Part shown: in pieces, positions 1 to 64,000 of the stretch
Layout of the letters: each line of letters begins with the position of its first letter
Numbering within the stretch: the stretch's first letter is position 1
Origin: Escherichia coli
GTDB lineage: Bacteria > Pseudomonadota > Gammaproteobacteria > Enterobacterales > Enterobacteriaceae
Assembly (NCBI RefSeq): GCF_022846255.1
Contig: NZ_AP025682.1
Reading direction: 5' to 3' (one strand)
Length of the DNA: 64,000 bases
Notes under the pieces: generated by a model
What the model saw: the letters and a program-made list of their open reading frames with translations, nothing else
Databases searched by the model: none
What the model was told of the DNA's origin: nothing
Made by a program: the position numbers and the translations under genes

Positions 1-1
1 G

Positions 2-877
2 AAATATATCGCTCTCGATCTCTCGCTACCACTGGGCAACTGGTTTAGCGCAGGGATGACCCATCAAAACGGCTACACCATGGCAAACCTGTCAGCACGC
101 AAACAGTTTGATGAAGGAACCATTCGCACTGTTGGTGCCAATCTGTCACGAGCCATCTCCGGCGATACCGGTGATGACAAAACCCTCAGCGGTGGGGCGT
201 ATGCACAGTTCGACGCTCGTTACGCCAGCGGAACGCTGAACGTCAATAGCGCGGCGGACGGCTACATCAATACCAATTTGACCGCCAACGGCAGCGTCGG
301 CTGGCAGGGTAAAAACATCGCTGCCAGCGGGCGGACCGATGGCAACGCTGGGGTGATATTCGACACTGGCCTGGAGAACGATGGTCAGATCAGCGCCAAA
401 ATCAACGGGCGGATTTTCCCGCTTAACGGCAAGCGTAACTATCTCCCGCTCTCTCCCTATGGAAGATATGAGGTGGAGTTGCAGAACAGCAAAAACTCAC
501 TCGACAGTTACGATATCGTCAGCGGTCGCAAAAGTCATCTGACTCTCTATCCAGGCAATGTCGCTGTCATTGAGCCAGAGGTGAAGCAGATGGTTACCGT
601 CTCCGGTCGTATCCGTGCGGAAGACGGCACACTGCTGGCTAACGCACGGATTAACAACCATATCGGCCGAACCCGAACCGATGAAAACGGCGAGTTTGTC
701 ATGGACGTGGATAAGAAATACCCCACTATCGATTTTCGCTACAGTGGCAATAAAACCTGCGAAGTGGCACTGGAACTCAACCAGGCGCGCGGTGCCGTCT
801 GGGTCGGTGATGTGGTCTGCAGCGGCCTCTCATCGTGGGCGGCGGTGACGCAGACAGGAGAAGAGAATGAGAGTTAA
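2..877 (+). CDS. ecpC: Fimbrial usher EcpC (MatD/YagX), C-terminal part; start lies upstream of the window
   Basis: Frame is open from window start to stop at 877; followed directly by ecpD and ecpE in the conserved ecp order; sequence recognised as the usher C-terminus. Confidence 0.8.
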
Positions 878-2510
878 CCTACTGATAGCGATGATAATCT
901 TTGCGCTAATCTGGCCTGCAACCGCGCTCAGAGCGGCAGTGAGCAAAACAACCTGGGCGGATGCTCCGGCACGCGAGTTTGTGTTTGTCGAAAACAACTC
1001 AGACGACAACTTTTTCGTCACTCCTGGCGGGGCGCTGGATCCGCGCCTGACCGGTGCCAACCGCTGGACCGGTTTAAAATACAATGGTTCAGGAACCATC
1101 TATCAGCAAAGCCTCGGCTACATTGATAACGGTTACAACACCGGCCTTTATACCAACTGGAAGTTTGATATGTGGCTGGAAAATTCACCAGTTTCATCTC
1201 CTTTAACTGGCTTGCGCTGCATCAACTGGTACGCAGGGTGTAATATGACCACCAGTCTTATCCTGCCGCAAACCACCGACGCCAGTGGATTTTATGGCGC
1301 GACGGTGACCAGCGGCGGCGCGAAATGGATGCACGGCATGTTGTCAGACGCGTTTTACCAGTATCTGCAACAAATGCCCGTCGGCAGCAGCTTTACAATG
1401 ACCATCAATGCCTGCCAGACCTCTGTGAACTATGACGCCAGCAGCGGCGCACGCTGTAAGGATCAGGCCTCCGGCAACTGGTATGTTCGCAACGTCACCC
1501 ATACGAAAGCAGCAAATCTGCGGTTGATAAATACCCACTCGCTGGCGGAAGTATTTATCAACAGCGACGGAGTTCCGACTCTGGGCGAAGGGAACGCCGA
1601 CTGCCGGACGCAAACCATCGGCAGTCGTTCAGGATTAAGTTGTAAGATGGTTAACTATACCCTGCAAACAAACGGACTCAGCAACACCTCAATCCATATA
1701 TTCCCGGCGATCGCCAACTCGTCGTTAGCCTCGGCCGTCGGGGCGTACGATATGCAGTTCAGTCTGAATGGCAGTTCATGGAAACCGGTGAGCAATACTG
1801 CCTATTACTACACCTTCAACGAGATGAAGAGCGCAGACTCGATCTATGTTTTCTTCTCGAGCAACTTCTTTAAACAGATGGTGAACCTCGGGATCAGCGA
1901 TATCAACACCAAAGATCTATTCAACTTTCGCTTTCAGAACACCACATCACCGGAGTCTGGCTGGTATGAATTTTCTACCTCCAACACGCTGATTATCAAA
2001 CCCCGTGATTTCAGCATCAGTATTATCTCCGATGAATATACTCAGACACCGTCGCGGGAGGGATATGTCGGCAGCGGCGAGTCGGCACTCGATTTCGGCT
2101 ATATCGTAACCACCAGCGGTAAAACAGCTGCCGACGAAGTGCTGATCAAGGTGACCGGACCCGCGCAGGTGATTGGCGGGCGCTCCTATTGTGTCTTCAG
2201 CTCCGATGACGGTAAGGCTAAAGTACCGTTCCCGGCGACGCTTTCCTTTATTACCCGCAACGGAGCTACAAAAACCTACGATGCCGGGTGCGATGATAGC
2301 TGGCGGGATATGACCGATGCGCTGTGGTTGACCACACCGTGGACTGATATCTCTGGCGAAGTGGGGCAGATGGATAAGACCACAGTCAAATTTTCGATTC
2401 CAATGGATAACGCCATTTCTCTGCGTACGGTAGATGATAACGGCTGGTTTGGCGAAGTCAGCGCTTCAGGAGAGATTCATGTTCAGGCGACGTGGCGTAA
2501 CATTAACTAA
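867..2510 (+). CDS. ecpD: E. coli common pilus tip adhesin EcpD (YagW), 547 aa
   Basis: Full-length ORF with signal-peptide-like N-terminus ([20 protein letters not shown]); length and sequence match EcpD as I recall it. Confidence 0.9.
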
Positions 2511-3189
2511 GGCCCTGCTGACAGTGGTCTGTATGCTGGCGGCACCTTTGACACAGGCGATTTCGGTCGGCAATCTGACTTTTTCACTGCCGTCCGAGAC
2601 TGACTTTGTCAGCAAACGTGTCGTGAATAACAACAAAAGCGCGCGGATATACCGTATTGCCATCAGTGCTATTGATAGCCCGGGCAGCAGTGAATTGCGC
2701 ACCCGACCGGTGGATGGTGAACTACTTTTCGCCCCCCGCCAGCTGGCGTTGCAGGCTGGTGAGAGCGAGTATTTTAAATTTTACTATCATGGTCCACGGG
2801 ATAACCGCGAGCGCTACTACCGGGTCTCATTTCGCGAGGTCCCCACTCGTAACCTGACAAAACGCAGCCCAACCGGCGGTGAGGTCAGCACGGAGCCGGT
2901 GGTGGTGATGGATACCATTCTGGTAGTACGACCACGTCAGGTTCAGTTTAAATGGTCCTTCGATCAGGTGACCGGAACGGTAAGTAACACCGGCAACACG
3001 TGGTTTAAGCTACTGATTAAACCAGGATGTGATTCGACCGAAGAGGAAGGCGATGCCTGGTATCTACGTCCGGGAGACGTGGTTCATCAGCCTGAGTTAC
3101 GTCAGCCGGGGAATCATTATCTGGTCTATAACGACAAATTCATTAAGATTAGCGATTCCTGTCCGGCTAAGCCCCCTTCGGCGGACTAA
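2479..3189 (+). CDS. ecpE: Fimbrial chaperone EcpE (YagV), about 236 aa
   Basis: Start chosen at [14 protein letters not shown] (ORF track begins 15 codons earlier); overlaps ecpD end by 32 nt. Confidence 0.85.
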
Positions 3190-3501
3190 GACTTATCCAT
3201 CAGACGAGGGAAGAATTCCACCTCAGAGACTCAAAAATCGTTTAAATGATGTGGAAGCGATCGTCAATGTCACCTGTAACGATGAGCTTTCTCATATGCA
3301 CACCACAGTGTTCAGGAGACACGGAAAGGTACCAGGCGGCCTGCTAACGAGTGGTTTCTTCACTAATTAGGACGTAAAATCGGTAACGGCTGGAAATCAT
3401 TCAATACTCACACTATCGAAAGTACACCAGCCAACCGAGATACGTCCCTGCATACGACGTACCGCAGTTATCTTTACGATTTATAGCTGTACTGGTGAAT
3501 T

Positions 3502-3831
3502 ATGAGCAATCTGAATCCATGCATGACGTGTGGTGCCTGTTGTGCATTTTTCCGCGTCTCTTTTTACTGGGCCGAAGCCGACGATGCTGGCGGTACCATT
3601 CCCGCCAGGCTCACTGAACAAATATCCCCTTTTCACCGATGCATGAGCGGTACTAATCAGAAAAATCCCCGATGTATTGCCCTTGCAGGAACACCGGGCA
3701 AAAATGCCTGCTGCACGATATATGAAAATCGATCGTCCACATGCAGAGAATTCGCCATGTCTGGTGAGAACGGAGAAGTCAATGAGGCTTGCAATCGTGC
3801 AAGAGCTAAATACGGGCTAACACCGTTATAA
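3502..3831 (+). CDS. ykgJ: YkgJ, small Cys-rich protein (UPF0153, putative metal-binding), 109 aa
   Basis: Cys-rich motifs ([22 protein letters not shown]); K-12 neighbour of yagU and ecpE. Confidence 0.8.
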
Positions 3832-4079
3832 ATATACAATAATTAATTGCATTGCCCCGCCAGCTGTAATAGCGGGGCTTCGTTTTTCAGGGACAACAAA
3901 ACCTGAAACTTCTTCCATTTTCCAGCAACAATGCCTCTTCTTCTGTAGCGTTCTCCGGATCTACATCATCCTGAAGTAGCGCGATATGATCACTGACTGT
4001 CCGCATCAGAATATGAAAAGCAACGTTTTTAACCTATAAAAATGGCGCTATATTTGCGCCATTTTTATCATTCAAAGCA

Positions 4080-4694
4080 TTATCTATTTGAGCCTAAAGG
4101 GATCTCAGGATCTGGCTCATGGGTAATTCTGTTTCGTAAATCTCTGCGAATAATTTCAATAGACCAGAACCAGACTAAATGTCCAAAAATTTCAGAGACA
4201 TTCTCATACCACGGAAGCTCAAAGAGAGGTGGCGTAAGTCCCATGAGAGGGAATGAAATCATATGAACAAAAAGTTGCGCTAAAGCACCTGCCAGTAAGC
4301 CCTGCCAAAGTTTAATTTTCGGAAATACTTCGGCGACCACACAGTAACCAACGGCAAAAACTATCGAAAAGATTATGTGCGTTACACCAACCCAGTTAAA
4401 GACATGCCCGGCGAAGGTATAAACAGCCGAATTTGGATCTGTCAGTCCCAACCAATCCCGAAGAAAAATGTACGGAGGATTGAGAAAGTTACGGGAGCAA
4501 TCAATTTGGCCTGCAGCCCTGATTAATGATTCCGGACCACACGCTGCATTAAACATATCAACCGGACTACGTGGTGGCAATGGAACTTCTGCCCCCCACT
4601 TAACAAATGCGGAAACAACGCCAGCAATCAGCCCAATGAATGCAGCAAGACCATAACGTCTGCGGTTTGGTGGAGTTTGTTCAAATATATTCAT
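4080..4694 (-). CDS. yagU: Inner-membrane protein YagU (DUF1440), 204 aa
   Basis: Full-length ORF with hydrophobic segments; sequence recognised as YagU. Confidence 0.85.
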
Positions 4695-5082
4695 ATCTAC
4701 CCTGCTTGTACCATTATGTTATACACCTCTTTAGGAGTATTCATAAAACAAGGCAAATGTAAAGAACTGTATTGTTTTGTATAACCACATGGTTACCTAA
4801 TCGCCAATTAATATAAGCTCCATTATTTCTCCATATTTTTATGTTAGAAGTGACAAGGAGAAATGTAATGTTTCTCTCAGAGAATATAAATCATTCCTTT
4901 TGCCCACCTTAATGGTGGGCTTTTTTATGCAAAACCTGAACGTCCTGTGGTATTCCTCTGGCATAATGATTTTCGCGATTAACCAACAACCAGACCAGCA
5001 AAGACGCCACCACAAGCACAGCAACATCCATCAGGCTTGCCACACCCCATGCGTGCGGCTCAAAGCCGCCATGGCATATTAA

Positions 5083-5229
5083 TCCGCTTGCCATTTTCGA
5101 ACAGCTGATTGGTTTAGTCCGGTGTTTCCCTGCTTGCACTTAAAAATGAGCGGATGGGAAACTCTCGAAATGGTTCGTCGATATGCTCACCTCGCACCTA
5201 ATCACCTTACCGAACACGCACGGTAAATA
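5083..5229 (+). pseudogene. 3' remnant of a tyrosine-recombinase (phage-type integrase) gene, about 48 codons, no start
   Basis: Translates to ...[27 protein letters not shown], the typical integrase C-terminus with the RYAHL catalytic-Tyr region; bounded upstream by an in-frame stop; ends 85 bp from the thrW 3' end. Confidence 0.5.
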
Positions 5230-5314
5230 GATTCGATCCTGAACCCATCGGTCCCAAATCTGTCCCAATAAAAAATAAGGAAGGTATTAGTGATGTGTAA
5301 CTTATTGATTTAAA

Positions 5315-5390
5315 TGGTGCCGATAAGAGGAGTCGAACCTCCGACCTTCGCATTACGAATGCGCTGCTCTACCAACTGAGCTATATCGGC
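5315..5390 (-). tRNA. thrW: tRNA-Thr (anticodon CGU)
   Basis: Reverse complement reads GCCGATATAGCTCAGTTGGTAGAGCAGCGCATTCGTAATGCGAAGGTCGGAGGTTCGACTCCTCTTATCGGCACCA: cloverleaf-compatible, CGT anticodon, 3' CCA; sits next to proA as thrW does in K-12. Confidence 0.95.
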
Positions 5391-5504
5391 CCTGAAAGGA
5401 CATGTTCACGAACGTGAATCACGGTGGACAAGGTTAAAACTAACCGGGCGATGCGTCAATGGCCTTGTGAATCAAATGGCTACTTTTGCATCACCCGGTT
5501 TTAT

Positions 5505-6758
5505 TTACGCACGAATGGTGTAATCACCAATGCCGATCCACTTGTAAGTGGTCAGTGCTTCCAGCCCCATTGGGCCACGCGCGTGGAGTTTTTGTGTGCT
5601 TACCGCCACTTCCGCACCCAGTCCAAACTGGCCGCCGTCGGTAAACCGCGTAGAGGCGTTAACGTAAACAGCGGACGAATCCACTTCGTTAACAAAACGC
5701 TGGGCGTTGCGCATATCGCGGGTCAGGATCGCATCGGAGTGTTGTGTGCCGTGTTCACGAATATGGGCGATGGCATCGTCAAGATCGCTGACGATTTTGA
5801 CGTTCAAATCTAATGACAGAAACTCATCGTCATACTCTTCCGCTTTAACAGCCACCACCTTCGCGGGGCCTGTCTGCAACTGCGCCAGCGCAGCTGCATC
5901 TGCGTGTAATGTCACGCCGCTTTCCGCCATTTGTTTGCTTAATGCGGGCAGGAAGCTATCGGCGATGTTTTTATTTACCAGCAACGTTTCTACCGTATTA
6001 CATGTGCTCGGACGCTGAGTTTTCGCGTTGACAATTACTTTCAGGGCTTCAGCGATCTCTGCACTTTCATCAACGTAAATATGGCATACGCCTATACCGC
6101 CTGTGATCACCGGGATTGTCGACTGTTCGCGGCACAGCTTATGCAGCCCAGCGCCACCACGCGGGATCAGCATGTCGATGTATTTATCCATACGCAGCAT
6201 TTCACTGACCAGCGCGCGGTCAGGATTATCAATCGCCTGCACGGCACCCGCCGGTAAGCCACAGGATTTCAGGGCGTCCTGAATCACCGCCACCGTTGCA
6301 GCGTTAGTGCGACAGGTTTCTTTGCCGCCGCGCAGGATCACCGCGTTACCCGTTTTCAGGCACAGCGAAGCGACATCAACCGTCACGTTCGGGCGAGCTT
6401 CATAAATCACGCCAATCACCCCCAGCGGCACGCGACGGCGCTCCAGACGCAGACCACTGTCCAGTACGCCGCCATCGATTACCTGCCCCACCGGATCGGC
6501 GAGATTGCACACCTGGCGCACATCGTCGGCAATGCCTTTCAGCCGTGCGGGCGTCAGTGCCAGACGGTCAAGCATCGCTTCGCTAAGGCCATTGGCACGC
6601 GCGTCTGCAACATCCTGCGCGTTAGCGTTGAGGATACTTTCGCTTTGTGCTTCCAGTTCATCGGCGATTTTTTCCAGCACACGATTTTTTTCGCGGCTGG
6701 AGAGTTGCGCTAATTTATACGAGGCTTGCTTCGCGGCAATGCCCATTTGTTCCAGCAT
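5505..6758 (-). CDS. proA: Gamma-glutamyl phosphate reductase, 417 aa
   Basis: Full-length match to ProA ([38 protein letters not shown]...). Confidence 0.97.
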
Positions 6759-6769
6759 CGGCCAGCTCC

Positions 6770-7873
6770 TTAACGGGTAATCATGTCATCACGGTGAACG
6801 GCAACCGGGCCGTATTCATATCCCAGTATTGCATCAATTTCTTGCGAGTGGTGTCCGGCAATACGGCGTAATGCATCGCTGTTGTAACGACTGACGCCGT
6901 GGGCGATATCGCGACCTTCGAGGTTGCAAATACGGATGACTTCACCACGCGAGAAATTGCCAGTCACGCTTTTAATGCCTTTCGGCAACAGGGAGCTGCC
7001 GCGTTCAAGAATGGCGGCAGTTGCCCCTTCATCTACCGTGATTTCACCCGCTGGCGGCGCACCGAAAATCCAGCGTTTACGGTTTTCAAGCGGAGTTGCC
7101 TGGGCATGGAACAGCGTACCCACGGAAATGCCTTCCATCACATCACCAATAACGCCCGGCTTGCTGCCCGCGGCAATAATGGTGTCGATACCCGCACGGC
7201 AAGCCACGTCCGCGGCCTGCAATTTGGTACTCATGCCGCCAGTTCCGAGGCCTGAAACGCTATCACCGGCAATCGCGCGCAGTGCGTCATCAATGCCGTA
7301 CACATCTTTAATCAGTTCTGCCTGCGGATTGCTGCGCGGGTCAGCGGTATACAAACCTTTTTGATCGGTCAGCAGCAACAGTTTATCGGCACCCGCCAGA
7401 ATCGCCGCCAGCGCAGAAAGGTTATCGTTATCACCGACCTTAATCTCTGCCGTAGCGACAGCATCGTTCTCATTAATTACCGGAACGATATTGTTATCGA
7501 GCAACGCACGCAGGGTATCGCGGGCGTTCAGGAAGCGTTCACGATCTTCCATATCAGCACGGGTCAGCAACATCTGCCCGACATGAATGCCGTAAATTGA
7601 AAACAGCTGTTCCCACAGTTGAATCAGTCGACTCTGCCCTACCGCCGCCAGCAATTGTTTCGAGGCGATAGTCGCAGGTAGTTCCGGGTAACCCAGGTGC
7701 TCACGTCCGGCGGCAATCGCGCCCGACGTCACAATAACAATCCGATGCCCGGCGGCATGTAACTGCGCGCACTGGCGAACGAGTTCAACAATATGGGCAC
7801 GGTTCAGGCGGCGCGATCCGCCTGTTAGCACACTGGTGCCGAGTTTTACCACCAGCGTCTGGCTGTCACTCAT
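6770..7873 (-). CDS. proB: Glutamate 5-kinase, 367 aa
   Basis: Start set at [16 protein letters not shown] (ORF track extends 29 codons upstream); immediately upstream of proA. Confidence 0.95.
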
Positions 7874-8061
7874 GATTCTCTGCCATTCAATTTTAGGAAA
7901 AATGATATCAAACGAACGTTTTAGCAGGACTGTCGTCGGTTGCCAACCATCTGCGAGCAAAGCATGGCGTTTTGTTGCGCGGGATCAGCAAGCGTAGCGG
8001 CAGTTGTTTACGCTTTTATTACAGATTTAATAAATTACCACATTTTAAGAATATTATTAAT

Positions 8062-8086
8062 CTGTAATATATCTTTAACAATCTCA
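8062..8086 (+). promoter_or_regulatory. Candidate PhoB-binding Pho box of the phoE promoter
   Basis: CTGTAATATATCTTTAACAATCTCAG, two CTGTAAT/TTTAACA-like half sites about 75-100 nt upstream of the phoE start codon. Confidence 0.45.
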
Positions 8087-8160
8087 GGTTAAAAACTTTC
8101 CTGTTTTCAACGGGACTCTCCCGCTGAATATTCGCGCGTTAATTAAAATCAGGAATGAAA

Positions 8161-9216
8161 ATGAAAAAGAGCACTCTGGCATTAGTGGTGATGGGCATTG
8201 TGGCATCTGCATCCGTACAGGCCGCAGAAATATATAACAAAGACGGTAATAAACTGGATGTCTATGGCAAAGTTAAAGCCATGCATTATATGAGTGATAA
8301 CGACAGTAAAGATGGCGACCAGAGTTATATCCGTTTTGGTTTTAAAGGCGAAACACAAATTAACGATCAACTGACTGGTTATGGTCGTTGGGAAGCAGAG
8401 TTTGCCGGTAATAAAGCGGAGAGTGATACTGCACAGCAAAAAACACGTCTCGCTTTTGCCGGGTTGAAATATAAAGATTTGGGTTCTTTCGATTATGGTC
8501 GTAACCTGGGCGCGCTGTATGACGTGGAAGCCTGGACCGATATGTTCCCGGAATTTGGTGGCGACTCCTCCGCACAGACCGACAACTTTATGACCAAACG
8601 CGCCAGCGGTCTGGCGACGTATCGGAACACCGAATTCTTCGGCGTTATCGATGGCCTGAACTTAACCCTGCAATATCAAGGGAAAAACGAAAACCGCGAC
8701 GTTAAAAAGCAAAACGGCGATGGCTTCGGCACGTCATTGACATATGACTTTGGTGGCAGCGATTTCGCCATCAGTGGAGCCTATACCAACTCTGATCGCA
8801 CCAACGAGCAGAACCTGCAAAGCCGTGGCACAGGCAAGCGTGCAGAAGCATGGGCAACAGGTCTGAAATACGATGCCAATAATATTTATCTGGCAACTTT
8901 CTATTCTGAAACACGCAAAATGACGCCAATAACTGGCGGCTTTGCCAATAAGACACAGAACTTTGAAGCGGTCGCCCAATACCAGTTTGACTTTGGTCTG
9001 CGTCCGTCGCTGGGTTATGTCTTATCGAAAGGGAAAGATATTGAAGGAATCGGTGATGAAGATCTGGTCAATTATATCGATGTTGGTGCTACGTATTATT
9101 TCAACAAAAATATGTCGGCATTTGTTGATTATAAAATAAACCAACTGGATAGCGATAATAAGCTGAACATCAATAATGATGATATTGTCGCGGTTGGCAT
9201 GACCTATCAGTTTTAA
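8161..9216 (+). CDS. phoE: Phosphate-starvation outer membrane porin PhoE, 351 aa
   Basis: Start at [21 protein letters not shown] (signal peptide); C-terminal ...VAVGMTYQF typical of porins. Confidence 0.95.
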
Positions 9217-9223
9217 TGGATAT

Positions 9224-9246
9224 TGCCGGATGTGATGCATCCGGCA
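9224..9246. terminator. Hairpin between convergent phoE and crl, possible terminator
   Basis: GCCGGATG-tgatg-CATCCGGC perfect 8-bp stem; no strong U-run, so low confidence. Confidence 0.3.
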
Positions 9247-9254
9247 CATTTCAC

Positions 9255-9713
<459 letters not shown>

Positions 9714-10958
9714 TTAACACAACCGTTTTTCGATCCAGTCTGTGATTTCCTGAAGGCCTTTGTCAAAATTCCGATACACCGGGTTAAATGGGATCTCTAA
9801 TAATTTACCGTCAGCAGATGACGACGTGATTAAGCGTGAGTCCTCTTCCGGGCTGAACGGATCGTTCTTCCAGTAGCCTGATAACATTGGCGTTGGGCAG
9901 CGACGTCCCAGCAATCCTTGCACTTTTAATGAATAGCGATTCAACTCCACGCGCAACGCTTCATCGGAAGCATCATGCATCCCTAAACGACTGGCCAGAA
10001 CGTCAAGATACATTTCCGGCACCTGTTGCTGGCACTTAAAATCACTCAACAGGGTATGAACTACCGGACCAAGACAGGCAACCACTTTCAGACGCGGCGA
10101 TTCAAGGTATGCCAGACGCACGGCAACGTTAGCGCCGAAACGGAAACCAAAGGCCGCGACGCGAGTGTGATCCACCCACGGTACGTTAGGCAGCGCCTTT
10201 AAAACGTGCTGATGCAACAGGCTGGAGTCCTGGGTGAGCTTCCATTTTGAAGAAAAGCCCACCGACGGCATATCAATAGTCAGCATAGCAATGCCGCGCG
10301 GCGCAAAATAACGTTCATACAGGCTGTAATAGTCCGTCTGCATCGCATCCAGACCACCACACATTAATACTGTCGGGAACGGGCCATCGCCTTTCGGCAT
10401 ATGCAAAAAGCCGGTGATGGGCGCACCGCCGGGTACGGTAAACTCCATCTGCCGCATCGTGCCCGGCAGACGCTGAGCGGCCTCTTCATAGGCGCGGTTT
10501 GACAAAGCCTGCGCTTGCTCGGCCAGGTCATCTCCTTTCAGATGAGGATAGGCAGCAATGTTGTACAACGTAGCCGCATGCAGCCAGTGTCGACCGCTGA
10601 GTTGCGGATCTTCTTCCGCACAGGCTTTTTGTTGCCACACCATCGCCTGGGTAGCCCACTCATAAATCCAGTTGCCGCCGCGGTAGCCAATCACCGTATC
10701 GTATAAATCATCGTCGGTACGTTCGGCATCGCTCATCACAATACGCGCCTGGACATCGAGGATTTCACGTGGGTCAATGCCGCGCCAGATCCACATCAGA
10801 CGGTTAATCATGCGATACCAGTGAGGGATGGTTTTACCATCAAGGGCCGACTGCACAGGCAGTTGTGCGCCGTGACTAAAGCGGCGGACTAGCGTCGAGG
10901 TTTCAGGATGTTTAAAGCGGGGTTTGAACAGGGTTTCGCTCAGGTTTGCCTGTGTCAT
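9714..10958 (-). CDS. frsA: Esterase FrsA (alpha/beta hydrolase), 414 aa
   Basis: Full-length ORF recognised as FrsA. Confidence 0.93.
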
Positions 10959-11049
10959 GGATGCAGCCTCCAGAATACTTACTGGAAACTATTGTAACCC
11001 GCCTGAAGTTAAAAAGAACAACGCCCGGCAGTGCCAGGCGTTGAAAAGA

Positions 11050-11508
11050 TTAGCGACCGGAGATTGGCGGGACGAATACGACGCCCATATCCCACGGCTG
11101 TTCGATCCAGGTATTTTGCGGAATATCAACAACATAATCATCAACCAGCGGACGACCGGCCGGTTTTGCGAAGATGGTGACAAAGTGCGCTTTTGGATAC
11201 ATTTCACGAATCGCAACCGCAGTACCACCGGTATCTACCAGGTCATCAATAACGATGAAGCCTTCGCCATCGCCTTCTGCGCGTTTCAGCACTTTAAGCT
11301 CGCGCTGGTTGTCGTGATCGTAGCTGGAAATACAAACGGTATCGACATGACGAATACCCAGTTCACGCGCCAGTAACGCACCCGGTACCAGACCGCCACG
11401 GCTTACGGCAATAATGCCTTTCCATTGTTCAGAAGGCATCAGTCGGCTTGCGAGTTTACGTGCATGGATCTGCAACATGTCCCAGGTGACGATGTATTTT
11501 TCGCTCAT
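11050..11508 (-). CDS. gpt: Xanthine-guanine phosphoribosyltransferase, 152 aa
   Basis: Full-length match ([50 protein letters not shown]...). Confidence 0.97.
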
Positions 11509-11768
11509 GTGAAGTGTCCCAGCCTGTTTATCTACGGCTTAAAAAGTGTTCGAGGGGAAAATAGGTTGCGCGAGATTATAGAGATCTGGCGCACTAAAAA
11601 CCAGTATTTCACATGAGTCCGCGTCTTTTTACGCACTGCCTCTCCCTGACGCGGGATAAAGTGGTATTCTCAAACATATCTCGCAAGCCTGTCTTGTGTT
11701 GACAACATTTTCTGCTAACCCTGTGACCTGCAATACTGTTTTGCGGGTGATCGACAAGGAGACTTAAC

Positions 11769-13226
11769 GTGTCTGAACTGTCTCAATTATCTCCACAGCC
11801 GCTGTGGGATATTTTTGCCAAAATCTGTTCTATTCCTCACCCGTCCTATCATGAAGAGCAACTCGCTGAATACATTGTTGGTTGGGCAAAAGAGAAAGGT
11901 TTCCATGTCGAACGCGATCAGGTAGGTAATATCCTGATTCGTAAACCTGCTACCGCAGGTATGGAAAATCGTAAACCGGTCGTCTTGCAGGCCCACCTCG
12001 ATATGGTGCCGCAAAAAAATAACGACACCGTGCATGACTTCACCAAAGATCCTATCCAGCCTTATATTGATGGCGAATGGGTTAAAGCACGCGGCACCAC
12101 GCTGGGTGCGGATAACGGCATTGGTATGGCCTCTGCACTGGCGGTTCTGGCTGACGAAAACGTGGTTCACGGCCCGCTGGAAGTGCTGCTGACCATGACC
12201 GAAGAAGCCGGTATGGACGGTGCTTTTGGCTTACAGAGCAACTGGTTGCAGGCTGATATTCTGATTAACACCGACTCCGAAGAAGAAGGTGAAATCTACA
12301 TGGGTTGTGCGGGAGGTATCGACTTCACCTCCAACCTGCATTTAGATCGTGAAGCGGTTCCAGCTGGTTTTGAAACCTTCAAGTTAACCTTAAAAGGTCT
12401 GAAAGGCGGTCACTCCGGCGGTGAAATCCACGTTGGCCTGGGTAATGCCAACAAACTGTTGGTGCGCTTCCTGGCGGGTCATGCAGAAGAACTGGACCTG
12501 CGTCTTATTGATTTCAACGGCGGCACACTGCGTAACGCCATCCCGCGTGAAGCCTTTGCGACCATTGCTGTCGCAGCTGATAAAGTCGACACCCTGAAAT
12601 CTCTGGTGGATACCTATCAGGAGATCCTGAAAAACGAACTGGCAGAGAAAGAGAAAAATCTGGCATTGCTGCTGGACTCTGTTGCGAACGATAAAGCTGC
12701 CCTGATTGCGAAATCTCGCGATACCTTTATTCGTCTGCTGAACGCCACCCCGAACGGTGTGATCCGCAACTCCGACGTGGCAAAAGGTGTGGTCGAAACC
12801 TCCCTGAACGTCGGTGTGGTGACCATGACCGACAATAACGTAGAAATTCACTGCCTGATCCGTTCTCTGATCGACAGCGGTAAAGACTACGTAGTGAGCA
12901 TGCTGGATTCGCTGGGTAAACTGGCAGGTGCGAAAACCGAAGCAAAAGGCGCATATCCTGGCTGGCAGCCGGACGCTAACTCTCCGGTAATGCATCTGGT
13001 ACGTGAAACCTATCAGCGTCTGTTCAACAAAACGCCGAACATCCAGATTATCCACGCGGGCCTCGAATGTGGTCTGTTCAAAAAACCGTATCCGGAAATG
13101 GACATGGTGTCTATCGGGCCAACCATCACCGGTCCACACTCCCCGGATGAGCAAGTTCATATCGAAAGCGTTGGTCATTACTGGACGCTTCTGACTGAAC
13201 TGCTGAAAGAAATTCCGGCGAAGTAA
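11769..13226 (+). CDS. pepD: Cytosol non-specific dipeptidase (aminoacyl-histidine dipeptidase) PepD, 485 aa
   Basis: GTG start, full-length M20-family peptidase; divergent from gpt. Confidence 0.95.
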   Translation: MSELSQLSPQPLWDIFAKICSIPHPSYHEEQLAEYIVGWAKEKGFHVERDQVGNILIRKPATAGMENRKPVVLQAHLDMVPQKNNDTVHDFTKDPIQPYIDGEWVKARGTTLGADNGIGMASALAVLADENVVHGPLEVLLTMTEEAGMDGAFGLQSNWLQADILINTDSEEEGEIYMGCAGGIDFTSNLHLDREAVPAGFETFKLTLKGLKGGHSGGEIHVGLGNANKLLVRFLAGHAEELDLRLIDFNGGTLRNAIPREAFATIAVAADKVDTLKSLVDTYQEILKNELAEKEKNLALLLDSVANDKAALIAKSRDTFIRLLNATPNGVIRNSDVAKGVVETSLNVGVVTMTDNNVEIHCLIRSLIDSGKDYVVSMLDSLGKLAGAKTEAKGAYPGWQPDANSPVMHLVRETYQRLFNKTPNIQIIHAGLECGLFKKPYPEMDMVSIGPTITGPHSPDEQVHIESVGHYWTLLTELLKEIPAK

Positions 13227-13235
13227 TTATTTGAT

Positions 13236-13270
13236 TTGCTGCCGGATGGCGTTTAATCGCCTTCCGGCAG
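13236..13270. repeat. REP-like imperfect palindrome downstream of pepD
   Basis: CTGCCGGATGGCG-ttta-ATCGCCTTCCGGCAG, one mismatch in the stem. Confidence 0.4.
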
Positions 13271-13282
13271 TTTCATCCTTCA

Positions 13283-13897
13283 TTATCCTTCGATAAAAGC
13301 CATCCCTGTGAACGTTCGTCGCGGGTTGCCACGTTCAATCTGGTGATGGAACATTCGCCGCTGCGATTTCAGCGCCGCGCTATTTTCCTGTTGCTGTTGT
13401 TCCAGCTTCCAGGCAATCAGTAATCGCGCCAGCCGCTTGTTAGCATGCTGACTGCGCTCTGACTGAACCTTCACGCTAATACCGGATGCCAGATGCGTGG
13501 CGCGTACCGCCGAGTCGGTTTTATTGACATGTTGACCGCCCGGCCCCGACGAACGCAGCGTCTCATAACGGATCGCGTCGGATTGTTCCTGCTCATCAGC
13601 GGTAAAACGCCCAATGCCCAGAAACCAGTTTTTGCGCCCATGATGAGGCCGATACGGACTCGGACAAATCCACTGGATAGTGCCACACCAGCTTTCGCTT
13701 AGAGCCCATGCGTTATCGCCATCCAGAGAAATCAGCGCCGAACGCAGTGTGTCAGAGTAGCGACCCGTTTCTGTTTCCAGCACCGTTACCGCGACGTCCT
13801 GTCGGGTAGCTTCTTTAATCAGCCTGTCCAGTGCTTTTCTCACTGCGAGACAACATTCTTCCGGCCCCTGAGCAGAGGAGAGTTGTAGCAAGATCAT
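13283..13897 (-). CDS. prfH: Peptide chain release factor homologue PrfH (RF-H), about 204 aa, apparently intact
   Basis: Class-I release-factor-like sequence with the GGQ motif ([17 protein letters not shown]); start set at [16 protein letters not shown], where the ATG overlaps the rtcB-like stop (ATGA). Confidence 0.8.
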
Positions 13898-15045
13898 CCT
13901 TTTTTCCCTCCACTGTTTTTGAGCGTCAGCACCGGGCGCAGTCGCGCGACAGGAATAATTAACCCAGCCAGCACCAGACATTGCACCACGCTTTCAGCCG
14001 ATTTATAGGCTTGTGGCGCTTCTTCAAAGATGAGTTGTTTATCGCGACAAATTACCCGACTGCCAAGTTCAGTCCGCGAGAGTTGCGTCGCCGTGTATTT
14101 CGCTGCCAGACGCCCTTTACACTCGGTGCGCCCCCATTTACGCCCCGCCCCATGCGCCAGCGAGTGGAGCGTTTTTTCGTTCGCAACAGGTTTAACCAGC
14201 CAGGAGTAATCGCCGCGTGAACCGGGAATAATCACCAGACCGTTGTCATCCGGCGTGGCGCCTTTACGATGCAACCAGCCCTGTTGATCGCCGATTTGGC
14301 ACGCGCTAACAAAGTTATGCGCCACATCCAGAACCGGACTTCCGGTGGCCTTAACTTGTTGCATTATGCGCAAAGCGATCAGCTGGCGATTAATACGCGC
14401 AAACGCCAGCGCATCGTCATGTTCCGCAATATACCGTAGCGCGTCGTCACTGCCTTCAGGCAAACCATGATGCGAAAACGAGGCAATATGCCGCTGTAAA
14501 ATAGACTGCCCCAATCCCCTCGAGCCGCTATGAACCAGCAGTTGCAGATGCTGCGCATCCAGACCAGCCAGTGCAAACAGTTCCGCGTCGATAATTTGAT
14601 CAATCTGTTGCAGTTCTGCGAAGTGGTTACCGCCACCGATGGAGCCAAGCGAGTTGTGCCACGGATGCTGTGCAAATGCTGACGGCAGGTTTTCCTCCAG
14701 CCAGCTTTCTTCAGCAACGTCATCCAGATCTGATAATCGCTTTTCAAACTTATCGGCGTTGTATTTGCGAGCGAGAATATCTGTTTGCCATAGCGCCATG
14801 CCGCAGCCGATATCATTGCCGACCAGTGCCGGGTAAAAACGGCCTACGGAGAAGAACGCTGCGCCAATCGGGTAGCCGCGTCCGGGATGTAAATCTGGCA
14901 TCCCCACAACGCGCTGCATGTTGGGTAAATTTGCCGTGGTGTGTAATTGTTGGATCGCTAAACTCTCGATCCACAGGTCATCAGATGCGATGGTAAATAC
15001 CGCATCGGATAAGGGACGAATATATTTGCCCATGTACCATTCCAT
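13894..15045 (-). CDS. RtcB-family RNA ligase paralogue coupled to prfH (ykfJ region in K-12), 383 aa
   Basis: RtcB-like His/Cys-rich motifs ([22 protein letters not shown]); translationally coupled to prfH. Confidence 0.8.
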
Positions 15046-15222
15046 TTATGAATAAAAATCAGGAAATGGCAGACGAATCCAGGGCAAGAAAAAAGAATTA
15101 ATCCTGGAAAGGTCTGCAAAGAGTCATTGATAAAGGATTTGTCATGATTTACCTCCTTGCAGTTTGTGGAATAAGAAAACGCGCACATACTAGACGGGCG
15201 TTATTTTCATTGCAAGCTGGAT

Positions 15223-15675
15223 TTAATGTTGCGGTTTATATCGCATATAAAAATTAGTAAACCACGTTCCCCGGCATTCAACGCGCTGCTGCTTAACTGT
15301 CTGAAAACCATAACGTTCAAAAAAGGGTTTTGCGGTTATGCTGGCGTCCACCGTAAGTTCGGATTCAGACTTAATCAATGGTTTTAACAAAGCGCTGGCA
15401 ACTCCGCGTCGGGTGTATTCCGGTTCAACAAATAACATATCGATATAATGTCCAATGCGGGTAATAAAACCAACCGGTTGTGCATTAATAACTGCAACCC
15501 GCACTTGTGATTTCGCGAGTTTCTCCTTCCAGCGAGATTCGTCAATCTGCGCCCAGGCGGCAATTTGCTGTGGAGAATAGTGCTGACTCGCCGTCATCGT
15601 AACAGCTCGAAGGAAAATAGCGCATAGTTGCTGAAAATCACCAGGCTGATAGTTTCTTATTTGTATGTTATTCAT
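15223..15675 (-). CDS. yafP: GNAT-family acetyltransferase YafP, 150 aa
   Basis: Full-length ORF; last gene of the dinB-yafNOP operon. Confidence 0.9.
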   Translation of the reverse strand: MNNIQIRNYQPGDFQQLCAIFLRAVTMTASQHYSPQQIAAWAQIDESRWKEKLAKSQVRVAVINAQPVGFITRIGHYIDMLFVEPEYTRRGVASALLKPLIKSESELTVDASITAKPFFERYGFQTVKQQRVECRGTWFTNFYMRYKPQH

Positions 15676-15684
15676 AATATAAAT

Positions 15685-16083
15685 TCAAAAACGCATGCGA
15701 AACGCTTCTGCCATTTTCCCAATTTTATGCATTTGGTTGTTATCTCGAGCCAGTTTATGAGGTTCAGGTTTCAGAATGGCAATGAGCAACCATGCTTGCT
15801 CATCAAACGCACCCTGACAATATACCAAATGCGCTGCGTCATTCGTTCTGCTGAATTGGCGCAACTGTGGCGGAAATGGATTATTCACATTTGCCAGATG
15901 AATATGAGCAACTCGCTCAAATTTGATTAATGGCCAGGTAAACGAGTCGTCGTAGAGTGCATCGCGACCAAATATATCTGGCAAAACACCGTCACGCTTA
16001 TAGGAAATAAAATCCGCCGTTAACGCATCAAGTTCCTCTGCTGTAAGTTGCAGGCGAATAAGTTTTGTTTTGAATACCCGCAT
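15685..16083 (-). CDS. yafO: mRNA interferase toxin YafO, 132 aa
   Basis: Full-length ORF directly downstream of yafN, 2-nt gap. Confidence 0.9.
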   Translation of the reverse strand: MRVFKTKLIRLQLTAEELDALTADFISYKRDGVLPDIFGRDALYDDSFTWPLIKFERVAHIHLANVNNPFPPQLRQFSRTNDAAHLVYCQGAFDEQAWLLIAILKPEPHKLARDNNQMHKIGKMAEAFRMRF

Positions 16084-16085
16084 CC

Positions 16086-16379
16086 TTATTCCTTAAAGTC
16101 ATTGAAATCATCATCCGTCATATCATTAAGATATTGTTCAGCGCGGCGTGTAATTTCCTCTAATCTTGCGGCACTCGGACGGAAGCGCGCCTTAACCAGT
16201 TTTTTCTCCTCTTGTTCAGCAAGCATGTCCATTAACGCTTCAAATGCGCTGGCACTTAAGAGATATCCTGCGGGGCGATTATTAGAAAGAACCGCAACCG
16301 GTTGATCAATAAAGTATTTAGCTGGGTTTTTACGTAACTCAGTGATATTGACCGATTTTTCAGCGAGAATTCGATGCAT
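16086..16379 (-). CDS. yafN: Antitoxin YafN (Phd/YefM family), 97 aa
   Basis: Full-length ORF; typical antitoxin-before-toxin arrangement. Confidence 0.9.
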   Translation of the reverse strand: MHRILAEKSVNITELRKNPAKYFIDQPVAVLSNNRPAGYLLSASAFEALMDMLAEQEEKKLVKARFRPSAARLEEITRRAEQYLNDMTDDDFNDFKE

Positions 16380-16430
16380 ACAGTGATCCCCTCATAATAA
16401 TGCACATCAGAATATACATAATAGTATACA

Positions 16431-17486
16431 TCATAATCCCAGCACCAGTTGTCTTTCCATTTGAGGGTCAAGTAACGTCACATGCAGCCCCACCAGACGC
16501 ACACCGCGCCCGCCACGGCGTTCATCCCAGGTTTTACGCGCGGTGGCGATTAAGTCAGCTTTATTCAGCCGCGGCCAGACGTGCTCCTGAGTGGTTTGCT
16601 GAAAATCATCAAACTTTAATTTCACCCCCTGGCGAGCAATCAGTAAATCAGGTTTTACCTTTGCCAGACGGCGTTCAAGTTCAGGATACAGCCGCTCGAT
16701 AATCGCTTCACATTCAGACCAGTGATGAATATCTTCCGCCATCGTGCGTTCCACGCCGACGGATTTTCGCAACCGTTCACTGTTAACGTCGCGCTCGTCA
16801 ATCCCCTGACTACGCTCCCACAAAATGCGGCCAAATTTGCCAAAACGTTTGAGCAGAGTCACCAGATCACACTTTTGCACATCACCGCAGGTCCGCAGCC
16901 CCATCGCTTCCAGTTTTGCCGCCGAGACTTTGCCGACGCCGGGAATTTTTGCCAGCGGTAAGGTTTGCAGAAATGCCGGAACTTCTGCCGGCGTAATCAC
17001 AAACTGGCCGTTGGGTTTATTCATGTCGGAGGCGATTTTGGCGAGAAACTTGACCGGCGCAACGCCCGCAGACGCCGTCAGTTGCAGCTCGTTGAAGATC
17101 GTCTGGCGGATTTCCTGGGCGATGAGGGTCGCAGAACCGTGGCAATGGACGCTATCGGTGACATCGAGATAGGCTTCATCCAGTGATAACGGTTCAATGC
17201 GCGAGGTATAGCGCGAGAAAATTTCGCGGATATGATTTGAGGCTTCTTTGTAGGCGTCAAAGCGCCCTGGAAGCAAGGTGAGATGCGGGCATAATTTGAG
17301 CGCCATCCCTGTCGGCATAGCGCTACGTACGCCAAATTTACGCGCGGGATAATTGGCGGTGCTGATTACCCCCCGTCGTTCGCGGCTGCCGCCAATAGCA
17401 ATAGGGATATCGCGCAGGGCGGGATTGTCGCGCATCTCCACCGCTGCGAAAAAGCAGTCCATATCCACATGAATGATTTTACGCAT
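16431..17486 (-). CDS. dinB: DNA polymerase IV (Y-family translesion polymerase), 351 aa
   Basis: Full-length match ([46 protein letters not shown]...). Confidence 0.96.
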
Positions 17487-17500
17487 TGCTCACCTCTCAA

Positions 17501-17520
17501 CACTGGTAAAGTATACAGTG
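17501..17520 (-). promoter_or_regulatory. LexA (SOS) box of the dinB promoter
   Basis: CACTGGTAAAGTATACAGTG contains CTG-N10-CAG with a TATA core, 15 bp upstream of the dinB start. Confidence 0.7.
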
Positions 17521-17556
17521 ATTTCAGGGTTTGAGAAATGCGTAAAGATTCAGCAT

Positions 17557-18480
17557 TTAACGCGTTCGCTGCGAAAGCACCTGCTGCTTATCCAGCTTTT
17601 GCACCAGCGGCTGCACCACTTTATCCCCATGCTGACCAAAGTATTGATACAGCGTATCGGACGCGCTTTTAGTCAGCACCATAATCTCAATGCGCCGGTT
17701 GCCCGCGCTTTGCGGATTTTTCGCGTCCAGCAGCATCTGGTCCGCCATTGCGCTCACCTGCATCACTTTATCTTCCGGCATTCCTGCCTCTTCCAGCACC
17801 CGACGAGCCGAAAGCGCGCGGTCACCCGAAAGGTTCCAGTTGTTGTAGATATTGTTTTTGTAGGCCATCGCATCGGTATGCCCGGTAATAATAATTTTGT
17901 TATCGAGCGAGTCGAACACTGGCGCGAGCTCCACCAGCAGCGTTTTAAAGAACGGCATAATCTGCGCGCTGCCGCGTTCGAACATATTGCGATTCTGGTC
18001 GTCTTTAATCAGCACGCGTAATCCCTGCGGGACAATCTCCATCTCCAGATTCGCTTCCATATGCGCATCACGGGCAATGGTGTTGATGCTGGTTGCCAGC
18101 TCACCAAGCTCGGTGGCGGATTTCTTCTTCAGCAGCGCCGTTTTCTCGTTGACGTCGCGCGCTTTTTTCTCCGTCTCTTCCGGCACCGCCACGGTGGCAG
18201 GTTTTGACGGATGAGACGGGCTGATTTTATTTAACGGCGACAGCCCACCACCGTTAAAAATCGACTGCCCGTGCAGCGCGGCGATAATGCTTTCACGCTC
18301 GGATTTACTGACGCTATTGACAATCCACAGCGTCATAAATAGCGCCATCATCGCCAGGGTAAAGTCGGCGAACGCTACCTTCCACGCCCCGCCGTGGTGC
18401 CCGGCATGATTCTTTTTGATCTGCCGCCGGACGATGGTGGTTTTTGCCCCACGCTCGCGGCGGTTGCCCGTCTTTCTCAT
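17557..18480 (-). CDS. lafU: Lateral flagellar motor stator protein LafU (MotB-like, OmpA C-terminal domain); mbhA counterpart
   Basis: Single TM segment (WKVAFADFTLAMMALFMTLWIV) plus OmpA-like peptidoglycan-binding C-terminus; start set at MRKTGNRRE just after the lafT stop. Confidence 0.85.
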   Translation of the reverse strand: MRKTGNRRERGAKTTIVRRQIKKNHAGHHGGAWKVAFADFTLAMMALFMTLWIVNSVSKSERESIIAALHGQSIFNGGGLSPLNKISPSHPSKPATVAVPEETEKKARDVNEKTALLKKKSATELGELATSINTIARDAHMEANLEMEIVPQGLRVLIKDDQNRNMFERGSAQIMPFFKTLLVELAPVFDSLDNKIIITGHTDAMAYKNNIYNNWNLSGDRALSARRVLEEAGMPEDKVMQVSAMADQMLLDAKNPQSAGNRRIEIMVLTKSASDTLYQYFGQHGDKVVQPLVQKLDKQQVLSQRTR

Positions 18481-18482
18481 GC

Positions 18483-19346
18483 TTATTCTTGCTCCAGCAT
18501 CGCATTCACCCATGCATCGAGGTTGGCGAAGGTCGGTTTGGACGCCAGATGCAGCAGCTTACGCCCGGCGTCCACCGCCAGCAGCGTCGGTTTGCCGCCC
18601 GCCTGGGCCACCAGCACGGTACGCACACACTCCAGCAGCGAATGTTCCGCCCGCGCCTGCTGTTCCATGGCGTTGGCGAGCGGGTCCATCAGGCAGTAGC
18701 AAATAAACACGCCTAAAAATGTCCCCACCAGCGCTGCCGCCACTTTCAGGCCAATCAGGGCGATAGAACCGTCAATTGACTGCATGGTGATGATGATGCC
18801 CAGCACTGCCGCGCAAATACCAAATCCCGGCATCGCTTCGGCGGTCCGTTGCAGCGAGCGTGACGGCGTTAACAGCGACTCTTCAGCGGTGTCCAGCTCC
18901 TGATCGAGAATGCCTTCCAGTTCATGGGCGTCGATTTTACCCATCGCCATCAGGCGAAAGTTATCGGCAATAAAAGTCACCAGCCGCTTCTGGGTTAACA
19001 CCAGCGGGTATTTCTGGAAAACGGTACTCTCTTCCGGCTGCTCAATATGCTGATCCAACATCCGCAGACCGCCGTTTTGTACCATTTCAAGCAACTCATA
19101 CAGGCACATTAATAGCTGGCGCTGAAACTCCGGCCCGAGCTGTTTTTTACTGATCACGCCTTTAATTTGATGGGCAATCTCTTTCAGCACATGTTTCGGG
19201 TTCCCAATAATCATCGCCCCGAAACCCGCACCCAAAATAATGATCATTTCCGCCGGTTGCCAGATAGCCACTAATTGGCCGCCCGCTTCAAAATAACCGC
19301 CAAATACGCAGCCGAGCACCACCAGTAAACCTAATATTTTTTGCAT
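18483..19346 (-). CDS. lafT: Lateral flagellar motor stator protein LafT (MotA-like), 287 aa
   Basis: Four-TM MotA/TolQ/ExbB-type sequence immediately upstream of the MotB-like gene. Confidence 0.85.
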   Translation of the reverse strand: MQKILGLLVVLGCVFGGYFEAGGQLVAIWQPAEMIIILGAGFGAMIIGNPKHVLKEIAHQIKGVISKKQLGPEFQRQLLMCLYELLEMVQNGGLRMLDQHIEQPEESTVFQKYPLVLTQKRLVTFIADNFRLMAMGKIDAHELEGILDQELDTAEESLLTPSRSLQRTAEAMPGFGICAAVLGIIITMQSIDGSIALIGLKVAAALVGTFLGVFICYCLMDPLANAMEQQARAEHSLLECVRTVLVAQAGGKPTLLAVDAGRKLLHLASKPTFANLDAWVNAMLEQE

Positions 19347-19358
19347 GATTTCTTCACT

Positions 19359-20078
19359 TTAATTCGGATAGACAAAATCACGAATTTTCTGCGCGATCTG
19401 TTTATTCAGTTGACAAATTCGGGCCTCGGTTAGCCCTAATACCAGCGCAATCTCTTTGAGATTCATCTCATGCTGGTAATACATGGAGAGGATCAGTTGC
19501 TCTTTTTCGCTTAATTGTGAAAGCGCGTGTTGCAGCATTTTCTGCGTGACAAACTGATCTTCCAGGTCTCTGCCAGCAAGCGGAATACCCGGTCCTTCGC
19601 CGTTCAGCAGTTCGTCCAGGCTGGCGAGCGTTTCCGCCCCTTCCAGTTGCTGATATTCGAGATAATCTTCATGCGAGATCCCTTCCTCAGCCAGCTCCTG
19701 CCACTCCGGTTCGTGCCCCAGTTTTTTACGCGTTTCGCGAATCAGGTCTTTCATCTGATGATATTTCTGTCGCAGCTGGCGCGGTCGCCAGTCGAGAGCG
19801 CGCAGCTCATCCAGGATCGCACCGCGAATACGGTGCACGGCATAGCCCGCAAAACCTTCGTCCGGCAGCCCATAGCGACGAATGGCCTTCAACAGCCCCA
19901 TTAACGCCGTTTGTTCCATATCCTGACGGTCAATAATGCAATTACACTGCGGGGCAAGGTGCCGCACCACTTTACGCACCAACGGTAAATAGGCCTGCAA
20001 GTAGTGGCTCTCCTGCTGCGGGGTTAATACCGGCGCGGCAGCAAATTCTTCTGACTCGAATAATACGTCCTGTAGCAT
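19359..20078 (-). CDS. lafS: Lateral flagellar sigma-28 (FliA-family) LafS, 239 aa
   Basis: Sigma-70 family regions 2 and 4 recognisable (e.g. LKEIALVLGLTEARICQLNKQ HTH). Confidence 0.85.
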   Translation of the reverse strand: MLQDVLFESEEFAAAPVLTPQQESHYLQAYLPLVRKVVRHLAPQCNCIIDRQDMEQTALMGLLKAIRRYGLPDEGFAGYAVHRIRGAILDELRALDWRPRQLRQKYHQMKDLIRETRKKLGHEPEWQELAEEGISHEDYLEYQQLEGAETLASLDELLNGEGPGIPLAGRDLEDQFVTQKMLQHALSQLSEKEQLILSMYYQHEMNLKEIALVLGLTEARICQLNKQIAQKIRDFVYPN

Positions 20079-20097
20079 GTTTATATCCGCCTGGTGA

Positions 20098-20565
20098 TTA
20101 CTGGAAGACCACTTTTTTCACCAGTAAATCCTTATACGGTGCGCTCATTTTGCGACGCTGAAGATCTTTCTTTAACGCATCCGAAATCAGTTTGCGGATG
20201 GCAGATATTTTCATGCCGCGCAAATCTTCAAATTTCATTTCCGTCAGGCATTCAACTGCAATACTTTGATACAGAGGCTCCTGATGTTTTATTTTTTCCG
20301 CCTCTTTGTCACTGGCGACCACCATCACTAATTCCGCCGACAAATAATGATCCGCGCCGTTGTTGTCATGCAAAGTGACAATGGTTTCCGGCAGCGTCAC
20401 AAATACGCTCTTGCTCTCATCCAGAGCTTCCACCGATTCCGTTTGCGCGGCGGTAGTCGGTTTTCCTTTTCCGGCATAATGATGCCAGACACTCCATCCT
20501 GCTCCAGCGCCGACCACCAACGCCAGAACGGCGCTGACCACGCCTGCCACCACGATTTTCTTCAT
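20098..20565 (-). CDS. lafF: FliL-like basal-body-associated protein LafF, 155 aa
   Basis: N-terminal TM followed by FliL-like domain; position between the fliK-like gene and the sigma gene. Confidence 0.75.
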   Translation of the reverse strand: MKKIVVAGVVSAVLALVVGAGAGWSVWHHYAGKGKPTTAAQTESVEALDESKSVFVTLPETIVTLHDNNGADHYLSAELVMVVASDKEAEKIKHQEPLYQSIAVECLTEMKFEDLRGMKISAIRKLISDALKKDLQRRKMSAPYKDLLVKKVVFQ

Positions 20566-20572
20566 ATTGCCT

Positions 20573-21634
20573 TTACACTTTGATCAAAACGGATTCGTTC
20601 TGTTGAAATTGAGGCGCATCATCAAGCTGTAAGGCGGCACTCACCTCTTCCTGCTGATGGCCCGACTGTTGTTGCTGCTGCGACTGCCCTTCGGAGGAGA
20701 CCTGTACGTTCACCTCCATAAAATTTTGCGCCGTCAGATGCTGGCGGAGATCGTCGCTAAACTGCTGTAACGCGCGGCAAACTTCACTTTGGTTCGCGCC
20801 GATGTGCACCATCAGTTTGCCGTTGTCGAGTTGTACGGCGATCTCGAGCTTGCCAAGCGACGGTGGATCGAGACGGATGGTGGAGATCTGCTGTTGTTTG
20901 TTGAGCTGAAAGTGGATCTGATCTTTCAACAGCGTCGTCAGTTTTTCGCCCAGTTCGTCGATCGAAAGCGTGGCTGGTTTGGCGACAATCTCCTGATGAT
21001 CGCTGACCAGCTCCGGCGTCTTAACCTGCAACACCGCACGCGCAATAACCAGTTCGCTGTCCGACACTTTTTCCGTTTTACGCTCGACCTGCGGGCGCGC
21101 GTTCACACGGGTTAGTTCAGGTTTCGGGCGAGCTGGCTGTGTTGAGACGCGCGGCTGCGTCGGTGCAATGGCATGTAAATCTTCACTGGCGTAAGTCGCC
21201 AGTCTGGCCTGCTGTTCGGGTTTCGCCTGCGGCAACTGACCGATCAGCTCCTGCAACTGCGGCGGCAACGGCGTGAGTTCCTGCTGCTGCGTCGGGCGTT
21301 GCGCCGCGTTTTGCACCACCGCTTTCGTCAATTGCTGGATAACCGGCGATGTTGCGACGTTTCGCGGCTGCGGCGTGTCCTGATGCGGCGCGGCAGGTTG
21401 CGGAAGTAACAGCGCCATTAGCGCCTGCATCGCCACCGGATCGTTCTCCTGCGGGCGCGTCGCCTGTTGCTGACTGGTTTTTGCGCTATGAACGCGCTCC
21501 GCCACCGCCGCGACCGCCATTTTCGGCAGGGTAAACGCGGGCGCGTTTTCACTACTCACCGGCGGTAAAATATCCGCTTTCAGCGACGCCGTTTCCGCAA
21601 GTGTTCCGAGCGTGGCAAGCAATGCCGGATTCAT
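20573..21634 (-). CDS. lafE: Hook-length control protein LafE (FliK-like), 353 aa
   Basis: Pro/Gln-rich low-complexity middle and FliK-like C-terminal domain; conserved position. Confidence 0.7.
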   Translation of the reverse strand: MNPALLATLGTLAETASLKADILPPVSSENAPAFTLPKMAVAAVAERVHSAKTSQQQATRPQENDPVAMQALMALLLPQPAAPHQDTPQPRNVATSPVIQQLTKAVVQNAAQRPTQQQELTPLPPQLQELIGQLPQAKPEQQARLATYASEDLHAIAPTQPRVSTQPARPKPELTRVNARPQVERKTEKVSDSELVIARAVLQVKTPELVSDHQEIVAKPATLSIDELGEKLTTLLKDQIHFQLNKQQQISTIRLDPPSLGKLEIAVQLDNGKLMVHIGANQSEVCRALQQFSDDLRQHLTAQNFMEVNVQVSSEGQSQQQQQSGHQQEEVSAALQLDDAPQFQQNESVLIKV

Positions 21635-21942
21635 GACTTCTCCGAAAGTAAATTAACAATTGAGTAGGCCAGTACGCCTTCCTGATGCCGCTGATGCTGT
21701 TCCATACGCGCCTTCAACACTTCTGCACGCTGCTCGCGCCGTTTAATCAGGGCATTAAACGCGCCGTACAGCTGCGCCTTCACCGCACACAACTGCGCCG
21801 CGTCGGTTTCCGCCGCCACGTAATCGTGAAACTGGCGCATCAACTGCTGATGCAGTGCCGGAAGGCGTCGCCAGCGTTGCTTGTCGAGGGCTTCGTTCAT
21901 CGCTTCAACCAGCGCGAAAAGTTGCCTGCGTTGTTTTTCCAT
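21631..21942 (-). CDS. lafD: LafD, small helical protein in the FliT position (probable export chaperone)
   Basis: Start set at MEKQRRQL, 5 nt after the lafC stop (ORF track extends into lafC); function by position only. Confidence 0.55.
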   Translation of the reverse strand: MEKQRRQLFALVEAMNEALDKQRWRRLPALHQQLMRQFHDYVAAETDAAQLCAVKAQLYGAFNALIKRREQRAEVLKARMEQHQRHQEGVLAYSIVNLLSEKS

Positions 21943-21946
21943 CGTC

Positions 21947-22339
21947 TTAACCCAGCTTGCCCGAAAGCCCTTCCCAGCCTTCACGCAGGTTGCTTAAGAT
22001 CAGCATCACTTCATCGATTTTCTCTGCCGACAGTTCGCCGCTGGCCTCATACAAGCGATACACACAGTGGTCATAGAGGCGCGAAAGGTTGACCACCAGC
22101 TCGCCGCCAGTTTCAAACTCCAGCGAACTGGTGAGCGCATTGAGAATGTCGATGCATTTATTGATGCTCTGGGCTTTCTTCTCGAAACGCCGCCCTTCAA
22201 TATGGCTTTTGGCGCGTTCCAGCTCGTCCATCAGACCAGAAAACAGCACCAGCACCAGTTCCAGAGGCGATGCCGCCGCAGTACGCGCCGCGAGATCGAT
22301 CTCTTTATATTGCGAATAGCCGTCCTGTACTTGGTACAT
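21947..22339 (-). CDS. lafC: Flagellin-specific chaperone LafC (FliS-like), 130 aa
   Basis: FliS-like sequence (MYQVQDGYSQYKEIDLAARTAAASPLELVLVLFSGL...). Confidence 0.85.
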   Translation of the reverse strand: MYQVQDGYSQYKEIDLAARTAAASPLELVLVLFSGLMDELERAKSHIEGRRFEKKAQSINKCIDILNALTSSLEFETGGELVVNLSRLYDHCVYRLYEASGELSAEKIDEVMLILSNLREGWEGLSGKLG

Positions 22340-22361
22340 CTTTAGGGATATTCCTTCTGAG

Positions 22362-23678
22362 TTACGCGAATGCCGCCATGCTGGCTTTCATGGTGTACAC
22401 CTCGACCAGCGTGTTGGTGTACTCCTCGAGATAACGGTCGTAGTTGGCGTTATAGGTATCAGTAAGCTGATCGCCTTCGTCCTGAATTTTGCTCATCTGA
22501 TCGTCAATGTTCTGCTGGCGCAGGGTGATGATGCCGTTGCTGGAGTCCGTGTAGGTGTTAATCAGGTCGTCCATCTGTGCCACCATGCTGTTGTCGCCAA
22601 CGAAAATAGAGGTCAGACCGTCAGGATTTTTCGCCATTTCGTCGTTGAACTGGTCGGAGTCAATCTGTAAGTGGCCGTGAGAATCAAGCGTGATGCCATA
22701 GTCAACAATCGACACCCCGTTGTAGCTGGCATGGGCGATATCATCGAGCTGGTTCGCCAGTGAGCTGAGTCCGGCGTCACCCGCAAATACCCCGGCGCTG
22801 GTACTGTCATCACCGTGGGTGGTCAACGAATCAACCGTATCAATCAAGGTGTTATAAGCATCAACAAAGGTCTGTACTTTCTCCTGGCTGGCGCTGGAAT
22901 CTTCGCTGATGTTAAAGGTAGTGAGATCGCTGTCAGAATCGCTGACTTCGGTGAAAGTCATGGTGACGCCGGGGATCACATCATCAAAGGTATTGCTGCT
23001 ATTAGTGATCTCTGGCCCCGTGGCGCTGCCGAGATGAATAATCGCGTCCTGGGCGGAGGAAACATCCGTAGCAACAGGCGCGCTGGCGCTGTCGTTGCTG
23101 GCGTCATGCCCCGTTACGCTCACCGAAAATGCGCTCTGCGCCCCGGTGCTATCGGAGGTGAGCATAATCGTGGTGGTGCCGTCGGTTTTTACCAGTGCCG
23201 CCGACACGCCCGGATTGTCATCAGAGTCGTTAATCGCATTCACCAGTTCACTGGCGTCGATAAAACCGTCGCCGTCACCGTTCTGATCTGCCGCCGACAG
23301 ATCAATATCCATGGTGCTGTCGCCCATCGTCAGTTCGAAGGTGCCGGTAGCGGAAAAGGCGTCGTCGCCCATACTGAACGTGGTTTGCTGCCCCTGTGCC
23401 AGTTGCTCAACGAAAAATGAGTAGCTTCCCGCCTGCACCTGCGAGTTAGCGGAAACGGTCGCCGAGTCATTATTGCTGGTGGCGGCAAACGTCACCGGGC
23501 CGTCAGTATCGCTGTTCAGCGCGTCAACGGCGCTCTGAAAATCGCTCAACGCTGAGCTGAGCGAGTCCAGGCCGCTGCTTTCAGCATCCAGCTCGCTCTG
23601 CTTCTCCTGCAAATTGGCTGCCTGAGTGGCAACATCCGCATAAGCGATTTCTTGCGCAATGGTTCTTGGGTTGATCAT
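22362..23678 (-). CDS. lafB: Filament cap protein LafB (FliD / HAP2-like), 438 aa
   Basis: FliD-like N- and C-terminal heptad regions; first gene after a sigma54 promoter motif. Confidence 0.8.
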   Translation of the reverse strand: MINPRTIAQEIAYADVATQAANLQEKQSELDAESSGLDSLSSALSDFQSAVDALNSDTDGPVTFAATSNNDSATVSANSQVQAGSYSFFVEQLAQGQQTTFSMGDDAFSATGTFELTMGDSTMDIDLSAADQNGDGDGFIDASELVNAINDSDDNPGVSAALVKTDGTTTIMLTSDSTGAQSAFSVSVTGHDASNDSASAPVATDVSSAQDAIIHLGSATGPEITNSSNTFDDVIPGVTMTFTEVSDSDSDLTTFNISEDSSASQEKVQTFVDAYNTLIDTVDSLTTHGDDSTSAGVFAGDAGLSSLANQLDDIAHASYNGVSIVDYGITLDSHGHLQIDSDQFNDEMAKNPDGLTSIFVGDNSMVAQMDDLINTYTDSSNGIITLRQQNIDDQMSKIQDEGDQLTDTYNANYDRYLEEYTNTLVEVYTMKASMAAFA

Positions 23679-23710
23679 TGATGACTCCGGATAACGATGT
23701 CAGGTTATTG

Positions 23711-23725
23711 GCAAAAGGCGTGCCA
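23711..23725 (-). promoter_or_regulatory. Sigma54 (-24/-12) promoter motif upstream of lafB
   Basis: Minus strand reads TGGCACgccttTTGC, a perfect match to TGGCAC-N5-TTGC; predicted start site about 20 nt upstream of the lafB ATG, which has a GGAG Shine-Dalgarno. Confidence 0.6.
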
Positions 23726-23842
23726 ATAATTTTTATGTGAATAATCAATAAATTGAAAAAGGGGCGGAAATGGTGTTTCCGGTCTGGCGGAAAAAAGCCT
23801 GCCGCTGAAAGCACAACACCGCCCGCAGGCGGTGTTGTTCGT

Positions 23843-23873
<31 letters not shown>

Positions 23874-23883
23874 AAGTCCGCCA

Positions 23884-24798
23884 TTACTGCAGCAGGCTGG
23901 AAACCATGCTGGACATGCTGTTGGACTGTTTCAGCATGGTGATGCCGGTCTGCATCAGCACCTGCTGTTTAGTCATGTTGGACGCTTCCGTCGCGTAGTC
24001 GGTATCCATAATGTTACCGATAGCGACTTCGGTGTTGTCCTGCATACTGGTCAGGTTATTAGCGGTGTCGTTCAGACGGTTGATAGACGCCCCCAGCTTG
24101 GACTGGATCTGCGAAACATCATCCATCGCGGTAGAAATGCTGGTGATCATCTGGTTAGCCGAGCCAGACGCAGTCAGCTCAGTACCGCCAGAAACGCCTG
24201 CGGTGCCAGTGGTGTCAGCCTGATCCGCACTGAAGGAGTTGCTGATAGCAGAAAGATCCGTCACCAGGGTATTCAGCTGGCTTGAAATATTCACGGTCAT
24301 GGTGTCGGAAGATTCCGCGCCCACCTGGAAAGTTACTGCGCTCTGGAACAGACCGTCAGTACCGGTGTTGCTGGTACCGGAAACACCGAACAGGTTGGTG
24401 CCGCCGTAAGTGGTGTTTTGCAGCATGTCAGACATCTGCTGACCCAGTTCATCGTATTCGTCCTGCATCGCCTGCAGATCGTCGTCGCTGTAGGTGCCGT
24501 TCGCTGCCTGAGTTGACAGGTCTTTCATACGACCCAGCACATCAGACATTTCGTCGAACATGCTGTCAGCGGTTTGCAGCATCGCGGTGGCATCATTGAT
24601 GTTGCTCAGCGCCACACCCATACCGCTGGACTGTGCTGTCAGACGGTTAGCAATTTGTTTGCCTGCGGCGTCATCGGCAGAAGAGTTAATCCGGTTACCC
24701 GTTGCCAGGCGTTCCATAGATGTAGACAGAGAAGAGCTGCTTTTACTGATTGCATTAACGGCGGCCATTGAGGCGTTATTGGTGTTAATAGATAACAT
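23884..24798 (-). CDS. lafA: Lateral flagellin LafA, about 304 aa
   Basis: Conserved flagellin N-terminus (MLSINTNNASMAAVNAISKS...) and C-terminus (...LMQTGITMLKQSNSMSSMVSSLLQ); start at 24798 has an AAGGAG Shine-Dalgarno; short Ser/Thr-rich variable domain. Confidence 0.9.
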   Translation of the reverse strand: MLSINTNNASMAAVNAISKSSSSLSTSMERLATGNRINSSADDAAGKQIANRLTAQSSGMGVALSNINDATAMLQTADSMFDEMSDVLGRMKDLSTQAANGTYSDDDLQAMQDEYDELGQQMSDMLQNTTYGGTNLFGVSGTSNTGTDGLFQSAVTFQVGAESSDTMTVNISSQLNTLVTDLSAISNSFSADQADTTGTAGVSGGTELTASGSANQMITSISTAMDDVSQIQSKLGASINRLNDTANNLTSMQDNTEVAIGNIMDTDYATEASNMTKQQVLMQTGITMLKQSNSMSSMVSSLLQ

Positions 24799-25232
24799 GA
24801 TACTGCTCCTTGGGATTAATCGTTTTCGTTTCGATACCCTGTAAAAACGACACCTCAGGAGCAAACTTAAAATCGCCGTTAAAATTTTTTCGCCACGTAT
24901 TATCCGATGCCACTTTTAGCTAAAAAAAGCAGAGGTTAAATTCAGATAAAAAGATTATTAGCAATATCTGCCACATGGCCAGGAATCAAAATATGTCTTT
25001 ATCAAATGCTTGATATAGTTAAGATTGTCATCAATTAACGCGTTTTCTTCTCAATGTACTGATGCCAAAATTTACATTGCGTTGCAAATAGTACACGTTT
25101 AGCTATTGTGCCTGTCCTGTCATTTCGTTACATTTCCACGCCATATAGTGATTAAGAATAATCCTATTACCATAAAATATTAATTATCACGCAGAAAAAT
25201 CATCTTCTCAGGGACGTATAAGACTGTGCTTT

Positions 25233-26126
25233 ATGCAAAGCACTATCAGGAAACATTTATCCCTTGCTAAGGTAAACTCAACTATGAGTATTATTATCAA
25301 CAACTGGCGGATGGACCCGTCGCTTAATGCCTTAATACATTGCGAAACGGGTGAAACACGTCGTCTCGGCGAATACCATTTTATTTTGCTGGAAACATTA
25401 GCAAAAAATGCCGATGTGGTTTTATCGCGATCTTATTTATGTGCCGAAGTATGGAAGAACCGCATTGTCGGCGGTAACAGCCTGCCGACGGCGATCCACG
25501 CTCTGCGCGTTGCCATTGATGATGACGGCAAGCAACAGAACATTATTAAAACCATCCCGAAAAAAGGGTACCTGTGCAATAAAGAGTATGTGTCTTTGCC
25601 GGAGTCATCGCCTGCAGAAGCGCTGATTATTACCGACCAGATACAAGATACAGCCCCAGAAGAGATATCTTCGACAACACCGCCTGTACCTGTTAGAAAA
25701 AAACATAAAGGACTGATGGGGTTAGCGTTGGCCGCAGCTGTTATATTTATTGGCTCGACCGTGGGGTATTCACACTTGAAAAGTACACCTGACGCCCCGC
25801 AACTGGTAAAAGAGTCAATTAACAGTCCAAGAATAAAAATATTTCATTTAACTTCTGCTGGAGAAAATAATTCCGTACCGTTACTATCACAAACCCTCGC
25901 ACCAGGAAAAGACAAACTCGATAATTTATTGTCAGCGCATAATATGACAATGACAACCTATTATAAATATGTTCGTAACCGACTGGAGAGTGATATTGTT
26001 CTGCGCAACCAGTGCAATGGTAGCTGGCAATTAACCTTTAATGTGGAAGGTTGGCAGAACAGCGATATTAATAGCGCGATGTATCAGAATTTAGAGAAGT
26101 TGTTAAATACTGTGCAGAAATGCTGA
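25233..26126 (+). CDS. lafZ: LafZ, membrane-anchored ToxR/CadC-like winged-helix transcriptional regulator (alternative start at 25284)
   Basis: N-terminal OmpR/PhoB-type winged-helix region (about aa 20-110), single TM (LMGLALAAAVIFIGSTVGY), C-terminal presumably periplasmic domain; divergent from lafA. Confidence 0.65.
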   Translation: MQSTIRKHLSLAKVNSTMSIIINNWRMDPSLNALIHCETGETRRLGEYHFILLETLAKNADVVLSRSYLCAEVWKNRIVGGNSLPTAIHALRVAIDDDGKQQNIIKTIPKKGYLCNKEYVSLPESSPAEALIITDQIQDTAPEEISSTTPPVPVRKKHKGLMGLALAAAVIFIGSTVGYSHLKSTPDAPQLVKESINSPRIKIFHLTSAGENNSVPLLSQTLAPGKDKLDNLLSAHNMTMTTYYKYVRNRLESDIVLRNQCNGSWQLTFNVEGWQNSDINSAMYQNLEKLLNTVQKC

Positions 26127-26141
26127 TGAGTGCCAATATAT

Positions 26142-26178
26142 GCCGGATGCGACGCTAAACGCGTCTTATCCGGCCTAC
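26142..26178. repeat. REP element between lafZ and lafW
   Basis: GCCGGATGCGACGCTAAACGCGTCTTATCCGGCCTAC. Confidence 0.55.
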
Positions 26179-26184
26179 CGATAA

Positions 26185-27162
26185 TTACCCCAATAAATTC
26201 CTCACCGTCTGGCTGGAAATTCGCGCCTGACCGTTCACAGCCTGCAATAAAACCTGATAGTTATGATTGGCGCTATCAAGCACACCGCCGAGATTTTCCG
26301 ATGCCTGCACCGCGTTTTCCGTTTGCGGGAAGCGCGACATGCCGTCGATCAGCTGCCGCGCTTTTTCCTGCTGCACCGCCATCTTCGCGCGCTGCTGATT
26401 AATGTTTTCTAACGTCTGAGAAATCCCCGCCCCACCCTGTTGCAGGCTTTGCGCTAAGCGGTCCGCCTGTGACGGTTCGGCAAAGGTTTTTAGCGGCATA
26501 AACGCTGATTTATCACCATCGGTACGCACGCTTAAGGTTCGTTCGATATGGGGCCACTGTTTTTCAGTGGTGGAGAAGCTGATGCCATCGGCGTGTTGAT
26601 GCATCTGAACGCCCACGCGGCGCAGAGCGTTGGTCAGCCGCGTCTGATACTGCGCGGCGCTGTCATCCTCAGACAGCATCACCGCCGAAAGCTGAGTCTG
26701 CCGCCCGTCAGAGACGCTGAACATGCGCGTTCCCGGCGTGGGATTGTGTACCAGATTCGTCAGATCCGGCGAGTGAAAAGTCACCCGCGCTTCCCCCTGC
26801 AACACTGGCTGCAACTGGCGGTCCACCGCGCCGCCGGAAAGCGCGGTGCGTTTGTCCAGCATCTGCATCAGCGCTGAACTCTGCGCCTGCCCGCCCTTAC
26901 GCTGGCTGTGACGGTAATCGAGCAACTGCTGTTCCAGTTGCCCGAGATAGTGATCCGCCTGCTGCAACGTGGTGAGCTGATCGTTAAGCTGCACACTGTA
27001 ACGCTGCGGGCGAGTGGTAATCAGCGGCGAGGCCGGATATTCACTCGCCGTCGCCGGGAGTTTTTGCCGCACCGCCTGAGTGGGCGCAACGGTTGACGAC
27101 GATACCGCAGCGCTATGCGCGCCGCCGGTGGCGAGTGATGAAGATGTAAGTCCGACCTGCAT
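26185..27162 (-). CDS. lafW: LafW, lateral-flagellar-cluster protein of unknown function, 325 aa
   Basis: ORF directly downstream of lfgL; no domain recognisable by eye; name assigned by position in the Flag-2/lateral flagellar gene order. Confidence 0.5.
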   Translation of the reverse strand: MQVGLTSSSLATGGAHSAAVSSSTVAPTQAVRQKLPATASEYPASPLITTRPQRYSVQLNDQLTTLQQADHYLGQLEQQLLDYRHSQRKGGQAQSSALMQMLDKRTALSGGAVDRQLQPVLQGEARVTFHSPDLTNLVHNPTPGTRMFSVSDGRQTQLSAVMLSEDDSAAQYQTRLTNALRRVGVQMHQHADGISFSTTEKQWPHIERTLSVRTDGDKSAFMPLKTFAEPSQADRLAQSLQQGGAGISQTLENINQQRAKMAVQQEKARQLIDGMSRFPQTENAVQASENLGGVLDSANHNYQVLLQAVNGQARISSQTVRNLLG

Positions 27163-27178
27163 ACGGTTCCTGAAAGAG

Positions 27179-28108
27179 TTAGAGAACGCTGAATAAATTC
27201 AACTCACTCACTTTCGAGTAAGTCTTGAGGGTAGCTTCCATTGCCACTTCCAGTCCGGTAAAGGTGATCGACGCCGGGCCGTAATCGAGATCCTGTAAAG
27301 AACCAATCAACTCATCATTAGAGGTAGAAATATCGGTCTGCGCATCGCTCAGCATCGACATGGTGTTCTGCGTCTCGCCAAGCGACGCAATCGAGGCGTT
27401 GAGATCGTCCGAAGCGGTATCCACCACATCAACGGCGTTCTGAAGATCGCTCTGCACCTGCGGATCTGCCGGGTCAACATCCGGGTTTTGCAGCTCCTGC
27501 GACAGGGAATTAAGGGTGTTGAGCACGTCTAAATTACTGCCGAAGAAATCGCTCGCCGCCACGTTGGTATCCACTTCCACGCCGTTCGACACCGTAGTCT
27601 GACGATGGTCACTGTTACCCTGATAGCTATAGCTGTCGGTCACACCATCACCGTCATCATCCACAGCCACAATCGGCGGCTGATCGTTGATGGTGCCGCC
27701 AAAGACGTAATGCCCGTCTTCATCCTGATAGTTCAGCGCCGCGACCATTGATTCGGTGAGCGACTCAATATCCTGGCCGAGGCTTGCCAGCGAATCGGCG
27801 GTATTGGTGCCGTTCGCTGCTTCCAGCAGGTCGTCACGCACCGCCAGCAGGCTGTTGTTGACGCCATCAAGAATAGACTCCTGCTGGCTTAAGCCCGCCG
27901 ACGCGGAGTCGATATTGCTCTGATACTGTTCAATCGCCGACTGCTGGCGGTTTAACTGGGTGATGCGCGTGGCGGCGATTGGGTCATCCGACGGCTGCAA
28001 AATTTCCTTGCCGGTTGCCATCTGCTCGACCACATGCGCCAGAGAGCCGGAGAGATTATTAAAACTTTGCGTCATCGAGACGTAGGTTTGTTGGGTGGTT
28101 ACTCGCAT
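27179..28108 (-). CDS. lfgL: Hook-filament junction protein LfgL (FlgL / HAP3-like)
   Basis: Flagellin-like N-terminal segment (MRVTTQQTYVSMTQ...PSDDPIAATR); start set 8 codons inside the ORF-track start. Confidence 0.8.
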   Translation of the reverse strand: MRVTTQQTYVSMTQSFNNLSGSLAHVVEQMATGKEILQPSDDPIAATRITQLNRQQSAIEQYQSNIDSASAGLSQQESILDGVNNSLLAVRDDLLEAANGTNTADSLASLGQDIESLTESMVAALNYQDEDGHYVFGGTINDQPPIVAVDDDGDGVTDSYSYQGNSDHRQTTVSNGVEVDTNVAASDFFGSNLDVLNTLNSLSQELQNPDVDPADPQVQSDLQNAVDVVDTASDDLNASIASLGETQNTMSMLSDAQTDISTSNDELIGSLQDLDYGPASITFTGLEVAMEATLKTYSKVSELNLFSVL

Positions 28109-28122
28109 TTTCGCGCTCCCGC

Positions 28123-29499
28123 TTAGCTGCACATTTCCAGCACCGAATCGAAAATCTCGGCCCCGGCGGAAATGACTTTCAGATTGGCTTCATAAATTTG
28201 TTGATAGGTGATCAGGTTCACCGCCTCTTCGTCCATGCTGACGCCGCTGACGCTACTCTGCTGGTTTTGCGCTTCGGAATAGACATTGGACGCGGCATCG
28301 ACTTCCGTCTGGTTTTGCTGACTGTAAATGCCGATATTGCTGATGATTGACGAGCACGCCTGCCCGACCGTCACACTGCCGAGGTTGGCTATCTCCAGCG
28401 GTTCGGTGGAGATATTGATCAGCGCCTGCAGGTTGTCGCTGTTGCCGCTTTCGTCCGGTGAACTGGAAAACGCCAGCTCATCGGCAGTGATATCCGGGTT
28501 AACGGTCAGTGGGCCGTCGGCATTGCTGGCATCGTAAATAAACAGTGGCTCGCCGGGGTTACCGTTGAGATCGTAGCCCTGCGCCAGCTGGTTGTTGACC
28601 GCATCGGCGAACTGCGACGCCATGCTGTTGATGGTGTCGGTCAGCGGCGTCAGCACATCGTTTTGATAATCAAACAGTGCGCCTAATGAACCGCCAGTGT
28701 CGGTGGTCATCGTCGAGATGGTTCCGGCGAAGGTCAGCGTCATACTTGCTGTACCATCGGCGTTGGTTTCCAGCGCGATGGTCGAGCTTTGCTGCCCGCT
28801 CACCAGCGGCTGACCGTTTTTCAGGGTGACGTTGTAGTTGCCCTGGTCGTCAACATTGACCTGCACGTCCATCATTCCGCTCAGTTCTTCCACCATCTGA
28901 TCGCGGGCGTCGTACAGCGCGGAGGCGTTATCGCCGTTGGCTTCGGCCTGAGCGATTTGCTGGTTATAGCTGGCGATGCCGCTGGTCAGCGTATTGATTT
29001 GCGATACCATCGCCTGCTGCTGACTGATGATTTCCGTGCTTTGCGAGTCGATGTAATCCAGCGTGTTGTCGATGCGCAAGGACAGCGCCCCGGCTTCGCT
29101 GATCACCTGCTCGCGCAGGGCGGAATCATCGGGGCTGGTGGTCGCTTCGTTAAGGGCAGCGAAAAAGTTATCGAAGCCGCCGCTCAGACTGCTGTTATCG
29201 TCGCTCAGTACCGCTTCCAGTTGTGTGAGATACCCTTGTTGGGTGCTGTAATAGCCGTAATCGCTGGCGGCATACCATACCTGATTAACCTGATACTGGT
29301 TGGAGACGCGGCGAATACTGTCGACCTGCACGCCGTTACCGGCGCTGTTCGGCGAACCACCGCTGGCACCGATGGTGCTGATCTCCGCCACCTGGCGGGT
29401 GTAGCCCGTGGTCATGGCGTTAGCGGTGTTTTGCGCCGTGACGTTCAGCTCCACCTGCGCGGTTGATGCGCCGCTGTAGCCGATGTTAATCATGTCCAT
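28123..29499 (-). CDS. lfgK: Hook-associated protein 1 LfgK (FlgK-like), 458 aa
   Basis: FlgK-like N-terminus (NAMTTGYTRQ) and conserved C-terminal helix. Confidence 0.85.
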   Translation of the reverse strand: MDMINIGYSGASTAQVELNVTAQNTANAMTTGYTRQVAEISTIGASGGSPNSAGNGVQVDSIRRVSNQYQVNQVWYAASDYGYYSTQQGYLTQLEAVLSDDNSSLSGGFDNFFAALNEATTSPDDSALREQVISEAGALSLRIDNTLDYIDSQSTEIISQQQAMVSQINTLTSGIASYNQQIAQAEANGDNASALYDARDQMVEELSGMMDVQVNVDDQGNYNVTLKNGQPLVSGQQSSTIALETNADGTASMTLTFAGTISTMTTDTGGSLGALFDYQNDVLTPLTDTINSMASQFADAVNNQLAQGYDLNGNPGEPLFIYDASNADGPLTVNPDITADELAFSSSPDESGNSDNLQALINISTEPLEIANLGSVTVGQACSSIISNIGIYSQQNQTEVDAASNVYSEAQNQQSSVSGVSMDEEAVNLITYQQIYEANLKVISAGAEIFDSVLEMCS

Positions 29500-29571
29500 G
29501 TTGGGTCCTTACCGGTAAATCGTGCCGGTTAAAAGCGGCGTGAAGTTGGGGATTCTTAAGTGGATAATGGT

Positions 29572-29705
29572 GCGCGCTGATGCCCTCACCCCGGCCCTCT
29601 CCCACAGGGAGAGGGCGAAAACCTGCGCCATATTCACCTCCGCGCTCAATCGGTCCCCTCGCCCCTTTGGGGAGAGGGTTAGGGTGAGGGGCAAAGCGCG
29701 CCCCT
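29572..29705. repeat. ~130-bp compound palindromic intergenic repeat, copy A (two hairpin units), between lfgK and lfgJ
   Basis: CCCTCACCCCGGCCCTCTCCCacaGGGAGAGGGC ... TCCCCTCGCCCCTTTGGGGAGAGGGTTAGGGTGAGGGG; near-exact reverse complement of copy B at 38862..38993. Confidence 0.6.
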
Positions 29706-30004
29706 CATTTCCCCTTCGGCGACAACTGCTTCACAATCATCGCCGCAATCCCAATCCCGTGCTGCTGCGCCAGGGTGTTACACAACTCATCGTCATAAAA
29801 CCCCTGCATCATGCGCACCGAATCGCTGTTAAATGGGTTATCTTTCGAATCGAACAACTCGTTGGTTTTACGCATCTCTTTCAGCATGTTGCGTAAAAAA
29901 ATCGCCTCAAACTGTTCCGCGGCCTGCCTGATATCATTGGCCTGAACCTTCGGCCCCATTAACGCATCGCTGCCGTCAATCCCGCCGCTGCCGTTGATTT
30001 TCAT
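29705..30004 (-). CDS. lfgJ: Rod-binding protein LfgJ (FlgJ N-terminal-domain-like), 99 aa, no muramidase domain
   Basis: Short ORF in the flgJ position between flgI-like and flgK-like genes. Confidence 0.7.
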   Translation of the reverse strand: MKINGSGGIDGSDALMGPKVQANDIRQAAEQFEAIFLRNMLKEMRKTNELFDSKDNPFNSDSVRMMQGFYDDELCNTLAQQHGIGIAAMIVKQLSPKGK

Positions 30005-31119
30005 CAGATCACCTCCAGGTCGGCATCCAGCGCGCCCGCCTCATGCAGCGCCTGCAAAATCGACATAATGTCATCCGGCGTCGCGCCTAAACTGTTCAAC
30101 GCATTAACCAACGTTTTCAGGCTGCTCGACTCCGGCAAACTCACCACGCCCGGACGGGCATGATTCACCGCGATATTGCTCTGTGGCGTTACTGCCGTAC
30201 GCCCGCCCGCAAAGGCATTCGGTTGGCTGACGTTGCTGGTTTCGTTAATTGAGACAGTCAGGCTGCCATGCGACACCGCCGCCGCGTGCAGCGCGATGCC
30301 ATCGCCCATCACCACCGTACCGGTACGCGAGTTAAACACCACGCGGGCGCGGATTTTCTCCGCCTGCACCTGCACATCATCCAGTTGCGACATAAACGCC
30401 ACCCGCGCGCCGGGGCTGGTGGGCGCACGCACAGTGACGTTGGTGGAACTCTGCGCCGTGGCAATGCCGCCAAACGAGGCGTTGATCGCCGCCGCAATGT
30501 TGTTGGCGTCTTTAAACGACGGGCGTTTCAGGTTGAGCGTGATGGTGTCGCCCATCTGAAAATCGCTGGGGATCTCGCGCTCCACCGTCGCGCCGTTGGG
30601 AATTAACCCGGCGGTTGGCGTATTAACCGTTACGCTCGAACCGCTGGCCCCGGTGGCATTCATCCCGCCCACCACCACGCTGCCCTGCGCCAGCGCATAA
30701 ACTTCGCCATCCGCGCCGTGCAACTGGGTCAGCAACAAAGTGCCGCCACGAATACTTTTGGCATCGCCAATCGACGAAACGGTGACATCAATGGTCTGCC
30801 CGCGCGAGTACATCGGCGGCAGCGTGGCGCTCACCGCCACCGCGGCGACGTTTTTCACCTTCGGGTCGATTTTATTCGGCAGTTGCACGCCAAACTGGCG
30901 CAGCATATTGGTGATGGTCTGGTTGGTGAATTTGACCTGGTTTTTATCGCCCGTGCCGTCGAGGCCGACCACCAGGCTGTAGCCGACCAGTTGGTTTTCA
31001 CGCACGCCCTGTACGTTGACCAGCGATTCCAGCGATTGCGCCAGCGCCACGCCAGGTAGCGCCAGGCTCACGGTGATTACTGCGGCCTTTATCCAGTTTT
31101 GCATTGCACTCTCCGGCAT
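30004..31119 (-). CDS. lfgI: P-ring protein LfgI (FlgI-like), 371 aa
   Basis: Signal peptide followed by FlgI-like sequence (...[13 protein letters not shown]...). Confidence 0.9.
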
Positions 31120-31784
31120 TAAATCGGGAACAGAGGATGGTTAAACAGTCGCGTCAACCAGCCTGCGGCGTTGGCGTCGCTTAACGCGCCGCGTCCGGCA
31201 TAGGAGATGCGGGCATCGGCGATCCGCTGCGAGGAAACCGAGTTGTCGTTCTGGATGTCGTCGGCGCGCACCAGGCCGCTTAAGCGGATGTACTCATCGC
31301 CCTGGTTGAGGGTCAGCCATTTTTCGCCGCGAATTTCCAGGATGCCGTTAGGCTGCACCGCATGGACGGAAACGGTGATCTCCCCGCGCAGGCTGTTCTG
31401 CTGCTGGGAAGTGGCGCTGCCGTCAAAGTCGCGGTTGGCATCAATGGAGCCGGAAAGCTTATCTTTGGTGTGTCCAAAAATGGTCGGCGCGCCGATATCG
31501 ACGGTGTTGCTTTTGCCGAAGTTGGTTTTCGCCTGTTTGCTCGACTGGGTGGATTCTTCGAGGATCACCGTCAGGATATCGCCCACGCGGTAAGCCCGCC
31601 GGTCGGCAGTTAGCGACCAGTTGTAGCCGGTTTCAAACACGCCCCCGGCACGCCCGTCTGCCGGAGGCGGCGCTTCGGTGGTTGGTGGCGCAAAGTATGC
31701 GTCGTCTTTTTTGACCAGAATGGCCTGCGATTCACACCCGCTAAGCAGGGGAAGCAGCGCCACCAGCCAGAGATAATTTTTCAC
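31119..31784 (-). CDS. lfgH: L-ring lipoprotein LfgH (FlgH-like), about 221 aa
   Basis: GTG start chosen at [17 protein letters not shown] (lipobox LLSGC); the ORF-track N-terminal extension runs into a REP element. Confidence 0.85.
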
Positions 31785-31818
31785 GTTCTGCCTGTTTAAA
31801 TACAGTGAGTTATGTGCT

Positions 31819-31860
31819 CTTGTAGGTCGGATAAGACGCCTCAGCGTCGCATCCGACATT
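31819..31860. repeat. REP element between lfgG and lfgH
   Basis: GTAGGTCGGATAAGACGCCTCAGCGTCGCATCCGACAT. Confidence 0.55.
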
Positions 31861-31865
31861 TCGCC

Positions 31866-32651
31866 TTACAGCGTCTGGCTGATGTACTGCAACATATCGT
31901 CCGCTGCTGACACCATTTTGGCGTTCATCTCGTACGCGCGTTGCACCGTAATCATCGCCACCATTTCGTTGACGATATCCACGTTCGAGCCTTCGAGCGC
32001 GTTGTCCTGCAAGGTGCCAAGCCCATCTTCGCCCGGCACGCCTTCGGTCGGCTGACCGCTGGCGGCGGTTTCCAGATAGAGGTTGTCGCCCTCGGCGGAA
32101 AGCCCCGCCGGGTTGGCGAAGTTCACCAGCGTCAGTTGCCCTAACTCGGTCACGTCGCTGTCGCCGGGTAAGATCGCCGTCACCGTACCGTCCTCACCAA
32201 ACGCGACGTTGGTCGCCCCCGCCGGAACGTCGATTTCCGGCTGCAACGGCAAGCCCTGCGAGTTGGTCAGTACGCCGTCAGCGTTCACCTGCAAGTTGCC
32301 GTCGCGGGTATAAGCGATATCGCCGTTGGCCTTTTGCACCTGCAAAAATCCCAGCCCCATAATGGCGACATTCATCGCGTTGTCGGTGGTTTCGACGTTG
32401 CCTTCGGTGAAGGTTTTCTGAGTGCCGACAATGCGTACGCCGCTACCGAATTGCAGCCCGGTCGGCATAATGTTGTTCTGATCGAGCATCGCGCCCGGCG
32501 CTTCCTGGGTCTGGTAAAACAGATCCTGAAACATCACCCGGTCGCGCTTAAAGCCTGTGGTGTTAACGTTGGCGATGTTGTTGGCAATCGCGCTCATTTC
32601 AGCATCCTGCGCTGAGAGGCCGGTTTTGCTGATCCATAGTGCTGCGTTCAT
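31866..32651 (-). CDS. lfgG: Distal rod protein LfgG (FlgG-like), 261 aa
   Basis: Conserved rod/hook N-terminus (ISKTGLSAQDAEMSAIANNIANVNTTGFK) and C-terminus. Confidence 0.9.
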   Translation of the reverse strand: MNAALWISKTGLSAQDAEMSAIANNIANVNTTGFKRDRVMFQDLFYQTQEAPGAMLDQNNIMPTGLQFGSGVRIVGTQKTFTEGNVETTDNAMNVAIMGLGFLQVQKANGDIAYTRDGNLQVNADGVLTNSQGLPLQPEIDVPAGATNVAFGEDGTVTAILPGDSDVTELGQLTLVNFANPAGLSAEGDNLYLETAASGQPTEGVPGEDGLGTLQDNALEGSNVDIVNEMVAMITVQRAYEMNAKMVSAADDMLQYISQTL

Positions 32652-32686
32652 GGTGGTAAATTCCGTGTTATTTTTTGGCCGCGGTT

Positions 32687-32721
<35 letters not shown>

Positions 32722-32729
32722 ATGTGCGG

Positions 32730-33467
32730 TTACGAGCCGCGCAATAAGCGGTTGCCCGCGTCGCTGATATCTTCGGCGGTTTTCATCATCTTGATCTGCG
32801 CTTCGAACTGGCGGTTCATGGCGATGGACGACATCATCTCACTCACCGCCGAGACGTTGCTGCCCTCGAGAAAACCGCCGCTGACTTTGATGTTTTCATC
32901 GCGCTGGGCCGGAACGCCGTCGGCAGTCACCAGCATCCCTTCAGGATTTTTCGCCAGGTTAGCGACCGGAATATCCACCAGCTTCAGGCGGTCGATATCC
33001 ATCGTCGCGGTCACGTCGCCGTCATCGGGCGTCACCGACAGCGTGCCGTCGCTGCCAAAAGAGGCGATGGCGTTCGGCGGCAGAATAATCGGCCCGTTAT
33101 CCCCCAGCACCAGATTGCCGTCGATGGTCAGTTGCCCCTGGTCGTCCTGCTGAATGTTGCCGTTGCGGGTATAGACTTCGTTGCCGTTTTTATCCTGCAC
33201 CGCAATGTAACCCGCGCCCTGAATCGCCACGTCCAGCGGGCGTTCGGTTTTCTCCGCCACACCCGTGCTGTCGTTCACGCCGCTGGCCCCTTCCTGCGCC
33301 ATATAGCGAGTGTCGAAGCCGCCGCCTTTCACCTTGTCATTGGTCGCCATTGCCATATCGGCGCGAAAACCGTTGGTGTTGACGTTCGCCAGGTTGTTGG
33401 CGCTAATCTGCTGCTCATACAACGTCTGAGAAGCCCCGCTCAGGGCGGTATAAATCAAGCGATCCAT
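32730..33467 (-). CDS. lfgF: Proximal rod protein LfgF (FlgF-like), 245 aa
   Basis: Rod-protein N- and C-terminal conserved segments; position between flgE-like and flgG-like genes. Confidence 0.85.
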   Translation of the reverse strand: MDRLIYTALSGASQTLYEQQISANNLANVNTNGFRADMAMATNDKVKGGGFDTRYMAQEGASGVNDSTGVAEKTERPLDVAIQGAGYIAVQDKNGNEVYTRNGNIQQDDQGQLTIDGNLVLGDNGPIILPPNAIASFGSDGTLSVTPDDGDVTATMDIDRLKLVDIPVANLAKNPEGMLVTADGVPAQRDENIKVSGGFLEGSNVSAVSEMMSSIAMNRQFEAQIKMMKTAEDISDAGNRLLRGS

Positions 33468-34669
33468 TACATTGCCTGGAACAGCGCGTCATCGAGCTGC
33501 GTGCTGGTGGCGATCACTTTGGTGTTGGCCTGATAGTTACGCTGGGCGGTCATCAGGTTAACCAGTTCGCTGGTAATATCGACGTTAGAGCTCTCAAGCG
33601 CTCCCGACGTGAGCGTGCCGCAGGTTCCGGAACCGGGAACACCAATCAGTGGCGTGCCGGATTCCCCGGTTTGTACCCACGCGGTACCGCTTACGGCTTG
33701 CAGGCCGTCGTCGTTAGGGAAAGTCGCCAGCACCACCTGGCCCTGCAACATGCGCTCGCCGTTGCTGTAGGTGGCGTAAACTTTGCCATCGTCATCGACC
33801 TGCACACCGTTCTGAGTCGCGGAGGCGTAGCCGTCGGCGGCGTTGGTGGTGACAGAAAATTCAGAACCGTATTGCGTACAGGTGGAGTAATCGACGGTCA
33901 AATCGATGGGCGCGGCGGCGTCGGTCTGAAACTCAATGGTCTGCGGCGTGGTTGGCGAAGTCAGCTTCCCGGTGTTCGGGTCGAAGGTTAACGTCGTCGC
34001 CGGAACGCCGGTCTGCTGCTGACCGTCGAAGGTGTACTGCACTTCCCAGGTGTTGTCGCTGGTTTTGGTGAAGTACTGGCATACCGAGTGTTCGTTACCT
34101 AATGAGTCGTACACCGTGGTGGTGTAGCTGTCGGTGTACGAGCTGCTGTTGGTCGCGTCGAACGGTACGGTAGTGCGGTCGATAGCGTCGTCGCTGGCAT
34201 CGAAGTTGGCGGTAAAGGTCAGGCTGCTACTGGCCTGCGCCGGAATATTGCCAGTTTTGATCTGGATATCGGTGACTGTACCGGTTTGCAGAGTGCCCGT
34301 GTCATCGACCGGATAGCCCTGCAAATAAGCGCCCGAGGCGTTGACGATATAGCCGTTTTTGTCGGTTTCAAACGATCCAGCGCGGGTATAAGAAATGTTG
34401 CCCGCGCTGTCGCAGGTAACAAAAAAACCGTCGTCGTTAATCGCCAGATCCAGCGCGTTACCAGTGGAGACCAGCGAACCGCCGCGCGAAATACTTTGCG
34501 CGGTGCCCGCCACGCTGACGCCCATCGCCTGGCTTCCGGCATACATGGCGGAAAACTGGGTGGTCATCGACTTATAGCCCACCGTTCCGGCGTTAGCGAT
34601 GTTGTTACTGATCCCGTCGAGCTGTTCGTTAACGGCATTCAGCCCCGTTGCGGCAATTTCATAACTCAT
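33467..34669 (-). CDS. lfgE: Flagellar hook protein LfgE (FlgE-like), 400 aa
   Basis: FlgE-like termini (MSYEIAATGLNAVNEQLDGISNNIANAGTVGYK ... SNVDITSELVNLMTAQRNYQAN). Confidence 0.9.
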   Translation of the reverse strand: MSYEIAATGLNAVNEQLDGISNNIANAGTVGYKSMTTQFSAMYAGSQAMGVSVAGTAQSISRGGSLVSTGNALDLAINDDGFFVTCDSAGNISYTRAGSFETDKNGYIVNASGAYLQGYPVDDTGTLQTGTVTDIQIKTGNIPAQASSSLTFTANFDASDDAIDRTTVPFDATNSSSYTDSYTTTVYDSLGNEHSVCQYFTKTSDNTWEVQYTFDGQQQTGVPATTLTFDPNTGKLTSPTTPQTIEFQTDAAAPIDLTVDYSTCTQYGSEFSVTTNAADGYASATQNGVQVDDDGKVYATYSNGERMLQGQVVLATFPNDDGLQAVSGTAWVQTGESGTPLIGVPGSGTCGTLTSGALESSNVDITSELVNLMTAQRNYQANTKVIATSTQLDDALFQAM

Positions 34670-34692
34670 TGTTTCTTCCTGTTAATTGATTC

Positions 34693-35406
34693 TTACGCCA
34701 CATCACTGTCGGCATCGGGTACGCCAAACTGGCTAATCATGGTGAACGGCACTTCACCTACACCTGCAACGTTAAGTACCGGGGAGCTGCCGTCGAGCGG
34801 GATGCGCACATCTTCCACTTCGCCGGAGACTTCAATCGGTACCTCTTCTTCCCCGGTGTTGGTCACCACCGAGACGTCGTAATCGCCCGGCGGGATGCCG
34901 TAATCCGCCGGATTAATCGAGAAATCGACCTGGCCTGGCCCAACCGACGAACTCCCTTCCGGGATCAGCGAGACGGTGTAGTCATCGCCCGCAGCATCGG
35001 TAAAGTGGAGATCGGCGGTGGTACAGGCGTCATCCAGCGTGGCGCGACCGTTAATGGTCTGATCACTCACCTGCAAGGCGGTGGTCTGCACCATAATGTC
35101 GTCGCCCACCAGATTGCCGAGCGCCATCACCTGAATGTTGCTCATCAGCACCGCGTTGGTGTTGGCCTGCACGCTCATCTCTTCCATCATCGCCACCTGC
35201 GCCATCGAAGAAAGCTGGTCGATATATTCGGTGGCGTCAGTCGGGTCGGTCGGGTCCTGGTTTTGGATCTCAGCGACAAACAGCGTCAGGAAGGTATCGA
35301 CGGGCGAGCTATCGCTGCTACTTTGCGTGTCGCTGGCCGCCACGTTGTTGCTTTCCGCCGTGGCGGTCGGCTGCGGCGATTGCGCATTCAGCGCCAGGGT
35401 ATTCAT
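34693..35406 (-). CDS. lfgD: Hook capping/scaffold protein LfgD (FlgD-like), 237 aa
   Basis: Position and FlgD-like N-terminal region. Confidence 0.8.
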   Translation of the reverse strand: MNTLALNAQSPQPTATAESNNVAASDTQSSSDSSPVDTFLTLFVAEIQNQDPTDPTDATEYIDQLSSMAQVAMMEEMSVQANTNAVLMSNIQVMALGNLVGDDIMVQTTALQVSDQTINGRATLDDACTTADLHFTDAAGDDYTVSLIPEGSSSVGPGQVDFSINPADYGIPPGDYDVSVVTNTGEEEVPIEVSGEVEDVRIPLDGSSPVLNVAGVGEVPFTMISQFGVPDADSDVA

Positions 35407-35837
35407 CAGGCTTCTCCCAGTTTCAGCAGGCTTTGCTGCATACTTTTCACGTTGTTGAGCACATCGACATTGGTTTCAAAATCGCGCGAGGCCGACATCA
35501 TGTCCGCCATCTGTTCCACCACGTTGACGTCGGGATACCAGACATCCCCGTTAGCATCGGCGAGCGGCGAATGTGGTTCATAGCGTTTCACCGCCCCGCC
35601 GGTTTGCAGCACGTCCTGCACCTGCACGCTGGCACCGTCAATGGCGTGGCGATGCGTTCCCGCCAGCAAGCTGTTGTGATACACCGCCGCAAACACCGGG
35701 CTGCGCGCTTTATACGCCTGCGCCTCGCTGCTGGCGGGCGCATTGGCATTCGCCAGGTTACTGGCAACGGTATTCAGACGCAGCGTTTGCGCCGTCATCG
35801 CCGAGCCGGAAATCTGATAGATATCAGTAAATGACAT
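35406..35837 (-). CDS. lfgC: Proximal rod protein LfgC (FlgC-like), 143 aa, uninterrupted
   Basis: FlgC-like sequence (MSFTDIYQISGSAMTAQTLRLNTVASNLANANAP...); single ORF with no frameshift. Confidence 0.9.
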   Translation of the reverse strand: MSFTDIYQISGSAMTAQTLRLNTVASNLANANAPASSEAQAYKARSPVFAAVYHNSLLAGTHRHAIDGASVQVQDVLQTGGAVKRYEPHSPLADANGDVWYPDVNVVEQMADMMSASRDFETNVDVLNNVKSMQQSLLKLGEA

Positions 35838-35839
35838 GC

Positions 35840-36175
35840 TTATTTCCCTTCAATGGCCTCTCTGATGCCGCTGATTTGCAGATTCAGAAAGGTCAGACTG
35901 CTTTGATAATCCATACTATTTTGTGAAAACCGCGCCTGTTCGCTGTTCAGTTCCACGGTGTTGCCATCTTCCGACGGCTGCATCGGCACGCGGTACTGGA
36001 CATCCACCGCCGCGTTATTTGCCCGTTGCATCTCCCTGGCAAAATCAATATCTTTAGCCTTGAAATTTGGCGTATCGACGTTCGCCAGATTCGCAGTCAG
36101 TAGCTCGGTCCTCTCAAGACGTAACTTCACTGCCTGCGGATGCACTCCCAATGCCTGTTGAAAACTGATCCCCAT
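35840..36175 (-). CDS. lfgB: Proximal rod protein LfgB (FlgB-like), about 111 aa
   Basis: Start set at MGISFQQALG with an AGGAG Shine-Dalgarno; the longer ORF-track start would lie upstream of the predicted sigma54 start site. Confidence 0.85.
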   Translation of the reverse strand: MGISFQQALGVHPQAVKLRLERTELLTANLANVDTPNFKAKDIDFAREMQRANNAAVDVQYRVPMQPSEDGNTVELNSEQARFSQNSMDYQSSLTFLNLQISGIREAIEGK

Positions 36176-36211
36176 TTCTTGCGTCACTCCTGCTTCAATC
36201 CGCATACGCTA

Positions 36212-36228
36212 AGCAATCGCCGTGCCAT
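36212..36228 (-). promoter_or_regulatory. Sigma54 (-24/-12) promoter motif for the lfgB...L operon
   Basis: Minus strand reads TGGCACggcgaTTGCT, a perfect match to TGGCAC-N5-TTGCW, about 25 nt upstream of the lfgB start. Confidence 0.65.
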
Positions 36229-36256
36229 TTTTTAAGTGACTGATGAGAAAAGGTTT

Positions 36257-36994
36257 ATGAGTTTTCAATTTTGCAGGCGGAAGTTTTATTTCCTCCTGGC
36301 GCTGGCCTTACCGGGCTACGCCGCCGTCCATCCCGTGCAACATAGCGCGCGGGAACAAGTCAACGCCCAGGTGCTGAATGCCGCCAGCCAGCAGATTGAA
36401 TCGCTAGCGCAGCAGCGGCAGTGGCATGACTATCGCTACACCTTTAAGGTCTACATTCCCTCGCAGATTTCGACTGCCGCGCCCTGCGCTACGGCCCCCG
36501 GCGTCACGCTGACTTCGCCTGCGGAAATCGCTCTCAACCGGATGAACTTCACCGTCAGTTGCCCGCAAAGCTGGCAGATGAACGTCGCGGTGCGCCCGGA
36601 TGTTCTGGTACCGGTGGTGATGGCAAAGTCACTGGTTGCCCGCGATACGCCGCTCACGGCAAATGATGTGGAGCTGAAGCCCTACAACGTCAGCGCCCAG
36701 CGTCGCGATGTGTTGATGGAGCTTGATGACGCGATTGGTTTCAGCAGTAAACACGCGTTGCAGCCGGGCAGGCCAATCACCAAAGAAGAACTGATATCTC
36801 CGGTGCTGGTCGAGCGCGATCAACCGGTGATGATTGTTTACCAGAGCGCGGGGATCAGCGCCTCGCTGCCCGGCGTGGCGCTGAAAAATGGTCGTAAGGG
36901 CGAGATGGTGAAAGTGCGTAACGCCAGCAGCCAGCGGGTCATCAGCGCGATGGTGGCAGAAAGCGGCGTGGTGACGACGGTAAGCGCGGAGTAA
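36257..36994 (+). CDS. lfgA: P-ring assembly chaperone LfgA (FlgA-like); ORF-track start is 36236
   Basis: Signal-peptide-like N-terminus, FlgA-like C-terminal domain; divergent from lfgB as in flgA/flgB arrangements. Confidence 0.75.
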   Translation: MSFQFCRRKFYFLLALALPGYAAVHPVQHSAREQVNAQVLNAASQQIESLAQQRQWHDYRYTFKVYIPSQISTAAPCATAPGVTLTSPAEIALNRMNFTVSCPQSWQMNVAVRPDVLVPVVMAKSLVARDTPLTANDVELKPYNVSAQRRDVLMELDDAIGFSSKHALQPGRPITKEELISPVLVERDQPVMIVYQSAGISASLPGVALKNGRKGEMVKVRNASSQRVISAMVAESGVVTTVSAE

Positions 36995-37074
36995 TTTGCG
37001 CAGGCGATTAAAGTTTTGCCGCCTGTTAACCGCTTTACTGGAGTAACCCACCTAAATACCGAGACGAGGTTGCG

Positions 37075-37353
37075 ATGAAAATCACCCCGACTATGCCAGG
37101 CAATCGCCCGACAGCCACAACGGCTGGCTCCAGCCAGCCACGCAAAAGCACGGCGACCACCACCACGACGCAGAGCGCAGACGACATTACCCAGGCGGGA
37201 TTGCAGTCTGCCCAGCAAACGCTGAACGACCAGCAAGAGAGCGATATCGACAGCGATAAAGTGGCGCAAATGCAGGCGATGCTGGCGTCCGGCAGCCTGC
37301 AAGTGGACACCGAACAGTTAGCCAGCGACATGCTGAGTTTTTTCCAGAACTAA
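37075..37353 (+). CDS. lfgM: Anti-sigma-28 factor LfgM (FlgM-like), 92 aa
   Basis: Small ORF with FlgM-like C-terminus (VDTEQLASDMLSFF) in the flgA-flgM-flgN order. Confidence 0.7.
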   Translation: MKITPTMPGNRPTATTAGSSQPRKSTATTTTTQSADDITQAGLQSAQQTLNDQQESDIDSDKVAQMQAMLASGSLQVDTEQLASDMLSFFQN

Positions 37354-37365
37354 GAGGCCGATGAA

Positions 37366-37794
37366 GTGAGTATCCGGTTACAACAGGTGAAGGCGTTGTT
37401 GCAGGGCATTCGTGACGACGACGCACTGTACGATTCCCTGCGCGAACTTCTCCAGCGTCAGCGGATCTGCATGATTCGCCGCGCCAGCGAAGATCTGCTG
37501 GCGGTAAACGACGAGATAACGCAGCACTATGAACAGTTGCATGGGCATAGCCATCAGCGGCACAGCCTGCTGAAAATGCTTAATGTCAGTGTAAATCGTG
37601 ACGGTCTGGCGCAGGTTTTTGCCTGGCTTCCGGCTGTGCAAAAAGCAGCAGCACAACAGTTGTGGCAACGCCTTGAGCAAAAAGCGGAACGCTGCAAAGC
37701 CTACAACGACAAAAACGGCGAGCTGTTGATTCGCCAGTATGAATTTATTCAGTCTTTTTTAGGCGGCGAAACAGATTTTCTGTACCAGGAATAA
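37366..37794 (+). CDS. lfgN: Export chaperone LfgN (FlgN-like), 142 aa
   Basis: Helical ORF immediately downstream of the flgM-like gene. Confidence 0.7.
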   Translation: MSIRLQQVKALLQGIRDDDALYDSLRELLQRQRICMIRRASEDLLAVNDEITQHYEQLHGHSHQRHSLLKMLNVSVNRDGLAQVFAWLPAVQKAAAQQLWQRLEQKAERCKAYNDKNGELLIRQYEFIQSFLGGETDFLYQE

Positions 37795-37921
37795 CGACAA
37801 TTCCTTCCGCCATCGCGGAAACGGATTTTCCGCCTGATTCTCAATCCCTTGTTTTTGATTACAAAAATTCCCGGCACGCTTATTGCACATTCCGCAAAGT
37901 AATAAAGACTGGAAGCCACCT

Positions 37922-38851
37922 ATGAGTTTTATTGAATGTTACGAACCGGAATACGTGCGCAATTTTATGACGCAATATCCCGATTCGCCTTTGTACGTCC
38001 GCAAGGTCTGGAAGAATGAGATTCGCCAGAGCCTGGCATTGACCGATATTGAAAGTTGCAAAGCGGTGCTCAACGATGCCAGGGCCTTTGATTTACAGCT
38101 CACCTACCGCCCTGTGGAAGACAATGCCGCCGAGCTATCCGCGCGCGATGCGATAGTAAACCAGGCCATTTTGAGCACCCTTACGCTCCCCGATTTAACC
38201 CCGGAGCTTTCCCTGTATGCCGTCGGGATTTTGCTCTCCCGCGCCAGTAAAATGCCGGGCAGAGACGGAGATATTCTTGCCCGCTTGACGACGCTGCCAC
38301 AGGCGCTGGGGGATCATGCACAAAAAGGCACGCTACAGGCACAGTTCGCCCAACTCCCACCCGTGCCACAACTGGCGCGCCAACTGGTGACGCTGCTCGG
38401 GAGTTTTGCGTTTGACTGGTCGATTTTGCCGGAAAGCCCGCGCAAAGCCTCGCTACCGTTGCAGGTGACTTTGCTGACGTTGCATGACGCCAACAGCGAA
38501 GCTTTGTTGCAACAGCAGCTTAAGGTGCAGTGGCAAACCACCTGGCAACAGCATTTTGCCGCCGCGCCGTGGATGATGCGCAACTGGCTGATTTACCGAG
38601 TTTATCACGACGTGATTGGGCAGGCAGACGGAGCAGATTATTGCCCGCTGGTGTGTGATTTTTATCTCATCCGCACGTTAATCAGTTTATGGACGCTGGA
38701 TGGTTCTGCGCTGCGGCAGGAGGATATTTTCGCCCTCTTTGCCATGTTTGAACGCTGGCGGACCAGTGAAAATGCGCTGTTTATTCGCCAGCAAATTCAG
38801 TCGTTATGTGCCGCAGAGCCGCTGCTGTCAGCGTTTTCGCTGCTGACGTGA
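37922..38851 (+). CDS. Hypothetical protein, about 309 aa, no recognisable domain; first gene of the putative modification module
   Basis: ATG at 37922 with a GGAAG Shine-Dalgarno; same strand as, and upstream of, the multidomain glycosyltransferase. Confidence 0.55.
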   Translation: MSFIECYEPEYVRNFMTQYPDSPLYVRKVWKNEIRQSLALTDIESCKAVLNDARAFDLQLTYRPVEDNAAELSARDAIVNQAILSTLTLPDLTPELSLYAVGILLSRASKMPGRDGDILARLTTLPQALGDHAQKGTLQAQFAQLPPVPQLARQLVTLLGSFAFDWSILPESPRKASLPLQVTLLTLHDANSEALLQQQLKVQWQTTWQQHFAAAPWMMRNWLIYRVYHDVIGQADGADYCPLVCDFYLIRTLISLWTLDGSALRQEDIFALFAMFERWRTSENALFIRQQIQSLCAAEPLLSAFSLLT

Positions 38852-38861
38852 GTCGCTCTGT

Positions 38862-38993
38862 GCGCGCTTTGCCCCTCACCCTAACCCTCTCCCCAAAGGG
38901 GCGAGGGGACCGATCGAGCACGGTGTTAAAATCGGCGCTGGTTTTCTCCCTCTCCCTGTGGGAGGGGGTCGGGGTGAGGGCATCAGCGCGCAC
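38862..38993. repeat. ~130-bp compound palindromic intergenic repeat, copy B, inverted relative to copy A
   Basis: GCCCCTCACCCTAACCCTCTCCCCAAAGGGGCGAGGGGACCGATCG...CTCCCTCTCCCTGTGGGAGGGGGTCGGGGTGAGGG; reverse complement of 29572..29705. Confidence 0.6.
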
Positions 38994-39029
38994 ATTCATC
39001 ACATTCACCCATTAACTCACCCAGACACC

Positions 39030-41474
39030 ATGCCAACACCGACCATCATCAAAACACTCGCCACCCACCGCGAAAAACCGTTCGTCAGCGTCGTCACGCC
39101 AACCTGGAACCGCGGCGCATTCCTGCCGTACCTGCTTTATATGTACCGCTATCAGGACTACCCGGCAGACCGCCGCGAACTGGTCATCCTCGACGATTCC
39201 CCGCAAAGCCATCAACACATCATCGACCGCCTGACCAATGGCACGCCGGAGTCCTTCAACATCCGCTACATCCATCACCCGGAAAAACTGCCGCTGGGCA
39301 AAAAACGCAACATGCTCAACGAACTGGCGCGCGGCGAATACATCCTCTGCATGGACGATGACGACTACTACCCGGCAGATAAAATCTCTTACACCATCGC
39401 TATGATGCAAAAAAACCGGGCGCTCATCTCCGGTTCCGACCAGATCCCCATCTGGTACAGCCACATCAATCGCATCTTTCAAAGCCGCAGCTTCGGCCCG
39501 CATAACATCCTCAACGGCACCTTTTGCTATCACCGTAACTACCTGAAAAAGCACCGCTACGATGACGATTGCAATTTAGGCGAAGAGAAAAGTTTCACCG
39601 ACAATTTCAGCGCTAACCCGCTACAACTGCCCGGCGAGCGCACGATTTTGTGTATCTCGCACAGCCACAACACCTTTGATAAAGACTTTATCCTCGGGGC
39701 CAGCACGCCTGTAAACGCGGCGCTTACGGATATCGTCAGCGATCCGCTGCTACGCAACGCTTATCTGGGTCTGCATAACGCCACTCATTATCAGGCGATC
39801 CAGCATCAGGCGATCGATCAGATCGTTCTGCTGAATCTGGATAAACGCCCGGATCGCTTACAGCAGATCCGTGAAGAACTGACATTGCTGCATATTCCGC
39901 CTGAGAAGATCACCCGCCTTGCCGCCAGTGAAAATGAAAACGGTCAACGGGGCCGCCAGCAATCACACTTGCAGGCGCTGCATCTGGCGCAACAGCACGG
40001 CTGGCAAAACTATCTGCTGCTGGAAGATGACGCGGTTATTCTCAAACAGGAGAAACATATTCAGGTGCTGAACGCGCTGCTGGCGAGCCTGGCGAAAATT
40101 CCCTGGCAGGTGATGATCCTCGGCGGCGAAATTTCGCAGGGAACGATGCTAAAAAGTTTGCCTGGGCTGGTGCACGCGCGGGACTGCCGCAAAGTGTGCG
40201 CTTATCTGGTGAACAGCCGCTACTACCTGCAGCTGGCGCAGCAGATGAACAACGATGAGCATTCGCTGGAAGGCGGCTGGCAGCCGCTGCTGCGCACCGA
40301 CAAATGGCTGGCCTGTTACCCGAGCCTTTGTTATCAGCGACCGGGCTTTAGTGATATCGAGAAAAAAGCGACTGATAACATTAACCACTACTTCAATAAG
40401 TTACCCGTAGCCACCAAGCCATCTACATTACCTATCGCCGATACCATCGGCTTTTTTATGGAAACCTCATTCCACTACGCGCTCTACCGCCCAATCATCA
40501 CTGCCCTACAGGCGCAAGGACAAAGCTGCACGCTGGTGATCAACGACCGCGTGTTTAAACCGTTTCTGGATGAAATGCTGAATACGTTAAAAAGCATCGA
40601 CGATCCACAGCTCAAAGGAATGCGCTTATCGGAAATGCAGGCACACGGTCAGCGAGTAAAATGCCTGGTCAGCCCCTATCACACGCCTGCGCTCAGTGGC
40701 CTTTCCCCCCTGAACATTCGCGCCATGTACGGCTTAGCCAAAGAAACGTGGAACCACGCCGACTGGAACCGTTTTTATCAGCGCATTTTGTGTTACAGCC
40801 ACTACAGTCAGCGGGCGCTGGCACATTTCGGCAGCGCAAAAGTGGTCGGCAACCCACGCTTCGACGCCTGGCATAACGGCACGTTCGACCGCGCTCTGCC
40901 GGAAAATATCCAACCCGATTCCCGTAAACCTACGGTGCTCTATGCCCCCACGTTTGGCGCATTAAGCTCCCTGCTCCACTGGGCAGAAAAATTGGGGCGT
41001 TTGAGCGGCGATGTGAACCTGATTTGCAAACTGCACCACGGCACCTGCTCGCGCCCGGAAGAAGCCGCATCGCTGGCACTGGCGCGCAGGCATTTAAAAC
41101 AGCGCACCGACTCTGCCCGCCACACGCTGGCGCTACTGGCAAAGGCCGATTACGTGCTCACCGATAACAGCGGGTTTATTTTCGATGCTATCCACGTTGA
41201 TAAACGGGTGATCCTGCTCGACTTTCCGGGCATGACGGAACTGCTCGACGGTGAGAAAAGCTACTCCACGGCAGAGAGCGCCGACCAGCGAATCCGCGAA
41301 ATATTGCCGGTGGCTCATGATGTTGCGGAACTGCGTTACTTATTGTCAGAGGTATTTGACTGGGGGGCGGTTCAGACGCGGCTTACGGAAATTCGCCATC
41401 ACTATTGCGATGCGTTTATGGATGGCAAGGCGGGAGAACGAGCGGCGTTGGTGATTGTGGAGGCGTTGGGGTAA
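39030..41474 (+). CDS. Three-domain glycosyltransferase, about 814 aa: GT2-like + GT25-like + TagB/TagF-like CDP-glycerol glycerophosphotransferase (domain calls by motif)
   Basis: GT-A signatures (VSVVTPTWNRG, VILDDSP, CMDDDDYYPADK); GT25-like block (LLNLDKRPDRLQQI...LLLEDDAVIL); TagF-like block (VLYAPTFG...LTDNSGFIFDAIHVDKRVILL); start codon uncertain (39030 ATG vs 38958 GTG inside the repeat). Confidence 0.75.
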   Translation: MPTPTIIKTLATHREKPFVSVVTPTWNRGAFLPYLLYMYRYQDYPADRRELVILDDSPQSHQHIIDRLTNGTPESFNIRYIHHPEKLPLGKKRNMLNELARGEYILCMDDDDYYPADKISYTIAMMQKNRALISGSDQIPIWYSHINRIFQSRSFGPHNILNGTFCYHRNYLKKHRYDDDCNLGEEKSFTDNFSANPLQLPGERTILCISHSHNTFDKDFILGASTPVNAALTDIVSDPLLRNAYLGLHNATHYQAIQHQAIDQIVLLNLDKRPDRLQQIREELTLLHIPPEKITRLAASENENGQRGRQQSHLQALHLAQQHGWQNYLLLEDDAVILKQEKHIQVLNALLASLAKIPWQVMILGGEISQGTMLKSLPGLVHARDCRKVCAYLVNSRYYLQLAQQMNNDEHSLEGGWQPLLRTDKWLACYPSLCYQRPGFSDIEKKATDNINHYFNKLPVATKPSTLPIADTIGFFMETSFHYALYRPIITALQAQGQSCTLVINDRVFKPFLDEMLNTLKSIDDPQLKGMRLSEMQAHGQRVKCLVSPYHTPALSGLSPLNIRAMYGLAKETWNHADWNRFYQRILCYSHYSQRALAHFGSAKVVGNPRFDAWHNGTFDRALPENIQPDSRKPTVLYAPTFGALSSLLHWAEKLGRLSGDVNLICKLHHGTCSRPEEAASLALARRHLKQRTDSARHTLALLAKADYVLTDNSGFIFDAIHVDKRVILLDFPGMTELLDGEKSYSTAESADQRIREILPVAHDVAELRYLLSEVFDWGAVQTRLTEIRHHYCDAFMDGKAGERAALVIVEALG

Positions 41475-41484
41475 ACCGCGCAAG

Positions 41485-41566
41485 TGCCTGATGCGCTTCG
41501 CTTATCAGGCCTACGGATCGATCACGTCTTGTAGGCAGATAAGGCGTTTACGCCGCATCCGGAAAG
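41485..41566. repeat. Pair of REP elements downstream of the glycosyltransferase gene
   Basis: GCCTGATGCGCTTCGCTTATCAGGCCTAC and GTAGGCAGATAAGGCGTTTACGCCGCATCCGG. Confidence 0.6.
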
Positions 41567-41583
41567 AAACAAACATCTCTGTG

Positions 41584-41988
41584 TTAGTACTTTATATAAT
41601 TCCCCCTAATCACCTCAATGATCCCCGTCGTCGATACCGACGGCGTACGGGGAAAATAGACCACCTCACAGATACACGAGAAATCGTCAAACTTCCCTGC
41701 CCAGTCATCACCCATCACCAAAATATCCGCACTGTACCCCCACAGATATTCCGCTTTCTGCGCCAGCGACTCCTCCAGAAATACGCCATCCACGCACGCC
41801 AGCCCGGCGATGATCGACATGCGGTCATCCTGATGGTAAACCGGTGCTCTGCCCTTTTTGGCGATATTTAAGGCGTCGGACGATACGCCGACCAGCAGCC
41901 GTTCGCCCAGCGTGCGGGCGCGTTGTAAAAGGCGCAGATGACCGACATGAAACACATCGAAGGTGCCGAAGGTGATGACCGTTTTCAT
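41584..41988 (-). CDS. TagD-like cytidylyltransferase (glycerol-3-phosphate cytidylyltransferase family), about 134 aa
   Basis: Nucleotidyltransferase HxGH-type motif (ITFGTFDVFHVGHLRLL) and size matching TagD/TarD-type enzymes; start set at MKTVITFG, 2 nt after the lfiJ stop. Confidence 0.75.
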   Translation of the reverse strand: MKTVITFGTFDVFHVGHLRLLQRARTLGERLLVGVSSDALNIAKKGRAPVYHQDDRMSIIAGLACVDGVFLEESLAQKAEYLWGYSADILVMGDDWAGKFDDFSCICEVVYFPRTPSVSTTGIIEVIRGNYIKY

Positions 41989-41990
41989 GG

Positions 41991-42425
41991 CTACTCCGCT
42001 AATTTGTGCCGTAGCCAGCACTGAACGGCGATATCATCCACCGCTTTTTGCGCTTTCGCCGTGGCACTTTCATGCTGCTCGCGGCGTTTGTCATCCAGCG
42101 TCAGGGCCACCACTTTCTCTTCGCACGCCGCCGCCGTCAGGTTTTTCTGCATTCGCGTAGCCTTGATGTTAGCCAGCGTTTTTTCCTGCTCCTGCCAGGC
42201 GATCACCTTGCGTAAGGTGCCTTTGTAGCCGCTGACGTTTTTCAGCGATTCCACCGACGCCGCCGCGTCCGCAGACGTTTTCTCCACCAGGTAGCCTAAC
42301 GCTTTGATATTGTTGTCATAGCCCGCGCAGATCTGTTTTTGCTTTGCCAGTTCGACGGTTTTGTCTTTGACCGATTTATCCCGCAGGCGCTGCAACTGCG
42401 CCAGAGTGTCGATGATTTGTCGCAT
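41991..42425 (-). CDS. lfiJ: Export chaperone-like LfiJ (FliJ-like), 144 aa
   Basis: Coiled-coil ORF immediately downstream of the fliI-like ATPase. Confidence 0.75.
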   Translation of the reverse strand: MRQIIDTLAQLQRLRDKSVKDKTVELAKQKQICAGYDNNIKALGYLVEKTSADAAASVESLKNVSGYKGTLRKVIAWQEQEKTLANIKATRMQKNLTAAACEEKVVALTLDDKRREQHESATAKAQKAVDDIAVQCWLRHKLAE

Positions 42426-42427
42426 GG

Positions 42428-43768
42428 TTATTGCCCTTCTGCCTTTTTGCCGTTGGGAAAGAGGATTTGCAGGCGGCTTTGCACCAGTTCGAGGGAAGCG
42501 GGTTCGTGCATCTCCTGGCGCAAAAATCGCTCGATAGCCGGGAACATTTTCACCGCTTTGTCGACGCTGGCGTCGGCACCTGCCACGTAGCCCCCGAGCG
42601 GGATCAGCGGTTTGATCTCCATATAGGCGGCGTAGTTTTGTTTCATCGCACGGGCGGATTGCTGATGTTCCGGGCTGGTGACCTGGTTCATGCAGCGGCT
42701 GATCGACTGGCCGATATCAATAGCCGGATAGTGCCCCGCTTCCGCCAGTTTGCGGGTTAATACGATATGTCCGTCCAGCACTGCGCGGGCGCAGTCGACT
42801 ATTGGATCTTGCTGGTCGTCGCCTTCCGCCAGCACGGTGTAGATGGCGGTCATCGATCCTGCGCTTTCGCTGTTGCCTGCGCTCTCGACCAGTTTGGGGA
42901 TCATGCCGAATGCCGATGGCGGATAGCCTTTGGTGGCGGGCGGTTCGCCGAGTGAAAGAGCAATTTCCCGCTGAGCCATGGCGTAGCGGGTCAGGGAATC
43001 CACCAGCAGTAAAACGTGATGCCCGCGGTCGCGAAACCAGGCGGCGATGGAGTGGCACAGTTCGGTGGCTTTCAGGCGCATCAGCGGCGATTCATCGGCA
43101 GGCGCGACAACAACGATAGACTTTGCCAGCCCGTCCGCGCCCAGCGAATGGTCAATAAACTCTTTCACTTCGCGCCCGCGTTCGCCAATCAACCCGACCA
43201 CCACAATGTCGGCTTTGGTCTGGCGGGTGATCATCCCCAGCAGCACGCTTTTCCCGACGCCGCTGCCCGCCATCAGCCCGACACGCTGGCCTTTGCCGAT
43301 GGTCAGCAGGCCGTTAATCGCTTTCACGCCCACGTCCAGCGGTTCGTCCACTGAACGGCGGGTTAAGGGATTGACCGAGGGTGGCAGCGGCGGCAGAAGG
43401 TCGTTGCCGTTCAGGCGGCCTTTGCCATCCAGCGGTTCGCCGAGACCGTTAACCACGCGGCCTAACCAGCTTTCGCCAATCAGGATGTCGTGGGCTTTTT
43501 CTTCCGGGAAGACGCGTGCGCCTGCCATCAGGCCGACCGGCTGTTTAAACGGCATTAAGTAGGTGATGTCGCGATTAAAGCCCACGGCCTGCGCGTCGAT
43601 CAGCGTGTGATTGGCGCTTTCGATGCGGCACAGTTGCCCGGTCATTAGCGGGCAGCCGACGCTCTCCAGCAGAATGCCGTTCAGGCGCACCAGCCGCCCG
43701 GCGACGCGGGCCAGCGGGATCGACTCCAGCGAGCGCAGGGCGTTATCGAAAGCAGAAAAATCACTCAC
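42428..43768 (-). CDS. lfiI: Flagellar export ATPase LfiI (FliI-like), 446 aa
   Basis: Walker A (GLMAGSGVGKS) and F1-ATPase-like fold signatures. Confidence 0.92.
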   Translation of the reverse strand: MSDFSAFDNALRSLESIPLARVAGRLVRLNGILLESVGCPLMTGQLCRIESANHTLIDAQAVGFNRDITYLMPFKQPVGLMAGARVFPEEKAHDILIGESWLGRVVNGLGEPLDGKGRLNGNDLLPPLPPSVNPLTRRSVDEPLDVGVKAINGLLTIGKGQRVGLMAGSGVGKSVLLGMITRQTKADIVVVGLIGERGREVKEFIDHSLGADGLAKSIVVVAPADESPLMRLKATELCHSIAAWFRDRGHHVLLLVDSLTRYAMAQREIALSLGEPPATKGYPPSAFGMIPKLVESAGNSESAGSMTAIYTVLAEGDDQQDPIVDCARAVLDGHIVLTRKLAEAGHYPAIDIGQSISRCMNQVTSPEHQQSARAMKQNYAAYMEIKPLIPLGGYVAGADASVDKAVKMFPAIERFLRQEMHEPASLELVQSRLQILFPNGKKAEGQ

Positions 43769-44471
43769 CCTGTGACTCCGGCGTCAGCGTCTCTTGCAGC
43801 GCGGTCATGCATTGTTCAAGGCGATGCTCACAGCCGATATCCAGTTCAGATTTGTCGGTAATCACTCGGCATTCGCCTGGCGGCAGATCCGGCGAAGGCG
43901 TCAGCCCCCATTCGCTGACTTTTTCCGGCACCGCGTCGCGCAGGCGGTTAAACTCTTCTGTACTCAGCATCACTTGCAGGGTCTCCGGCATCGCCGGGAA
44001 GGCCGCCAGCGCCTCTTCCACCAGCGCCAGTAACTGCGTCGGTTGCAGCGCCAGTTCGCAGCGGATCACCTGGCGGGTGACTTTTTCCACCAGTTGCAGC
44101 AAATCTTCCCGCTGTTTGCGTTCGATATGGGCGAGAAAGTCGTTCACTTTTCCGCTGATGGCTTCCAGCGGCTGCGCCGCCTCAACAAACTGTTTGCGTC
44201 CTTCCTGCTGCCCGGCGAGGCTGCCTTCGGTGTAGCCCTGACGTCGCCCCTCGACAAAACCTTGTTGATGACCTTCGCTAAAGCCCTGCTCCTGACCTTC
44301 GGTCATTCCCTGAGCAAACCCTTTTTGCAGCCCTTCCTGAAAACCGTCCATCAACTGACGCTGGTAATCGGCGGCGCTGATACTGGCAGTAAGCGGTTCT
44401 CCGGTCACCGCACGCTGGCGCGGCGGGAAGCGGTGCAGGCGATAGCGCCCGCGCAGTGTTTCAATGGTCAT
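43761..44471 (-). CDS. lfiH: Export ATPase regulator LfiH (FliH-like), 236 aa
   Basis: Position between fliG-like and fliI-like genes; overlaps lfiI by 8 nt. Confidence 0.75.
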   Translation of the reverse strand: MTIETLRGRYRLHRFPPRQRAVTGEPLTASISAADYQRQLMDGFQEGLQKGFAQGMTEGQEQGFSEGHQQGFVEGRRQGYTEGSLAGQQEGRKQFVEAAQPLEAISGKVNDFLAHIERKQREDLLQLVEKVTRQVIRCELALQPTQLLALVEEALAAFPAMPETLQVMLSTEEFNRLRDAVPEKVSEWGLTPSPDLPPGECRVITDKSELDIGCEHRLEQCMTALQETLTPESQGE

Positions 44472-44474
44472 GGG

Positions 44475-45485
44475 TTACTCCGCCGTCTGTTCCGCAAAGA
44501 GCTGTAGCTGAATTTCGCCCGCTTCTTCCAGCTCACGGGCGATGCCCATGATTTCGCGGCGGATCTGTTCGATACGGCTAACCGGCACCGGACCCAGACG
44601 CGCGGTGATCGCTTCCAGTTGCTGCGCCTGACGTTTTGGCATTACCGCGTAAATCGAGCGGCGCAGCAGGGCTTCGGTGCCTTTCAGCGCCACCGCCCAG
44701 TCTTCCATCGGCACTTCGTCAAGCAGACGCCGACGCACTTCTTCGTTCTGGCGGCTGAGGATAAAGAAGTCGTACATCTCATCCTGGATCTGCCCCAACA
44801 CCTCTTCGTCGCGTTCGCGCATCTGGTCGAGGATCACCTGCTGATTGCCCTGGAAGCGGTTGACGATATCCGCCGCCTGTTTGATGCCTTTTACCTTCGA
44901 GCCATGTTCCGAAAGTACCGACAGGCCACGTTCAATCAGGCGGTCCAGCTCATCCACCACGTCGCGGTTGACGTCGTTGAGTTTCGCCACCCGATAGAGT
45001 ATTTCGTTTTGCACCGATTCGTTGAGATAAGAGAGCACCGCTGCCGAGATTTCCGGCGTCAGAAACGCGAGGAACACCGCCTGCAATTGCAGATGTTCTT
45101 CGGAAATCAGCATCGCCAGCTGGCGTGGTTCTACCCATTGCAGGCGCGCCATCCGCGAGCGGATCTCATCGCCATAGATGCCGTTGATCACGCTGCTGGC
45201 GATCTCGGTGCCCAGCGCCTTGTTAAGAATGCCCTGCAACATGGAGCGCGATGCGCCGTTGATCCCGCTCTGTTCGCGGAACTCATCAAAGAAGTTATTG
45301 ATCACCTTGCGCGCCATGCTGGTTTTGACGCCGGAAAGCCGCGCCATGTTTTCGCTCAGGCGCACCACTTCTTCGCGGCTGAGTTTTTGCATCACCGTCG
45401 CCGCCGCCTCTTCGCCCAGACACAGCAACAGGATCGCCGCCTGTTCCAGGTAGCTGTTGCTCTTATTTGTTGTCAATTCGCTCAT
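44475..45485 (-). CDS. lfiG: Rotor/switch protein LfiG (FliG-like), 336 aa
   Basis: FliG-like sequence and position after the fliF-like gene. Confidence 0.85.
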   Translation of the reverse strand: MSELTTNKSNSYLEQAAILLLCLGEEAAATVMQKLSREEVVRLSENMARLSGVKTSMARKVINNFFDEFREQSGINGASRSMLQGILNKALGTEIASSVINGIYGDEIRSRMARLQWVEPRQLAMLISEEHLQLQAVFLAFLTPEISAAVLSYLNESVQNEILYRVAKLNDVNRDVVDELDRLIERGLSVLSEHGSKVKGIKQAADIVNRFQGNQQVILDQMRERDEEVLGQIQDEMYDFFILSRQNEEVRRRLLDEVPMEDWAVALKGTEALLRRSIYAVMPKRQAQQLEAITARLGPVPVSRIEQIRREIMGIARELEEAGEIQLQLFAEQTAE

Positions 45486-47109
45486 TGCTGGTGATCCATT
45501 GTCTGAGAACTTCGGCTACGCGATCGGTGTCGCTCATGGCCAGTTTTTGCAGGAACTCGAGTTTCACTTCGAGGCCAGAACTTTGTGACGGCAGGCTGTC
45601 ATCGCCGGGTAGCGACGGCAGGTCGACGTTTTTGCGCTCTTCTTCCGGCATGGCAATCCACGGTTCGCTGACGGCTTCCGGTTCTGGTGTGATAACCGGC
45701 GCACGTACCGCCGTCAGCCGTTTCATCAACGGACGCACCACGAAAAACAGCAGCAACAGCGCCAGCAGGCCGCAGCCAATCAGCCGCACCCAGGCCAGTA
45801 CGCTGTCATCTTTCCACAGTGGAATAACCGGTCCGACAGGCACCGCCTGCGGTACAAAGTTGAGTAACGATAAGGAGAGATTGTCACCACGCTGGGCGTC
45901 GATCCCGGCGGCATTGTTCAGCAGTGCGGTCAGTTGCGCAGTCTGCTCCGGCTTCCAGTTTTTCAGCACCGGGGCGTTTTGATTGAGCACCACCGCCACG
46001 TTGAGGCGTTTCACCGCAAAACCAGGATGCTGAATATGCTGGACGCTGCGGTCGTAAGAGTAATCGCGCTTGCTTTCGCTGTGTTTGGATAACGCTTCCG
46101 GCGAGCGATTTTCTTCCGTACCGTTGGTCATCTGATTCGCCGCAACCGGCGGGCGGTTGCTGAGCGAACCGGGCACGCCCATCGCCACCTGATTGGTGTC
46201 GCTGTCCAGCACGCTCTCTTCGCGGTTGATTTTCGGCGAGTCGCCGTAGTGTTCCTGGGTTTCGTCAATGGTGCTGAGATCGAGATCCGGCATCACGCTG
46301 ACGCGGTAATTCCCGCTGCCGACCAGCGAATCCAGCACGTTCGCCACGCTGGCGCGGGTTTTGTCCTGGATGTCTTTAAGGATCTGATCGCGTTTACGCG
46401 TTGCGGCAGAAACCGCCTCGCCCGCGCCGATGTCGTCGGTCAGCAGATTTCCCGCCTGATCGACGACGCTGACTTTGCTGGCGTGCAGCCCCGGAATACT
46501 ACCGGAAACCAGATGCACGATGGCGTTCACCTGGTCCATATTCAGCTTCGCGCCGTAGTGCAGGCGCACCACCACCGAGGCGCTGTTTTGCGGCTCATCG
46601 CTGACCACAAACGAACTTTCTTCGTTAAGCGCCAGATGCACCCGCGCACTCTCCACCGCGTCCAGCGACATAATGCTCTGCGCCAGCTCCCCTTCGAGGC
46701 TGCGTTTGTAGCGCACGTTCTGCACGAACTGGCTGCTGCCGAGCACTTCGTCTTTGTCCATCAGCTCGTAGCCGCTGGGCAATATCGCCTGCACGCCTTT
46801 GGCGGCAAGGGTCATGCGCGTTTTCGACAGTTCATCTTCCGGCACCAGTATCTGCCCGCTTTGCGGGTCGATGCGGTAGCTGAGCTTTTCGCCATCCAGC
46901 ACGGTGACAATCTGCGACACGGGCAGATTTTCCTGGCGTCCGTAGAGCGAAACGTAGCCGCGATTACCGGTCCACAGCACGCTGACGATAATCGCCGTCA
47001 CCGCCACGGCAAGCCCCACTCCCGCCATCAACGCCCAGCGTTTGTTATCTACGAGACGCAGTCGAAACGCCGGAAACGCCTGGGTTAACTTCTTTATTTG
47101 TGCATTCAT
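45463..47109 (-). CDS. lfiF: MS-ring protein LfiF (FliF-like), 548 aa
   Basis: N-terminal TM, large periplasmic region, C-terminal TM; size typical of FliF. Confidence 0.85.
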   Translation of the reverse strand: MNAQIKKLTQAFPAFRLRLVDNKRWALMAGVGLAVAVTAIIVSVLWTGNRGYVSLYGRQENLPVSQIVTVLDGEKLSYRIDPQSGQILVPEDELSKTRMTLAAKGVQAILPSGYELMDKDEVLGSSQFVQNVRYKRSLEGELAQSIMSLDAVESARVHLALNEESSFVVSDEPQNSASVVVRLHYGAKLNMDQVNAIVHLVSGSIPGLHASKVSVVDQAGNLLTDDIGAGEAVSAATRKRDQILKDIQDKTRASVANVLDSLVGSGNYRVSVMPDLDLSTIDETQEHYGDSPKINREESVLDSDTNQVAMGVPGSLSNRPPVAANQMTNGTEENRSPEALSKHSESKRDYSYDRSVQHIQHPGFAVKRLNVAVVLNQNAPVLKNWKPEQTAQLTALLNNAAGIDAQRGDNLSLSLLNFVPQAVPVGPVIPLWKDDSVLAWVRLIGCGLLALLLLFFVVRPLMKRLTAVRAPVITPEPEAVSEPWIAMPEEERKNVDLPSLPGDDSLPSQSSGLEVKLEFLQKLAMSDTDRVAEVLRQWITSNERIDNK

Positions 47110-47113
47110 AGGG

Positions 47114-47455
47114 TTATATCGACATACTCATCAGGTCGTTAAACCCGGTGGCGATTTTATTGCGCACCTGCACCAGCGCGGAGAAAGAGAGCGACGCCTG
47201 CTGGCTGGCGATCATCGCACCTGCTAAATCATCACTTTTGCCCGTGTCGATAGCTGTTTGCTGCTGCTCCGCCACCTGCTGGAACTGGTCAACGTGACCG
47301 AGCGCGCCGGACATAATGCGGTTAAACGAAACGTCCGGGTCGGTGGAACTGAAGGTCATGGCGGGCAGCACCGGTGCCTGGGCGTTGGCCTGCATCCGCT
47401 GCACGTCCTGCATGATTTGCGCCTGCATGGTGCTGTTGATTGTGGTAATGCTCAT
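47114..47455 (-). CDS. lfiE: Hook-basal body protein LfiE (FliE-like), 113 aa
   Basis: Small ORF with FliE-like C-terminus; 14 nt downstream of lafK. Confidence 0.75.
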   Translation of the reverse strand: MSITTINSTMQAQIMQDVQRMQANAQAPVLPAMTFSSTDPDVSFNRIMSGALGHVDQFQQVAEQQQTAIDTGKSDDLAGAMIASQQASLSFSALVQVRNKIATGFNDLMSMSI

Positions 47456-47469
47456 TTTTAACTTCCGGG

Positions 47470-48456
47470 TCAGGAGAAAACTTCGATACCGTGCTTGCGC
47501 ATGGAGGCCAGTCGATAGCGCAGTGCGCGCGGGGTAATGCCTAACAGGTCGGCAATTTTGCTGCGGTTGCCCTGATATTTACGCATCAGGTCGGCGATAT
47601 ATTGATACTGCGCACTTCGTCCGGCCTGGCCTAAATCGCTGGTTTCCGCAACAGATACGGAGGGCTGAACAGGCCATTGCAGTTCACTGTGATCGGCAAC
47701 GTCTATTTCCGGCAGGCCTAAGGCATCCGGGAAAATCACGCCGTCGCGGTTTAAAATCATTCCCCGCTGAATGGCGTTCTCCAGCTGACGCACGTTGCCG
47801 GGCCAGCGGTAATTGAGCAGCGCCCGGCGGGTAGATTCTGAAAGGGTGATATTTTTCACCAGCACCGTGGAGTATTTTTTAATAAATGACTCTGCCAATG
47901 GAATAATATCGTTCAGACGTTCACGCAGCGGCGGCATGGTAATAGGAATTACCGCCAGACGATAATAGAGATCTTCACGAAAACGCCCGGCGGCAACTTC
48001 CTGTTCAAGGTTTTTATTGGTACAGGCAATCAGGCGAAAATTGAGTTTAATTTGTCGGTTGCTGCCTAATCGCTCAACCTGTTGTTCCTGCAACACGCGT
48101 AATATTTTGGCCTGAAGCGCCAGCGGCATATCGCCAATTTCATCGAGTAATAAGGTGCCGTTATTCGCCAGTTCCATTTTTCCTGGCACGCTGGCAATTG
48201 CGCCGGTAAATGCACCTTTGTCGTAGCCAAATAAGGTAGATTCCAGCATATTTTCCGGGATCGCCGCGCAGTTCACGCCGACATAGGGTGCGCTTTCATT
48301 TTCACCAAAGGCTACGGTGTGAATATATTTTGCCACGCACTCTTTGCCCGCGCCGGTTTCGCCCTGAATGAGCACCGGCACGTTAAATGCGGCGACACGC
48401 TTTGCCAGAGTAAAAGCGTTAATGCTGGAAGCGGCAGTTGCAATAAGTTCAGACAT
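47470..48456 (-). CDS. lafK: Sigma54-dependent transcriptional activator LafK, 328 aa, AAA+ domain plus C-terminal HTH, no receiver domain
   Basis: Walker A GETGAGKE, GAFTGA motif (ESTLFGYDKGAFTGA), Walker B LLLDEIGDMP, FREDLYYRL, C-terminal HTH (NRSKIADLLGITPRALRYRL); in-frame stop 25 codons upstream of the ATG. Confidence 0.85.
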   Translation of the reverse strand: MSELIATAASSINAFTLAKRVAAFNVPVLIQGETGAGKECVAKYIHTVAFGENESAPYVGVNCAAIPENMLESTLFGYDKGAFTGAIASVPGKMELANNGTLLLDEIGDMPLALQAKILRVLQEQQVERLGSNRQIKLNFRLIACTNKNLEQEVAAGRFREDLYYRLAVIPITMPPLRERLNDIIPLAESFIKKYSTVLVKNITLSESTRRALLNYRWPGNVRQLENAIQRGMILNRDGVIFPDALGLPEIDVADHSELQWPVQPSVSVAETSDLGQAGRSAQYQYIADLMRKYQGNRSKIADLLGITPRALRYRLASMRKHGIEVFS

Positions 48457-48584
48457 AGGGTGAACGATATAAGTAGCGACATTAATCAGGATGTTCTGAA
48501 GCGTATCACCGGTGGGATTAACAAGTTCGAATTAAACGATAATAAAAATATTATTTGTTTATAAACAATGAGTTATAACCGCAG

Positions 48585-48662
48585 GCCGGATAAAGCGTTT
48601 ACGCCGCATCCGGCAATCGTGCACCGGTGCCTGATGCGACGCTGCGCGTCTTATCAGGCCTA
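48585..48662. repeat. Pair of REP elements in the lafK-lfiM divergent intergenic region
   Basis: GCCGGATAAAGCGTTTACGCCGCATCCGGC and GCCTGATGCGACGCTGCGCGTCTTATCAGGCCTAC. Confidence 0.6.
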
Positions 48663-48842
48663 CAGTTCGTGCAATGTTTTATGACGATGCCCTATATCTC
48701 GCCCGTTAATAATTTAATTATTTTTTCACCCTATTAATAATTTGCCCCTTTCACTCCCCCTCTATTTAATACCTCACCTTGTGTCACTGCCGGATTTGCG
48801 TGCACAAAATCGCCCATACCATTACAGCAGAGAAAGTAAGCC

Positions 48843-49694
48843 ATGCTGAAGTACAGTAAAACGCCAGGCATCTTTAAATTAGAAGGTAATCGGCTCGGAC
48901 GCCCCTACCATCGCCTGCCGACCCTGTTTACGGGGAATTTTGACGTGATTGATTCGCATCTGGGCAGCTACTTTCTCAAAAAGCATCGCAGCAATATCAC
49001 CTTAAAAAAGATTGGCTGCGAAATGGATATTATTAATAAAAACGCCGAACTGATGGTTTCCCAGGTCGGGCATCTGGCGTTTGATATTGATCGCTCCTTA
49101 TTGTTAATGCTGCTGGGCAATTTTTATGGTCTGGAGTCCTCTCTCGAAGAGGCGAAAGACCATAATGGCCTGCCGACCAAAACCGAAACGCGGTTAAAAA
49201 ACCGCCTCGCGCTGGATATCTGCACGCTGATTTTTAATCTGCAAACCTCCGGTATTGCGCTGAAATTAAAGATGGACAGCAGCACGGTAATTACCCACTG
49301 GGCGTATCAATTAACCTTTACCCTTGCGGGCGATGAAGAGAGCAGCTTTCGTATTTTGCTCGACGACGCCCACACCGATTTTATTTTAAATCTGATCCGC
49401 CACAGCGAGCACAGTAAACCGCAGCAGGTGGCGAAATCGGTCAATAAACCGGCCCTGATTAAAGAAATCATCCGCTCCCTGCCGTTGACTCTGAACGTCA
49501 AAATCGCCGAGCTATCGATGAATGTCGCCGATCTGGCGCAGATAAAAGCCGGGGATATTTTACCCATTTCGCTGGGAGAAACGTTCCCGGTGGCGATTGG
49601 GCAATCTGAATTATTTAGCGCCCTGATTGTGGAAGACAAAGACAAACTGTTTTTGTCGGAGCTGGCGGGCAAGAATGAGAATAGCCATGAGTAA
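48843..49694 (+). CDS. lfiM: Switch protein LfiM (FliM-like), 283 aa
   Basis: FliM-like middle domain; first gene of the lfiMNPQR-lfhBA operon. Confidence 0.8.
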   Translation: MLKYSKTPGIFKLEGNRLGRPYHRLPTLFTGNFDVIDSHLGSYFLKKHRSNITLKKIGCEMDIINKNAELMVSQVGHLAFDIDRSLLLMLLGNFYGLESSLEEAKDHNGLPTKTETRLKNRLALDICTLIFNLQTSGIALKLKMDSSTVITHWAYQLTFTLAGDEESSFRILLDDAHTDFILNLIRHSEHSKPQQVAKSVNKPALIKEIIRSLPLTLNVKIAELSMNVADLAQIKAGDILPISLGETFPVAIGQSELFSALIVEDKDKLFLSELAGKNENSHE

Positions 49695-50058
49695 GCAAGA
49701 AGATATTTTAGCCGGGGATTTTGGCCTCACCGATGAAGTTGCGCCTGTCGCCAAATCCGCCGACGCCGAAACGCTGGTCACCCGCCTGGAAGACCGATTT
49801 TCCGACTCGATGACGCTACTGAAACGCATTCCGGTGACCTTAACGCTGGAAGTGTCGTCGGTGGAAATCATGTTAGCCGACCTGCTTAACATCGACGACG
49901 ACACGGTGATTGAACTGGATAAACTCGCCGGGGAGCCGCTGGATATTAAAGTGAACAATATCCTGCTGGGCAAAGCGGAAGTGGTGGTGGTCAACGAGAA
50001 GTACGGCCTGCGCGTGCTGGAATTTAACACCCGCGATATCAACGACCTGGCACCATGA
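49687..50058 (+). CDS. lfiN: Switch protein LfiN (FliN-like), about 123 aa
   Basis: SpoA/FliN-like C-terminus (VIELDKLAGEPLDIKVNNILLGKAEVVVVNEKYGLRVLE); start at MSKQEDIL overlaps the lfiM stop. Confidence 0.8.
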   Translation: MSKQEDILAGDFGLTDEVAPVAKSADAETLVTRLEDRFSDSMTLLKRIPVTLTLEVSSVEIMLADLLNIDDDTVIELDKLAGEPLDIKVNNILLGKAEVVVVNEKYGLRVLEFNTRDINDLAP

Positions 50059-50807
50059 AACGCCGTACTCAACTGACGCTGGGCCTGGCGCTGCTGGCGC
50101 TCGCCCCGCTGGCGCTCGCCCAGGGCGGCGATATCGCGCTGCTTAACGTGGTGACCCACGGCAACACTCAGGAGTACAGCGTCAAAATTCAGGTACTGAT
50201 TCTGATGACCCTCGTCGGTTTGCTGCCGACGATGGTGCTGATGATGACCTGCTTTACGCGCTTTATTATCGTGCTGTCGCTGCTGCGCCAGGCGCTGGGG
50301 CTGCAACAAACGCCGCCGAACCGCATTCTGATTGGTATTGCGCTCTCACTCACCCTGCTGGTAATGCGCCCCATCTGGCTCAATATTTACGACCACGCGG
50401 TAGTGCCGTTTGAAAACGATCAGATTACCCTGACAGATGCGTTAAGCACCGCCGCGACGCCGCTGAAACGCTTTATGCTGGCGCAGACCGACAAAAAAGC
50501 GATGGCGCAAATCATGACCATCGGCGGCGCGAAGGGCAATGCCGCCGACCAGGATCTCTCCATCGTGGTGCCCGCCTATGTACTGAGCGAGCTGAAAACC
50601 GCCTTCCAGATTGGCTTTATGATTTACATCCCGTTTCTGGTTATCGACCTGATTGTCGCCAGCGTATTGATGGCGATGGGGATGATGATGCTGTCGCCGC
50701 TGATTGTTTCGCTACCCTTTAAACTGATGCTGTTTGTGCTGATTGACGGCTGGTCGCTGACCATCGGCACGCTCACCACCAGCATTCGCGGGCTGGGGCT
50801 GGGCTGA
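50055..50807 (+). CDS. lfiP: Export apparatus protein LfiP (FliP-like), 250 aa
   Basis: Signal peptide plus conserved FliP TM core. Confidence 0.9.
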   Translation: MKRRTQLTLGLALLALAPLALAQGGDIALLNVVTHGNTQEYSVKIQVLILMTLVGLLPTMVLMMTCFTRFIIVLSLLRQALGLQQTPPNRILIGIALSLTLLVMRPIWLNIYDHAVVPFENDQITLTDALSTAATPLKRFMLAQTDKKAMAQIMTIGGAKGNAADQDLSIVVPAYVLSELKTAFQIGFMIYIPFLVIDLIVASVLMAMGMMMLSPLIVSLPFKLMLFVLIDGWSLTIGTLTTSIRGLGLG

Positions 50808-50809
50808 TT

Positions 50810-51082
50810 ATGTTGACCGTAGACGTAGCCGCCGACATTGTCGCCAGCGGCATTAAAGTAGTGATTTTGCTGGTTTCGGTACTGGTGGTGCCAAGCCTGC
50901 TGGTCGGCCTGCTGGTGAGCGTGTTCCAGGCGGTGACGCAGATTAACGAACAGACCCTGAGCTTTTTGCCAAGGCTGATTGTCACGCTGGTGGTGCTGGG
51001 CATGTGCGGCAAATGGATGATTATCCAGTTGCATGATCTCTGCATTCACCTGTTTACCCAGGCCGCGTTGCTGGTTCATTGA
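50810..51082 (+). CDS. lfiQ: Export apparatus protein LfiQ (FliQ-like), 90 aa
   Basis: Two-TM small protein with FliQ-like sequence. Confidence 0.85.
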   Translation: MLTVDVAADIVASGIKVVILLVSVLVVPSLLVGLLVSVFQAVTQINEQTLSFLPRLIVTLVVLGMCGKWMIIQLHDLCIHLFTQAALLVH

Positions 51083-51083
51083 G

Positions 51084-51866
51084 ATGCGCACAAGCGACGT
51101 TACGCAACTGATGGATCTGGCGCTGGGGCTGTGGTTTCCCTTCGTGCGCATTATGGCGTTTCTGCGCTATATGCCGGTGCTGGATAACAGCGCCCTGACC
51201 GCGCGCGTGCGGATTATTTTGTCGCTGGCGCTGGCGATCATCATCACGCCGTTGATCCCCCATCCCATTCCCCACGACCTGCTTTCGCTCAATAGCCTGA
51301 TCCTGACGGTAGAGCAAATTTTATGGGGCATGTTGTTCGGGCTGATGTTTCAGTTTCTGTTTCTGGCGCTGCAACTGGCCGGGCAAATTCTCTCGTTCAA
51401 TATGGGGATGAGCATGGCGGTGATGAACGACCCGAGCAGCGGCGCATCGACCACTGTGCTGGCAGAGTTAATTAACGTTTACGCGATCCTGCTGTTTTTT
51501 GCCATGGACGGGCATCTGCTGCTGGTAAGCGTGCTGTATAAGGGTTTCACCTACTGGCCGATTGGCAACGCCCTGCATCCGCAAACCCTGCGCACCATCG
51601 CGCTGGCCTTTAGCTGGGTGCTGGCGTCGGCATCGCTGCTGGCGCTGCCGACCACTTTTATCATGCTGATTGTGCAGGGCTGCTTTGGCCTGCTCAACCG
51701 CATTGCGCCGCCGCTGAACCTTTTTTCTCTTGGCTTTCCTATCAACATGCTGGCGGGGCTGGTCTGCTTCGCCACCCTGCTCTACAACCTGCCGGATCAC
51801 TATCTGCATCTGGCGAATTTTGTGTTGCAGCAACTCGACGCGCTGAAAGGTCACTATGGCGGATAG
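51084..51866 (+). CDS. lfiR: Export apparatus protein LfiR (FliR-like), about 260 aa
   Basis: Polytopic membrane protein; start set at ATG 51084 just after the lfiQ stop. Confidence 0.85.
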   Translation: MRTSDVTQLMDLALGLWFPFVRIMAFLRYMPVLDNSALTARVRIILSLALAIIITPLIPHPIPHDLLSLNSLILTVEQILWGMLFGLMFQFLFLALQLAGQILSFNMGMSMAVMNDPSSGASTTVLAELINVYAILLFFAMDGHLLLVSVLYKGFTYWPIGNALHPQTLRTIALAFSWVLASASLLALPTTFIMLIVQGCFGLLNRIAPPLNLFSLGFPINMLAGLVCFATLLYNLPDHYLHLANFVLQQLDALKGHYGG

Positions 51867-52995
51867 CAGCAGCGAAGAAAAAACAGAGAAACCCTCGGCG
51901 CAAAAGCTGCGTAAAGCGCGTGAAGAGGGGCAGCTACCGCGCTCGAAGGATATGGGGCTGGCGGCGAGCCTGTTTGCAGCGTTTGTGGTGATCTCCAGTA
52001 GTTTTCCGTGGTATGCCGATTTTGTGCGCGAGAGTTTTATCAGCGTGCATCAGTACGCACAGGAGATTAATAACCCGCAGGTGATCGGTCAGTTTCTGCG
52101 CCATCACCTGTTAATTCTCGGCAAGTTTATCCTTACGTTGCTGCCGATGCCCGCCGCCGCACTGCTCTCCTCACTGGTGCCCGGCGGCTGGCTGTTTCTG
52201 CCGAAAAAAATCCTCCCGGATTTCAGCAAAATCAGCCCGTTAAAAGGCATTGGGCGACTGTTTTCCAGCGAACATCTGGCGGAAACGGGGAAGATGACAG
52301 TGAAGTCGGTGGTGGTGCTGGTAATGCTGTGGGTAAGCCTGCGCAATAACTTTGCCGCCTTTCTCGGCCTGCAGGCGCTGCCGTTCAAACTGGCGATGAA
52401 TGATGGATTATCGCTCTACGCCAGCGTGATGCGCAACTTTGTCATCCTGTTTATCTTCTTTGCGTTAATCGACGTGCCGCTGGCGAAAGCCCTGTTCACC
52501 AAAGGGCTGAAGATGACCAAGCAGGAGCTGAAAGAAGAGTACAAAAATCAGGAAGGCAAGCCGGAAGTGAAGGCGCGCGTGCGGCGGCTGCAACGGCAAC
52601 TGGCGATGGGGCAAATTCGCAAAGTGGTGCCGAAAGCCAACGTGGTGATCACCAACCCGACCCACTACGCCGTGGCGTTACAGTATGACTCATCACGTGC
52701 CGCCGCACCGTTTGTGGTGGCGAAAGGCACCGATGAAATCGCCCTCTATATTCGCCAGGTCGCCACTGAAAATCAGGTGGAAGTGGTGGAGTTCCCGCGA
52801 CTCGCGCGCTCGGTTTACTACACCACCCAGGTGAACCAGCAAATTCCGTTTCAGCTTTACCGGGCCATCGCCCACGTTCTGACCTACATCCTGCAAATGA
52901 AACACTGGCGCGAGGGCGCACAGCCGCGCCCGGCCCTGAACAGACATATTTCCATTCCCAAAGAGGTACTTAAACTGGATGGCGAAAACAACTAA
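51856..52995 (+). CDS. lfhB: Export apparatus protein LfhB (FlhB-like), 379 aa
   Basis: FlhB-like sequence including the NPTH autocleavage motif (VVITNPTHYAVAL). Confidence 0.9.
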   Translation: MADSSSEEKTEKPSAQKLRKAREEGQLPRSKDMGLAASLFAAFVVISSSFPWYADFVRESFISVHQYAQEINNPQVIGQFLRHHLLILGKFILTLLPMPAAALLSSLVPGGWLFLPKKILPDFSKISPLKGIGRLFSSEHLAETGKMTVKSVVVLVMLWVSLRNNFAAFLGLQALPFKLAMNDGLSLYASVMRNFVILFIFFALIDVPLAKALFTKGLKMTKQELKEEYKNQEGKPEVKARVRRLQRQLAMGQIRKVVPKANVVITNPTHYAVALQYDSSRAAAPFVVAKGTDEIALYIRQVATENQVEVVEFPRLARSVYYTTQVNQQIPFQLYRAIAHVLTYILQMKHWREGAQPRPALNRHISIPKEVLKLDGENN

Positions 52996-55072
52996 ATCGT
53001 TCCTCGCGCCGCTGCGCGGCGGCAATCTCGGCGTGCCGTTGGTGATCCTGTGTATTCTGGCGATGGTTATTCTGCCGCTGCCGCCTGCGCTGCTGGATAT
53101 TCTGTTCACCTTCAACATTGTGCTGGCGGTGATGGTGCTGCTGGTGGCCGTGTCGGCGAAAAGGCCGCTGGAATTCAGCCTGTTCCCGACCATTTTGCTG
53201 ATCACCACCTTAATGCGTCTGACGCTTAACGTTGCTTCTACGCGCGTGGTGCTGCTACACGGGCATCTCGGCGCGGGCGCGGCGGGTAAGGTGATTGAGT
53301 CGTTTGGTCAGGTGGTGATTGGCGGCAACTTTGTCGTCGGTTTCGTGGTATTTATCATCCTGATGATCATCAACTTTATCGTCGTAACCAAGGGGGCCGA
53401 GCGTATTTCCGAGGTTTCTGCCCGCTTTACCCTGGACGCGATGCCCGGCAAACAGATGGCGATTGACGCCGATCTTAACGCCGGGTTGATCAACCAGACG
53501 CAGGCGCAAACCCGGCGTAAAGATGTCGCCAGCGAGGCCGATTTCTACGGCGCAATGGACGGGGCATCAAAATTTGTGCGCGGGGACGCCATCGCCGGGA
53601 TGATGATTCTGGCGATCAACCTGATCGGCGGCGTCTGTATCGGCATCTTCAAATACAACCTGAGCGCCGACGCCGCCTTCCAGCAATATGTGCTGATGAC
53701 TATCGGCGATGGGCTGGTGGCGCAAATCCCTTCCCTGCTGCTCTCCACCGCGGCGGCGATTATCGTCACCCGCGTCAGCGATAACGGTGATATCGCCCAT
53801 GACGTGCGTAATCAGTTGCTGGCAAGCCCGTCGGTTCTCTACACCGCCACTGGAATTATGTTCGTGCTGGCGGTGGTGCCGGGAATGCCGCATTTCCCGT
53901 TCCTGATGTTCAGCGCCCTGCTTGGTTTTACCGGCTGGCGGATGAGCAAGCGCCCGCAAGCGGCGGAGGCGGAAGAGAAAAGCCTCGAAACGCTAACCCG
54001 TACGATGACAGAAACCAGCGAGCAACAGGTCAGTTGGGAAACTATTCCGCTGATCGAACCTATCAGTTTAAGCCTCGGCTACAAACTGGTGGCGCTGGTG
54101 GATAAAGCGCAGGGCAACCCGCTCACCCAGCGTATTCGCGGCGTACGTCAGGTGATTTCCGACGGCAACGGCGTGCTGCTGCCGGAGATCCGTATTCGGG
54201 AAAACTTCCGTCTCAAGCCCAGCCAGTACGCCATTTTCATCAACGGCATTAAGGCTGATGAAGCGGATATTCCGGCGGATAAACTGATGGCCCTGCCCTC
54301 CAGCGAAACCTACGGCGAGATTGACGGCGTACTGGGGAATGACCCGGCATATGGGATGCCGGTCACCTGGATTCAGCCTGCGCAGAAAGCGAAGGCGCTG
54401 AATATGGGGTATCAGGTGATCGACAGCGCCAGCGTGATTGCCACCCATGTGAACAAGATTGTGCGCAGCTATATTCCTGACCTCTTTAACTATGACGATA
54501 TTACGCAGTTGCATAACCGCCTGTCGTCGATGGCACCGCGACTGGCGGAAGATTTGAGCGCGGCACTCAATTACAGCCAATTGCTGAAAGTGTACCGGGC
54601 GCTGCTGACCGAAGGCGTTTCCCTGCGCGATATCGTCACCATCGCCACCGTGCTGGTCGCCAGTAGTGCGGTGACCAAAGATCATATTCTGCTGGCGGCA
54701 GATGTGCGCCTGGCGCTGCGGCGCAGCATTACCCATCCGTTCGTTCGCAAGCAGGAGCTGACGGTGTATACGCTGAATAATGAGCTGGAAAATCTGCTGA
54801 CCAACGTGGTGAATCAGGCGCAACAGGCCGGCAAAGTGATGCTCGACAGCGTGCCAGTGGACCCGAATATGCTCAACCAGTTCCAGAGTACGATGCCGCA
54901 GGTAAAAGAGCAGATGAAAGCGGCGGGGAAAGATCCGGTGCTGCTGGTGCCTCCGCAGCTGCGCCCTTTGCTGGCGCGCTATGCAAGGTTGTTTGCGCCG
55001 GGGCTGCATGTGCTGTCGTATAACGAAGTGCCGGATGAGTTGGAGTTGAAGATAATGGGGGCGTTGAGTTGA
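52979..55072 (+). CDS. lfhA: Export gate protein LfhA (FlhA-like; fhiA counterpart), 697 aa
   Basis: FlhA-like N-terminal TM domain and large cytoplasmic domain, full length. Confidence 0.92.
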   Translation: MAKTTKSFLAPLRGGNLGVPLVILCILAMVILPLPPALLDILFTFNIVLAVMVLLVAVSAKRPLEFSLFPTILLITTLMRLTLNVASTRVVLLHGHLGAGAAGKVIESFGQVVIGGNFVVGFVVFIILMIINFIVVTKGAERISEVSARFTLDAMPGKQMAIDADLNAGLINQTQAQTRRKDVASEADFYGAMDGASKFVRGDAIAGMMILAINLIGGVCIGIFKYNLSADAAFQQYVLMTIGDGLVAQIPSLLLSTAAAIIVTRVSDNGDIAHDVRNQLLASPSVLYTATGIMFVLAVVPGMPHFPFLMFSALLGFTGWRMSKRPQAAEAEEKSLETLTRTMTETSEQQVSWETIPLIEPISLSLGYKLVALVDKAQGNPLTQRIRGVRQVISDGNGVLLPEIRIRENFRLKPSQYAIFINGIKADEADIPADKLMALPSSETYGEIDGVLGNDPAYGMPVTWIQPAQKAKALNMGYQVIDSASVIATHVNKIVRSYIPDLFNYDDITQLHNRLSSMAPRLAEDLSAALNYSQLLKVYRALLTEGVSLRDIVTIATVLVASSAVTKDHILLAADVRLALRRSITHPFVRKQELTVYTLNNELENLLTNVVNQAQQAGKVMLDSVPVDPNMLNQFQSTMPQVKEQMKAAGKDPVLLVPPQLRPLLARYARLFAPGLHVLSYNEVPDELELKIMGALS

Positions 55073-55102
55073 TGGGGGAGACTATATAAGGTCTCGGACT
55101 GT

Positions 55103-55127
55103 CCCCTCGCCCCTTTGGGGCGAGGGA
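55103..55127. repeat. Perfect hairpin repeat unit between convergent lfhA and yafL
   Basis: CCCCTCGCCCC-ttt-GGGGCGAGGG; related to units of the compound repeat at 29572 and 38862; no U-run, so not called a terminator. Confidence 0.4.
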
Positions 55128-55169
55128 GAAAAACGTGTACGACTTTAACTTTTTCGCAGTATTGCCGTC

Positions 55170-55928
55170 CTACAAAATCGTCTCTTCCGTCAAAATCCGC
55201 CGCGCGCCTAAAAAATGATCCTGCCAGAAAGGTTCAGCTAACCGGCTTATCCGAATGGTTTCGCCGGTACGTGGTGACTCGATAAACTGACCGTCTCCCA
55301 GATACACCCCCATATGATCGGCTATCTCGCGGCTGTGAATATGGAAAAACAGCAAATCTCCCCGGCGCAGGTCGTTATTCGCCACAATCGTTGCCCGACG
55401 GTAGTGGTACATCTCATTGGCCGTGCGCGGGAGCTTAGCCTCAAGGATCTTGTTGTAGGCATAAAAAACCAACCCGCTACAGTCGAAGCCTTTATCAGGC
55501 CGCGTGCCCCCCCAGATATAAGGCTTACCTAGCTGCTGCTCCAGGCGGTGAATCGCCACTTCGGTGATGTTATGTAGATGGTCGCTGCTTAAGAAATGAT
55601 TATTCTCCACCAACGCCTGCCAGCGTCTGTCACTCGCCTTGAGCGGCGCAGGAAACCATTCTGGATGCTGTTTTATCTGCTCCCGATTATGCTGGCGCAG
55701 CGCCCTTCTGCTTTTGGCATTGCCTTCCACAATATAGCTGGCCTGCTTTTTCAGATGGGTTTGGTACTGTTTTAATAAACGCGCACGGTTTTGCATCCGC
55801 TGGCGGGCGGCGTAGCTAAAAGAGATATGTGATGTGGTGGCGCTGGCGAGTAAAGGGAGCAAAACGCATAACGAAAACACGCCTGGATGCAGAAATCTGC
55901 CGTGCAAGAACGAAGACATGAAGGACAT
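55170..55928 (-). CDS. yafL: NlpC/P60-family peptidoglycan endopeptidase YafL, 252 aa
   Basis: Signal peptide; catalytic Cys context (GFDCSGLVFYAY) and His (DHMGVYLG). Confidence 0.85.
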   Translation of the reverse strand: MSFMSSFLHGRFLHPGVFSLCVLLPLLASATTSHISFSYAARQRMQNRARLLKQYQTHLKKQASYIVEGNAKSRRALRQHNREQIKQHPEWFPAPLKASDRRWQALVENNHFLSSDHLHNITEVAIHRLEQQLGKPYIWGGTRPDKGFDCSGLVFYAYNKILEAKLPRTANEMYHYRRATIVANNDLRRGDLLFFHIHSREIADHMGVYLGDGQFIESPRTGETIRISRLAEPFWQDHFLGARRILTEETIL

Positions 55929-56230
55929 AAACCAGCTGAATGAAGGTGAGAATTTTAAAAGACCGGAGGAGTAAACGGGATTATTAATTGCTTATTTGCA
56001 TATTACTATTGCGGTTTCATAATCTTAGGAAATAAGAAATAAATCTACAATCCATGCGCTTTTCGGACTCTTGAAAACTGCCCCTGTGCTAAATTTGTAA
56101 ACCCTGCGCCGACAGGCTTGCGTAAAACTCTTTTGGTGATAATGTGAGCCTTCCAAATCCAGACTATTCCGATTTGGGATTCATTTTGCCGTCCTGGCGT
56201 GTGTAACCGTTTTATCAAGGAATAAGCAGT

Positions 56231-56971
56231 ATGCGTAAAATCGCATTAATTCTTGCGATGTTGTTGATCCCGTGCGTTTCGTTTGCCGGTTTGCTGGGCA
56301 GCAGTAGCTCGACCACGCCAGTGAGCAAAGAGTATAAGCAGCAGTTGATGGGATCCCCTGTCTACATCCAGATCTTCAAGGAAGAACATACGCTCGATCT
56401 CTACGTCAAAATGGGCGAGCAATATCAACTGCTCGACAGCTATAAAATCTGTAAATATTCCGGCGGCTTAGGGCCAAAACAGCGTCAGGGCGATTTCAAA
56501 AGCCCGGAAGGGTTTTATAGCGTCCAGCGTAATCAGTTAAAACCAGACAGCCGTTACTACAAAGCGATTAATATTGGATTCCCAAACGCCTATGACCGTG
56601 CGCATGGTTATGAAGGGAAATACCTGATGATTCACGGCGATTGTGTTTCCATCGGCTGCTACGCGATGACCAATCAGGGTATTGATGAGATCTTCCAGTT
56701 CGTTACTGGTGCGCTGGTGTTTGGTCAGCCGAGCGTGCAAGTGAGTATTTATCCGTTCCGCATGACCGACGCCAATATGAAGCGCCATAAATATTCCAAC
56801 TTTAAGGACTTCTGGGAGCAACTGAAGCCGGGCTACGACTACTTTGAGCAAACCCGTAAGCCACCGACCGTTTCTGTGGTCAATGGCCGTTACGTGGTCA
56901 GCAAGCCGTTAAGCCACGAAGTTGTGCAGCCACAACTGGCATCAAACTACACGCTCCCCGAGGCAAAATAA
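56231..56971 (+). CDS. yafK: L,D-transpeptidase-family protein YafK, 246 aa
   Basis: Signal peptide; YkuD-like catalytic region ([12 protein letters not shown]). Confidence 0.9.
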
Positions 56972-57709
56972 GCGCCATTCACCTGGCATAATCTTTTGCC
57001 AGGTTTCATTGCCCGTCAGCGGCTGTGTCGCAATCACCGTGACCACATCATTCGGTGTGGTCTGCGAGCTGAAGTCGATTTCCACATCCTGATCCAGCAA
57101 CGTTGCCACGCCAAACGGCGCGCGGCGGGTGATCCAGTGTAAATTAGTCGAGCAATACGCCATTACATAGCGCCCATCCGAAAGTAGCATGTTGAAAACG
57201 CCCTTCTGCCGCAGTTCATCCGCCAGTGAGGCGATATATTTAAACACTGCCGCCATGTTGCCCGGTGTGCGCGGGTAACGCTGCGTTAATTTATGCAGGA
57301 GCCAGCAAAAGGCTTTTTCGCTATCGGTTTCACCGACCGGGCGGAAGTTGCCGGTTTCCAGTGATTTGTAGCCCGTCAGTTGTCCATTATGGGCATAAGT
57401 CCAGTTACGCCCCCATAACTCGCGGGTAAACGGGTGAGTATTTTCCAGCGCCACCTCGCCCCGATTAGCCTGGCGAATATGAGCCACCACCGAACAGGAT
57501 TTTATCGGGTAGTCCTGGACAAGTTTGGCGATGGGGGAATTAAAGCTGGGTTGCGGATCTTTAAATGTGCGACAGCCTTTACCTTCGTAAAAGGTAATGC
57601 CCCAGCCATCTTTATGTGGCCCGGTTCCACCACCACGCTGTACAAGTCCGGTGAAACTAAAGCAGATATCGGTAGGGACATTGGCGCTCATCCCGAGCAA
57701 TTCGCACAT
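56942..57709 (-). CDS. yafJ: Class II glutamine amidotransferase YafJ, about 255 aa
   Basis: N-terminal MCELLGMS (catalytic Cys2) with a GGAGG Shine-Dalgarno; ORF track starts 5 codons earlier. Confidence 0.88.
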
Positions 57710-57784
57710 GGGTAACCTCCACAACAGCGGGAGCGCATGGCCCCCGGCGAAGATTGATTAAAAAGTAAAAAGGTGCAGGCTGTT

Positions 57785-57815
57785 ACCCTCACCCCGGCCC
57801 TCTCCCTGAAAGGGA
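57785..57815. repeat. Single unit of the CCCTCACCCCGGCCCTCTCCC-type palindromic repeat upstream of gmhA
   Basis: CCCTCACCCCGGCCCTCTCCCTGAAAGGGAGA. Confidence 0.4.
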
Positions 57816-57824
57816 GAAAAGACC

Positions 57825-58403
57825 TTACTTAACCATCTCTTTTTCAATTAACTGGATCAGGATATGGATCACTTTAATGTGGATCTCCTGAATGCGGTCG
57901 GCATAACCAAAGTGCGGAACGCGAATTTCAATATCCGCCGTGCCAGCCATTTTGCCGCCGTCTTTACCGGTCAGGGTGATCACTTTCATCCCCTTCTCAC
58001 GCGCCGCCGCGATCGCTTTGATCACGTTTGCAGAGTTACCGGAAGTGGAGATCCCCAGCAGTACATCGCCTTCGCGACCTACCGCTTCAACGTAACGGGA
58101 GAAAATATCATTGAAACCAAAATCATTACCGACGCAGGAAATATGGCTGACGTCAGAAATGGCAATCGCCGGGTAGCCCGGACGGTTTTCACGGTAGCGA
58201 CCGGTCAACTCTTCGGCAAAGTGCATGGCGTCGCAATGGGAGCCGCCGTTGCCACAGGAAAGCACTTTGCCACCGGCTTTAAAGCTGTCTGCTAACAGGA
58301 CCGCCGCGCGCTGAATGGCGTGAATATTGGCGTCATCTTTTAAAAAGTTAGCCAGCGTTTCCGCCGCTTCGTTCAGTTCATTACGAATAAGATCCTGGTA
58401 CAT
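57825..58403 (-). CDS. gmhA: Phosphoheptose isomerase (sedoheptulose-7-phosphate isomerase), 192 aa
   Basis: Start at [24 protein letters not shown] (ORF track extends 54 codons upstream); SIS domain. Confidence 0.95.
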
Positions 58404-58642
58404 GAGGATATCCTTCAGCATAAATGTAATAGACAAAATGCAGTGTACCGGATACCGCCAAAAGCGAGAAGTACGGGCAGGTGCTATGACCAGGACTTTT
58501 TGACCTGAAGTGCGGATAAAAACAGCAACAATGTGAGCTTTGTTGTAATTATATTGTAAACACATTGCTAAATATTTTCACATCCACTACAACCATATCA
58601 TCACAAGTGGTCAGACCTCCTACAAGTAAGGGGCTTTTCGTT

Positions 58643-61087
58643 ATGATGATTTTGAGTATTCTCGCTACGGTTGTCCTGCTCGGCGCATTGTTCTATCACC
58701 GCGTGAGCTTATTTATCAGCAGTCTGATTTTGCTCGCCTGGACAGCCGTCCTCGGCGTTGCTGGTCTGTGGTCGGCGTGGGTACTAGTGCCTCTGGCCAT
58801 TATCCTCGTGCCATTTAACTTTGCGCCTATGCGTAAGTCGATGATTTCCGCACCGGTATTTCGCGGTTTCCGTAAGGTGATGCCGCCGATGTCGCGCACT
58901 GAGAAAGAAGCGATTGATGCGGGCACCACCTGGTGGGAGGGCGACTTGTTCCAGGGCAAGCCGGACTGGAAAAAGCTGCATAACTATCCGCAGCCGCGCC
59001 TGACCGCTGAAGAACAAGCGTTTCTCGACGGCCCGGTAGAAGAAGCCTGCCGGATGGCGAATGATTTCCAGATTACTCATGAGCTGGCGGACCTGCCGCC
59101 GGAGTTGTGGGCGTACCTTAAAGAGCATCGTTTCTTCGCGATGATCATCAAAAAAGAGTACGGTGGGCTGGAGTTCTCGGCTTATGCCCAATCTCGTGTG
59201 CTGCAAAAACTCTCCGGCGTGAGCGGGATCCTGGCAATTACCGTCGGCGTGCCGAACTCATTAGGCCCGGGCGAGCTGCTGCAACATTACGGCACTGACG
59301 AGCAGAAAAATCACTATCTGCCGCGTCTGGCGCGTGGTCAGGAGATCCCTTGCTTTGCACTGACCAGCCCCGAAGCGGGTTCCGATGCGGGCGCGATTCC
59401 GGATACCGGGATTGTCTGCATGGGCGAATGGCAGGGCCAGCAGGTGCTGGGGATGCGTCTGACCTGGAACAAACGCTACATTACGCTGGCACCGATTGCG
59501 ACCGTGCTTGGTCTGGCGTTTAAACTCTCCGACCCGGAGAAATTACTCGGCGGTGCAGAAGATTTAGGTATTACCTGTGCGCTGATCCCGACCACCACGC
59601 CGGGCGTGGAAATTGGTCGTCGCCACTTCCCGCTGAACGTACCGTTCCAGAACGGACCGACGCGCGGTAAAGATGTGTTCGTGCCGATCGATTACATCAT
59701 CGGCGGGCCGAAAATGGCCGGGCAAGGCTGGCGGATGCTGGTGGAGTGCCTCTCGGTAGGCCGCGGCATCACCCTGCCTTCCAACTCAACCGGCGGCGTG
59801 AAATCGGTAGCGCTGGCAACGGGTGCGTATGCGCACATTCGCCGTCAGTTCAAAATTTCTATTGGTAAGATGGAAGGGATTGAAGAGCCGCTGGCGCGTA
59901 TTGCCGGTAATGCCTATGTAATGGATGCTGCGGCATCGCTGATTACCTACGGCATTATGCTCGGTGAAAAACCCGCCGTGCTGTCGGCTATCGTTAAGTA
60001 TCACTGTACCCACCGCGGGCAGCAGTCGATTATTGATGCGATGGATATCACTGGTGGCAAAGGCATTATGCTCGGGCAGAGCAACTTCCTGGCCCGTGCT
60101 TACCAGGGGGCACCGATTGCCATCACCGTTGAAGGGGCAAATATTCTGACCCGTAGCATGATGATCTTCGGTCAGGGGGCGATTCGTTGCCATCCGTACG
60201 TGCTGGAAGAGATGGAAGCGGCGAAGAACAATGACGTTAACGCGTTCGATAAACTGCTGTTCAAACATATCGGTCACGTCGGTAGCAACAAAGTTCGCAG
60301 CTTCTGGCTGGGCCTGACGCGCGGTTTAACCAGCAGCACGCCAACCGGCGACGCCACTAAACGCTACTATCAGCATCTGAACCGCCTGAGTGCCAACCTC
60401 GCCCTGCTTTCTGATGTCTCGATGGCGGTGCTGGGCGGCAGCCTGAAACGTCGTGAGCGCATCTCGGCCCGTCTGGGGGATATTTTAAGCCAGCTTTACC
60501 TCGCCTCTGCCGTTCTGAAGCGTTATGACGACGAAGGCCGTAATGAAGCCGATCTGCCGCTGGTGCACTGGGGCGTACAGGATGCGCTGTATCAGGCAGA
60601 ACAGGCGATGGACGATTTACTGCAAAACTTCCCGAACCGTGTGGTTGCCGGGCTGCTGAATGTGGTGATCTTCCCGACCGGACGTCATTACCTGGCACCG
60701 TCTGACAAGCTGGATCATAAAGTGGCGAAGATTTTACAAGTACCGAACGCCACTCGTTCACGTATTGGTCGCGGTCAGTACCTGACGCCGAGCGAGCATA
60801 ACCCGGTTGGTTTACTGGAAGAGGCGCTGGTGGATGTGATTGCCGCCGACCCGATTCATCAGCGGATCTGTAAAGAGTTGGGTAAAAACCTGCCGTTTAC
60901 CCGTCTGGATGAACTGGCGCACAACGCGCTGGCGAAGGGGCTGATTGATAAAGATGAAGCCGCTATTCTGGTGAAAGCTGAAGAAAGCCGTCTGCGTAGT
61001 ATTAACGTTGATGACTTTGATCCAGAAGAGCTGGCGACGAAGCCGGTAAAGTTGCCGGAGAAAGTGCGGAAAGTTGAAGCCGCGTAA
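58643..61087 (+). CDS. fadE: Acyl-CoA dehydrogenase FadE, 814 aa
   Basis: Start at [24 protein letters not shown] (ORF track extends 26 codons upstream); N-terminal membrane segment plus ACAD domains. Confidence 0.95.
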
Positions 61088-61095
61088 TTGAATAA

Positions 61096-61120
61096 CGGAG
61101 CCTTTCGGCTCCGTTTTTTT
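61096..61120 (+). terminator. Rho-independent terminator downstream of fadE
   Basis: CGGAGCC-tttc-GGCTCCG hairpin followed by TTTTTTT. Confidence 0.7.
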
Positions 61121-61129
61121 ATCGGCTAA

Positions 61130-61603
61130 TTATTTAAAATTAAAGCCATCCGGATGGTTTTCCAGGCTGCCGGTCAACGCCGCGAACAGCACCGTTTTAC
61201 CATCAATAGAAAGCGCATCGTTCACATTCAACCAGGTGAGTTTCTCTTGCGACGTTTTCTCATCAATGGTCGAGAACAGCCCCGTCATCTGATTAGATTT
61301 CTCGGACCACATCACAGCGATACGTTGCGAGCCACAGTCATGCGGTTTGCACGCGCTCATCACCTGATACGTCTCATCTCCCAACGTTACGGTTTGTGCA
61401 GGGGTATAAGTACCGCCTTTCATCACCCAGGCCGGCAGCTTATGCCCTTGCACCATCTGATTAAACGCCGCTTTGGTGGTTTCGCCCTTTGCAAGACTGC
61501 TAATGGTTAAATCATCCTGCGCCATTGCACTGGTGGCGATGACCAGAGCGGCGACTGTCGTTATTGCCTTAAACATCATTCCTCCCGGGCTTATCCTGCC
61601 CAT
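61130..61603 (-). CDS. ivy: Inhibitor of vertebrate lysozyme Ivy, 157 aa
   Basis: Signal peptide plus the conserved CKPHDC loop. Confidence 0.93.
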   Translation of the reverse strand: MGRISPGGMMFKAITTVAALVIATSAMAQDDLTISSLAKGETTKAAFNQMVQGHKLPAWVMKGGTYTPAQTVTLGDETYQVMSACKPHDCGSQRIAVMWSEKSNQMTGLFSTIDEKTSQEKLTWLNVNDALSIDGKTVLFAALTGSLENHPDGFNFK

Positions 61604-61756
61604 GTGATTAACTCCCTAAAGCCTGGCGATAACACGATAATTTGCAAATCAGATATTTCCAATATCAGCATTTGTTATCAATTTATTCTGCGCTAAGGCA
61701 ACTGCCTGATAAGGTGTTAGAGTTATAAAACCCTTCGCATAAAGGAGTTGTACACC

Positions 61757-62527
61757 GTGCCTGGTTTGAAGATTACGCTTTTGCAGCAACCACTGGTGTG
61801 GATGGATGGTCCTGCCAACCTGCGCCATTTTGATCGTCAACTGGAAGGTATTACCGGGCGCGATGTGATCGTTCTACCGGAGATGTTTACCAGCGGCTTT
61901 GCCATGGAAGCGGCAGCTTCGTCGCTAGCACAAGATGACGTAGTGAACTGGATGACAGTCAAAGCGCAGCAGTGCAATGCGCTGATTGCAGGCAGTGTTG
62001 CATTACAAACGGAGTCTGGTTCGGTTAACCGCTTTTTGCTGGTTGAGCCGGGCGGCACGGTACATTTTTATGATAAGCGTCATCTGTTCCGCATGGCAGA
62101 TGAGCATCTACATTATAAAGCGGGCAATGCGCGAGTGATTGTGGAATGGCGCGGCTGGCGTATTTTGCCGCTGGTGTGCTACGACTTACGTTTTCCGGTG
62201 TGGTCGCGCAATCTCAACGATTATGACCTCGCCCTGTACGTCGCCAACTGGCCTGCTCCGCGCTCTCTACACTGGCAGGCATTGCTGACAGCCCGCGCGA
62301 TTGAGAATCAGGCGTATGTGGCGGGATGCAATCGCGTCGGCAGCGATGGCAACGGCTGCCATTATCGTGGTGACAGCCGGGTGATTAATCCGCAAGGCGA
62401 GATTATCGCTACTGCCGACGCGCATCAGGCAACGCGCATTGATGCGGAGCTGTCGATGATGGCATTGCGGGAATATAGAGAAAAGTTTCCGGCATGGCGG
62501 GATGCGGATGAGTTTAGGTTGTGGTGA
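61757..62527 (+). CDS. yafV: Nitrilase-superfamily omega-amidase YafV, about 256 aa
   Basis: GTG start 9 nt after an AAGGAG Shine-Dalgarno; carbon-nitrogen hydrolase catalytic Cys context (LPLVCYDLRFP). Confidence 0.88.
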   Translation: MPGLKITLLQQPLVWMDGPANLRHFDRQLEGITGRDVIVLPEMFTSGFAMEAAASSLAQDDVVNWMTVKAQQCNALIAGSVALQTESGSVNRFLLVEPGGTVHFYDKRHLFRMADEHLHYKAGNARVIVEWRGWRILPLVCYDLRFPVWSRNLNDYDLALYVANWPAPRSLHWQALLTARAIENQAYVAGCNRVGSDGNGCHYRGDSRVINPQGEIIATADAHQATRIDAELSMMALREYREKFPAWRDADEFRLW

Positions 62528-62529
62528 GT

Positions 62530-63765
62530 GGGTGTTGTGTTTAGGGCCGGGGAGAGTCAGGGTAAGACTACGAAAGCCCGCTCCCAGCAAGGACTGACGC
62601 CAGGTAGTTTCTGTCCATGGCTGCTTTTCGCATCTTACGTCTTAACCCTGCCTTGAATACATTATCATTCGTTAAAATATTAATAGCGATGTGCCGTATC
62701 CCTGAAAATAATTCTGCTGCATTTCCTCTTCTTATTTTGCAGTCGTCTTCATTCATTACCACGTCCAGACGCCAGTGCAGCTTATTCTCCACGTGCCAGT
62801 GGTTTCGGATTGCTGTGGCGAACTTCTCTGCGGTTAAATCAGCAGAACTGATATAATATCTGACCGTCATTTCTGGCTCTTTCTTTTGTTCTGCTATTAT
62901 TGACCGAAAGGAGACTGCCACGCATAATTTCTTCAGACCTTTCCATTCAAACATGAAATCAATAAGTTCATCAGGGACATCGCAAACAATGTGAAGACGG
63001 ATTTCTTCTCTGCCGTGACTTTTTTCACTAATTGCGTAACTGTCATGCTCTGGATTATTTAATTCTTTCAGTGGGAATTTTTCCTCAAAGGCTTTATTAA
63101 GCCGCCCCTGATTTCCTTTTACAGCGAATAAATAATCACCGCCCTGTTTTTGTATCTTCTCTGCGATATCTTTCTGGCAACCCATCGCATCAGTTGTGAT
63201 AATTTTTCCTTTAATATCCAACATGTTAAGAAGTTCATGGATAGCTGTGATCTCATTGGATTTCTCATCCGTCCTGATCTGTCCGATGACCAGACTGTGC
63301 ATTGTTGAGAACGCACTAATGACATGAATCGCTCCCCTGCGGCGACTCTTGTCATAAGAATGCCGGAGCGTTTTTCCATCAATTGCAATAACGTCTTTAT
63401 CATCTGAAGAATGGCAGTCACGCATCCAGTTAATAAAGCACTCGTGAAATTTTGCAGGACTGATACAGGATACAACTCTGGCAATGGTATCGTGAACAGG
63501 AATACCATTTTCAAAATCACCATATTGCTTCAAAAAATCGAGATGTGTTTCCCCAAAATCCTCTATATCTTCCCAGCCTTCTGCACCAGAAATAACGGCA
63601 CAAATAGTCAACAGTAGAATACCCGATAATTTATGTTCCACTTTCCAGGCTTGTCTGTAATCGGGGATAATAGAAATATGTTCCATCAATTTTTTAAGTT
63701 CCATTTTGTTCTACTTAATTATGTAAGGAGTATTTGATCATGTATACGCAATAAAAAACAGCTTC
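62530..63765 (-). mobile_element. ISAs1-family (H-repeat) insertion element, complete copy
   Basis: About 1.2-kb unit carrying an intact transposase ORF; its first ~240 bp (62537..62780) is repeated almost identically at 63770..64000, the start of a second tandem copy. Confidence 0.7.
62568..63704 (-). CDS. ISAs1-family transposase (H-repeat-associated protein, YhhI/YafF-like), 378 aa, intact
   Basis: Full-length ORF ([59 protein letters not shown]...). Confidence 0.85.
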
Positions 63766-63781
63766 AGGTAACAGGGCAAGA

Positions 63782-64000
63782 TTACGAAAGCCCGCTCCCC
63801 GCAAGGACTGACGCCAGATAGTTTCTGTCCATGGCTGCTTTTCGCATCTTACGTCTTAACCCTGCCTTGAATACCTTATCATTCGTCAAAATATTAATAG
63901 CGATGTGCCGTATCCCTGAAAATAATTCTGCTGCATTTCCTCTTCTTATTTTGCAGTCGTCTTCATTCATTACCACGTCCAGACGCCAGTGCAGCTTATT
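63782..64000 (-). CDS. Second ISAs1-family transposase gene, 3' part only (continues past window end)
   Basis: Encoded C-terminus differs by one residue from the last 64 aa of the first copy. Confidence 0.7.

Follow-up and report, generated by a model that had tools for sequence, protein, structure and literature searches.

Organisation of the lafK locus

We analysed a 64,000-nucleotide stretch of Escherichia coli contig NZ_AP025682.1 (hereafter, the window), which carries the ordinary lafK gene of an enterobacterial Flag-2 (secondary, lateral-type) flagellar locus. The gene lies directly upstream of fliE-fliF-fliG-fliH-fliI-fliJ homologues in a lateral-type flagellar cluster. Its neighbourhood consists of lfiPNM followed by lafK-lfiEFGHIJ running in the opposite direction, an arrangement that matches Flag-2 lafK in E. 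coli annotation. The start of lfiE lies 14 nt past the lafK stop; from this short gap and the shared strand, we infer that lafK-lfiEFGHIJ are co-transcribed with lafK as the first gene. A similar lafK-fliE order is found in Citrobacter, Hafnia, Budvicia, Vibrio campbellii, an Aeromonadaceae MAG and Pseudomonas fragi, and the annotation of neighbouring genes contains no histidine kinase gene beside E. coli lafK. The window allele shares 98.4% DNA identity with the two best complete E. coli genomes and ~96% with most others. An identical 987-bp CDS is called by PGAP in E. coli genomes. PGAP and published annotation already carry the gene and the name lafK. The features of the locus are as follows.

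47114..47455, minus strand: lfiE (FliE homologue), from ORF, sequence and annotation
47470..48456, minus strand: lafK CDS, ATG start, encoding a 328-aa sigma54-dependent enhancer-binding protein, from ORF, Pfam and PGAP
47506..47607, minus strand: Fis-type HTH DNA-binding domain, residues 284-317 (PF02954 HTH_8, E 7.7e-09)
47719..47925, minus strand: AAA+ lid domain, residues 178-246 (PF25601 AAA_lid_14, E 1.1e-19)
47941..48441, minus strand: AAA+ sigma54-interaction domain, residues 6-172 (PF00158 Sigma54_activat, E 1.9e-64)
48199-48216, minus strand: GAFTGA loop (sigma54 contact), residues 81-86, exact match, intact
48340-48363, minus strand: Walker A, GETGAGKE, residues 32-39, intact
48457..48842, no strand: lafK-lfiM spacer, 386 bp, with conserved AT-rich flanks and a polymorphic middle (four E. 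coli strains aligned)
48584..48616, minus strand: REP element, Y-type (GCCGGATGCGGCGTAAACGCTTTATCCGGCC), from a REP scan
48627..48660, plus strand: REP element, Z-type (GCCTGATGCGACGCTGCGCGTCTTATCAGGCC), from a REP scan
48843..49694, plus strand: lfiM (FliM-like), at the head of the divergent lfiMNPQR-lfhBA run, from ORF and annotation

Domain content and family placement of LafK

The original prediction described LafK as a sigma54 activator reduced to an AAA+ domain and a C-terminal HTH, with an open reading frame starting about 30 residues before Walker A, and both points hold. A Pfam scan of the 328 aa returned Sigma54_activat (216.8 bits against a cut-off of 20.2), AAA_lid_14 and HTH_8, and nothing at the N-terminus, be it a receiver, FleQ or any other domain. 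Since Walker A occupies residues 32-39, the reading frame begins 31 residues ahead of it. Walker B (LLLDE, residues 102-106) and PGNVRQL (residues 219-225) are also intact. The traits of an enhancer-binding protein, namely Walker A and B, GAFTGA, an HTH and a putative regulon with cognate -24/-12 elements, are all present, and the predicted function of LafK is ATP-dependent activation of sigma54-RNA polymerase.

The protein had also been called PspF-like. This is correct for the layout of AAA+ and HTH domains, but the sequence is nearest to FlrC. The closest solved relative is FlrC (4qhs, E 9e-75), with PspF at E 1e-53, and among PDB matches PspF is more distant than FlrC, NtrC1 or FleQ. LafK falls far under both PspF cut-offs, scoring 238.2 bits with TIGR02974 (cut-off 443.55) and 206 bits with PRK11608 (cut-off 529), the latter aligned end to end (LafK residues 3-325 to model positions 7-326 of 329). 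Nor is LafK an NtrC-type response regulator, having neither a receiver nor an adjacent kinase; for regulators of that type the order FleQ-kinase-activator-fliE is seen. A published list (PMC3162934) counts LafK with the enhancer-binding proteins that have no signal domain. A search of 1.84 billion representatives returned mostly generic sigma54 activators and a handful of useful short forms. Receiver-less activators also occur directly upstream of fliE in unrelated lineages, so such short forms arose repeatedly or may be old.

The short form is the rule in Enterobacterales

More than 100 LafK orthologue clusters were found in Enterobacterales, all of 324-348 aa and with the same domains. The same N-terminus is present at this length in Citrobacter, Leminorella, Enterobacter, Pseudescherichia, Atlantibacter and Siccibacter, and equally in Budvicia, Pragia, Pantoea, Hafnia and Regiella. 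The window LafK shares 94-98% identity with E. coli clusters and 60-83% with those of other genera. Budvicia and Pragia are reported to be motile and to lack the primary flagellar locus (flag-1) (PMC6993521). Orthologues from intact lateral systems sharing the N-terminus had been named as the finding that would make the short form simply the family architecture; within Enterobacterales such orthologues exist, the reportedly motile Budvicia and Pragia among them, and the missing domain is not peculiar to this sequence. The shared N-terminus across genera identifies the short form as the normal enterobacterial architecture and not as decay in this strain, and as every enterobacterial copy is receiver-less, the window lafK is neither broken nor unusual.

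Three candidates for receiver- or ACT-bearing LafK, P0057 (463 aa), P0070 (462 aa) and P0078 (521 aa), were rejected as metagenome assembly chimeras. They are 68-71% identical to LafK, to which they are joined within the conserved FREDL...PPLRER stretch. We take the N-terminal two thirds to be E. coli NtrC in P0070 and TyrR in P0078. P0070 adjoins a PAS/HisKA/HATPase histidine-kinase gene.

Long-form relatives carry a receiver-like domain

LafK of V. parahaemolyticus and V. campbellii is 443-444 aa long, and about 100 LafK clusters in Vibrionaceae span 441-456 aa. The V. campbellii protein (444 aa, context motY-lafK-fliEFGH) was the best non-Escherichia tblastn match in the plasmid collection. 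E. coli LafK residues 1-328 align to residues 122-437 of Vibrio LafK at 50% identity, with Met1 corresponding to residue 122. The alignment, proposed as a way to see whether a domain is missing, thus answers in two parts: an N-domain of ~120 aa is indeed absent from E. coli, but what Vibrio retains there is a receiver that has itself degenerated. With the Pfam receiver model it reaches 22.3, under the cut-off of 30.2, and the phospho-acceptor Asp54 is replaced by Ser, Thr82 by Val and Lys104 by Arg. To say of all LafK that it is without an N-terminal domain is therefore too broad, in that Vibrio keeps a degenerate receiver and the enterobacterial protein has none.

A LafK-like protein of Aeromonadaceae (450 aa, context fliR-flhBA-X-fliEFGHI) scores 52 bits with Response_reg, and a relative from P. 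fragi (468 aa, upstream of fliEFGH) has an N-terminus matching the LafK N-domain HMM (E 1e-13). All three types of N-domain, from Vibrio, aeromonads and P. fragi, show homology with one another and with Response_reg. An Aeromonas caviae match (H22) was rejected as LafK, being part of a polar FlrA-FlrB-FlrC set. Of the traits of the LafK group, genomic context and full-length similarity to Vibrio LafK are present in E. coli and the N-terminal receiver-like domain is absent; this absence defines a short subtype and does not exclude LafK membership. In a neighbour-joining tree, enterobacterial LafK is monophyletic (100% bootstrap) with P. fragi as its sister (56%), and the wider LafK grouping is weak (22-57%).

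The lafK-lfiM spacer holds no receiver relic

Translation upstream of the lafK ATG runs through 25 sense codons to an in-frame stop, as predicted, with more stops beyond. It had further been stated that no minus-strand frame in this region could encode a receiver. Within the 386-bp spacer, stop-to-stop frames on the lafK strand reach 39 codons at most, in agreement with that statement, and a cross-species ORF comparison found no frame conserved between species. The DNA ahead of lafK was searched for remains of a receiver and for a split gene in E. coli, Citrobacter, Hafnia and Budvicia, with a best E-value above 3 by tblastn and of 0.8 with an HMM built from 119 LafK N-domains; the same HMM detected no relic in a six-frame translation of the whole window. 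An upstream frame restoring the receiver, which would have spoken against the prediction, was looked for and not found in four genera.

The REP elements are imperfect palindromes of ~33 nt with heads GCC(G/T)GATGCG and tails CTTATC(C/A)GGCC. They lie head to head on opposite strands, 10 nt apart, and form a BIME 122 bp upstream of the lafK start codon, with arms (48602-48615 and 48628-48641) that are 86% complementary. By the published consensus sequences, the subtypes are presumably Y and Z2. Six more REPs occur elsewhere in the window, and the strict consensus is expected to give 0 chance matches in shuffled sequence. The 89-bp REP segment recurs in part in 4247 of 5426 E. coli genomes, K-12 and other Flag-2-less strains included, and is hence a dispersed repeat. 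At this site, the BIME is present in E. coli L001 and L002; strain 702/18 has a different element in its place (four-strain spacer alignment), and in a BIME-free E. coli strain the lafK start is unchanged. The spacers of Citrobacter, Hafnia and Budvicia (594-641 bp), upstream of an equally short LafK, contain no REPs and no BIME. Restricted to Escherichia and variable there, the BIME is an insert framed by conserved stretches of the spacer, and because REP-less species have the same short protein, the REPs are not the cause of a truncation.

The two REPs had been placed in a divergent promoter region. The elements are there, but no convincing sigma70 or sigma54 promoter was found in the spacer at the thresholds used, and these scans gave none for lafK itself. 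The sole GG-N10-GC match in the spacer has four mismatches.

Sigma54 promoters and a candidate enhancer

Elements relevant to LafK targets elsewhere in the window are as follows.

23710..23725, minus strand: presumed LafK target, sigma54 element TGGCACGCCTTTTGCC located 31 nt ahead of the ATG of lafB (FliD-like)
23763..23792, minus strand: candidate LafK enhancer, a 30-nt motif (TTCCGCCAGACCGGAAACACCATTTCCGCC) whose end lies 37 nt before the lafB sigma54 element
36212..36227, minus strand: presumed LafK target ahead of lfgB, a perfect sigma54 -24/-12 element (TGGCACGGCGATTGCT)
36276..36293, minus strand: partial motif copy GGAAAT-N4-CTTCCGCC, weak alone, located 48 nt before the lfgB sigma54 element
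37805..37834, plus strand: second copy of the 30-nt motif (TTCCGCCATCGCGGAAACGGATTTTCCGCC), its end 37 nt before the VR1 sigma54 element
37872..37887, plus strand: sigma54-like element (CGGCACGCTTATTGCA) preceding the VR1 genes for a lysine-N-methylase and a glycosyltransferase

Both lfgB and lafB have published sigma54 sites, that of lfgB in E. coli PCN033 (PMC4578781). Over the window as a whole, the number of consensus matches does not exceed chance (6 observed, 3.6 expected with <=1 mismatch), so the argument for targets rests on the positions of the sites: the elements at lfgB, lafB and VR1 lie at correct distances from their start codons, and the lafB element is identical in Pseudocitrobacter, Citrobacter and E. 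whittamii. The conserved 30-nt motif lies exactly 37 nt upstream of two of these promoters (lafB and VR1), which makes it a candidate LafK enhancer; a genome-wide scan for this enhancer-like motif gave 27 matches in unrelated taxa, taken as chance. The three promoters and a shared upstream motif provide concrete cis-elements for testing activation of the cryptic Flag-2 system by lafK alone.

Discussion

Much of this was already known: the gene, its name, its sigma54 dependence, the lack of a signal domain and the lfgB and lafB promoters. The analysis adds little by way of discovery, and its use is to clear the suspicion that the window lafK is a truncated pseudogene. In our reading, to which we give a probability of about 80%, this is a standard lafK derived from an FlrC/FleR-type ancestor, with the receiver lost lineage-wide, control by expression or a partner protein, and a later BIME insertion. 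A single loss of the domain in the whole clade, leaving no relic upstream, is the best reading of the enterobacterial form, because Vibrio-type, aeromonad and P. fragi relatives keep the N-domain. LafK would have descended from a flagellar response regulator of the FlrC/FleR type occupying the same place immediately upstream of fliE-fliF-fliG. Its receiver would then have decayed, being still recognisable in the aeromonad type and degenerate, without the phospho-acceptor Asp, in Vibrio, and been deleted entirely in the common ancestor of enterobacterial Flag-2 loci; control by phosphorylation probably disappeared earlier than the domain itself.

Judged from its architecture, with neither an inhibitory nor an activating N-domain, LafK would be active whenever made. 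Against this, NtrC-type regulators stripped of the receiver become inactive and not constitutive, and the ancestor of LafK may have been of that class. LafK would assemble on DNA through its C-terminal HTH and use ATP hydrolysis and the GAFTGA loop to open the sigma54 promoters at lfgB and lafB, with the VR1 flagellin-modification genes as a probable further target. If LafK is active whenever made, the control point would be lafK transcription or translation, or a partner protein; the proposal that activity is set by expression or a partner, made in the original prediction, seems reasonable on this basis. The REP pair would be a BIME that inserted later, and in Escherichia only, in the middle part of the spacer, which is dispensable; it is unrelated to LafK architecture.

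That E. coli lafK is instead a 5'-truncated remnant, its receiver part taken by the REP/BIME insertion or a local deletion during Flag-2 decay, might be suggested by a BIME only 122 bp from the start codon, by the ~120 additional residues in Vibrio and by the frequent degradation of E. coli Flag-2 loci (PMC6993521). We consider this very improbable: LafK is equally short in the REP-free Citrobacter, Hafnia and Budvicia, tblastn and the family HMM found no receiver relic, the catalytic motifs are intact, the BIME-free strain has an unchanged lafK start, and the three seemingly N-domain-bearing enterobacterial copies are assembly chimeras. Short activators upstream of fliE in several distant lineages, together with the poorly supported deep branches of the tree, could point to an ancestral short LafK, the N-domain of Vibrio, Aeromonas and P. 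fragi having been gained later. The closest characterised relatives (FlrC, FleR and NtrC-type proteins) nevertheless all bear receivers, the N-domains concerned share homology with each other and with Response_reg, decay accounts for a degenerate receiver more readily than gain does, and the short enterobacterial clade has a long-form sister. An ancestral short form is accordingly unlikely, although the polarity of loss over gain rests on a distance tree with weak deep nodes.

PspF is restrained by PspA and HrpS by HrpV; no PspA- or HrpV-like partner of LafK is known. A partner that restrains LafK, such that expression alone is insufficient, would suit a domain layout equal to that of PspF and HrpR/HrpS, and in V. 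parahaemolyticus the EAL-like LafV is reported to repress surface-regulon genes when LafK is present (PMC9303241); no candidate was identified in the locus, however, and LafK is not of the PspF or HrpS family by sequence. We regard such restraint as rather doubtful, and it is compatible with clade-wide receiver loss, not exclusive of it.

A bolder, tentative version that we hold somewhat less likely than its converse joins two elements: a decay series from kinase-coupled FlrC/FleR through an orphan receiver (aeromonad) and a pseudo-receiver (Vibrio) to none (Enterobacterales), and a constitutive LafK acting at a tripartite enhancer. The latter would be a previously undescribed TTCCGCC-N4-CGGAAAC-N4-TTTCCGCC located 37 nt upstream of sigma54 promoters, one of which would then drive flagellin methylase and glycosyltransferase cargo genes.

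Comparison with known systems

The REP pair does not differ from known E. coli REP/BIME elements, being inverted, extragenic and recurrent in the window and across genomes. FlrC of Vibrio cholerae and FleR of Pseudomonas share with LafK the core domains and the position upstream of fliE, but their receiver is canonical and phosphorylatable and they are paired with a cognate kinase, two features that LafK lacks. PspF and HrpR/HrpS ('type Ic', Francke et al. 2011) consist of AAA+ and HTH only, as LafK does, without it belonging to either family by sequence. Vibrio LafK and E. coli LafK have the AAA+, lid and HTH_8 core in common and are both encoded immediately upstream of fliE-fliF-fliG-fliH; they differ in the ~120-aa degenerate receiver-like N-domain, which E. 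coli lacks, and in the preceding gene, motY in Vibrio and the divergent fliM in E. coli. The LafK of the E. coli 042 Flag-2 locus is reportedly covered by Ren et al. 2005. Compared with that protein and with LafK of other enterobacterial Flag-2 loci (De Maayer et al. 2020, PMC6993521), the window lafK is the same gene in the same position with the same domains, and at 328 aa, like E. coli LafK, it shows no substantive difference from that of strain 042.

The lafK gene encodes an ordinary enterobacterial Flag-2 LafK

The lafK gene encodes a 328-residue protein in which a Pfam scan found three domains and no other:

47470..48456, minus strand: lafK ORF, 328 aa
LafK residues 6-172: Sigma-54 interaction domain (Pfam)
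LafK residues 178-246: AAA+ lid (Pfam)
LafK residues 284-317: Fis-type HTH (Pfam)
14 nt downstream of lafK: lfiE (FliE-like), the next gene
From 48843: lfiM, divergent neighbour of lafK

The catalytic motifs are intact: Walker A (GETGAGKE, residues 32-39), the GAFTGA loop that contacts sigma54 (81-86), Walker B (102-106) and the PGNVRQL sensor region (219-225). The original prediction described an ORF that starts about 30 residues before Walker A and contains only the AAA+ sigma54-interaction domain and a C-terminal HTH; we count 31 residues, and the Pfam result agrees. The housekeeping gene fadE in the window matches E. coli at 98.7-99.1% identity, and the window is an E. coli Flag-2 locus. 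Two complete genomes match the lafK region at 98.4% identity, and more than 1200 others at about 96%. In matching genomes the NCBI pipeline calls exactly the same 987-bp CDS ("sigma-54 interaction domain-containing protein"), with FliE-F-G-H-I-J and FliM/N-P-Q-R-FlhB-A on its two sides. LafK here is the already described enterobacterial Flag-2 protein, neither truncated nor a novel regulator. The closest complete genome, E. coli JNE120442, carries a type II restriction-modification pair between lfgM and lfgA and, between lfhA and yafL, the gene rayT for a REP-associated transposase; both are absent from the window (36994-37366 and 55072-55170).

The short form extends across Enterobacterales: more than 100 homologue clusters, 324-348 aa throughout and with the same Pfam set, come from Citrobacter, Leminorella, Enterobacter, Pseudescherichia, Scandinavium, Atlantibacter, Siccibacter, Budvicia, Pragia, Pantoea, Paramixta, Hafnia and Regiella. 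The length spread reflects short, unconserved N-terminal extensions from differing start-codon calls, and synteny in Citrobacter, Hafnia and Budvicia is identical to that in E. coli. That the short N-terminus might be a peculiarity does not hold within the order, where orthologues share it; the form is not peculiar to this sequence. Budvicia aquatica and Pragia fontium are reported to be motile without a primary flagellar locus (De Maayer et al., PMC6993521), so the short LafK belongs to Flag-2 systems that presumably work.

Three metagenome-derived "proteins" (P0057, P0070 and P0078) were rejected as LafKs with an N-terminal domain. They are assembly chimeras, with foreign sequence joined to a LafK C-terminal part in the conserved FREDL...PPLRER stretch. 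The N-terminal part of P0057 reads as a response regulator; those of P0070 and P0078 read as the corresponding parts of E. coli NtrC and TyrR, respectively. Such chimeras could mislead domain-architecture surveys.

The lafK-lfiM spacer carries a polymorphic BIME

Two REP elements were predicted in the lafK-lfiM spacer and both are present, head to head with 10 nt between them, forming a typical BIME. Other spacers of the window hold six more:

48584-48616, minus strand: Y-type REP
48627-48660, plus strand: Z-type REP
41486-41511 (plus strand) and 41534-41564 (minus strand): second inverted REP pair, between the glycosyltransferase gene of variable region 1 (VR1) and a small cytidylyltransferase-like gene adjoining lfiJ
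23843, 26140, 31825 and 32685: single REPs in other Flag-2 spacers

The pair is kept in both other aligned E. coli strains besides 702/18, in which ~140 bp in the middle of the spacer (aligned to 48575-48715 of the window) is swapped for an unrelated, GC-rich, repeat-like sequence that includes …CCCTCACCCTAACCCTCTCCCCGGATGGGGCGAGGGGAC…. The ~135 bp adjoining lafK and ~165 bp adjoining lfiM are conserved in all four aligned E. coli. At least 80% of the spacer query is covered in 1152 of the 1287 genomes that have the spacer; the strains in which a GC-rich element stands in place of the BIME and adjoining sequence are a minority of E. coli. Outside Escherichia the BIME is absent from the spacers of Citrobacter, Hafnia and Budvicia, which are 594-641 bp long, AT-rich (30-35% G+C) and free of REPs. 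The BIME is a polymorphic insertion into the dispensable middle of the spacer, a hot spot for small repeat elements; it is unrelated to the LafK N-terminus, and the REP pair is incidental.

Likely LafK targets and a candidate enhancer

Three sigma54 elements are well placed to be LafK targets, two of them preceded by a 30-nt block, TTCCGCCA-N3-CGGAAAC-N4-TTTCCGCC:

36212-36227: perfect sigma54 element, TGGCAC-N5-TTGCT, upstream of lfgB
23710-23725: sigma54 element TGGCACGCCTTTTGCC, 31 nt before the lafB start
37872-37887, plus strand: sigma54-type element CGGCACGCTTATTGCA, about 35 nt upstream of the VR1 lysine-N-methylase and glycosyltransferase genes
23763-23792, minus strand: 30-nt block
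37805-37834, plus strand: 30-nt block
36276-36293, minus strand: partial block copy, 48 nt upstream of the lfgB promoter

The window holds 6 sigma54 consensus matches against 3.6 expected, which is not above chance overall; the argument for these three as likely targets is their placement, not their number. The lfgB and lafB sites have been reported in strain PCN033, in a list that names only these two (PMC4578781). The VR1 element suggests that flagellin-modification genes are wired into the LafK regulon.

All 23 specified positions agree between the two block copies, and the distance from the end of the block to the sigma54 element downstream is exactly 37 nt in both (lafB; VR1 methylase). 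Since the pattern was built on these two sites, that it matches them alone, where shuffled sequence yields an expectation of none, does not count as independent evidence. Within the block are a TTCCG-N6-CGGAA palindrome and a third direct repeat. The 37 nt between block and sigma54 element are rich in A+T, and a TCAAT-N3/4-TTG stretch reminiscent of an IHF site occurs at both copies. The partial copy at lfgB is spaced about one helical turn further out (48 vs 37 nt).

A relaxed 19-base pattern, scanned over 100,044 species genomes, matched 32 loci, five of them enterobacterial. Where the sequence runs far enough downstream (Pseudocitrobacter faecalis, a Citrobacter MAG and E. whittamii), the block belongs to the lafB promoter, and neither the 37-nt spacing nor the sigma54 element differs; in Escherichia sp. 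E1V33 the spacing is the same as far as TGGCAC, where the locus ends, and in Pseudocitrobacter vendiensis the locus ends before the promoter. Differences within the block are confined to N positions in all five, which, since they were chosen by exact match, makes conservation suggestive rather than proven. The remaining 27 loci, in unrelated taxa, are best treated as chance. We found no mention of the block in the literature consulted; as a candidate LafK enhancer, it is a specific motif now open to test.

The window contains the 8-mer TTTCCGCC 15 times (4.0 expected), a count that none of 100 shuffles reached. Eleven of the sites fall between 19 and 38 kb, with a concentration in Flag-2 clusters 2 and 3. 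Because most of them are within genes, composition or codon usage, rather than binding, may account for the excess.

Probable loss of a degenerate receiver domain

LafK is longer in Vibrionaceae (441-456 aa in about a hundred clusters). V. campbellii LafK, reached by tblastn of a plasmid collection in which chromosome 2 is filed as a plasmid, is a 444-aa activator flanked by a motY-like gene and by fliE-fliF-fliG-fliH, and upstream lies a fliM-like gene in divergent orientation, which is the Vibrio lateral arrangement; the 90% cluster of this LafK includes V. parahaemolyticus members of 443-444 aa. E. coli LafK 1-328 aligns to V. parahaemolyticus LafK 122-437 (50% identity), so about 120 residues are missing. 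Of the two possibilities raised for this alignment, it bears out the first, an N-terminal domain missing in E. coli; within Enterobacterales the short form is the ordinary architecture.

The V. campbellii N-terminal region scores 22.3 bits for Response_reg (cut-off 30.2). Aligned with NtrC and FlrC, the Vibrio domain has Glu-Pro at the acidic pair, Ser for Asp54, Val for Thr82 and Arg for Lys104; by score and residues it is a degenerate receiver relative. Relatives from an Aeromonadaceae MAG (context fliR-flhB-flhA-X-fliE-F-G-H-I), Pseudaeromonas, Gallaecimonas and Thalassomonas exceed the threshold (37-53 bits), and the aeromonad relatives retain Asp54 and Lys104. Francke et al. place LafK with PspF and HrpRS, without a signal-recognition domain (PMC3162934); a Pfam-based classification would miss the sub-threshold Vibrio domain, which probably explains this listing.

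No receiver remains upstream of E. coli lafK. As predicted, an in-frame stop lies beyond 25 sense codons, with further stops behind it, and no frame could encode a receiver, the longest on the lafK strand of the 386-bp spacer being 39 codons. An HMM built from 119 LafK N-domains found no match upstream of lafK in four enterobacterial genera, where the best E was 0.8, or in the six-frame translation of the whole window; tblastn and cross-species ORF comparison found no receiver relic upstream of lafK.

In a neighbour-joining tree of the LafK core (317 columns, 100 bootstraps), the enterobacterial short LafKs are monophyletic (100%). Their sister (56%) is a 468-aa Pseudomonas fragi protein, likewise upstream of fliE-F-G-H. 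The best reading of these sequences is that the receiver was lost once, and completely, at the root of the enterobacterial Flag-2 loci. Loss of the kinase, and of the phospho-acceptor residues, would have come earlier. The opposite polarity, with the short form older and the receiver gained, draws on the weakly supported deep nodes of the tree and on activators without a receiver that hold this position in other lineages (two metagenome contigs and one MAG each of Steroidobacteraceae and Pseudomonadales), but the short clade has a long-form sister whose N-terminus matches the N-domain HMM (E 1e-13), and we consider gain unlikely. Under the preferred loss, the original prediction is refined: the domain absent from E. 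coli LafK would be an already degenerate receiver, lost clade-wide.

In other lineages, receiver-less activators occupy the FleR/FlrC position upstream of fliE (Pseudomonadales MAG L014, 1772-5400; Steroidobacteraceae MAG L013, 2663-5370; locus L003, 5312-7011). One, of 350 aa, comes immediately after a FleQ-like gene and a histidine-kinase gene, and the kinase has no obvious receiver; a second has a FleQ-like gene before it but no kinase gene; ahead of the third is an overlapping 230-aa gene for a partial activator.

With full enhancer-binding-protein equipment and no regulatory module, LafK would be active whenever expressed; we infer, in line with the original prediction, that control acts on lafK expression or through a partner protein. 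The "PspF-like architecture" originally assigned to it stands for domain layout and fails for closeness by sequence. The nearest characterised relatives are FlrC (4qhs, E 9e-75), then NifA, NtrC1 and FleQ, all with receivers, whereas PspF, well behind at E 1e-53, shares only its domain layout with LafK.

Follow-up and report, generated by a model that had tools for sequence, protein, structure and literature searches.

The absence of dinJ-yafQ and of rayT from a 64-kb window of Escherichia coli (the window being the whole stretch of DNA analyzed here) represents a pair of ordinary strain differences, both of already described kinds. Judged from sequence comparison, the two sites concerned, i.e., lfhA-yafL and yafL-yafK, appear to be allelic replacements rather than clean insertions or deletions. 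We regard it as highly probable that the window carries a short BoxC allele at the first site and an ancestral toxin-antitoxin-free haplotype at the second, with cassettes being exchanged by recombination. In E. coli, an absence relative to K-12 is a poor guide to novelty and of little discovery value, because both sites occur in several common configurations, of which K-12 has just one.

Gene layout and comparison with K-12

The features on which the analysis is based are listed in Table 1. In the window, lfhA and yafL are convergent, and yafL and yafK are divergent. The lfhA gene encodes the FlhA paralogue of the cluster for Flag-2 lateral flagella (RefSeq homologues are annotated as ‘flagellar biosynthesis protein FlhA’) and is intact, as the Flag-2 cluster of this strain would also be, whereas the K-12 counterpart of lfhA is a pseudogene (lfhA'). 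The TAG stop codon of yafL is the reverse complement of positions 55170-55172, and the distance to yafK amounts to 302 bp if the ATG at 55928 is taken as its start, or to 311 bp with the ATG at 55919, whose equivalent is used by the RefSeq homologues of 750 bp. At the protein level, DpaA is 99.6% identical to that of K-12, and YafL exhibits 93% identity over residues 9-249.

Table 1. Coordinates of genes, intergenic regions and sequence elements in the window
Feature	Position	Strand	Description
lfhA	52979..55072	+	ORF; 697 aa, full length; TGA at 55070-55072
lfhA-yafL intergenic region	55073..55169		97 bp, short BoxC allele
Perfect hairpin CCCTCGCCCC-TTT-GGGGCGAGGG	55104..55126		10-bp stem, 3-nt loop
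GTAGGACGG, REP-head-like 9-nt stub	55165..55173	-	Overlaps yafL stop codon
yafL, NlpC/P60 (C40) peptidase	55170..55928	-	ORF and RefSeq homologue annotation
Crossover interval inside yafL	55339..55376		Mismatch pattern against 2021CK-00607 and JCM 5491
Haplotype-specific segment of the toxin-antitoxin-free yafL-yafK allele	55848..56090		243 bp, no K-12 alignment
dpaA upstream region, conserved	56091..56230		Common to both yafL-yafK haplotypes and to other genera
yafK = dpaA (peptidoglycan meso-DAP protein amidase)	56231..56971	+	Homologue annotation

The gene order in NC_000913 is gmhA, yafJ, dpaA (yafK), yafQ, dinJ, yafL, rayT, lfhA', lafU' and dinB, so that the first-pass annotation was correct in placing rayT between yafL and lfhA, and dinJ-yafQ between yafK and yafL. 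The alignment with K-12 that it had proposed as a check was performed by blastn, and homology was lost at the rayT and dinJ-yafQ sites: window positions 55068-55164 face 896 bp containing rayT in K-12, and positions 55848-56090 face 838 bp containing dinJ-yafQ. Next to the latter gap, the conserved dpaA upstream region aligns at 83-97% with K-12, Citrobacter and Phytobacter. The claimed absence of both modules extends to the entire 64-kb window, in which tblastn (E <= 1e-3) returned no match to K-12 RayT, DinJ or YafQ, nor to HicA or HicB from strain A20, which like DinJ-YafQ make up a type II toxin-antitoxin module. Its description of the two intervals was likewise accurate, i.e., a spacing of exactly 97 bp with a perfect hairpin between lfhA and yafL, and a divergent yafL and yafK 302 bp apart. 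The nearest complete E. coli genomes are 97.5-98.8% identical over positions 40000-64000, 55400-64000 and 6000-17600.

Alternative cassettes between lfhA and yafL

Several cassettes, i.e., rayT with REPs, hicAB, a REP-only array and BoxC, occupy the lfhA-yafL site within the same boundaries; they are mutually non-homologous and behave like alleles of one locus. Among 5,426 complete E. coli genomes, rayT is present in 3,569 (66%), essentially as a single copy at this one fixed intergenic site, while hicAB was found at full length in 1,371 and in any form in 1,480. The BoxC allele is contiguous in 126 genomes, of which 39 also possess the toxin-antitoxin-free haplotype, and 98% of the collection carries some other sequence at the site. 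The 97-bp region is identical in 2021CK-00607, and a single nucleotide separates it from that of SC418 and of Z1323HEC0462. In each of the four other Escherichia lineages sampled (E. albertii, E1V33, SCPM-O-B-8794 and MOD1-EC7003) the site carries rayT, and Pseudocitrobacter contains both rayT and BoxC alleles. Citrobacter, Phytobacter, Atlantibacter and Pseudescherichia exhibit the order dpaA-yafL-lfhA with neither rayT nor dinJ-yafQ, the lfhA-yafL region of Citrobacter being an unrelated 44-bp hairpin. Genuine products of rayT loss were also encountered, namely the REP-only array of JCM 5491 and the rayT pseudogene of Z0117EC0117.

The first-pass annotation had proposed the rayT gap as an insertion scar or an empty target, neither of which agrees with a site that is occupied by a BoxC remnant and shares with the rayT/REP allele just a 9-nt stub. 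In the window, lfhA ends in GALS*, as it does in Citrobacter, in the hicAB allele and in E1V33, whereas most rayT alleles end it in GALM* because a REP overlaps the last lfhA codons. The GALS* end of the BoxC allele represents the outgroup state and suits the idea of an untouched ancestral target into which a rayT-REP module was inserted later: the GALS* end with its TGA is that of Citrobacter and has been overwritten in most rayT alleles, the E1V33 rayT allele retains TGA followed by TGGG like the window, and rayT is missing here in more distant genera. We nevertheless consider this idea rather unlikely, as the 85-bp unique sequence of the window is kept on neither side of the rayT alleles, the corresponding Citrobacter region is unrelated, the site already holds another repeat element, and rayT is found in every other Escherichia lineage sampled.

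The stub points in the opposite direction. In K-12, E1V33 and E. albertii, the REP next to yafL in the rayT allele begins with these same 9 nt, and inside the intergenic region the BoxC and rayT alleles have nothing else in common; the stub hints that the BoxC allele may derive from a REP-bearing allele. The full GTAG-headed REP/BIME palindrome of ~35 bp (GTAGGCCGGATAAGGCG...CGCCGCATCCGGC) is not present, its first 9 nt alone being found at 55173-55165, and no REP core was detected within 55073-56230 at up to two mismatches, although REPs do persist elsewhere in the 64-kb window. A 9-mer search of the rayT, hicAB and REP-only alleles for remnants of the BoxC region returned, beyond the stub, three isolated matches that were read as chance; in rayT alleles the sole 9-mer of this kind is AAAAACGTG, present in K-12 and Z0117EC0117. 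The hicAB and BoxC alleles also look somewhat alike at their yafL-proximal ends (~17/25 nt with a gap), a resemblance that was judged too weak to rely on.

A scar remaining after the loss of rayT and its REPs from this exact site would account for the REP-head-like sequence abutting the yafL stop codon, would agree with rayT occupying the site in the four other Escherichia lineages and 66% of the complete E. coli genomes, and would match the treatment of RAYT-less E. coli as losses in the literature (bioRxiv 10.1101/2021.07.10.451892). Such a scar would be expected to contain leftover REP or rayT sequence, but there is a single chance 9-mer beyond the stub, and the gap instead consists of ~85 bp of unrelated sequence including the BoxC remnant. 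Pseudocitrobacter vendiensis and 126 E. coli genomes share this allele, whether long or short, and the real decay products in JCM 5491 and Z0117EC0117 look different, which together render a rayT-loss scar very unlikely. We favor a difference between allelic cassettes, of which either the BoxC or the rayT allele may be the older; neither target-site duplications nor terminal inverted repeats were found at the junctions of either site, and the replacement is without a duplicated flank. The strain is therefore most likely RAYT-less, like about one third of complete E. coli genomes, rayT being absent from the 64 kb analyzed.

A collapsed BoxC pair

The BoxC elements of E. coli, also known as PIT or TMECO, are repeats of the intrastrand-triplex type (Hoyne et al. 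2000; Holder et al. 2015, PMC4666352), for which the consensus CCCTCNCCC-N3-6-GGGNGAGGG plus a third block has been defined, and which form inverted pairs of a type A and a type B motif (PMC4666352). The hairpin of the window, which is predicted to fold as single-stranded DNA at -19.9 kcal/mol (z = -3.9), contains block 1 (CCCTCNCCC), a loop within the 3-6 nt range and block 2 (GGGNGAGGG). The third purine block, another GGGNGAGGG positioned 3 nt past block 2, is missing, since the sequence after the hairpin reads AGAAAAACG on the plus strand and GACAGTCCG on the minus strand, and a search of the window with the strict TMECO consensus gave no match at 55104-55126. The window copy is thus a truncated BoxC derivative and not a full member, and because the third block is lacking on both strands it is incapable of forming the triplex.

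A long allele of 161 bp occupies the same locus in E. coli PCN033 (L033, 1514-1674) and comprises two complete TMECO motifs arranged head to head, one of type A (TTA) and one of type B (CCG), in inverted orientation. Its equivalent is found in P. vendiensis (L010), and in both organisms the long allele contains the third block twice. Compared to this long allele, the window is without 64 bp located between the direct repeats GGGGAGAGGG and GGGGCGAGGG. The hairpin therefore seems to be the collapsed remnant of an inverted BoxC/PIT/TMECO pair, which would have lost the 64 bp between two 10-bp direct repeats and retained its outermost, perfectly complementary arms; the repeat structure suggests that replication slippage was probably responsible. 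Partial deletions that leave a foldable hairpin have been reported for palindromic TMECO pairs, in a catalogue that comprises 63 TMECO loci (Holder et al. 2015, PMC4666352), and lfhA-yafL would constitute a clear natural case of such a collapse.

BoxC elements are dispersed, intergenic and multi-copy in the window, with strict TMECO matches at 29583-29615, 29656-29690 and 38873-38907, a looser copy at ~38940-38990 and a degenerate one at 57786-57815. A second REP-versus-BoxC swap was observed at yafJ-gmhA.

Recombination within yafL

The yafL gene of the window is chimeric, with a recombination crossover between 55339 and 55376. Against 2021CK-00607, a carrier of the BoxC allele, the window shows 0 mismatches over 55055-55376 and then 29 up to 55852. 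The comparison with JCM 5491, which carries the REP-only allele, yields 15 mismatches over 55200-55338 and then 0 from 55339 to 55900, with no more than two mismatches per 100 bp beyond that point as far as 56900. On the left-hand side of the BoxC patch, the last 170 bp of lfhA offer few informative sites. This chimeric structure fits an exchange of cassettes by homologous recombination, and cassettes probably pass between lineages in this manner through recombination in the flanking genes.

Conservation of the BoxC region

The BoxC region displays 0-2 differences in 97 bp, compared to 8.7-18.7% divergence at third codon positions in its flanks, and the contrast extends to the comparison of E. 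coli with Pseudocitrobacter. That the region is much more conserved than its flanks is not accounted for by neutral cassette exchange and, together with the strong predicted fold, may be taken to indicate a functional non-coding element under selection between the convergent lfhA and yafL genes, such as a signal for an RNA 3' end or for RNA stability, and not just a decayed repeat. We consider a role of this kind unlikely. A scan of 55073-55169 for Rho-independent terminators detected none on either strand, the hairpin tails being AGAAAAAC and GACAGTCC and thus not T-runs, and Rfam returned nothing relevant at either intergenic region (the window at the gathering threshold, and 54900-56400 at E <= 1). 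In published tests, PIT/BoxC elements acted neither as promoters nor as terminators (PMC4666352). Furthermore, some other sequence is located here in 98% of complete E. coli genomes, and the pairwise comparisons on which the conservation is based are not independent. A more encompassing scenario, in which lfhA-yafL would be a long-lived multi-allelic locus where RAYT/REP, HicAB and the BoxC pair, as unrelated small selfish or repeat modules, exclude each other across species and genera, the BoxC region would be under purifying selection, and REP and BoxC would compete for intergenic niches as the swap at yafJ-gmhA suggests, is in our view improbable.

The haplotype without dinJ-yafQ between yafL and yafK

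The segment 55848-56090 spans approximately the first 27 codons of yafL, which encode the signal peptide, and the yafL promoter region. The phylogroup B2 strains Nissle 1917, NU14 and ATCC 11775 carry it at 100% identity, and the toxin-antitoxin-free intergenic region is contiguous in 2,082 of the 5,426 complete E. coli genomes, dinJ-yafQ being present in the complement (~62%). In alignments with E. albertii, Escherichia sp. E1V33 and SCPM-O-B-8794, which are without dinJ-yafQ and possess rayT, the segment is 85-88% identical, collinear and unbroken. Local alignment of the 260 nt that precede the region encoding mature YafL gave scores of 268-301 with these three genomes, as opposed to ~20 with shuffled sequence and 18 with K-12, and the signal peptide of YafL matches that of the same three genomes as well as the Citrobacter type.

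Collinearity with E. albertii and with two further divergent Escherichia genomes identifies the toxin-antitoxin-free haplotype as the probable ancestral Escherichia state, and the lineage of the window would never have held dinJ-yafQ. The K-12 dinJ-yafQ haplotype would then be a later import, with 838 bp replacing 243 bp including the signal-peptide codons and promoter of yafL, most likely by homologous recombination with a diverged donor. It is extremely improbable that the 302-bp gap is a deletion scar in a lineage that once had dinJ-yafQ, since, even though ~62% of complete E. coli genomes and the divergent Escherichia MOD1-EC7003 contain the module, the 243-bp segment is homologous (85-88%) to the interval of E. 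albertii, E1V33 and SCPM-O-B-8794, encodes the same signal-peptide type and contains no fragment of dinJ or yafQ, and an orthologous ancestral sequence could not be regenerated by deletion. Junction alignments displayed neither a target duplication nor a scar at this site, and the notion of an insertion scar, as raised in the first-pass annotation, is accordingly abandoned here. Its alternative, a pre-insertion state, is borne out by collinearity with toxin-antitoxin-free Escherichia, although not in the sense of a clean insertion, as 243 bp were replaced by 838 bp.

Among the non-Escherichia loci sampled, none had dinJ-yafQ beside yafL and no donor was located. The K-12-type 5' region of yafL has a 48-bp AT-rich motif upstream of the gene in common with Phytobacter and C. 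amalonaticus (score 53-58, shuffle maximum 32), and this motif shows the K-12-type promoter to be, in all probability, a diverged yafL promoter. As a sign of a relationship between the K-12-type 5' region and Phytobacter or C. amalonaticus, the sharing of this motif alone was judged too weak, and it does not point to a donor. The arrival of dinJ-yafQ would have rewritten the 5' end and promoter of yafL, and the N-terminus of YafL should not be treated as orthologous between strains.

Comparison with known systems

The dinJ-yafQ module has been assigned to the E/B1/A lineage and phylogroup F only, being absent from B2, D and G (Gonzalez-Alba et al. 2019, PMC6896753), and an uneven distribution among phylogroups has also been attributed to an earlier study (Fiedoruk et al. 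2015, as cited in PMC7167474). The window, which is without dinJ-yafQ and whose haplotype recurs unchanged in Nissle 1917, NU14 and ATCC 11775, fits this published pattern. Beyond the published distribution, our data suggest that arrival of the module replaced the 5' end and promoter of yafL, and show that E. albertii carries an orthologue of the toxin-antitoxin-free haplotype.

The window hairpin resembles TMECO elements in its first two consensus blocks and its intergenic position, and differs from them in missing the third block, GGGNGAGGG, on both strands. The long allele, in turn, is organized like all five K-12 TMECO pairs, i.e., as an inverted combination of type A and type B.

As in the RAYT/REPIN system, rayT, also called yafM and encoding a Y1 HUH transposase, is essentially a single-copy gene at a fixed site, about one third of genomes are without it, and REPs persist in its absence. 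Some E. coli are described as having lost RAYT (Park et al. 2021, PMC8049555; Bertels & Rainey, bioRxiv 10.1101/2021.07.10.451892), and replacement of rayT by another cassette was not encountered in the passages of these two reports that were consulted. No paper joining REPIN, RAYT and phylogroup was found. Unlike in a view of RAYT loss as plain deletion, the place of rayT is mostly taken by hicAB or BoxC, so that rayT loss in E. coli would mostly constitute allelic replacement, which bears on models of REPIN-population decay.

The ccdO157 toxin-antitoxin system, studied by Mine and co-workers in 2009, is said to be located between folA and apaH, where it reportedly alternates with a short repeat-containing intergenic region. 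The sites described here are similar in that two conserved genes enclose a small module that may be there or not, with a short repeat-bearing sequence in the unoccupied allele, and lfhA-yafL differs from ccdO157 in having at least four alternative occupants, one of which is a domesticated transposase.

Genetic organization of the yafK-lfhA interval

The dinJ-yafQ genes and rayT (yafM) are absent from the window, as the first-pass annotation had proposed by comparison with the K-12 gene order. That order, named there as the point open to refutation, is borne out by the K-12 record (gmhA, yafJ, dpaA, yafQ, dinJ, yafL, rayT, lfhA', lafU', dinB; dpaA being yafK). Blastn comparison with K-12 revealed two homology gaps, at which K-12 carries 896 bp including rayT and 838 bp including dinJ-yafQ, respectively, while tblastn against the entire 64-kb window returned zero matches to RayT, DinJ, YafQ, HicA or HicB. 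The spacings were also as described, i.e., exactly 97 bp between lfhA and yafL, with a perfect hairpin (10-bp stem, 3-nt loop; CCCTCGCCCC-TTT-GGGGCGAGGG), and 302 bp between the divergent yafL and yafK genes (311 bp from the alternative yafL ATG, which is the RefSeq start in 750-bp homologues). The genes yafJ, gmhA and fadE lie rightward of yafK.

The Flag-2 lateral-flagellar cluster is intact in the window and includes FliM/FliN-family switch genes, fliP, fliQ, fliR, flhB and fliE-fliJ, among others; in K-12 only the lfhA' and lafU' remnants adjoin dinB.

Coordinates of features in the window
Feature	Position	Strand	Remark
IS009 RNA	3874-4074	-	Rfam, gathering threshold
tRNA	5318-5390	-	Rfam, gathering threshold
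dinB	16434-17486
Flag-2 cluster	about 17600-55072		intact
BoxC/TMECO pair	29583-29690		tail to tail
BoxC/TMECO pair	38873-38990		tail to tail
naRNA4	48584-48660	+	Rfam, gathering threshold
lfhA	52979-55072	+	697 aa, full length
LfhA C-terminal codons	55061-55072		GALS*
Homology gap 1 (blastn, K-12)	55068-55164
lfhA-yafL intergenic region	55073-55169
Perfect hairpin	55104-55126
yafL	55170-55928	-	ORF; alternative start ATG at 55919
Homology gap 2 (blastn, K-12)	55848-56090
yafK/dpaA	56231-56971	+	divergent from yafL
Degenerate BoxC, yafJ-gmhA	57760-57819

The yafL-yafK region: a probable ancestral state

Alignment of eight strains defined two yafL-yafK haplotypes that are unrelated by simple insertion or deletion and whose junctions show no target duplication. 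They part within yafL just past ...GGTGGCGCTGGC, at about codon 27, where the signal peptide ends, and meet again at ...AAAT|TTGTAAACC, a point some 140 bp upstream of dpaA. The haplotype-specific segment measures 243 bp in the window versus 838 bp in K-12, the latter containing dinJ and yafQ along with differing versions of the signal-peptide coding sequence and of the yafL promoter region.

A GTDB-wide YafL search yielded 24 loci, which were compared by gene content. Among these, dinJ-yafQ was present only in Escherichia sp. MOD1-EC7003; Citrobacter species and Phytobacter display the order fadE-gmhA-yafJ-dpaA-yafL-lfhA without it, and E. albertii, Escherichia sp. E1V33 and SCPM-O-B-8794 likewise lack it. 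The whole interval of the window aligns unbroken to these last three at 85-93%, and in the 260 nt preceding the coding sequence of mature YafL local-alignment scores were 268-301 against them versus 18 against K-12 (shuffled controls: about 20, maximum 32). Furthermore, the window's YafL signal peptide, MSSFLHGRFLHPGVFSLCVLLPLLASA, belongs to the type found in E. albertii, E1V33 and Citrobacter, while that of K-12, MSLPSIPSFVLSGLLLICLPFSSFASA, occurs in dinJ-yafQ haplotypes only. Together, the unbroken alignment, the scores and the signal-peptide match argue that the window's yafL-yafK region most probably represents the ancestral state for Escherichia. The proposed pre-insertion state thus stands for dinJ-yafQ, as this collinearity indicates, though what took place was a replacement that extends into yafL.

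The K-12 haplotype retains an AT-rich motif seen upstream of yafL in other genera (local-alignment scores of 53-58 against C. amalonaticus), which suggests a diverged yafL locus, acquired through homologous recombination, as its probable source, as opposed to random foreign DNA; no donor locus was found among the 24 YafL loci.

The dinJ-yafQ-free region was contiguous in 2,082 of 5,426 complete E. coli genomes, with 100% identity to the window in the phylogroup B2 strains Nissle 1917, NU14 and ATCC 11775. The dinJ-yafQ genes have been reported in the E/B1/A lineage and phylogroup F only (PMC6896753).

The lfhA-yafL region: alternative cassettes between fixed boundaries

The lfhA-yafL site is not 'empty', because alternative, mutually non-homologous sequences fill the same boundaries, set by the stop region of lfhA on one side and the stop codon of yafL on the other. 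The alleles comprise rayT flanked by REP arrays (K-12, S14, E. albertii and the remaining divergent Escherichia genomes), a rayT pseudogene that contains an internal stop (Z0117EC0117, L005 1091-1588), a 274-bp REP-only array (JCM 5491, L004 673-946), hicAB (A20) or hicB alone (EFF60), and the 97 bp of the window, shared by SC418, 2021CK-00607 and Z1323HEC0462. The pseudogene and the REP-only array are real stages of rayT decay at this site. In both of these strains the 5' part of yafL and the yafL-yafK region are nearly identical to those of the window.

Among the same 5,426 genomes, rayT was found in 3,569, essentially as a single copy, so that about one third lack it; its absence is common, while the sequence substituting for it in the window is rare. 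The window-type junction was contiguous in only 126 genomes (best identity 98.2%), and both window-type states were combined in 39, e.g., PCN033, MS 69-1 and SC418. A full-length hicAB cassette was present in 1,371 genomes and a full or partial one in 1,480, located at the lfhA-yafL site in all examples inspected. The nearest complete genomes are only 97.5-98.8% identical to the window over three stretches (40000-64000, 55400-64000 and 6000-17600).

The last LfhA residue tracks the intergenic allele: the protein ends in GALS* in Citrobacter and alongside the BoxC and hicAB alleles, and in GALM* in most rayT alleles, because the final two lfhA codons are overlapped there by a GTAG-headed REP. 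A REP head also provides the yafL stop codon (TAG) of rayT alleles.

The site appears variable across the entire family: in Kluyvera ascorbata (L024 6736-7160) and Phytobacter massiliensis (L025 6646-6983) the gap holds 340-425 bp of further unrelated sequence. The yafL and Flag-2 DNA of Pseudocitrobacter is 94-95% identical to the window, about like that of other Escherichia species (Citrobacter: 79%), and the 6 kb upstream of yafL contain no fadE, gmhA, yafJ or dpaA homologues in P. vendiensis (L010) or P. faecalis (L012), suggesting transfer between genera. The two species differ in their lfhA-yafL alleles, a long BoxC form and rayT, respectively.

Within E. coli this locus shows unusual diversity, the 3' ends of yafL and lfhA being 93-98% identical among strains. 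Relative to 2021CK-00607 (BoxC allele) the window shows 0 mismatches over 55055-55376 and then 29 up to 55852, while relative to JCM 5491 (REP-only allele) it shows 15 over 55200-55338, 0 over 55339-55900 and no more than 2 per 100 bp from there to 56900. The window's yafL is therefore a chimera with a crossover within 55339-55376, which is direct evidence that the intergenic cassette differs in history from the remainder of yafL. This fits a model in which cassettes would be swapped by homologous recombination in the flanking genes.

The hairpin as a remnant of a BoxC element

A long, 161-bp allele with the same unique flanks occurs in E. coli PCN033, with an equivalent in P. vendiensis. Its centre, CCCTCGCCCC TTT GGGGAGAGGG TTA GGGTGAGGGG ...GCGCGC... 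CCCTCACCCC GG CCCTCTCCCC AAA GGGGCGAGGG, consists of two complete BoxC (PIT, TMECO) motifs, type A and type B, head to head, both matching the published TMECO consensus CCCTCNCCC-N3-6-GGGNGAGGG-N3-GGGNGAGGG (PMC4666352). Missing from the 97-bp forms are the 64 bp that separate the direct repeats GGGGAGAGGG and GGGGCGAGGG; retention of the C variant (window, 2021CK-00607) yields a perfect hairpin, and of the A variant (SC418, Z1323HEC0462) a hairpin with one mismatch. Such collapse of BoxC/TMECO pairs has been ascribed to replication problems at the motifs (PMC4666352). The window's hairpin is a truncated BoxC, since the third consensus block is missing; a terminator scan did not identify it as a canonical terminator, and it had no Rfam match. 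The reading of the rayT site as an insertion scar or pre-insertion state is thus not upheld, the position being occupied by a remnant of another repeat family.

The 97 bp show 0-2 differences between the window and SC418, 2021CK-00607, Z1323HEC0462, PCN033 and P. vendiensis, compared to 8.7-18.7% at third codon positions within 500 bp on each side (Fisher p 1e-3 to 5e-6, the comparisons being non-independent). Conservation of the BoxC-type region far exceeds that of synonymous sites in the neighbouring genes, between genera too, reflecting either constraint or recent spread in very short patches.

As to the order of alleles, we rate it, roughly, as slightly better than even that a REP-bearing allele gave way to the BoxC allele: each of the four other sampled Escherichia lineages, like P. 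faecalis, has rayT at the site, the GTAGGACGG that spans the yafL stop codon in the BoxC allele equals the head of the adjacent REP in rayT alleles of K-12, E1V33 and E. albertii, and RAYT absence has been termed a loss (bioRxiv 10.1101/2021.07.10.451892). That a BoxC-type region predates the arrival of rayT is a tentative, rather unlikely alternative. For a BoxC-type region that is older than rayT or unconnected with it speaks the GALS* ending with TGA, being the Citrobacter state, as does the E1V33 rayT allele, which retains GALS* followed by TGGG, like the window. More distant genera carry neither allele, Citrobacter having an unrelated 44-bp hairpin at this position. Some other order is improbable.

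Elsewhere in the window, three strict and two looser TMECO matches were found. In the pairs at 29583-29690 and 38873-38990, sequence just outside the hairpins depends on motif type (GACNGNNC beside type A, (A/C)GAAAAC beside type B), which suggests that the repeat unit extends beyond the 37-nt TMECO core. At a distance of 2.6 kb, between yafJ and gmhA, there is a second REP-versus-BoxC swap, where the window has a degenerate BoxC (CCCTCACCCC GG CCCTCTCCC TGAA AGGGAGA; junction contiguous in 862 of 5,426 genomes) in place of the 3-REP BIME, about 150 bp long, of K-12 and A20. REP cores remain at several window positions despite the absence of rayT, and naRNA4 is a REP-derived nucleoid-associated RNA.

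Comparison with described elements

Two further inverted pairs of complete BoxC/TMECO motifs in the window are arranged tail to tail, with hairpins inward, in contrast to the head-to-head pair of the long lfhA-yafL allele. Every component of the window's yafK-lfhA configuration has been described previously, i.e., RAYT-less E. coli (PMC8049555; bioRxiv 10.1101/2021.07.10.451892), the phylogroup-restricted distribution of dinJ-yafQ (PMC6896753), and BoxC/TMECO pairs with their collapse to hairpins (PMC4666352); the absences of dinJ-yafQ and rayT thus represent an already known kind of variation.

Follow-up and report, generated by a model that had tools for sequence, protein, structure and literature searches.

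Two directly oriented ISEc1 copies at the yafV border of an Escherichia coli Rhs/T6SS island, the second very probably joined by transposase inside the leader of the first

The window, i.e. the whole stretch of 64,000 nucleotides of Escherichia coli DNA analysed here, ends with two copies of the insertion sequence ISEc1 lying in direct orientation at the border between yafV and the Rhs/T6SS island, and the terminus of the second copy has very probably been joined by the ISEc1 transposase inside the leader of the first one. The joint looks transposase-made because copy 2 begins exactly at position 1 of the element and represents a variant that bears target-site duplications elsewhere. The pair is a real and ordinary feature, in which a known element (ISEc1/H-rpt) is present at a locus known to be variable, in a head-to-tail order that is familiar as well and is met again in numerous E. 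coli strains.

The resident copy next to yafV

The element at positions 62558–64000 is, judging from its sequence, ISEc1—the H-repeat (H-rpt) of Rhs elements—belonging to the ISAs1 family. The product encoded at positions 62568–63704 contains the domain DDE_Tnp_1_assoc (PF13808, E = 5.5e-33) in its N-terminal part, together with DDE_Tnp_1 (PF01609, E = 4.2e-30), and matches the ISAs1 transposase model NF033564 over the entire model (1–314 of 314) with 413.5 bits against a cut-off of 70; both the Pfam domains and the full-length model match thus bear out the ISAs1/H-repeat assignment proposed in the first-pass annotation. The protein agrees in 370–375 of its 378 residues (3–8 differences) with those described in RefSeq as "ISAs1-like element ISEc1 family transposase", the same 3–8 residues separating it from the transposases annotated as intact at the loci L001 (strain JNEC-KY177), L003 (E. 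coli 042), L004 (strain 0-4), L006 (strain WGI31CT) and L008. The IS DNA in the window is 97–99.5% identical to elements named ISEc1 by RefSeq, the name being taken from these RefSeq-annotated relatives and not from the ISfinder reference sequence. Comparison of the copies in L001, L003, L004 and L006–L010 gives the full ISEc1 a length of 1291 bp, with the start CAGGG(T/C/A)AAGA and the end ..GATCTTTCCCTG or ..TCTTTCCCTG, i.e. CAGGG...CCCTG overall, the terminal inverted repeat being imperfect (9 of the first 10 bases match).

The conserved gene flanking the IS is yafV, coding for 2-oxoglutaramate amidase (positions 61757–62527, plus strand), which was recognized from its CN_hydrolase domain and which matches the annotated yafV of JNEC-KY177, K-12 (L002) and 042 at 97.5–99%. 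Both ivy and yafV are located just upstream of the IS, so the position downstream of yafV was correctly recognized at first pass, the gene ending at 62527; the IS itself begins at 62558 and not at 62530. The junction between the yafV side and the element (..GGGGAGAGT followed by CAGGG) is common to the window, JNEC-KY177, K-12 and the other strains examined. The yafF of K-12, described in the first-pass annotation as a pseudogene, is indeed a remnant, consisting of the first 291 bp of the same IS (positions 1–291, 95.5–96.5% identity) at the same junction. It thus represents the same insertion as copy 1 of the window, with the difference that K-12 has kept only this part of the IS and is devoid of the Rhs/T6SS island beyond it. 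Since the junction is shared with K-12 yafF and JNEC-KY177, and since at least 80% of the segment 61700–64000 is present in one place in 3063 of 5426 complete genomes, copy 1 is an old resident and not a new arrival.

Copy 1 covers positions 62558–63771 on the minus strand and corresponds, by BLAST against the 1291-bp L001 copy, to IS positions 1–1214 of 1291. It is 99.5% identical to that copy, which is likewise adjacent to yafV; the collinear match stops at 63771, whereas the L001 copy runs on for 77 bp with the second terminal repeat. Copy 1 lacks these last 77 bp (TGAGGAATATC...TCTTTCCCTG) and, with them, the inverted repeat located upstream of the transposase gene. With regard to terminal inverted repeats, the one downstream of this gene is present at 62558–62569 (CAGGGTAAGACT, recognized from the ends of the full copies), and the other repeat of copy 1 is absent. 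Instead of a bounded element of ~1.3 kb with two inverted repeats, copy 1 therefore has its sole repeat at 62558, positions 1215–1291 being gone.

The transposase gene of copy 1 (62568–63704, minus strand) is uninterrupted, with 378 codons and a stop, as seen from the list of open reading frames, the domains and the match to the ISAs1 model; the full-length gene reported at first pass is therefore real. The description of copy 1 as one complete unit does not hold, the element being reduced to positions 1–1214 of 1291, without the far terminal inverted repeat and with a mutated Shine-Dalgarno sequence. Copy 1 is best described, on these sequence features, as ISEc1-derived and defective despite its open frame. 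Compared with the ISEc1/H-rpt of Rhs elements in general, the window shares the transposase, the CAGGG terminus and the relatives of 1291 bp, whose copies are also tied to Rhs loci; it differs by the loss of 77 bp and one terminal repeat from copy 1 and by the altered Shine-Dalgarno sequence, and its copy 2 is known from 229 bp.

The leader of copy 1 retains 67 bp (63705–63771, minus strand) and was examined by a promoter scan and a leader alignment. It contains a promoter-like arrangement TATACA-17-CATAAT from 63746 to 63718, which is a consensus match only; it should be noted that the promoter and terminator scans yielded a number of sites not above that obtained for shuffled sequence. The Shine-Dalgarno sequence at 63711–63716 reads AAGTAG as a result of a G-to-T change, whereas 10 of the 11 other copies in the leader alignment have AAGGAG; among the leader variants, AAGTAG of copy 1 is accompanied by AAGAAG in L010. 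A potential hairpin of 7 bp could be recognized in the ISEc1 leader, in which the Shine-Dalgarno AAGGAG would pair with CTCCTT lying upstream (63711–63730 in the window and 10012–10031 in L001), the anti-Shine-Dalgarno partner in the leader of copy 1 being at 63724–63730. By analogy, this hairpin looks like the translational occlusion found in other IS elements.

The second copy and the joint

Copy 2 occupies positions 63772–64000 on the minus strand, i.e. IS positions 1–229, where the window ends. It starts with the terminal repeat CAGGGCAAGATT and carries the last 72 codons and the stop of a second transposase gene (63782–64000, minus strand). The segments 62558–62786 and 63772–64000 form a direct repeat of 229 nucleotides with 97.4% identity and a spacing of 1214, which is not due to chance because the BLAST E-value is about 1e-110. 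A second near-identical unit in the same orientation, as claimed at first pass, is therefore present, and its distance of about 60 bp is confirmed, too, 67 bp separating the ATG of the first gene from the start of copy 2. The joint is situated at 63771/63772, where position 1214 of copy 1 meets position 1 of copy 2 with no spacer, as defined by the end of collinearity with L001 on the one side and the start of the repeat on the other one. The period of 1214 bp thus does not represent a repeat unit; it reflects how far copy 1 extends from its start before another IS terminus is attached.

The two copies differ at 6 of the 229 shared positions and each of them has its own perfect counterpart: copy 1 is identical (229/229) to the yafV-resident copy of L001, and copy 2 is identical (229/229) to L004b, to L004c, which is flanked by a target-site duplication, and to copy 2 of L006, its translated C-terminus being that of L004b. 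Over these 229 nucleotides copy 2 is, as far as the sequence goes, a common ISEc1 variant distinct from that of copy 1. The suggested simple tandem unit of ~1.2 kb has therefore to be abandoned, the period reflecting an IS terminus joined inside another copy and the six differences assigning the copies to different variants. By analogy with the abutting copies of L004, L005 and L006, all of which are full length, copy 2 can with good probability be expected to be full length as well.

The joint as such was met in none of the collections searched. A megablast search of 5426 complete E. coli genomes with a 120-bp probe spanning it returned matches only in two pieces and at differing spacings; the exact and degenerate joint patterns had 0 matches in the GTDB representative genomes, and the degenerate one had 0 matches in metagenome contigs. 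No record was found for the exact transposase protein of copy 1. The look-up of the exact YafV led to contigs of another layout (1–28 / c / full IS), and that of the exact FadE to loci resembling 042, FadE being too conserved to discriminate. The specific break point 1214/1 is new and of little consequence.

Mobility of ISEc1 and the origin of the pair

Short target-site duplications of 8–10 bp are typical of the ISAs1 family. Perfect duplications of 10 bp flank five full ISEc1 copies in other strains: L004c (L004 7198–8508; TTATAAACCC), L007a (L007 2835–4145; GCCTCCTACC), L008a (L008 2835–4145; CTAATAATAT), L008b (L008 4244–5554; GACACGCTAC) and L009a (L009 2835–4145; GTCAAATCCT). The copy L007a lies directly against the end of another copy, and its insertion site is unoccupied in L009. 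The 10-bp duplications indicate past transposition of ISEc1 in E. coli. The genome paper on E. coli W states that H-rpt has not been observed to transpose (PMC3032704); setting the 10-bp duplications and the recurrent joints at the IS terminus against this older view of the element is of modest value.

Joints between a truncated copy and position 1 of a full one have arisen independently at other loci. The RhsC locus of K-12 (ybfQ-ybfL-ybfD) has the layout 381–1267 / 1–1291 / 911–1291, WGI31CT (L006) at yafV has 3–1266 / 1–1291 / 771–1291, strain 0-4 (L004) has 1–1100 / 1–1291 and the loci L010–L017 at yafV have 1–28 / c / 1–1291. The triple H-rpt array at RhsC of K-12 resembles the window in being arranged head-to-tail and joined at the IS terminus, the upstream copy being cut short close to its far end; it differs in its locus and in the break (1267 versus 1214), and two of the three genes in it are pseudogenes or have been called inactive in K-12, whereas the frame of copy 1 in the window is open. 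WGI31CT shares with the window both the locus and the layout—yafV, a truncated resident copy and ISEc1 from its position 1, full in L006—but its break is at 1266 instead of 1214, its copy 1 has an internal stop and a third fragment (771–1291) follows. Tandems with a spacer exist, too: E. coli 042 contains two full ISEc1 copies 21 bp apart at the yafV locus, and in strain 0-4 tandem copies are separated by a spacer of 72 bp. One of the two copies of 042 is interrupted by a group II intron with the ltrA reverse transcriptase/maturase (L003 7157–10337), which lies between IS positions 204 and 205. Solo remnants of the ISEc1 terminus, 12–28 bp long, abut full copies in L001 (10150–10174), L004 (7136–7147) and L010 (10802–10829); they resemble scars left by deletions or by earlier IS-into-IS events.

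From the anatomy of the pair, the exact joint at the terminus, the identities of the variants and the behaviour of the relatives, the order of events and the enzymatic route might be reconstructed as follows. Copy 1 would have been present first, as the old resident at yafV, and the ISEc1 transposase would then have attached copy 2 by its terminus within the non-coding leader, at a distance of 77 bp from the end of copy 1. This could have occurred either by insertion of copy 2 into copy 1 or by an adjacent deletion mediated by the IS end—or an insertion followed by inter-copy recombination—in which copy 1 lost its end and whatever spacer had been present; the insertion on the one hand and the deletion/recombination routes on the other deserve roughly equal weight.

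The first of these routes, a simple nested insertion in which a canonical ISEc1 would have entered copy 1 in its leader, between positions 1214 and 1215, is plausible, with a probability somewhat short of even. It predicts a full copy 2 at 63772–65062, then the 10-bp CTTCAGGTAA and then the 77 bp of copy 1 (TGAGGAATATCT...TCTTTCCCTG). It agrees with the 10-bp target duplications made by ISEc1, with its landing beside other copies and with the duplications that accompany the variant of copy 2 elsewhere; the joint is, moreover, unique to the genome of the window and may be recent, leaving little time for a secondary rearrangement. Against it, the signature of a nested insertion was seen in none of the four comparable joints visible from both sides (L004, L005, L006 and L010). 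A simple insertion does not explain their break points on the left and right sides, and an adjacent deletion or an insertion with inter-copy recombination must therefore contribute. In the case of the window, action at the terminus of copy 2 would have deprived a spaced tandem of its spacer and copy 1 of its last 77 bp, for which the chance is nearly even. The independent left and right break points of the four joints are those predicted by this route, and tandems with short spacers from which it could start exist at the yafV locus in 042 (21 bp) and 0-4 (72 bp). Its prediction for the far side—copy 2 followed directly by DNA of the Rhs island or by another IS fragment—concerns sequence past 64000. 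For an element of the ISAs1 family, the formation of adjacent deletions would be a putative activity.

Neither a homologous origin of the pair nor a fault of the assembly offers a convincing alternative to the transposase-made joint. The direct orientation, the regular period of 1214 bp and the copy number varying from 1 to 3 among strains could suggest a 1.2-kb tandem duplication by unequal homologous recombination or replication slippage; such an event would be expected to leave near-identical units, whereas the two copies are distinct at 6 of 229 positions and each matches a variant of its own, and the joint, with 1214 beside 1, is out of register and lies exactly on the IS terminus. Owing to this out-of-register joint and the different variants, the homologous duplication, regarded as highly improbable, was rejected. 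Copies of IS elements are classic sites of misassembly, so a wrong join of two copies from elsewhere in the genome has to be considered, the more so as the joint is contained in no other sequence searched and the exact copy-1 protein has no record. Misjoins arise, however, within shared sequence, whereas the joint in the window links non-homologous positions at a precise terminus, and real genomes have the same kind of joint at other coordinates; an artefact is thus scarcely to be believed.

Two further arrangements were rejected. Active (IS)2 dimers, as known for IS21, IS30 and IS911, have two terminal repeats a few bp apart forming a reactive junction. They resemble the window in their head-to-tail order, but the relevant repeat of copy 1 has been deleted there; with the joint 1214/1 and the terminal repeat of copy 1 absent, the pair is not a reactive tandem dimer of this kind. 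A composite transposon was discarded as well, there being no DNA and no cargo between the two copies.

Consequences, possible end-targeting and the island

With one terminal repeat and a weak ribosome-binding site, copy 1 should be immobile on its own, as predicted from these two features, and it may serve as an example that an open transposase frame is not the same as a complete or mobile element. Transcripts of the frame could still start in its own leader or arrive by read-through out of copy 2, the stop of which lies 77 bp upstream. The two copies would be expected to act as substrates for RecA-dependent deletion or amplification, with loss of adjoining DNA or a change in copy number as the outcome, which is consistent with the presence of 1–3 copies among strains; direct repeats of ~1.2 kb can drive such changes at the locus, as illustrated by the yafF remnant of K-12.

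It is conceivable, though on balance unlikely, that ISEc1 favours insertion into existing ISEc1 ends or within a few hundred bp of them, i.e. end-targeting or local hopping. Insertions or joints that arose independently lie 0–255 bp from the end of another copy in L004, L005, L006, L007, L008, L009, L010 and the window. In 249 of 5426 complete genomes, an ISEc1 head lies within about 560 bp of an ISEc1 tail, as against roughly 0.05% of genomes expected for random placement of ~5 copies per genome, this being a rough estimate to be read with the phylogenetic non-independence of the genomes in mind and with the fact that recombination can also build arrays. Because the loci were selected for being tandem, end-targeting is suggested by them and cannot be established. 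If true, it would build tandem H-rpt arrays at the borders of Rhs/T6SS islands, and the joint in the window would be a fresh, strain-specific case.

As a marker, the pair shows where the variable Rhs/T6SS island begins next to yafV, and it has little import beyond annotation. The DNA beyond the IS is different in every strain inspected, comprising Rhs orphan toxin/immunity cassettes, vgrG and 1–3 IS copies, so the "plasticity zone" named at first pass has turned out to be an apt description. In the loci L001, L004, L006 and L010–L017, Rhs orphan/immunity genes and vgrG come after the IS at yafV; beyond the IS, the relatives also have DcrB-like genes and an Rhs core gene, the vgrG being that of a type VI secretion cluster. 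An Rhs element has been listed in the interval b0215–b0221 in the E. coli W genome paper (PMC3032704).

Concerning the part of the window on the other side of the IS, the segment 40000–58000 matches export and basal-body genes of the lateral-flagella type (flhA, fliF, fliI and a glycosyltransferase) beside fadE, a truncated version of this cluster being present in K-12. The fadE of the window shows ~97% DNA identity to that of K-12 and 042, and its protein is identical to a very common one. The dinJ-yafQ pair is not present between yafL and dpaA/yafK in the window, which is also the case in some other strains (L018). Over the 22.5 kb of 40000–62557, the best identity among the 5426 complete E. 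coli genomes is 97.7–97.9%; the source may be a poorly sampled or divergent Escherichia lineage, or the segment may represent a recombinant region.
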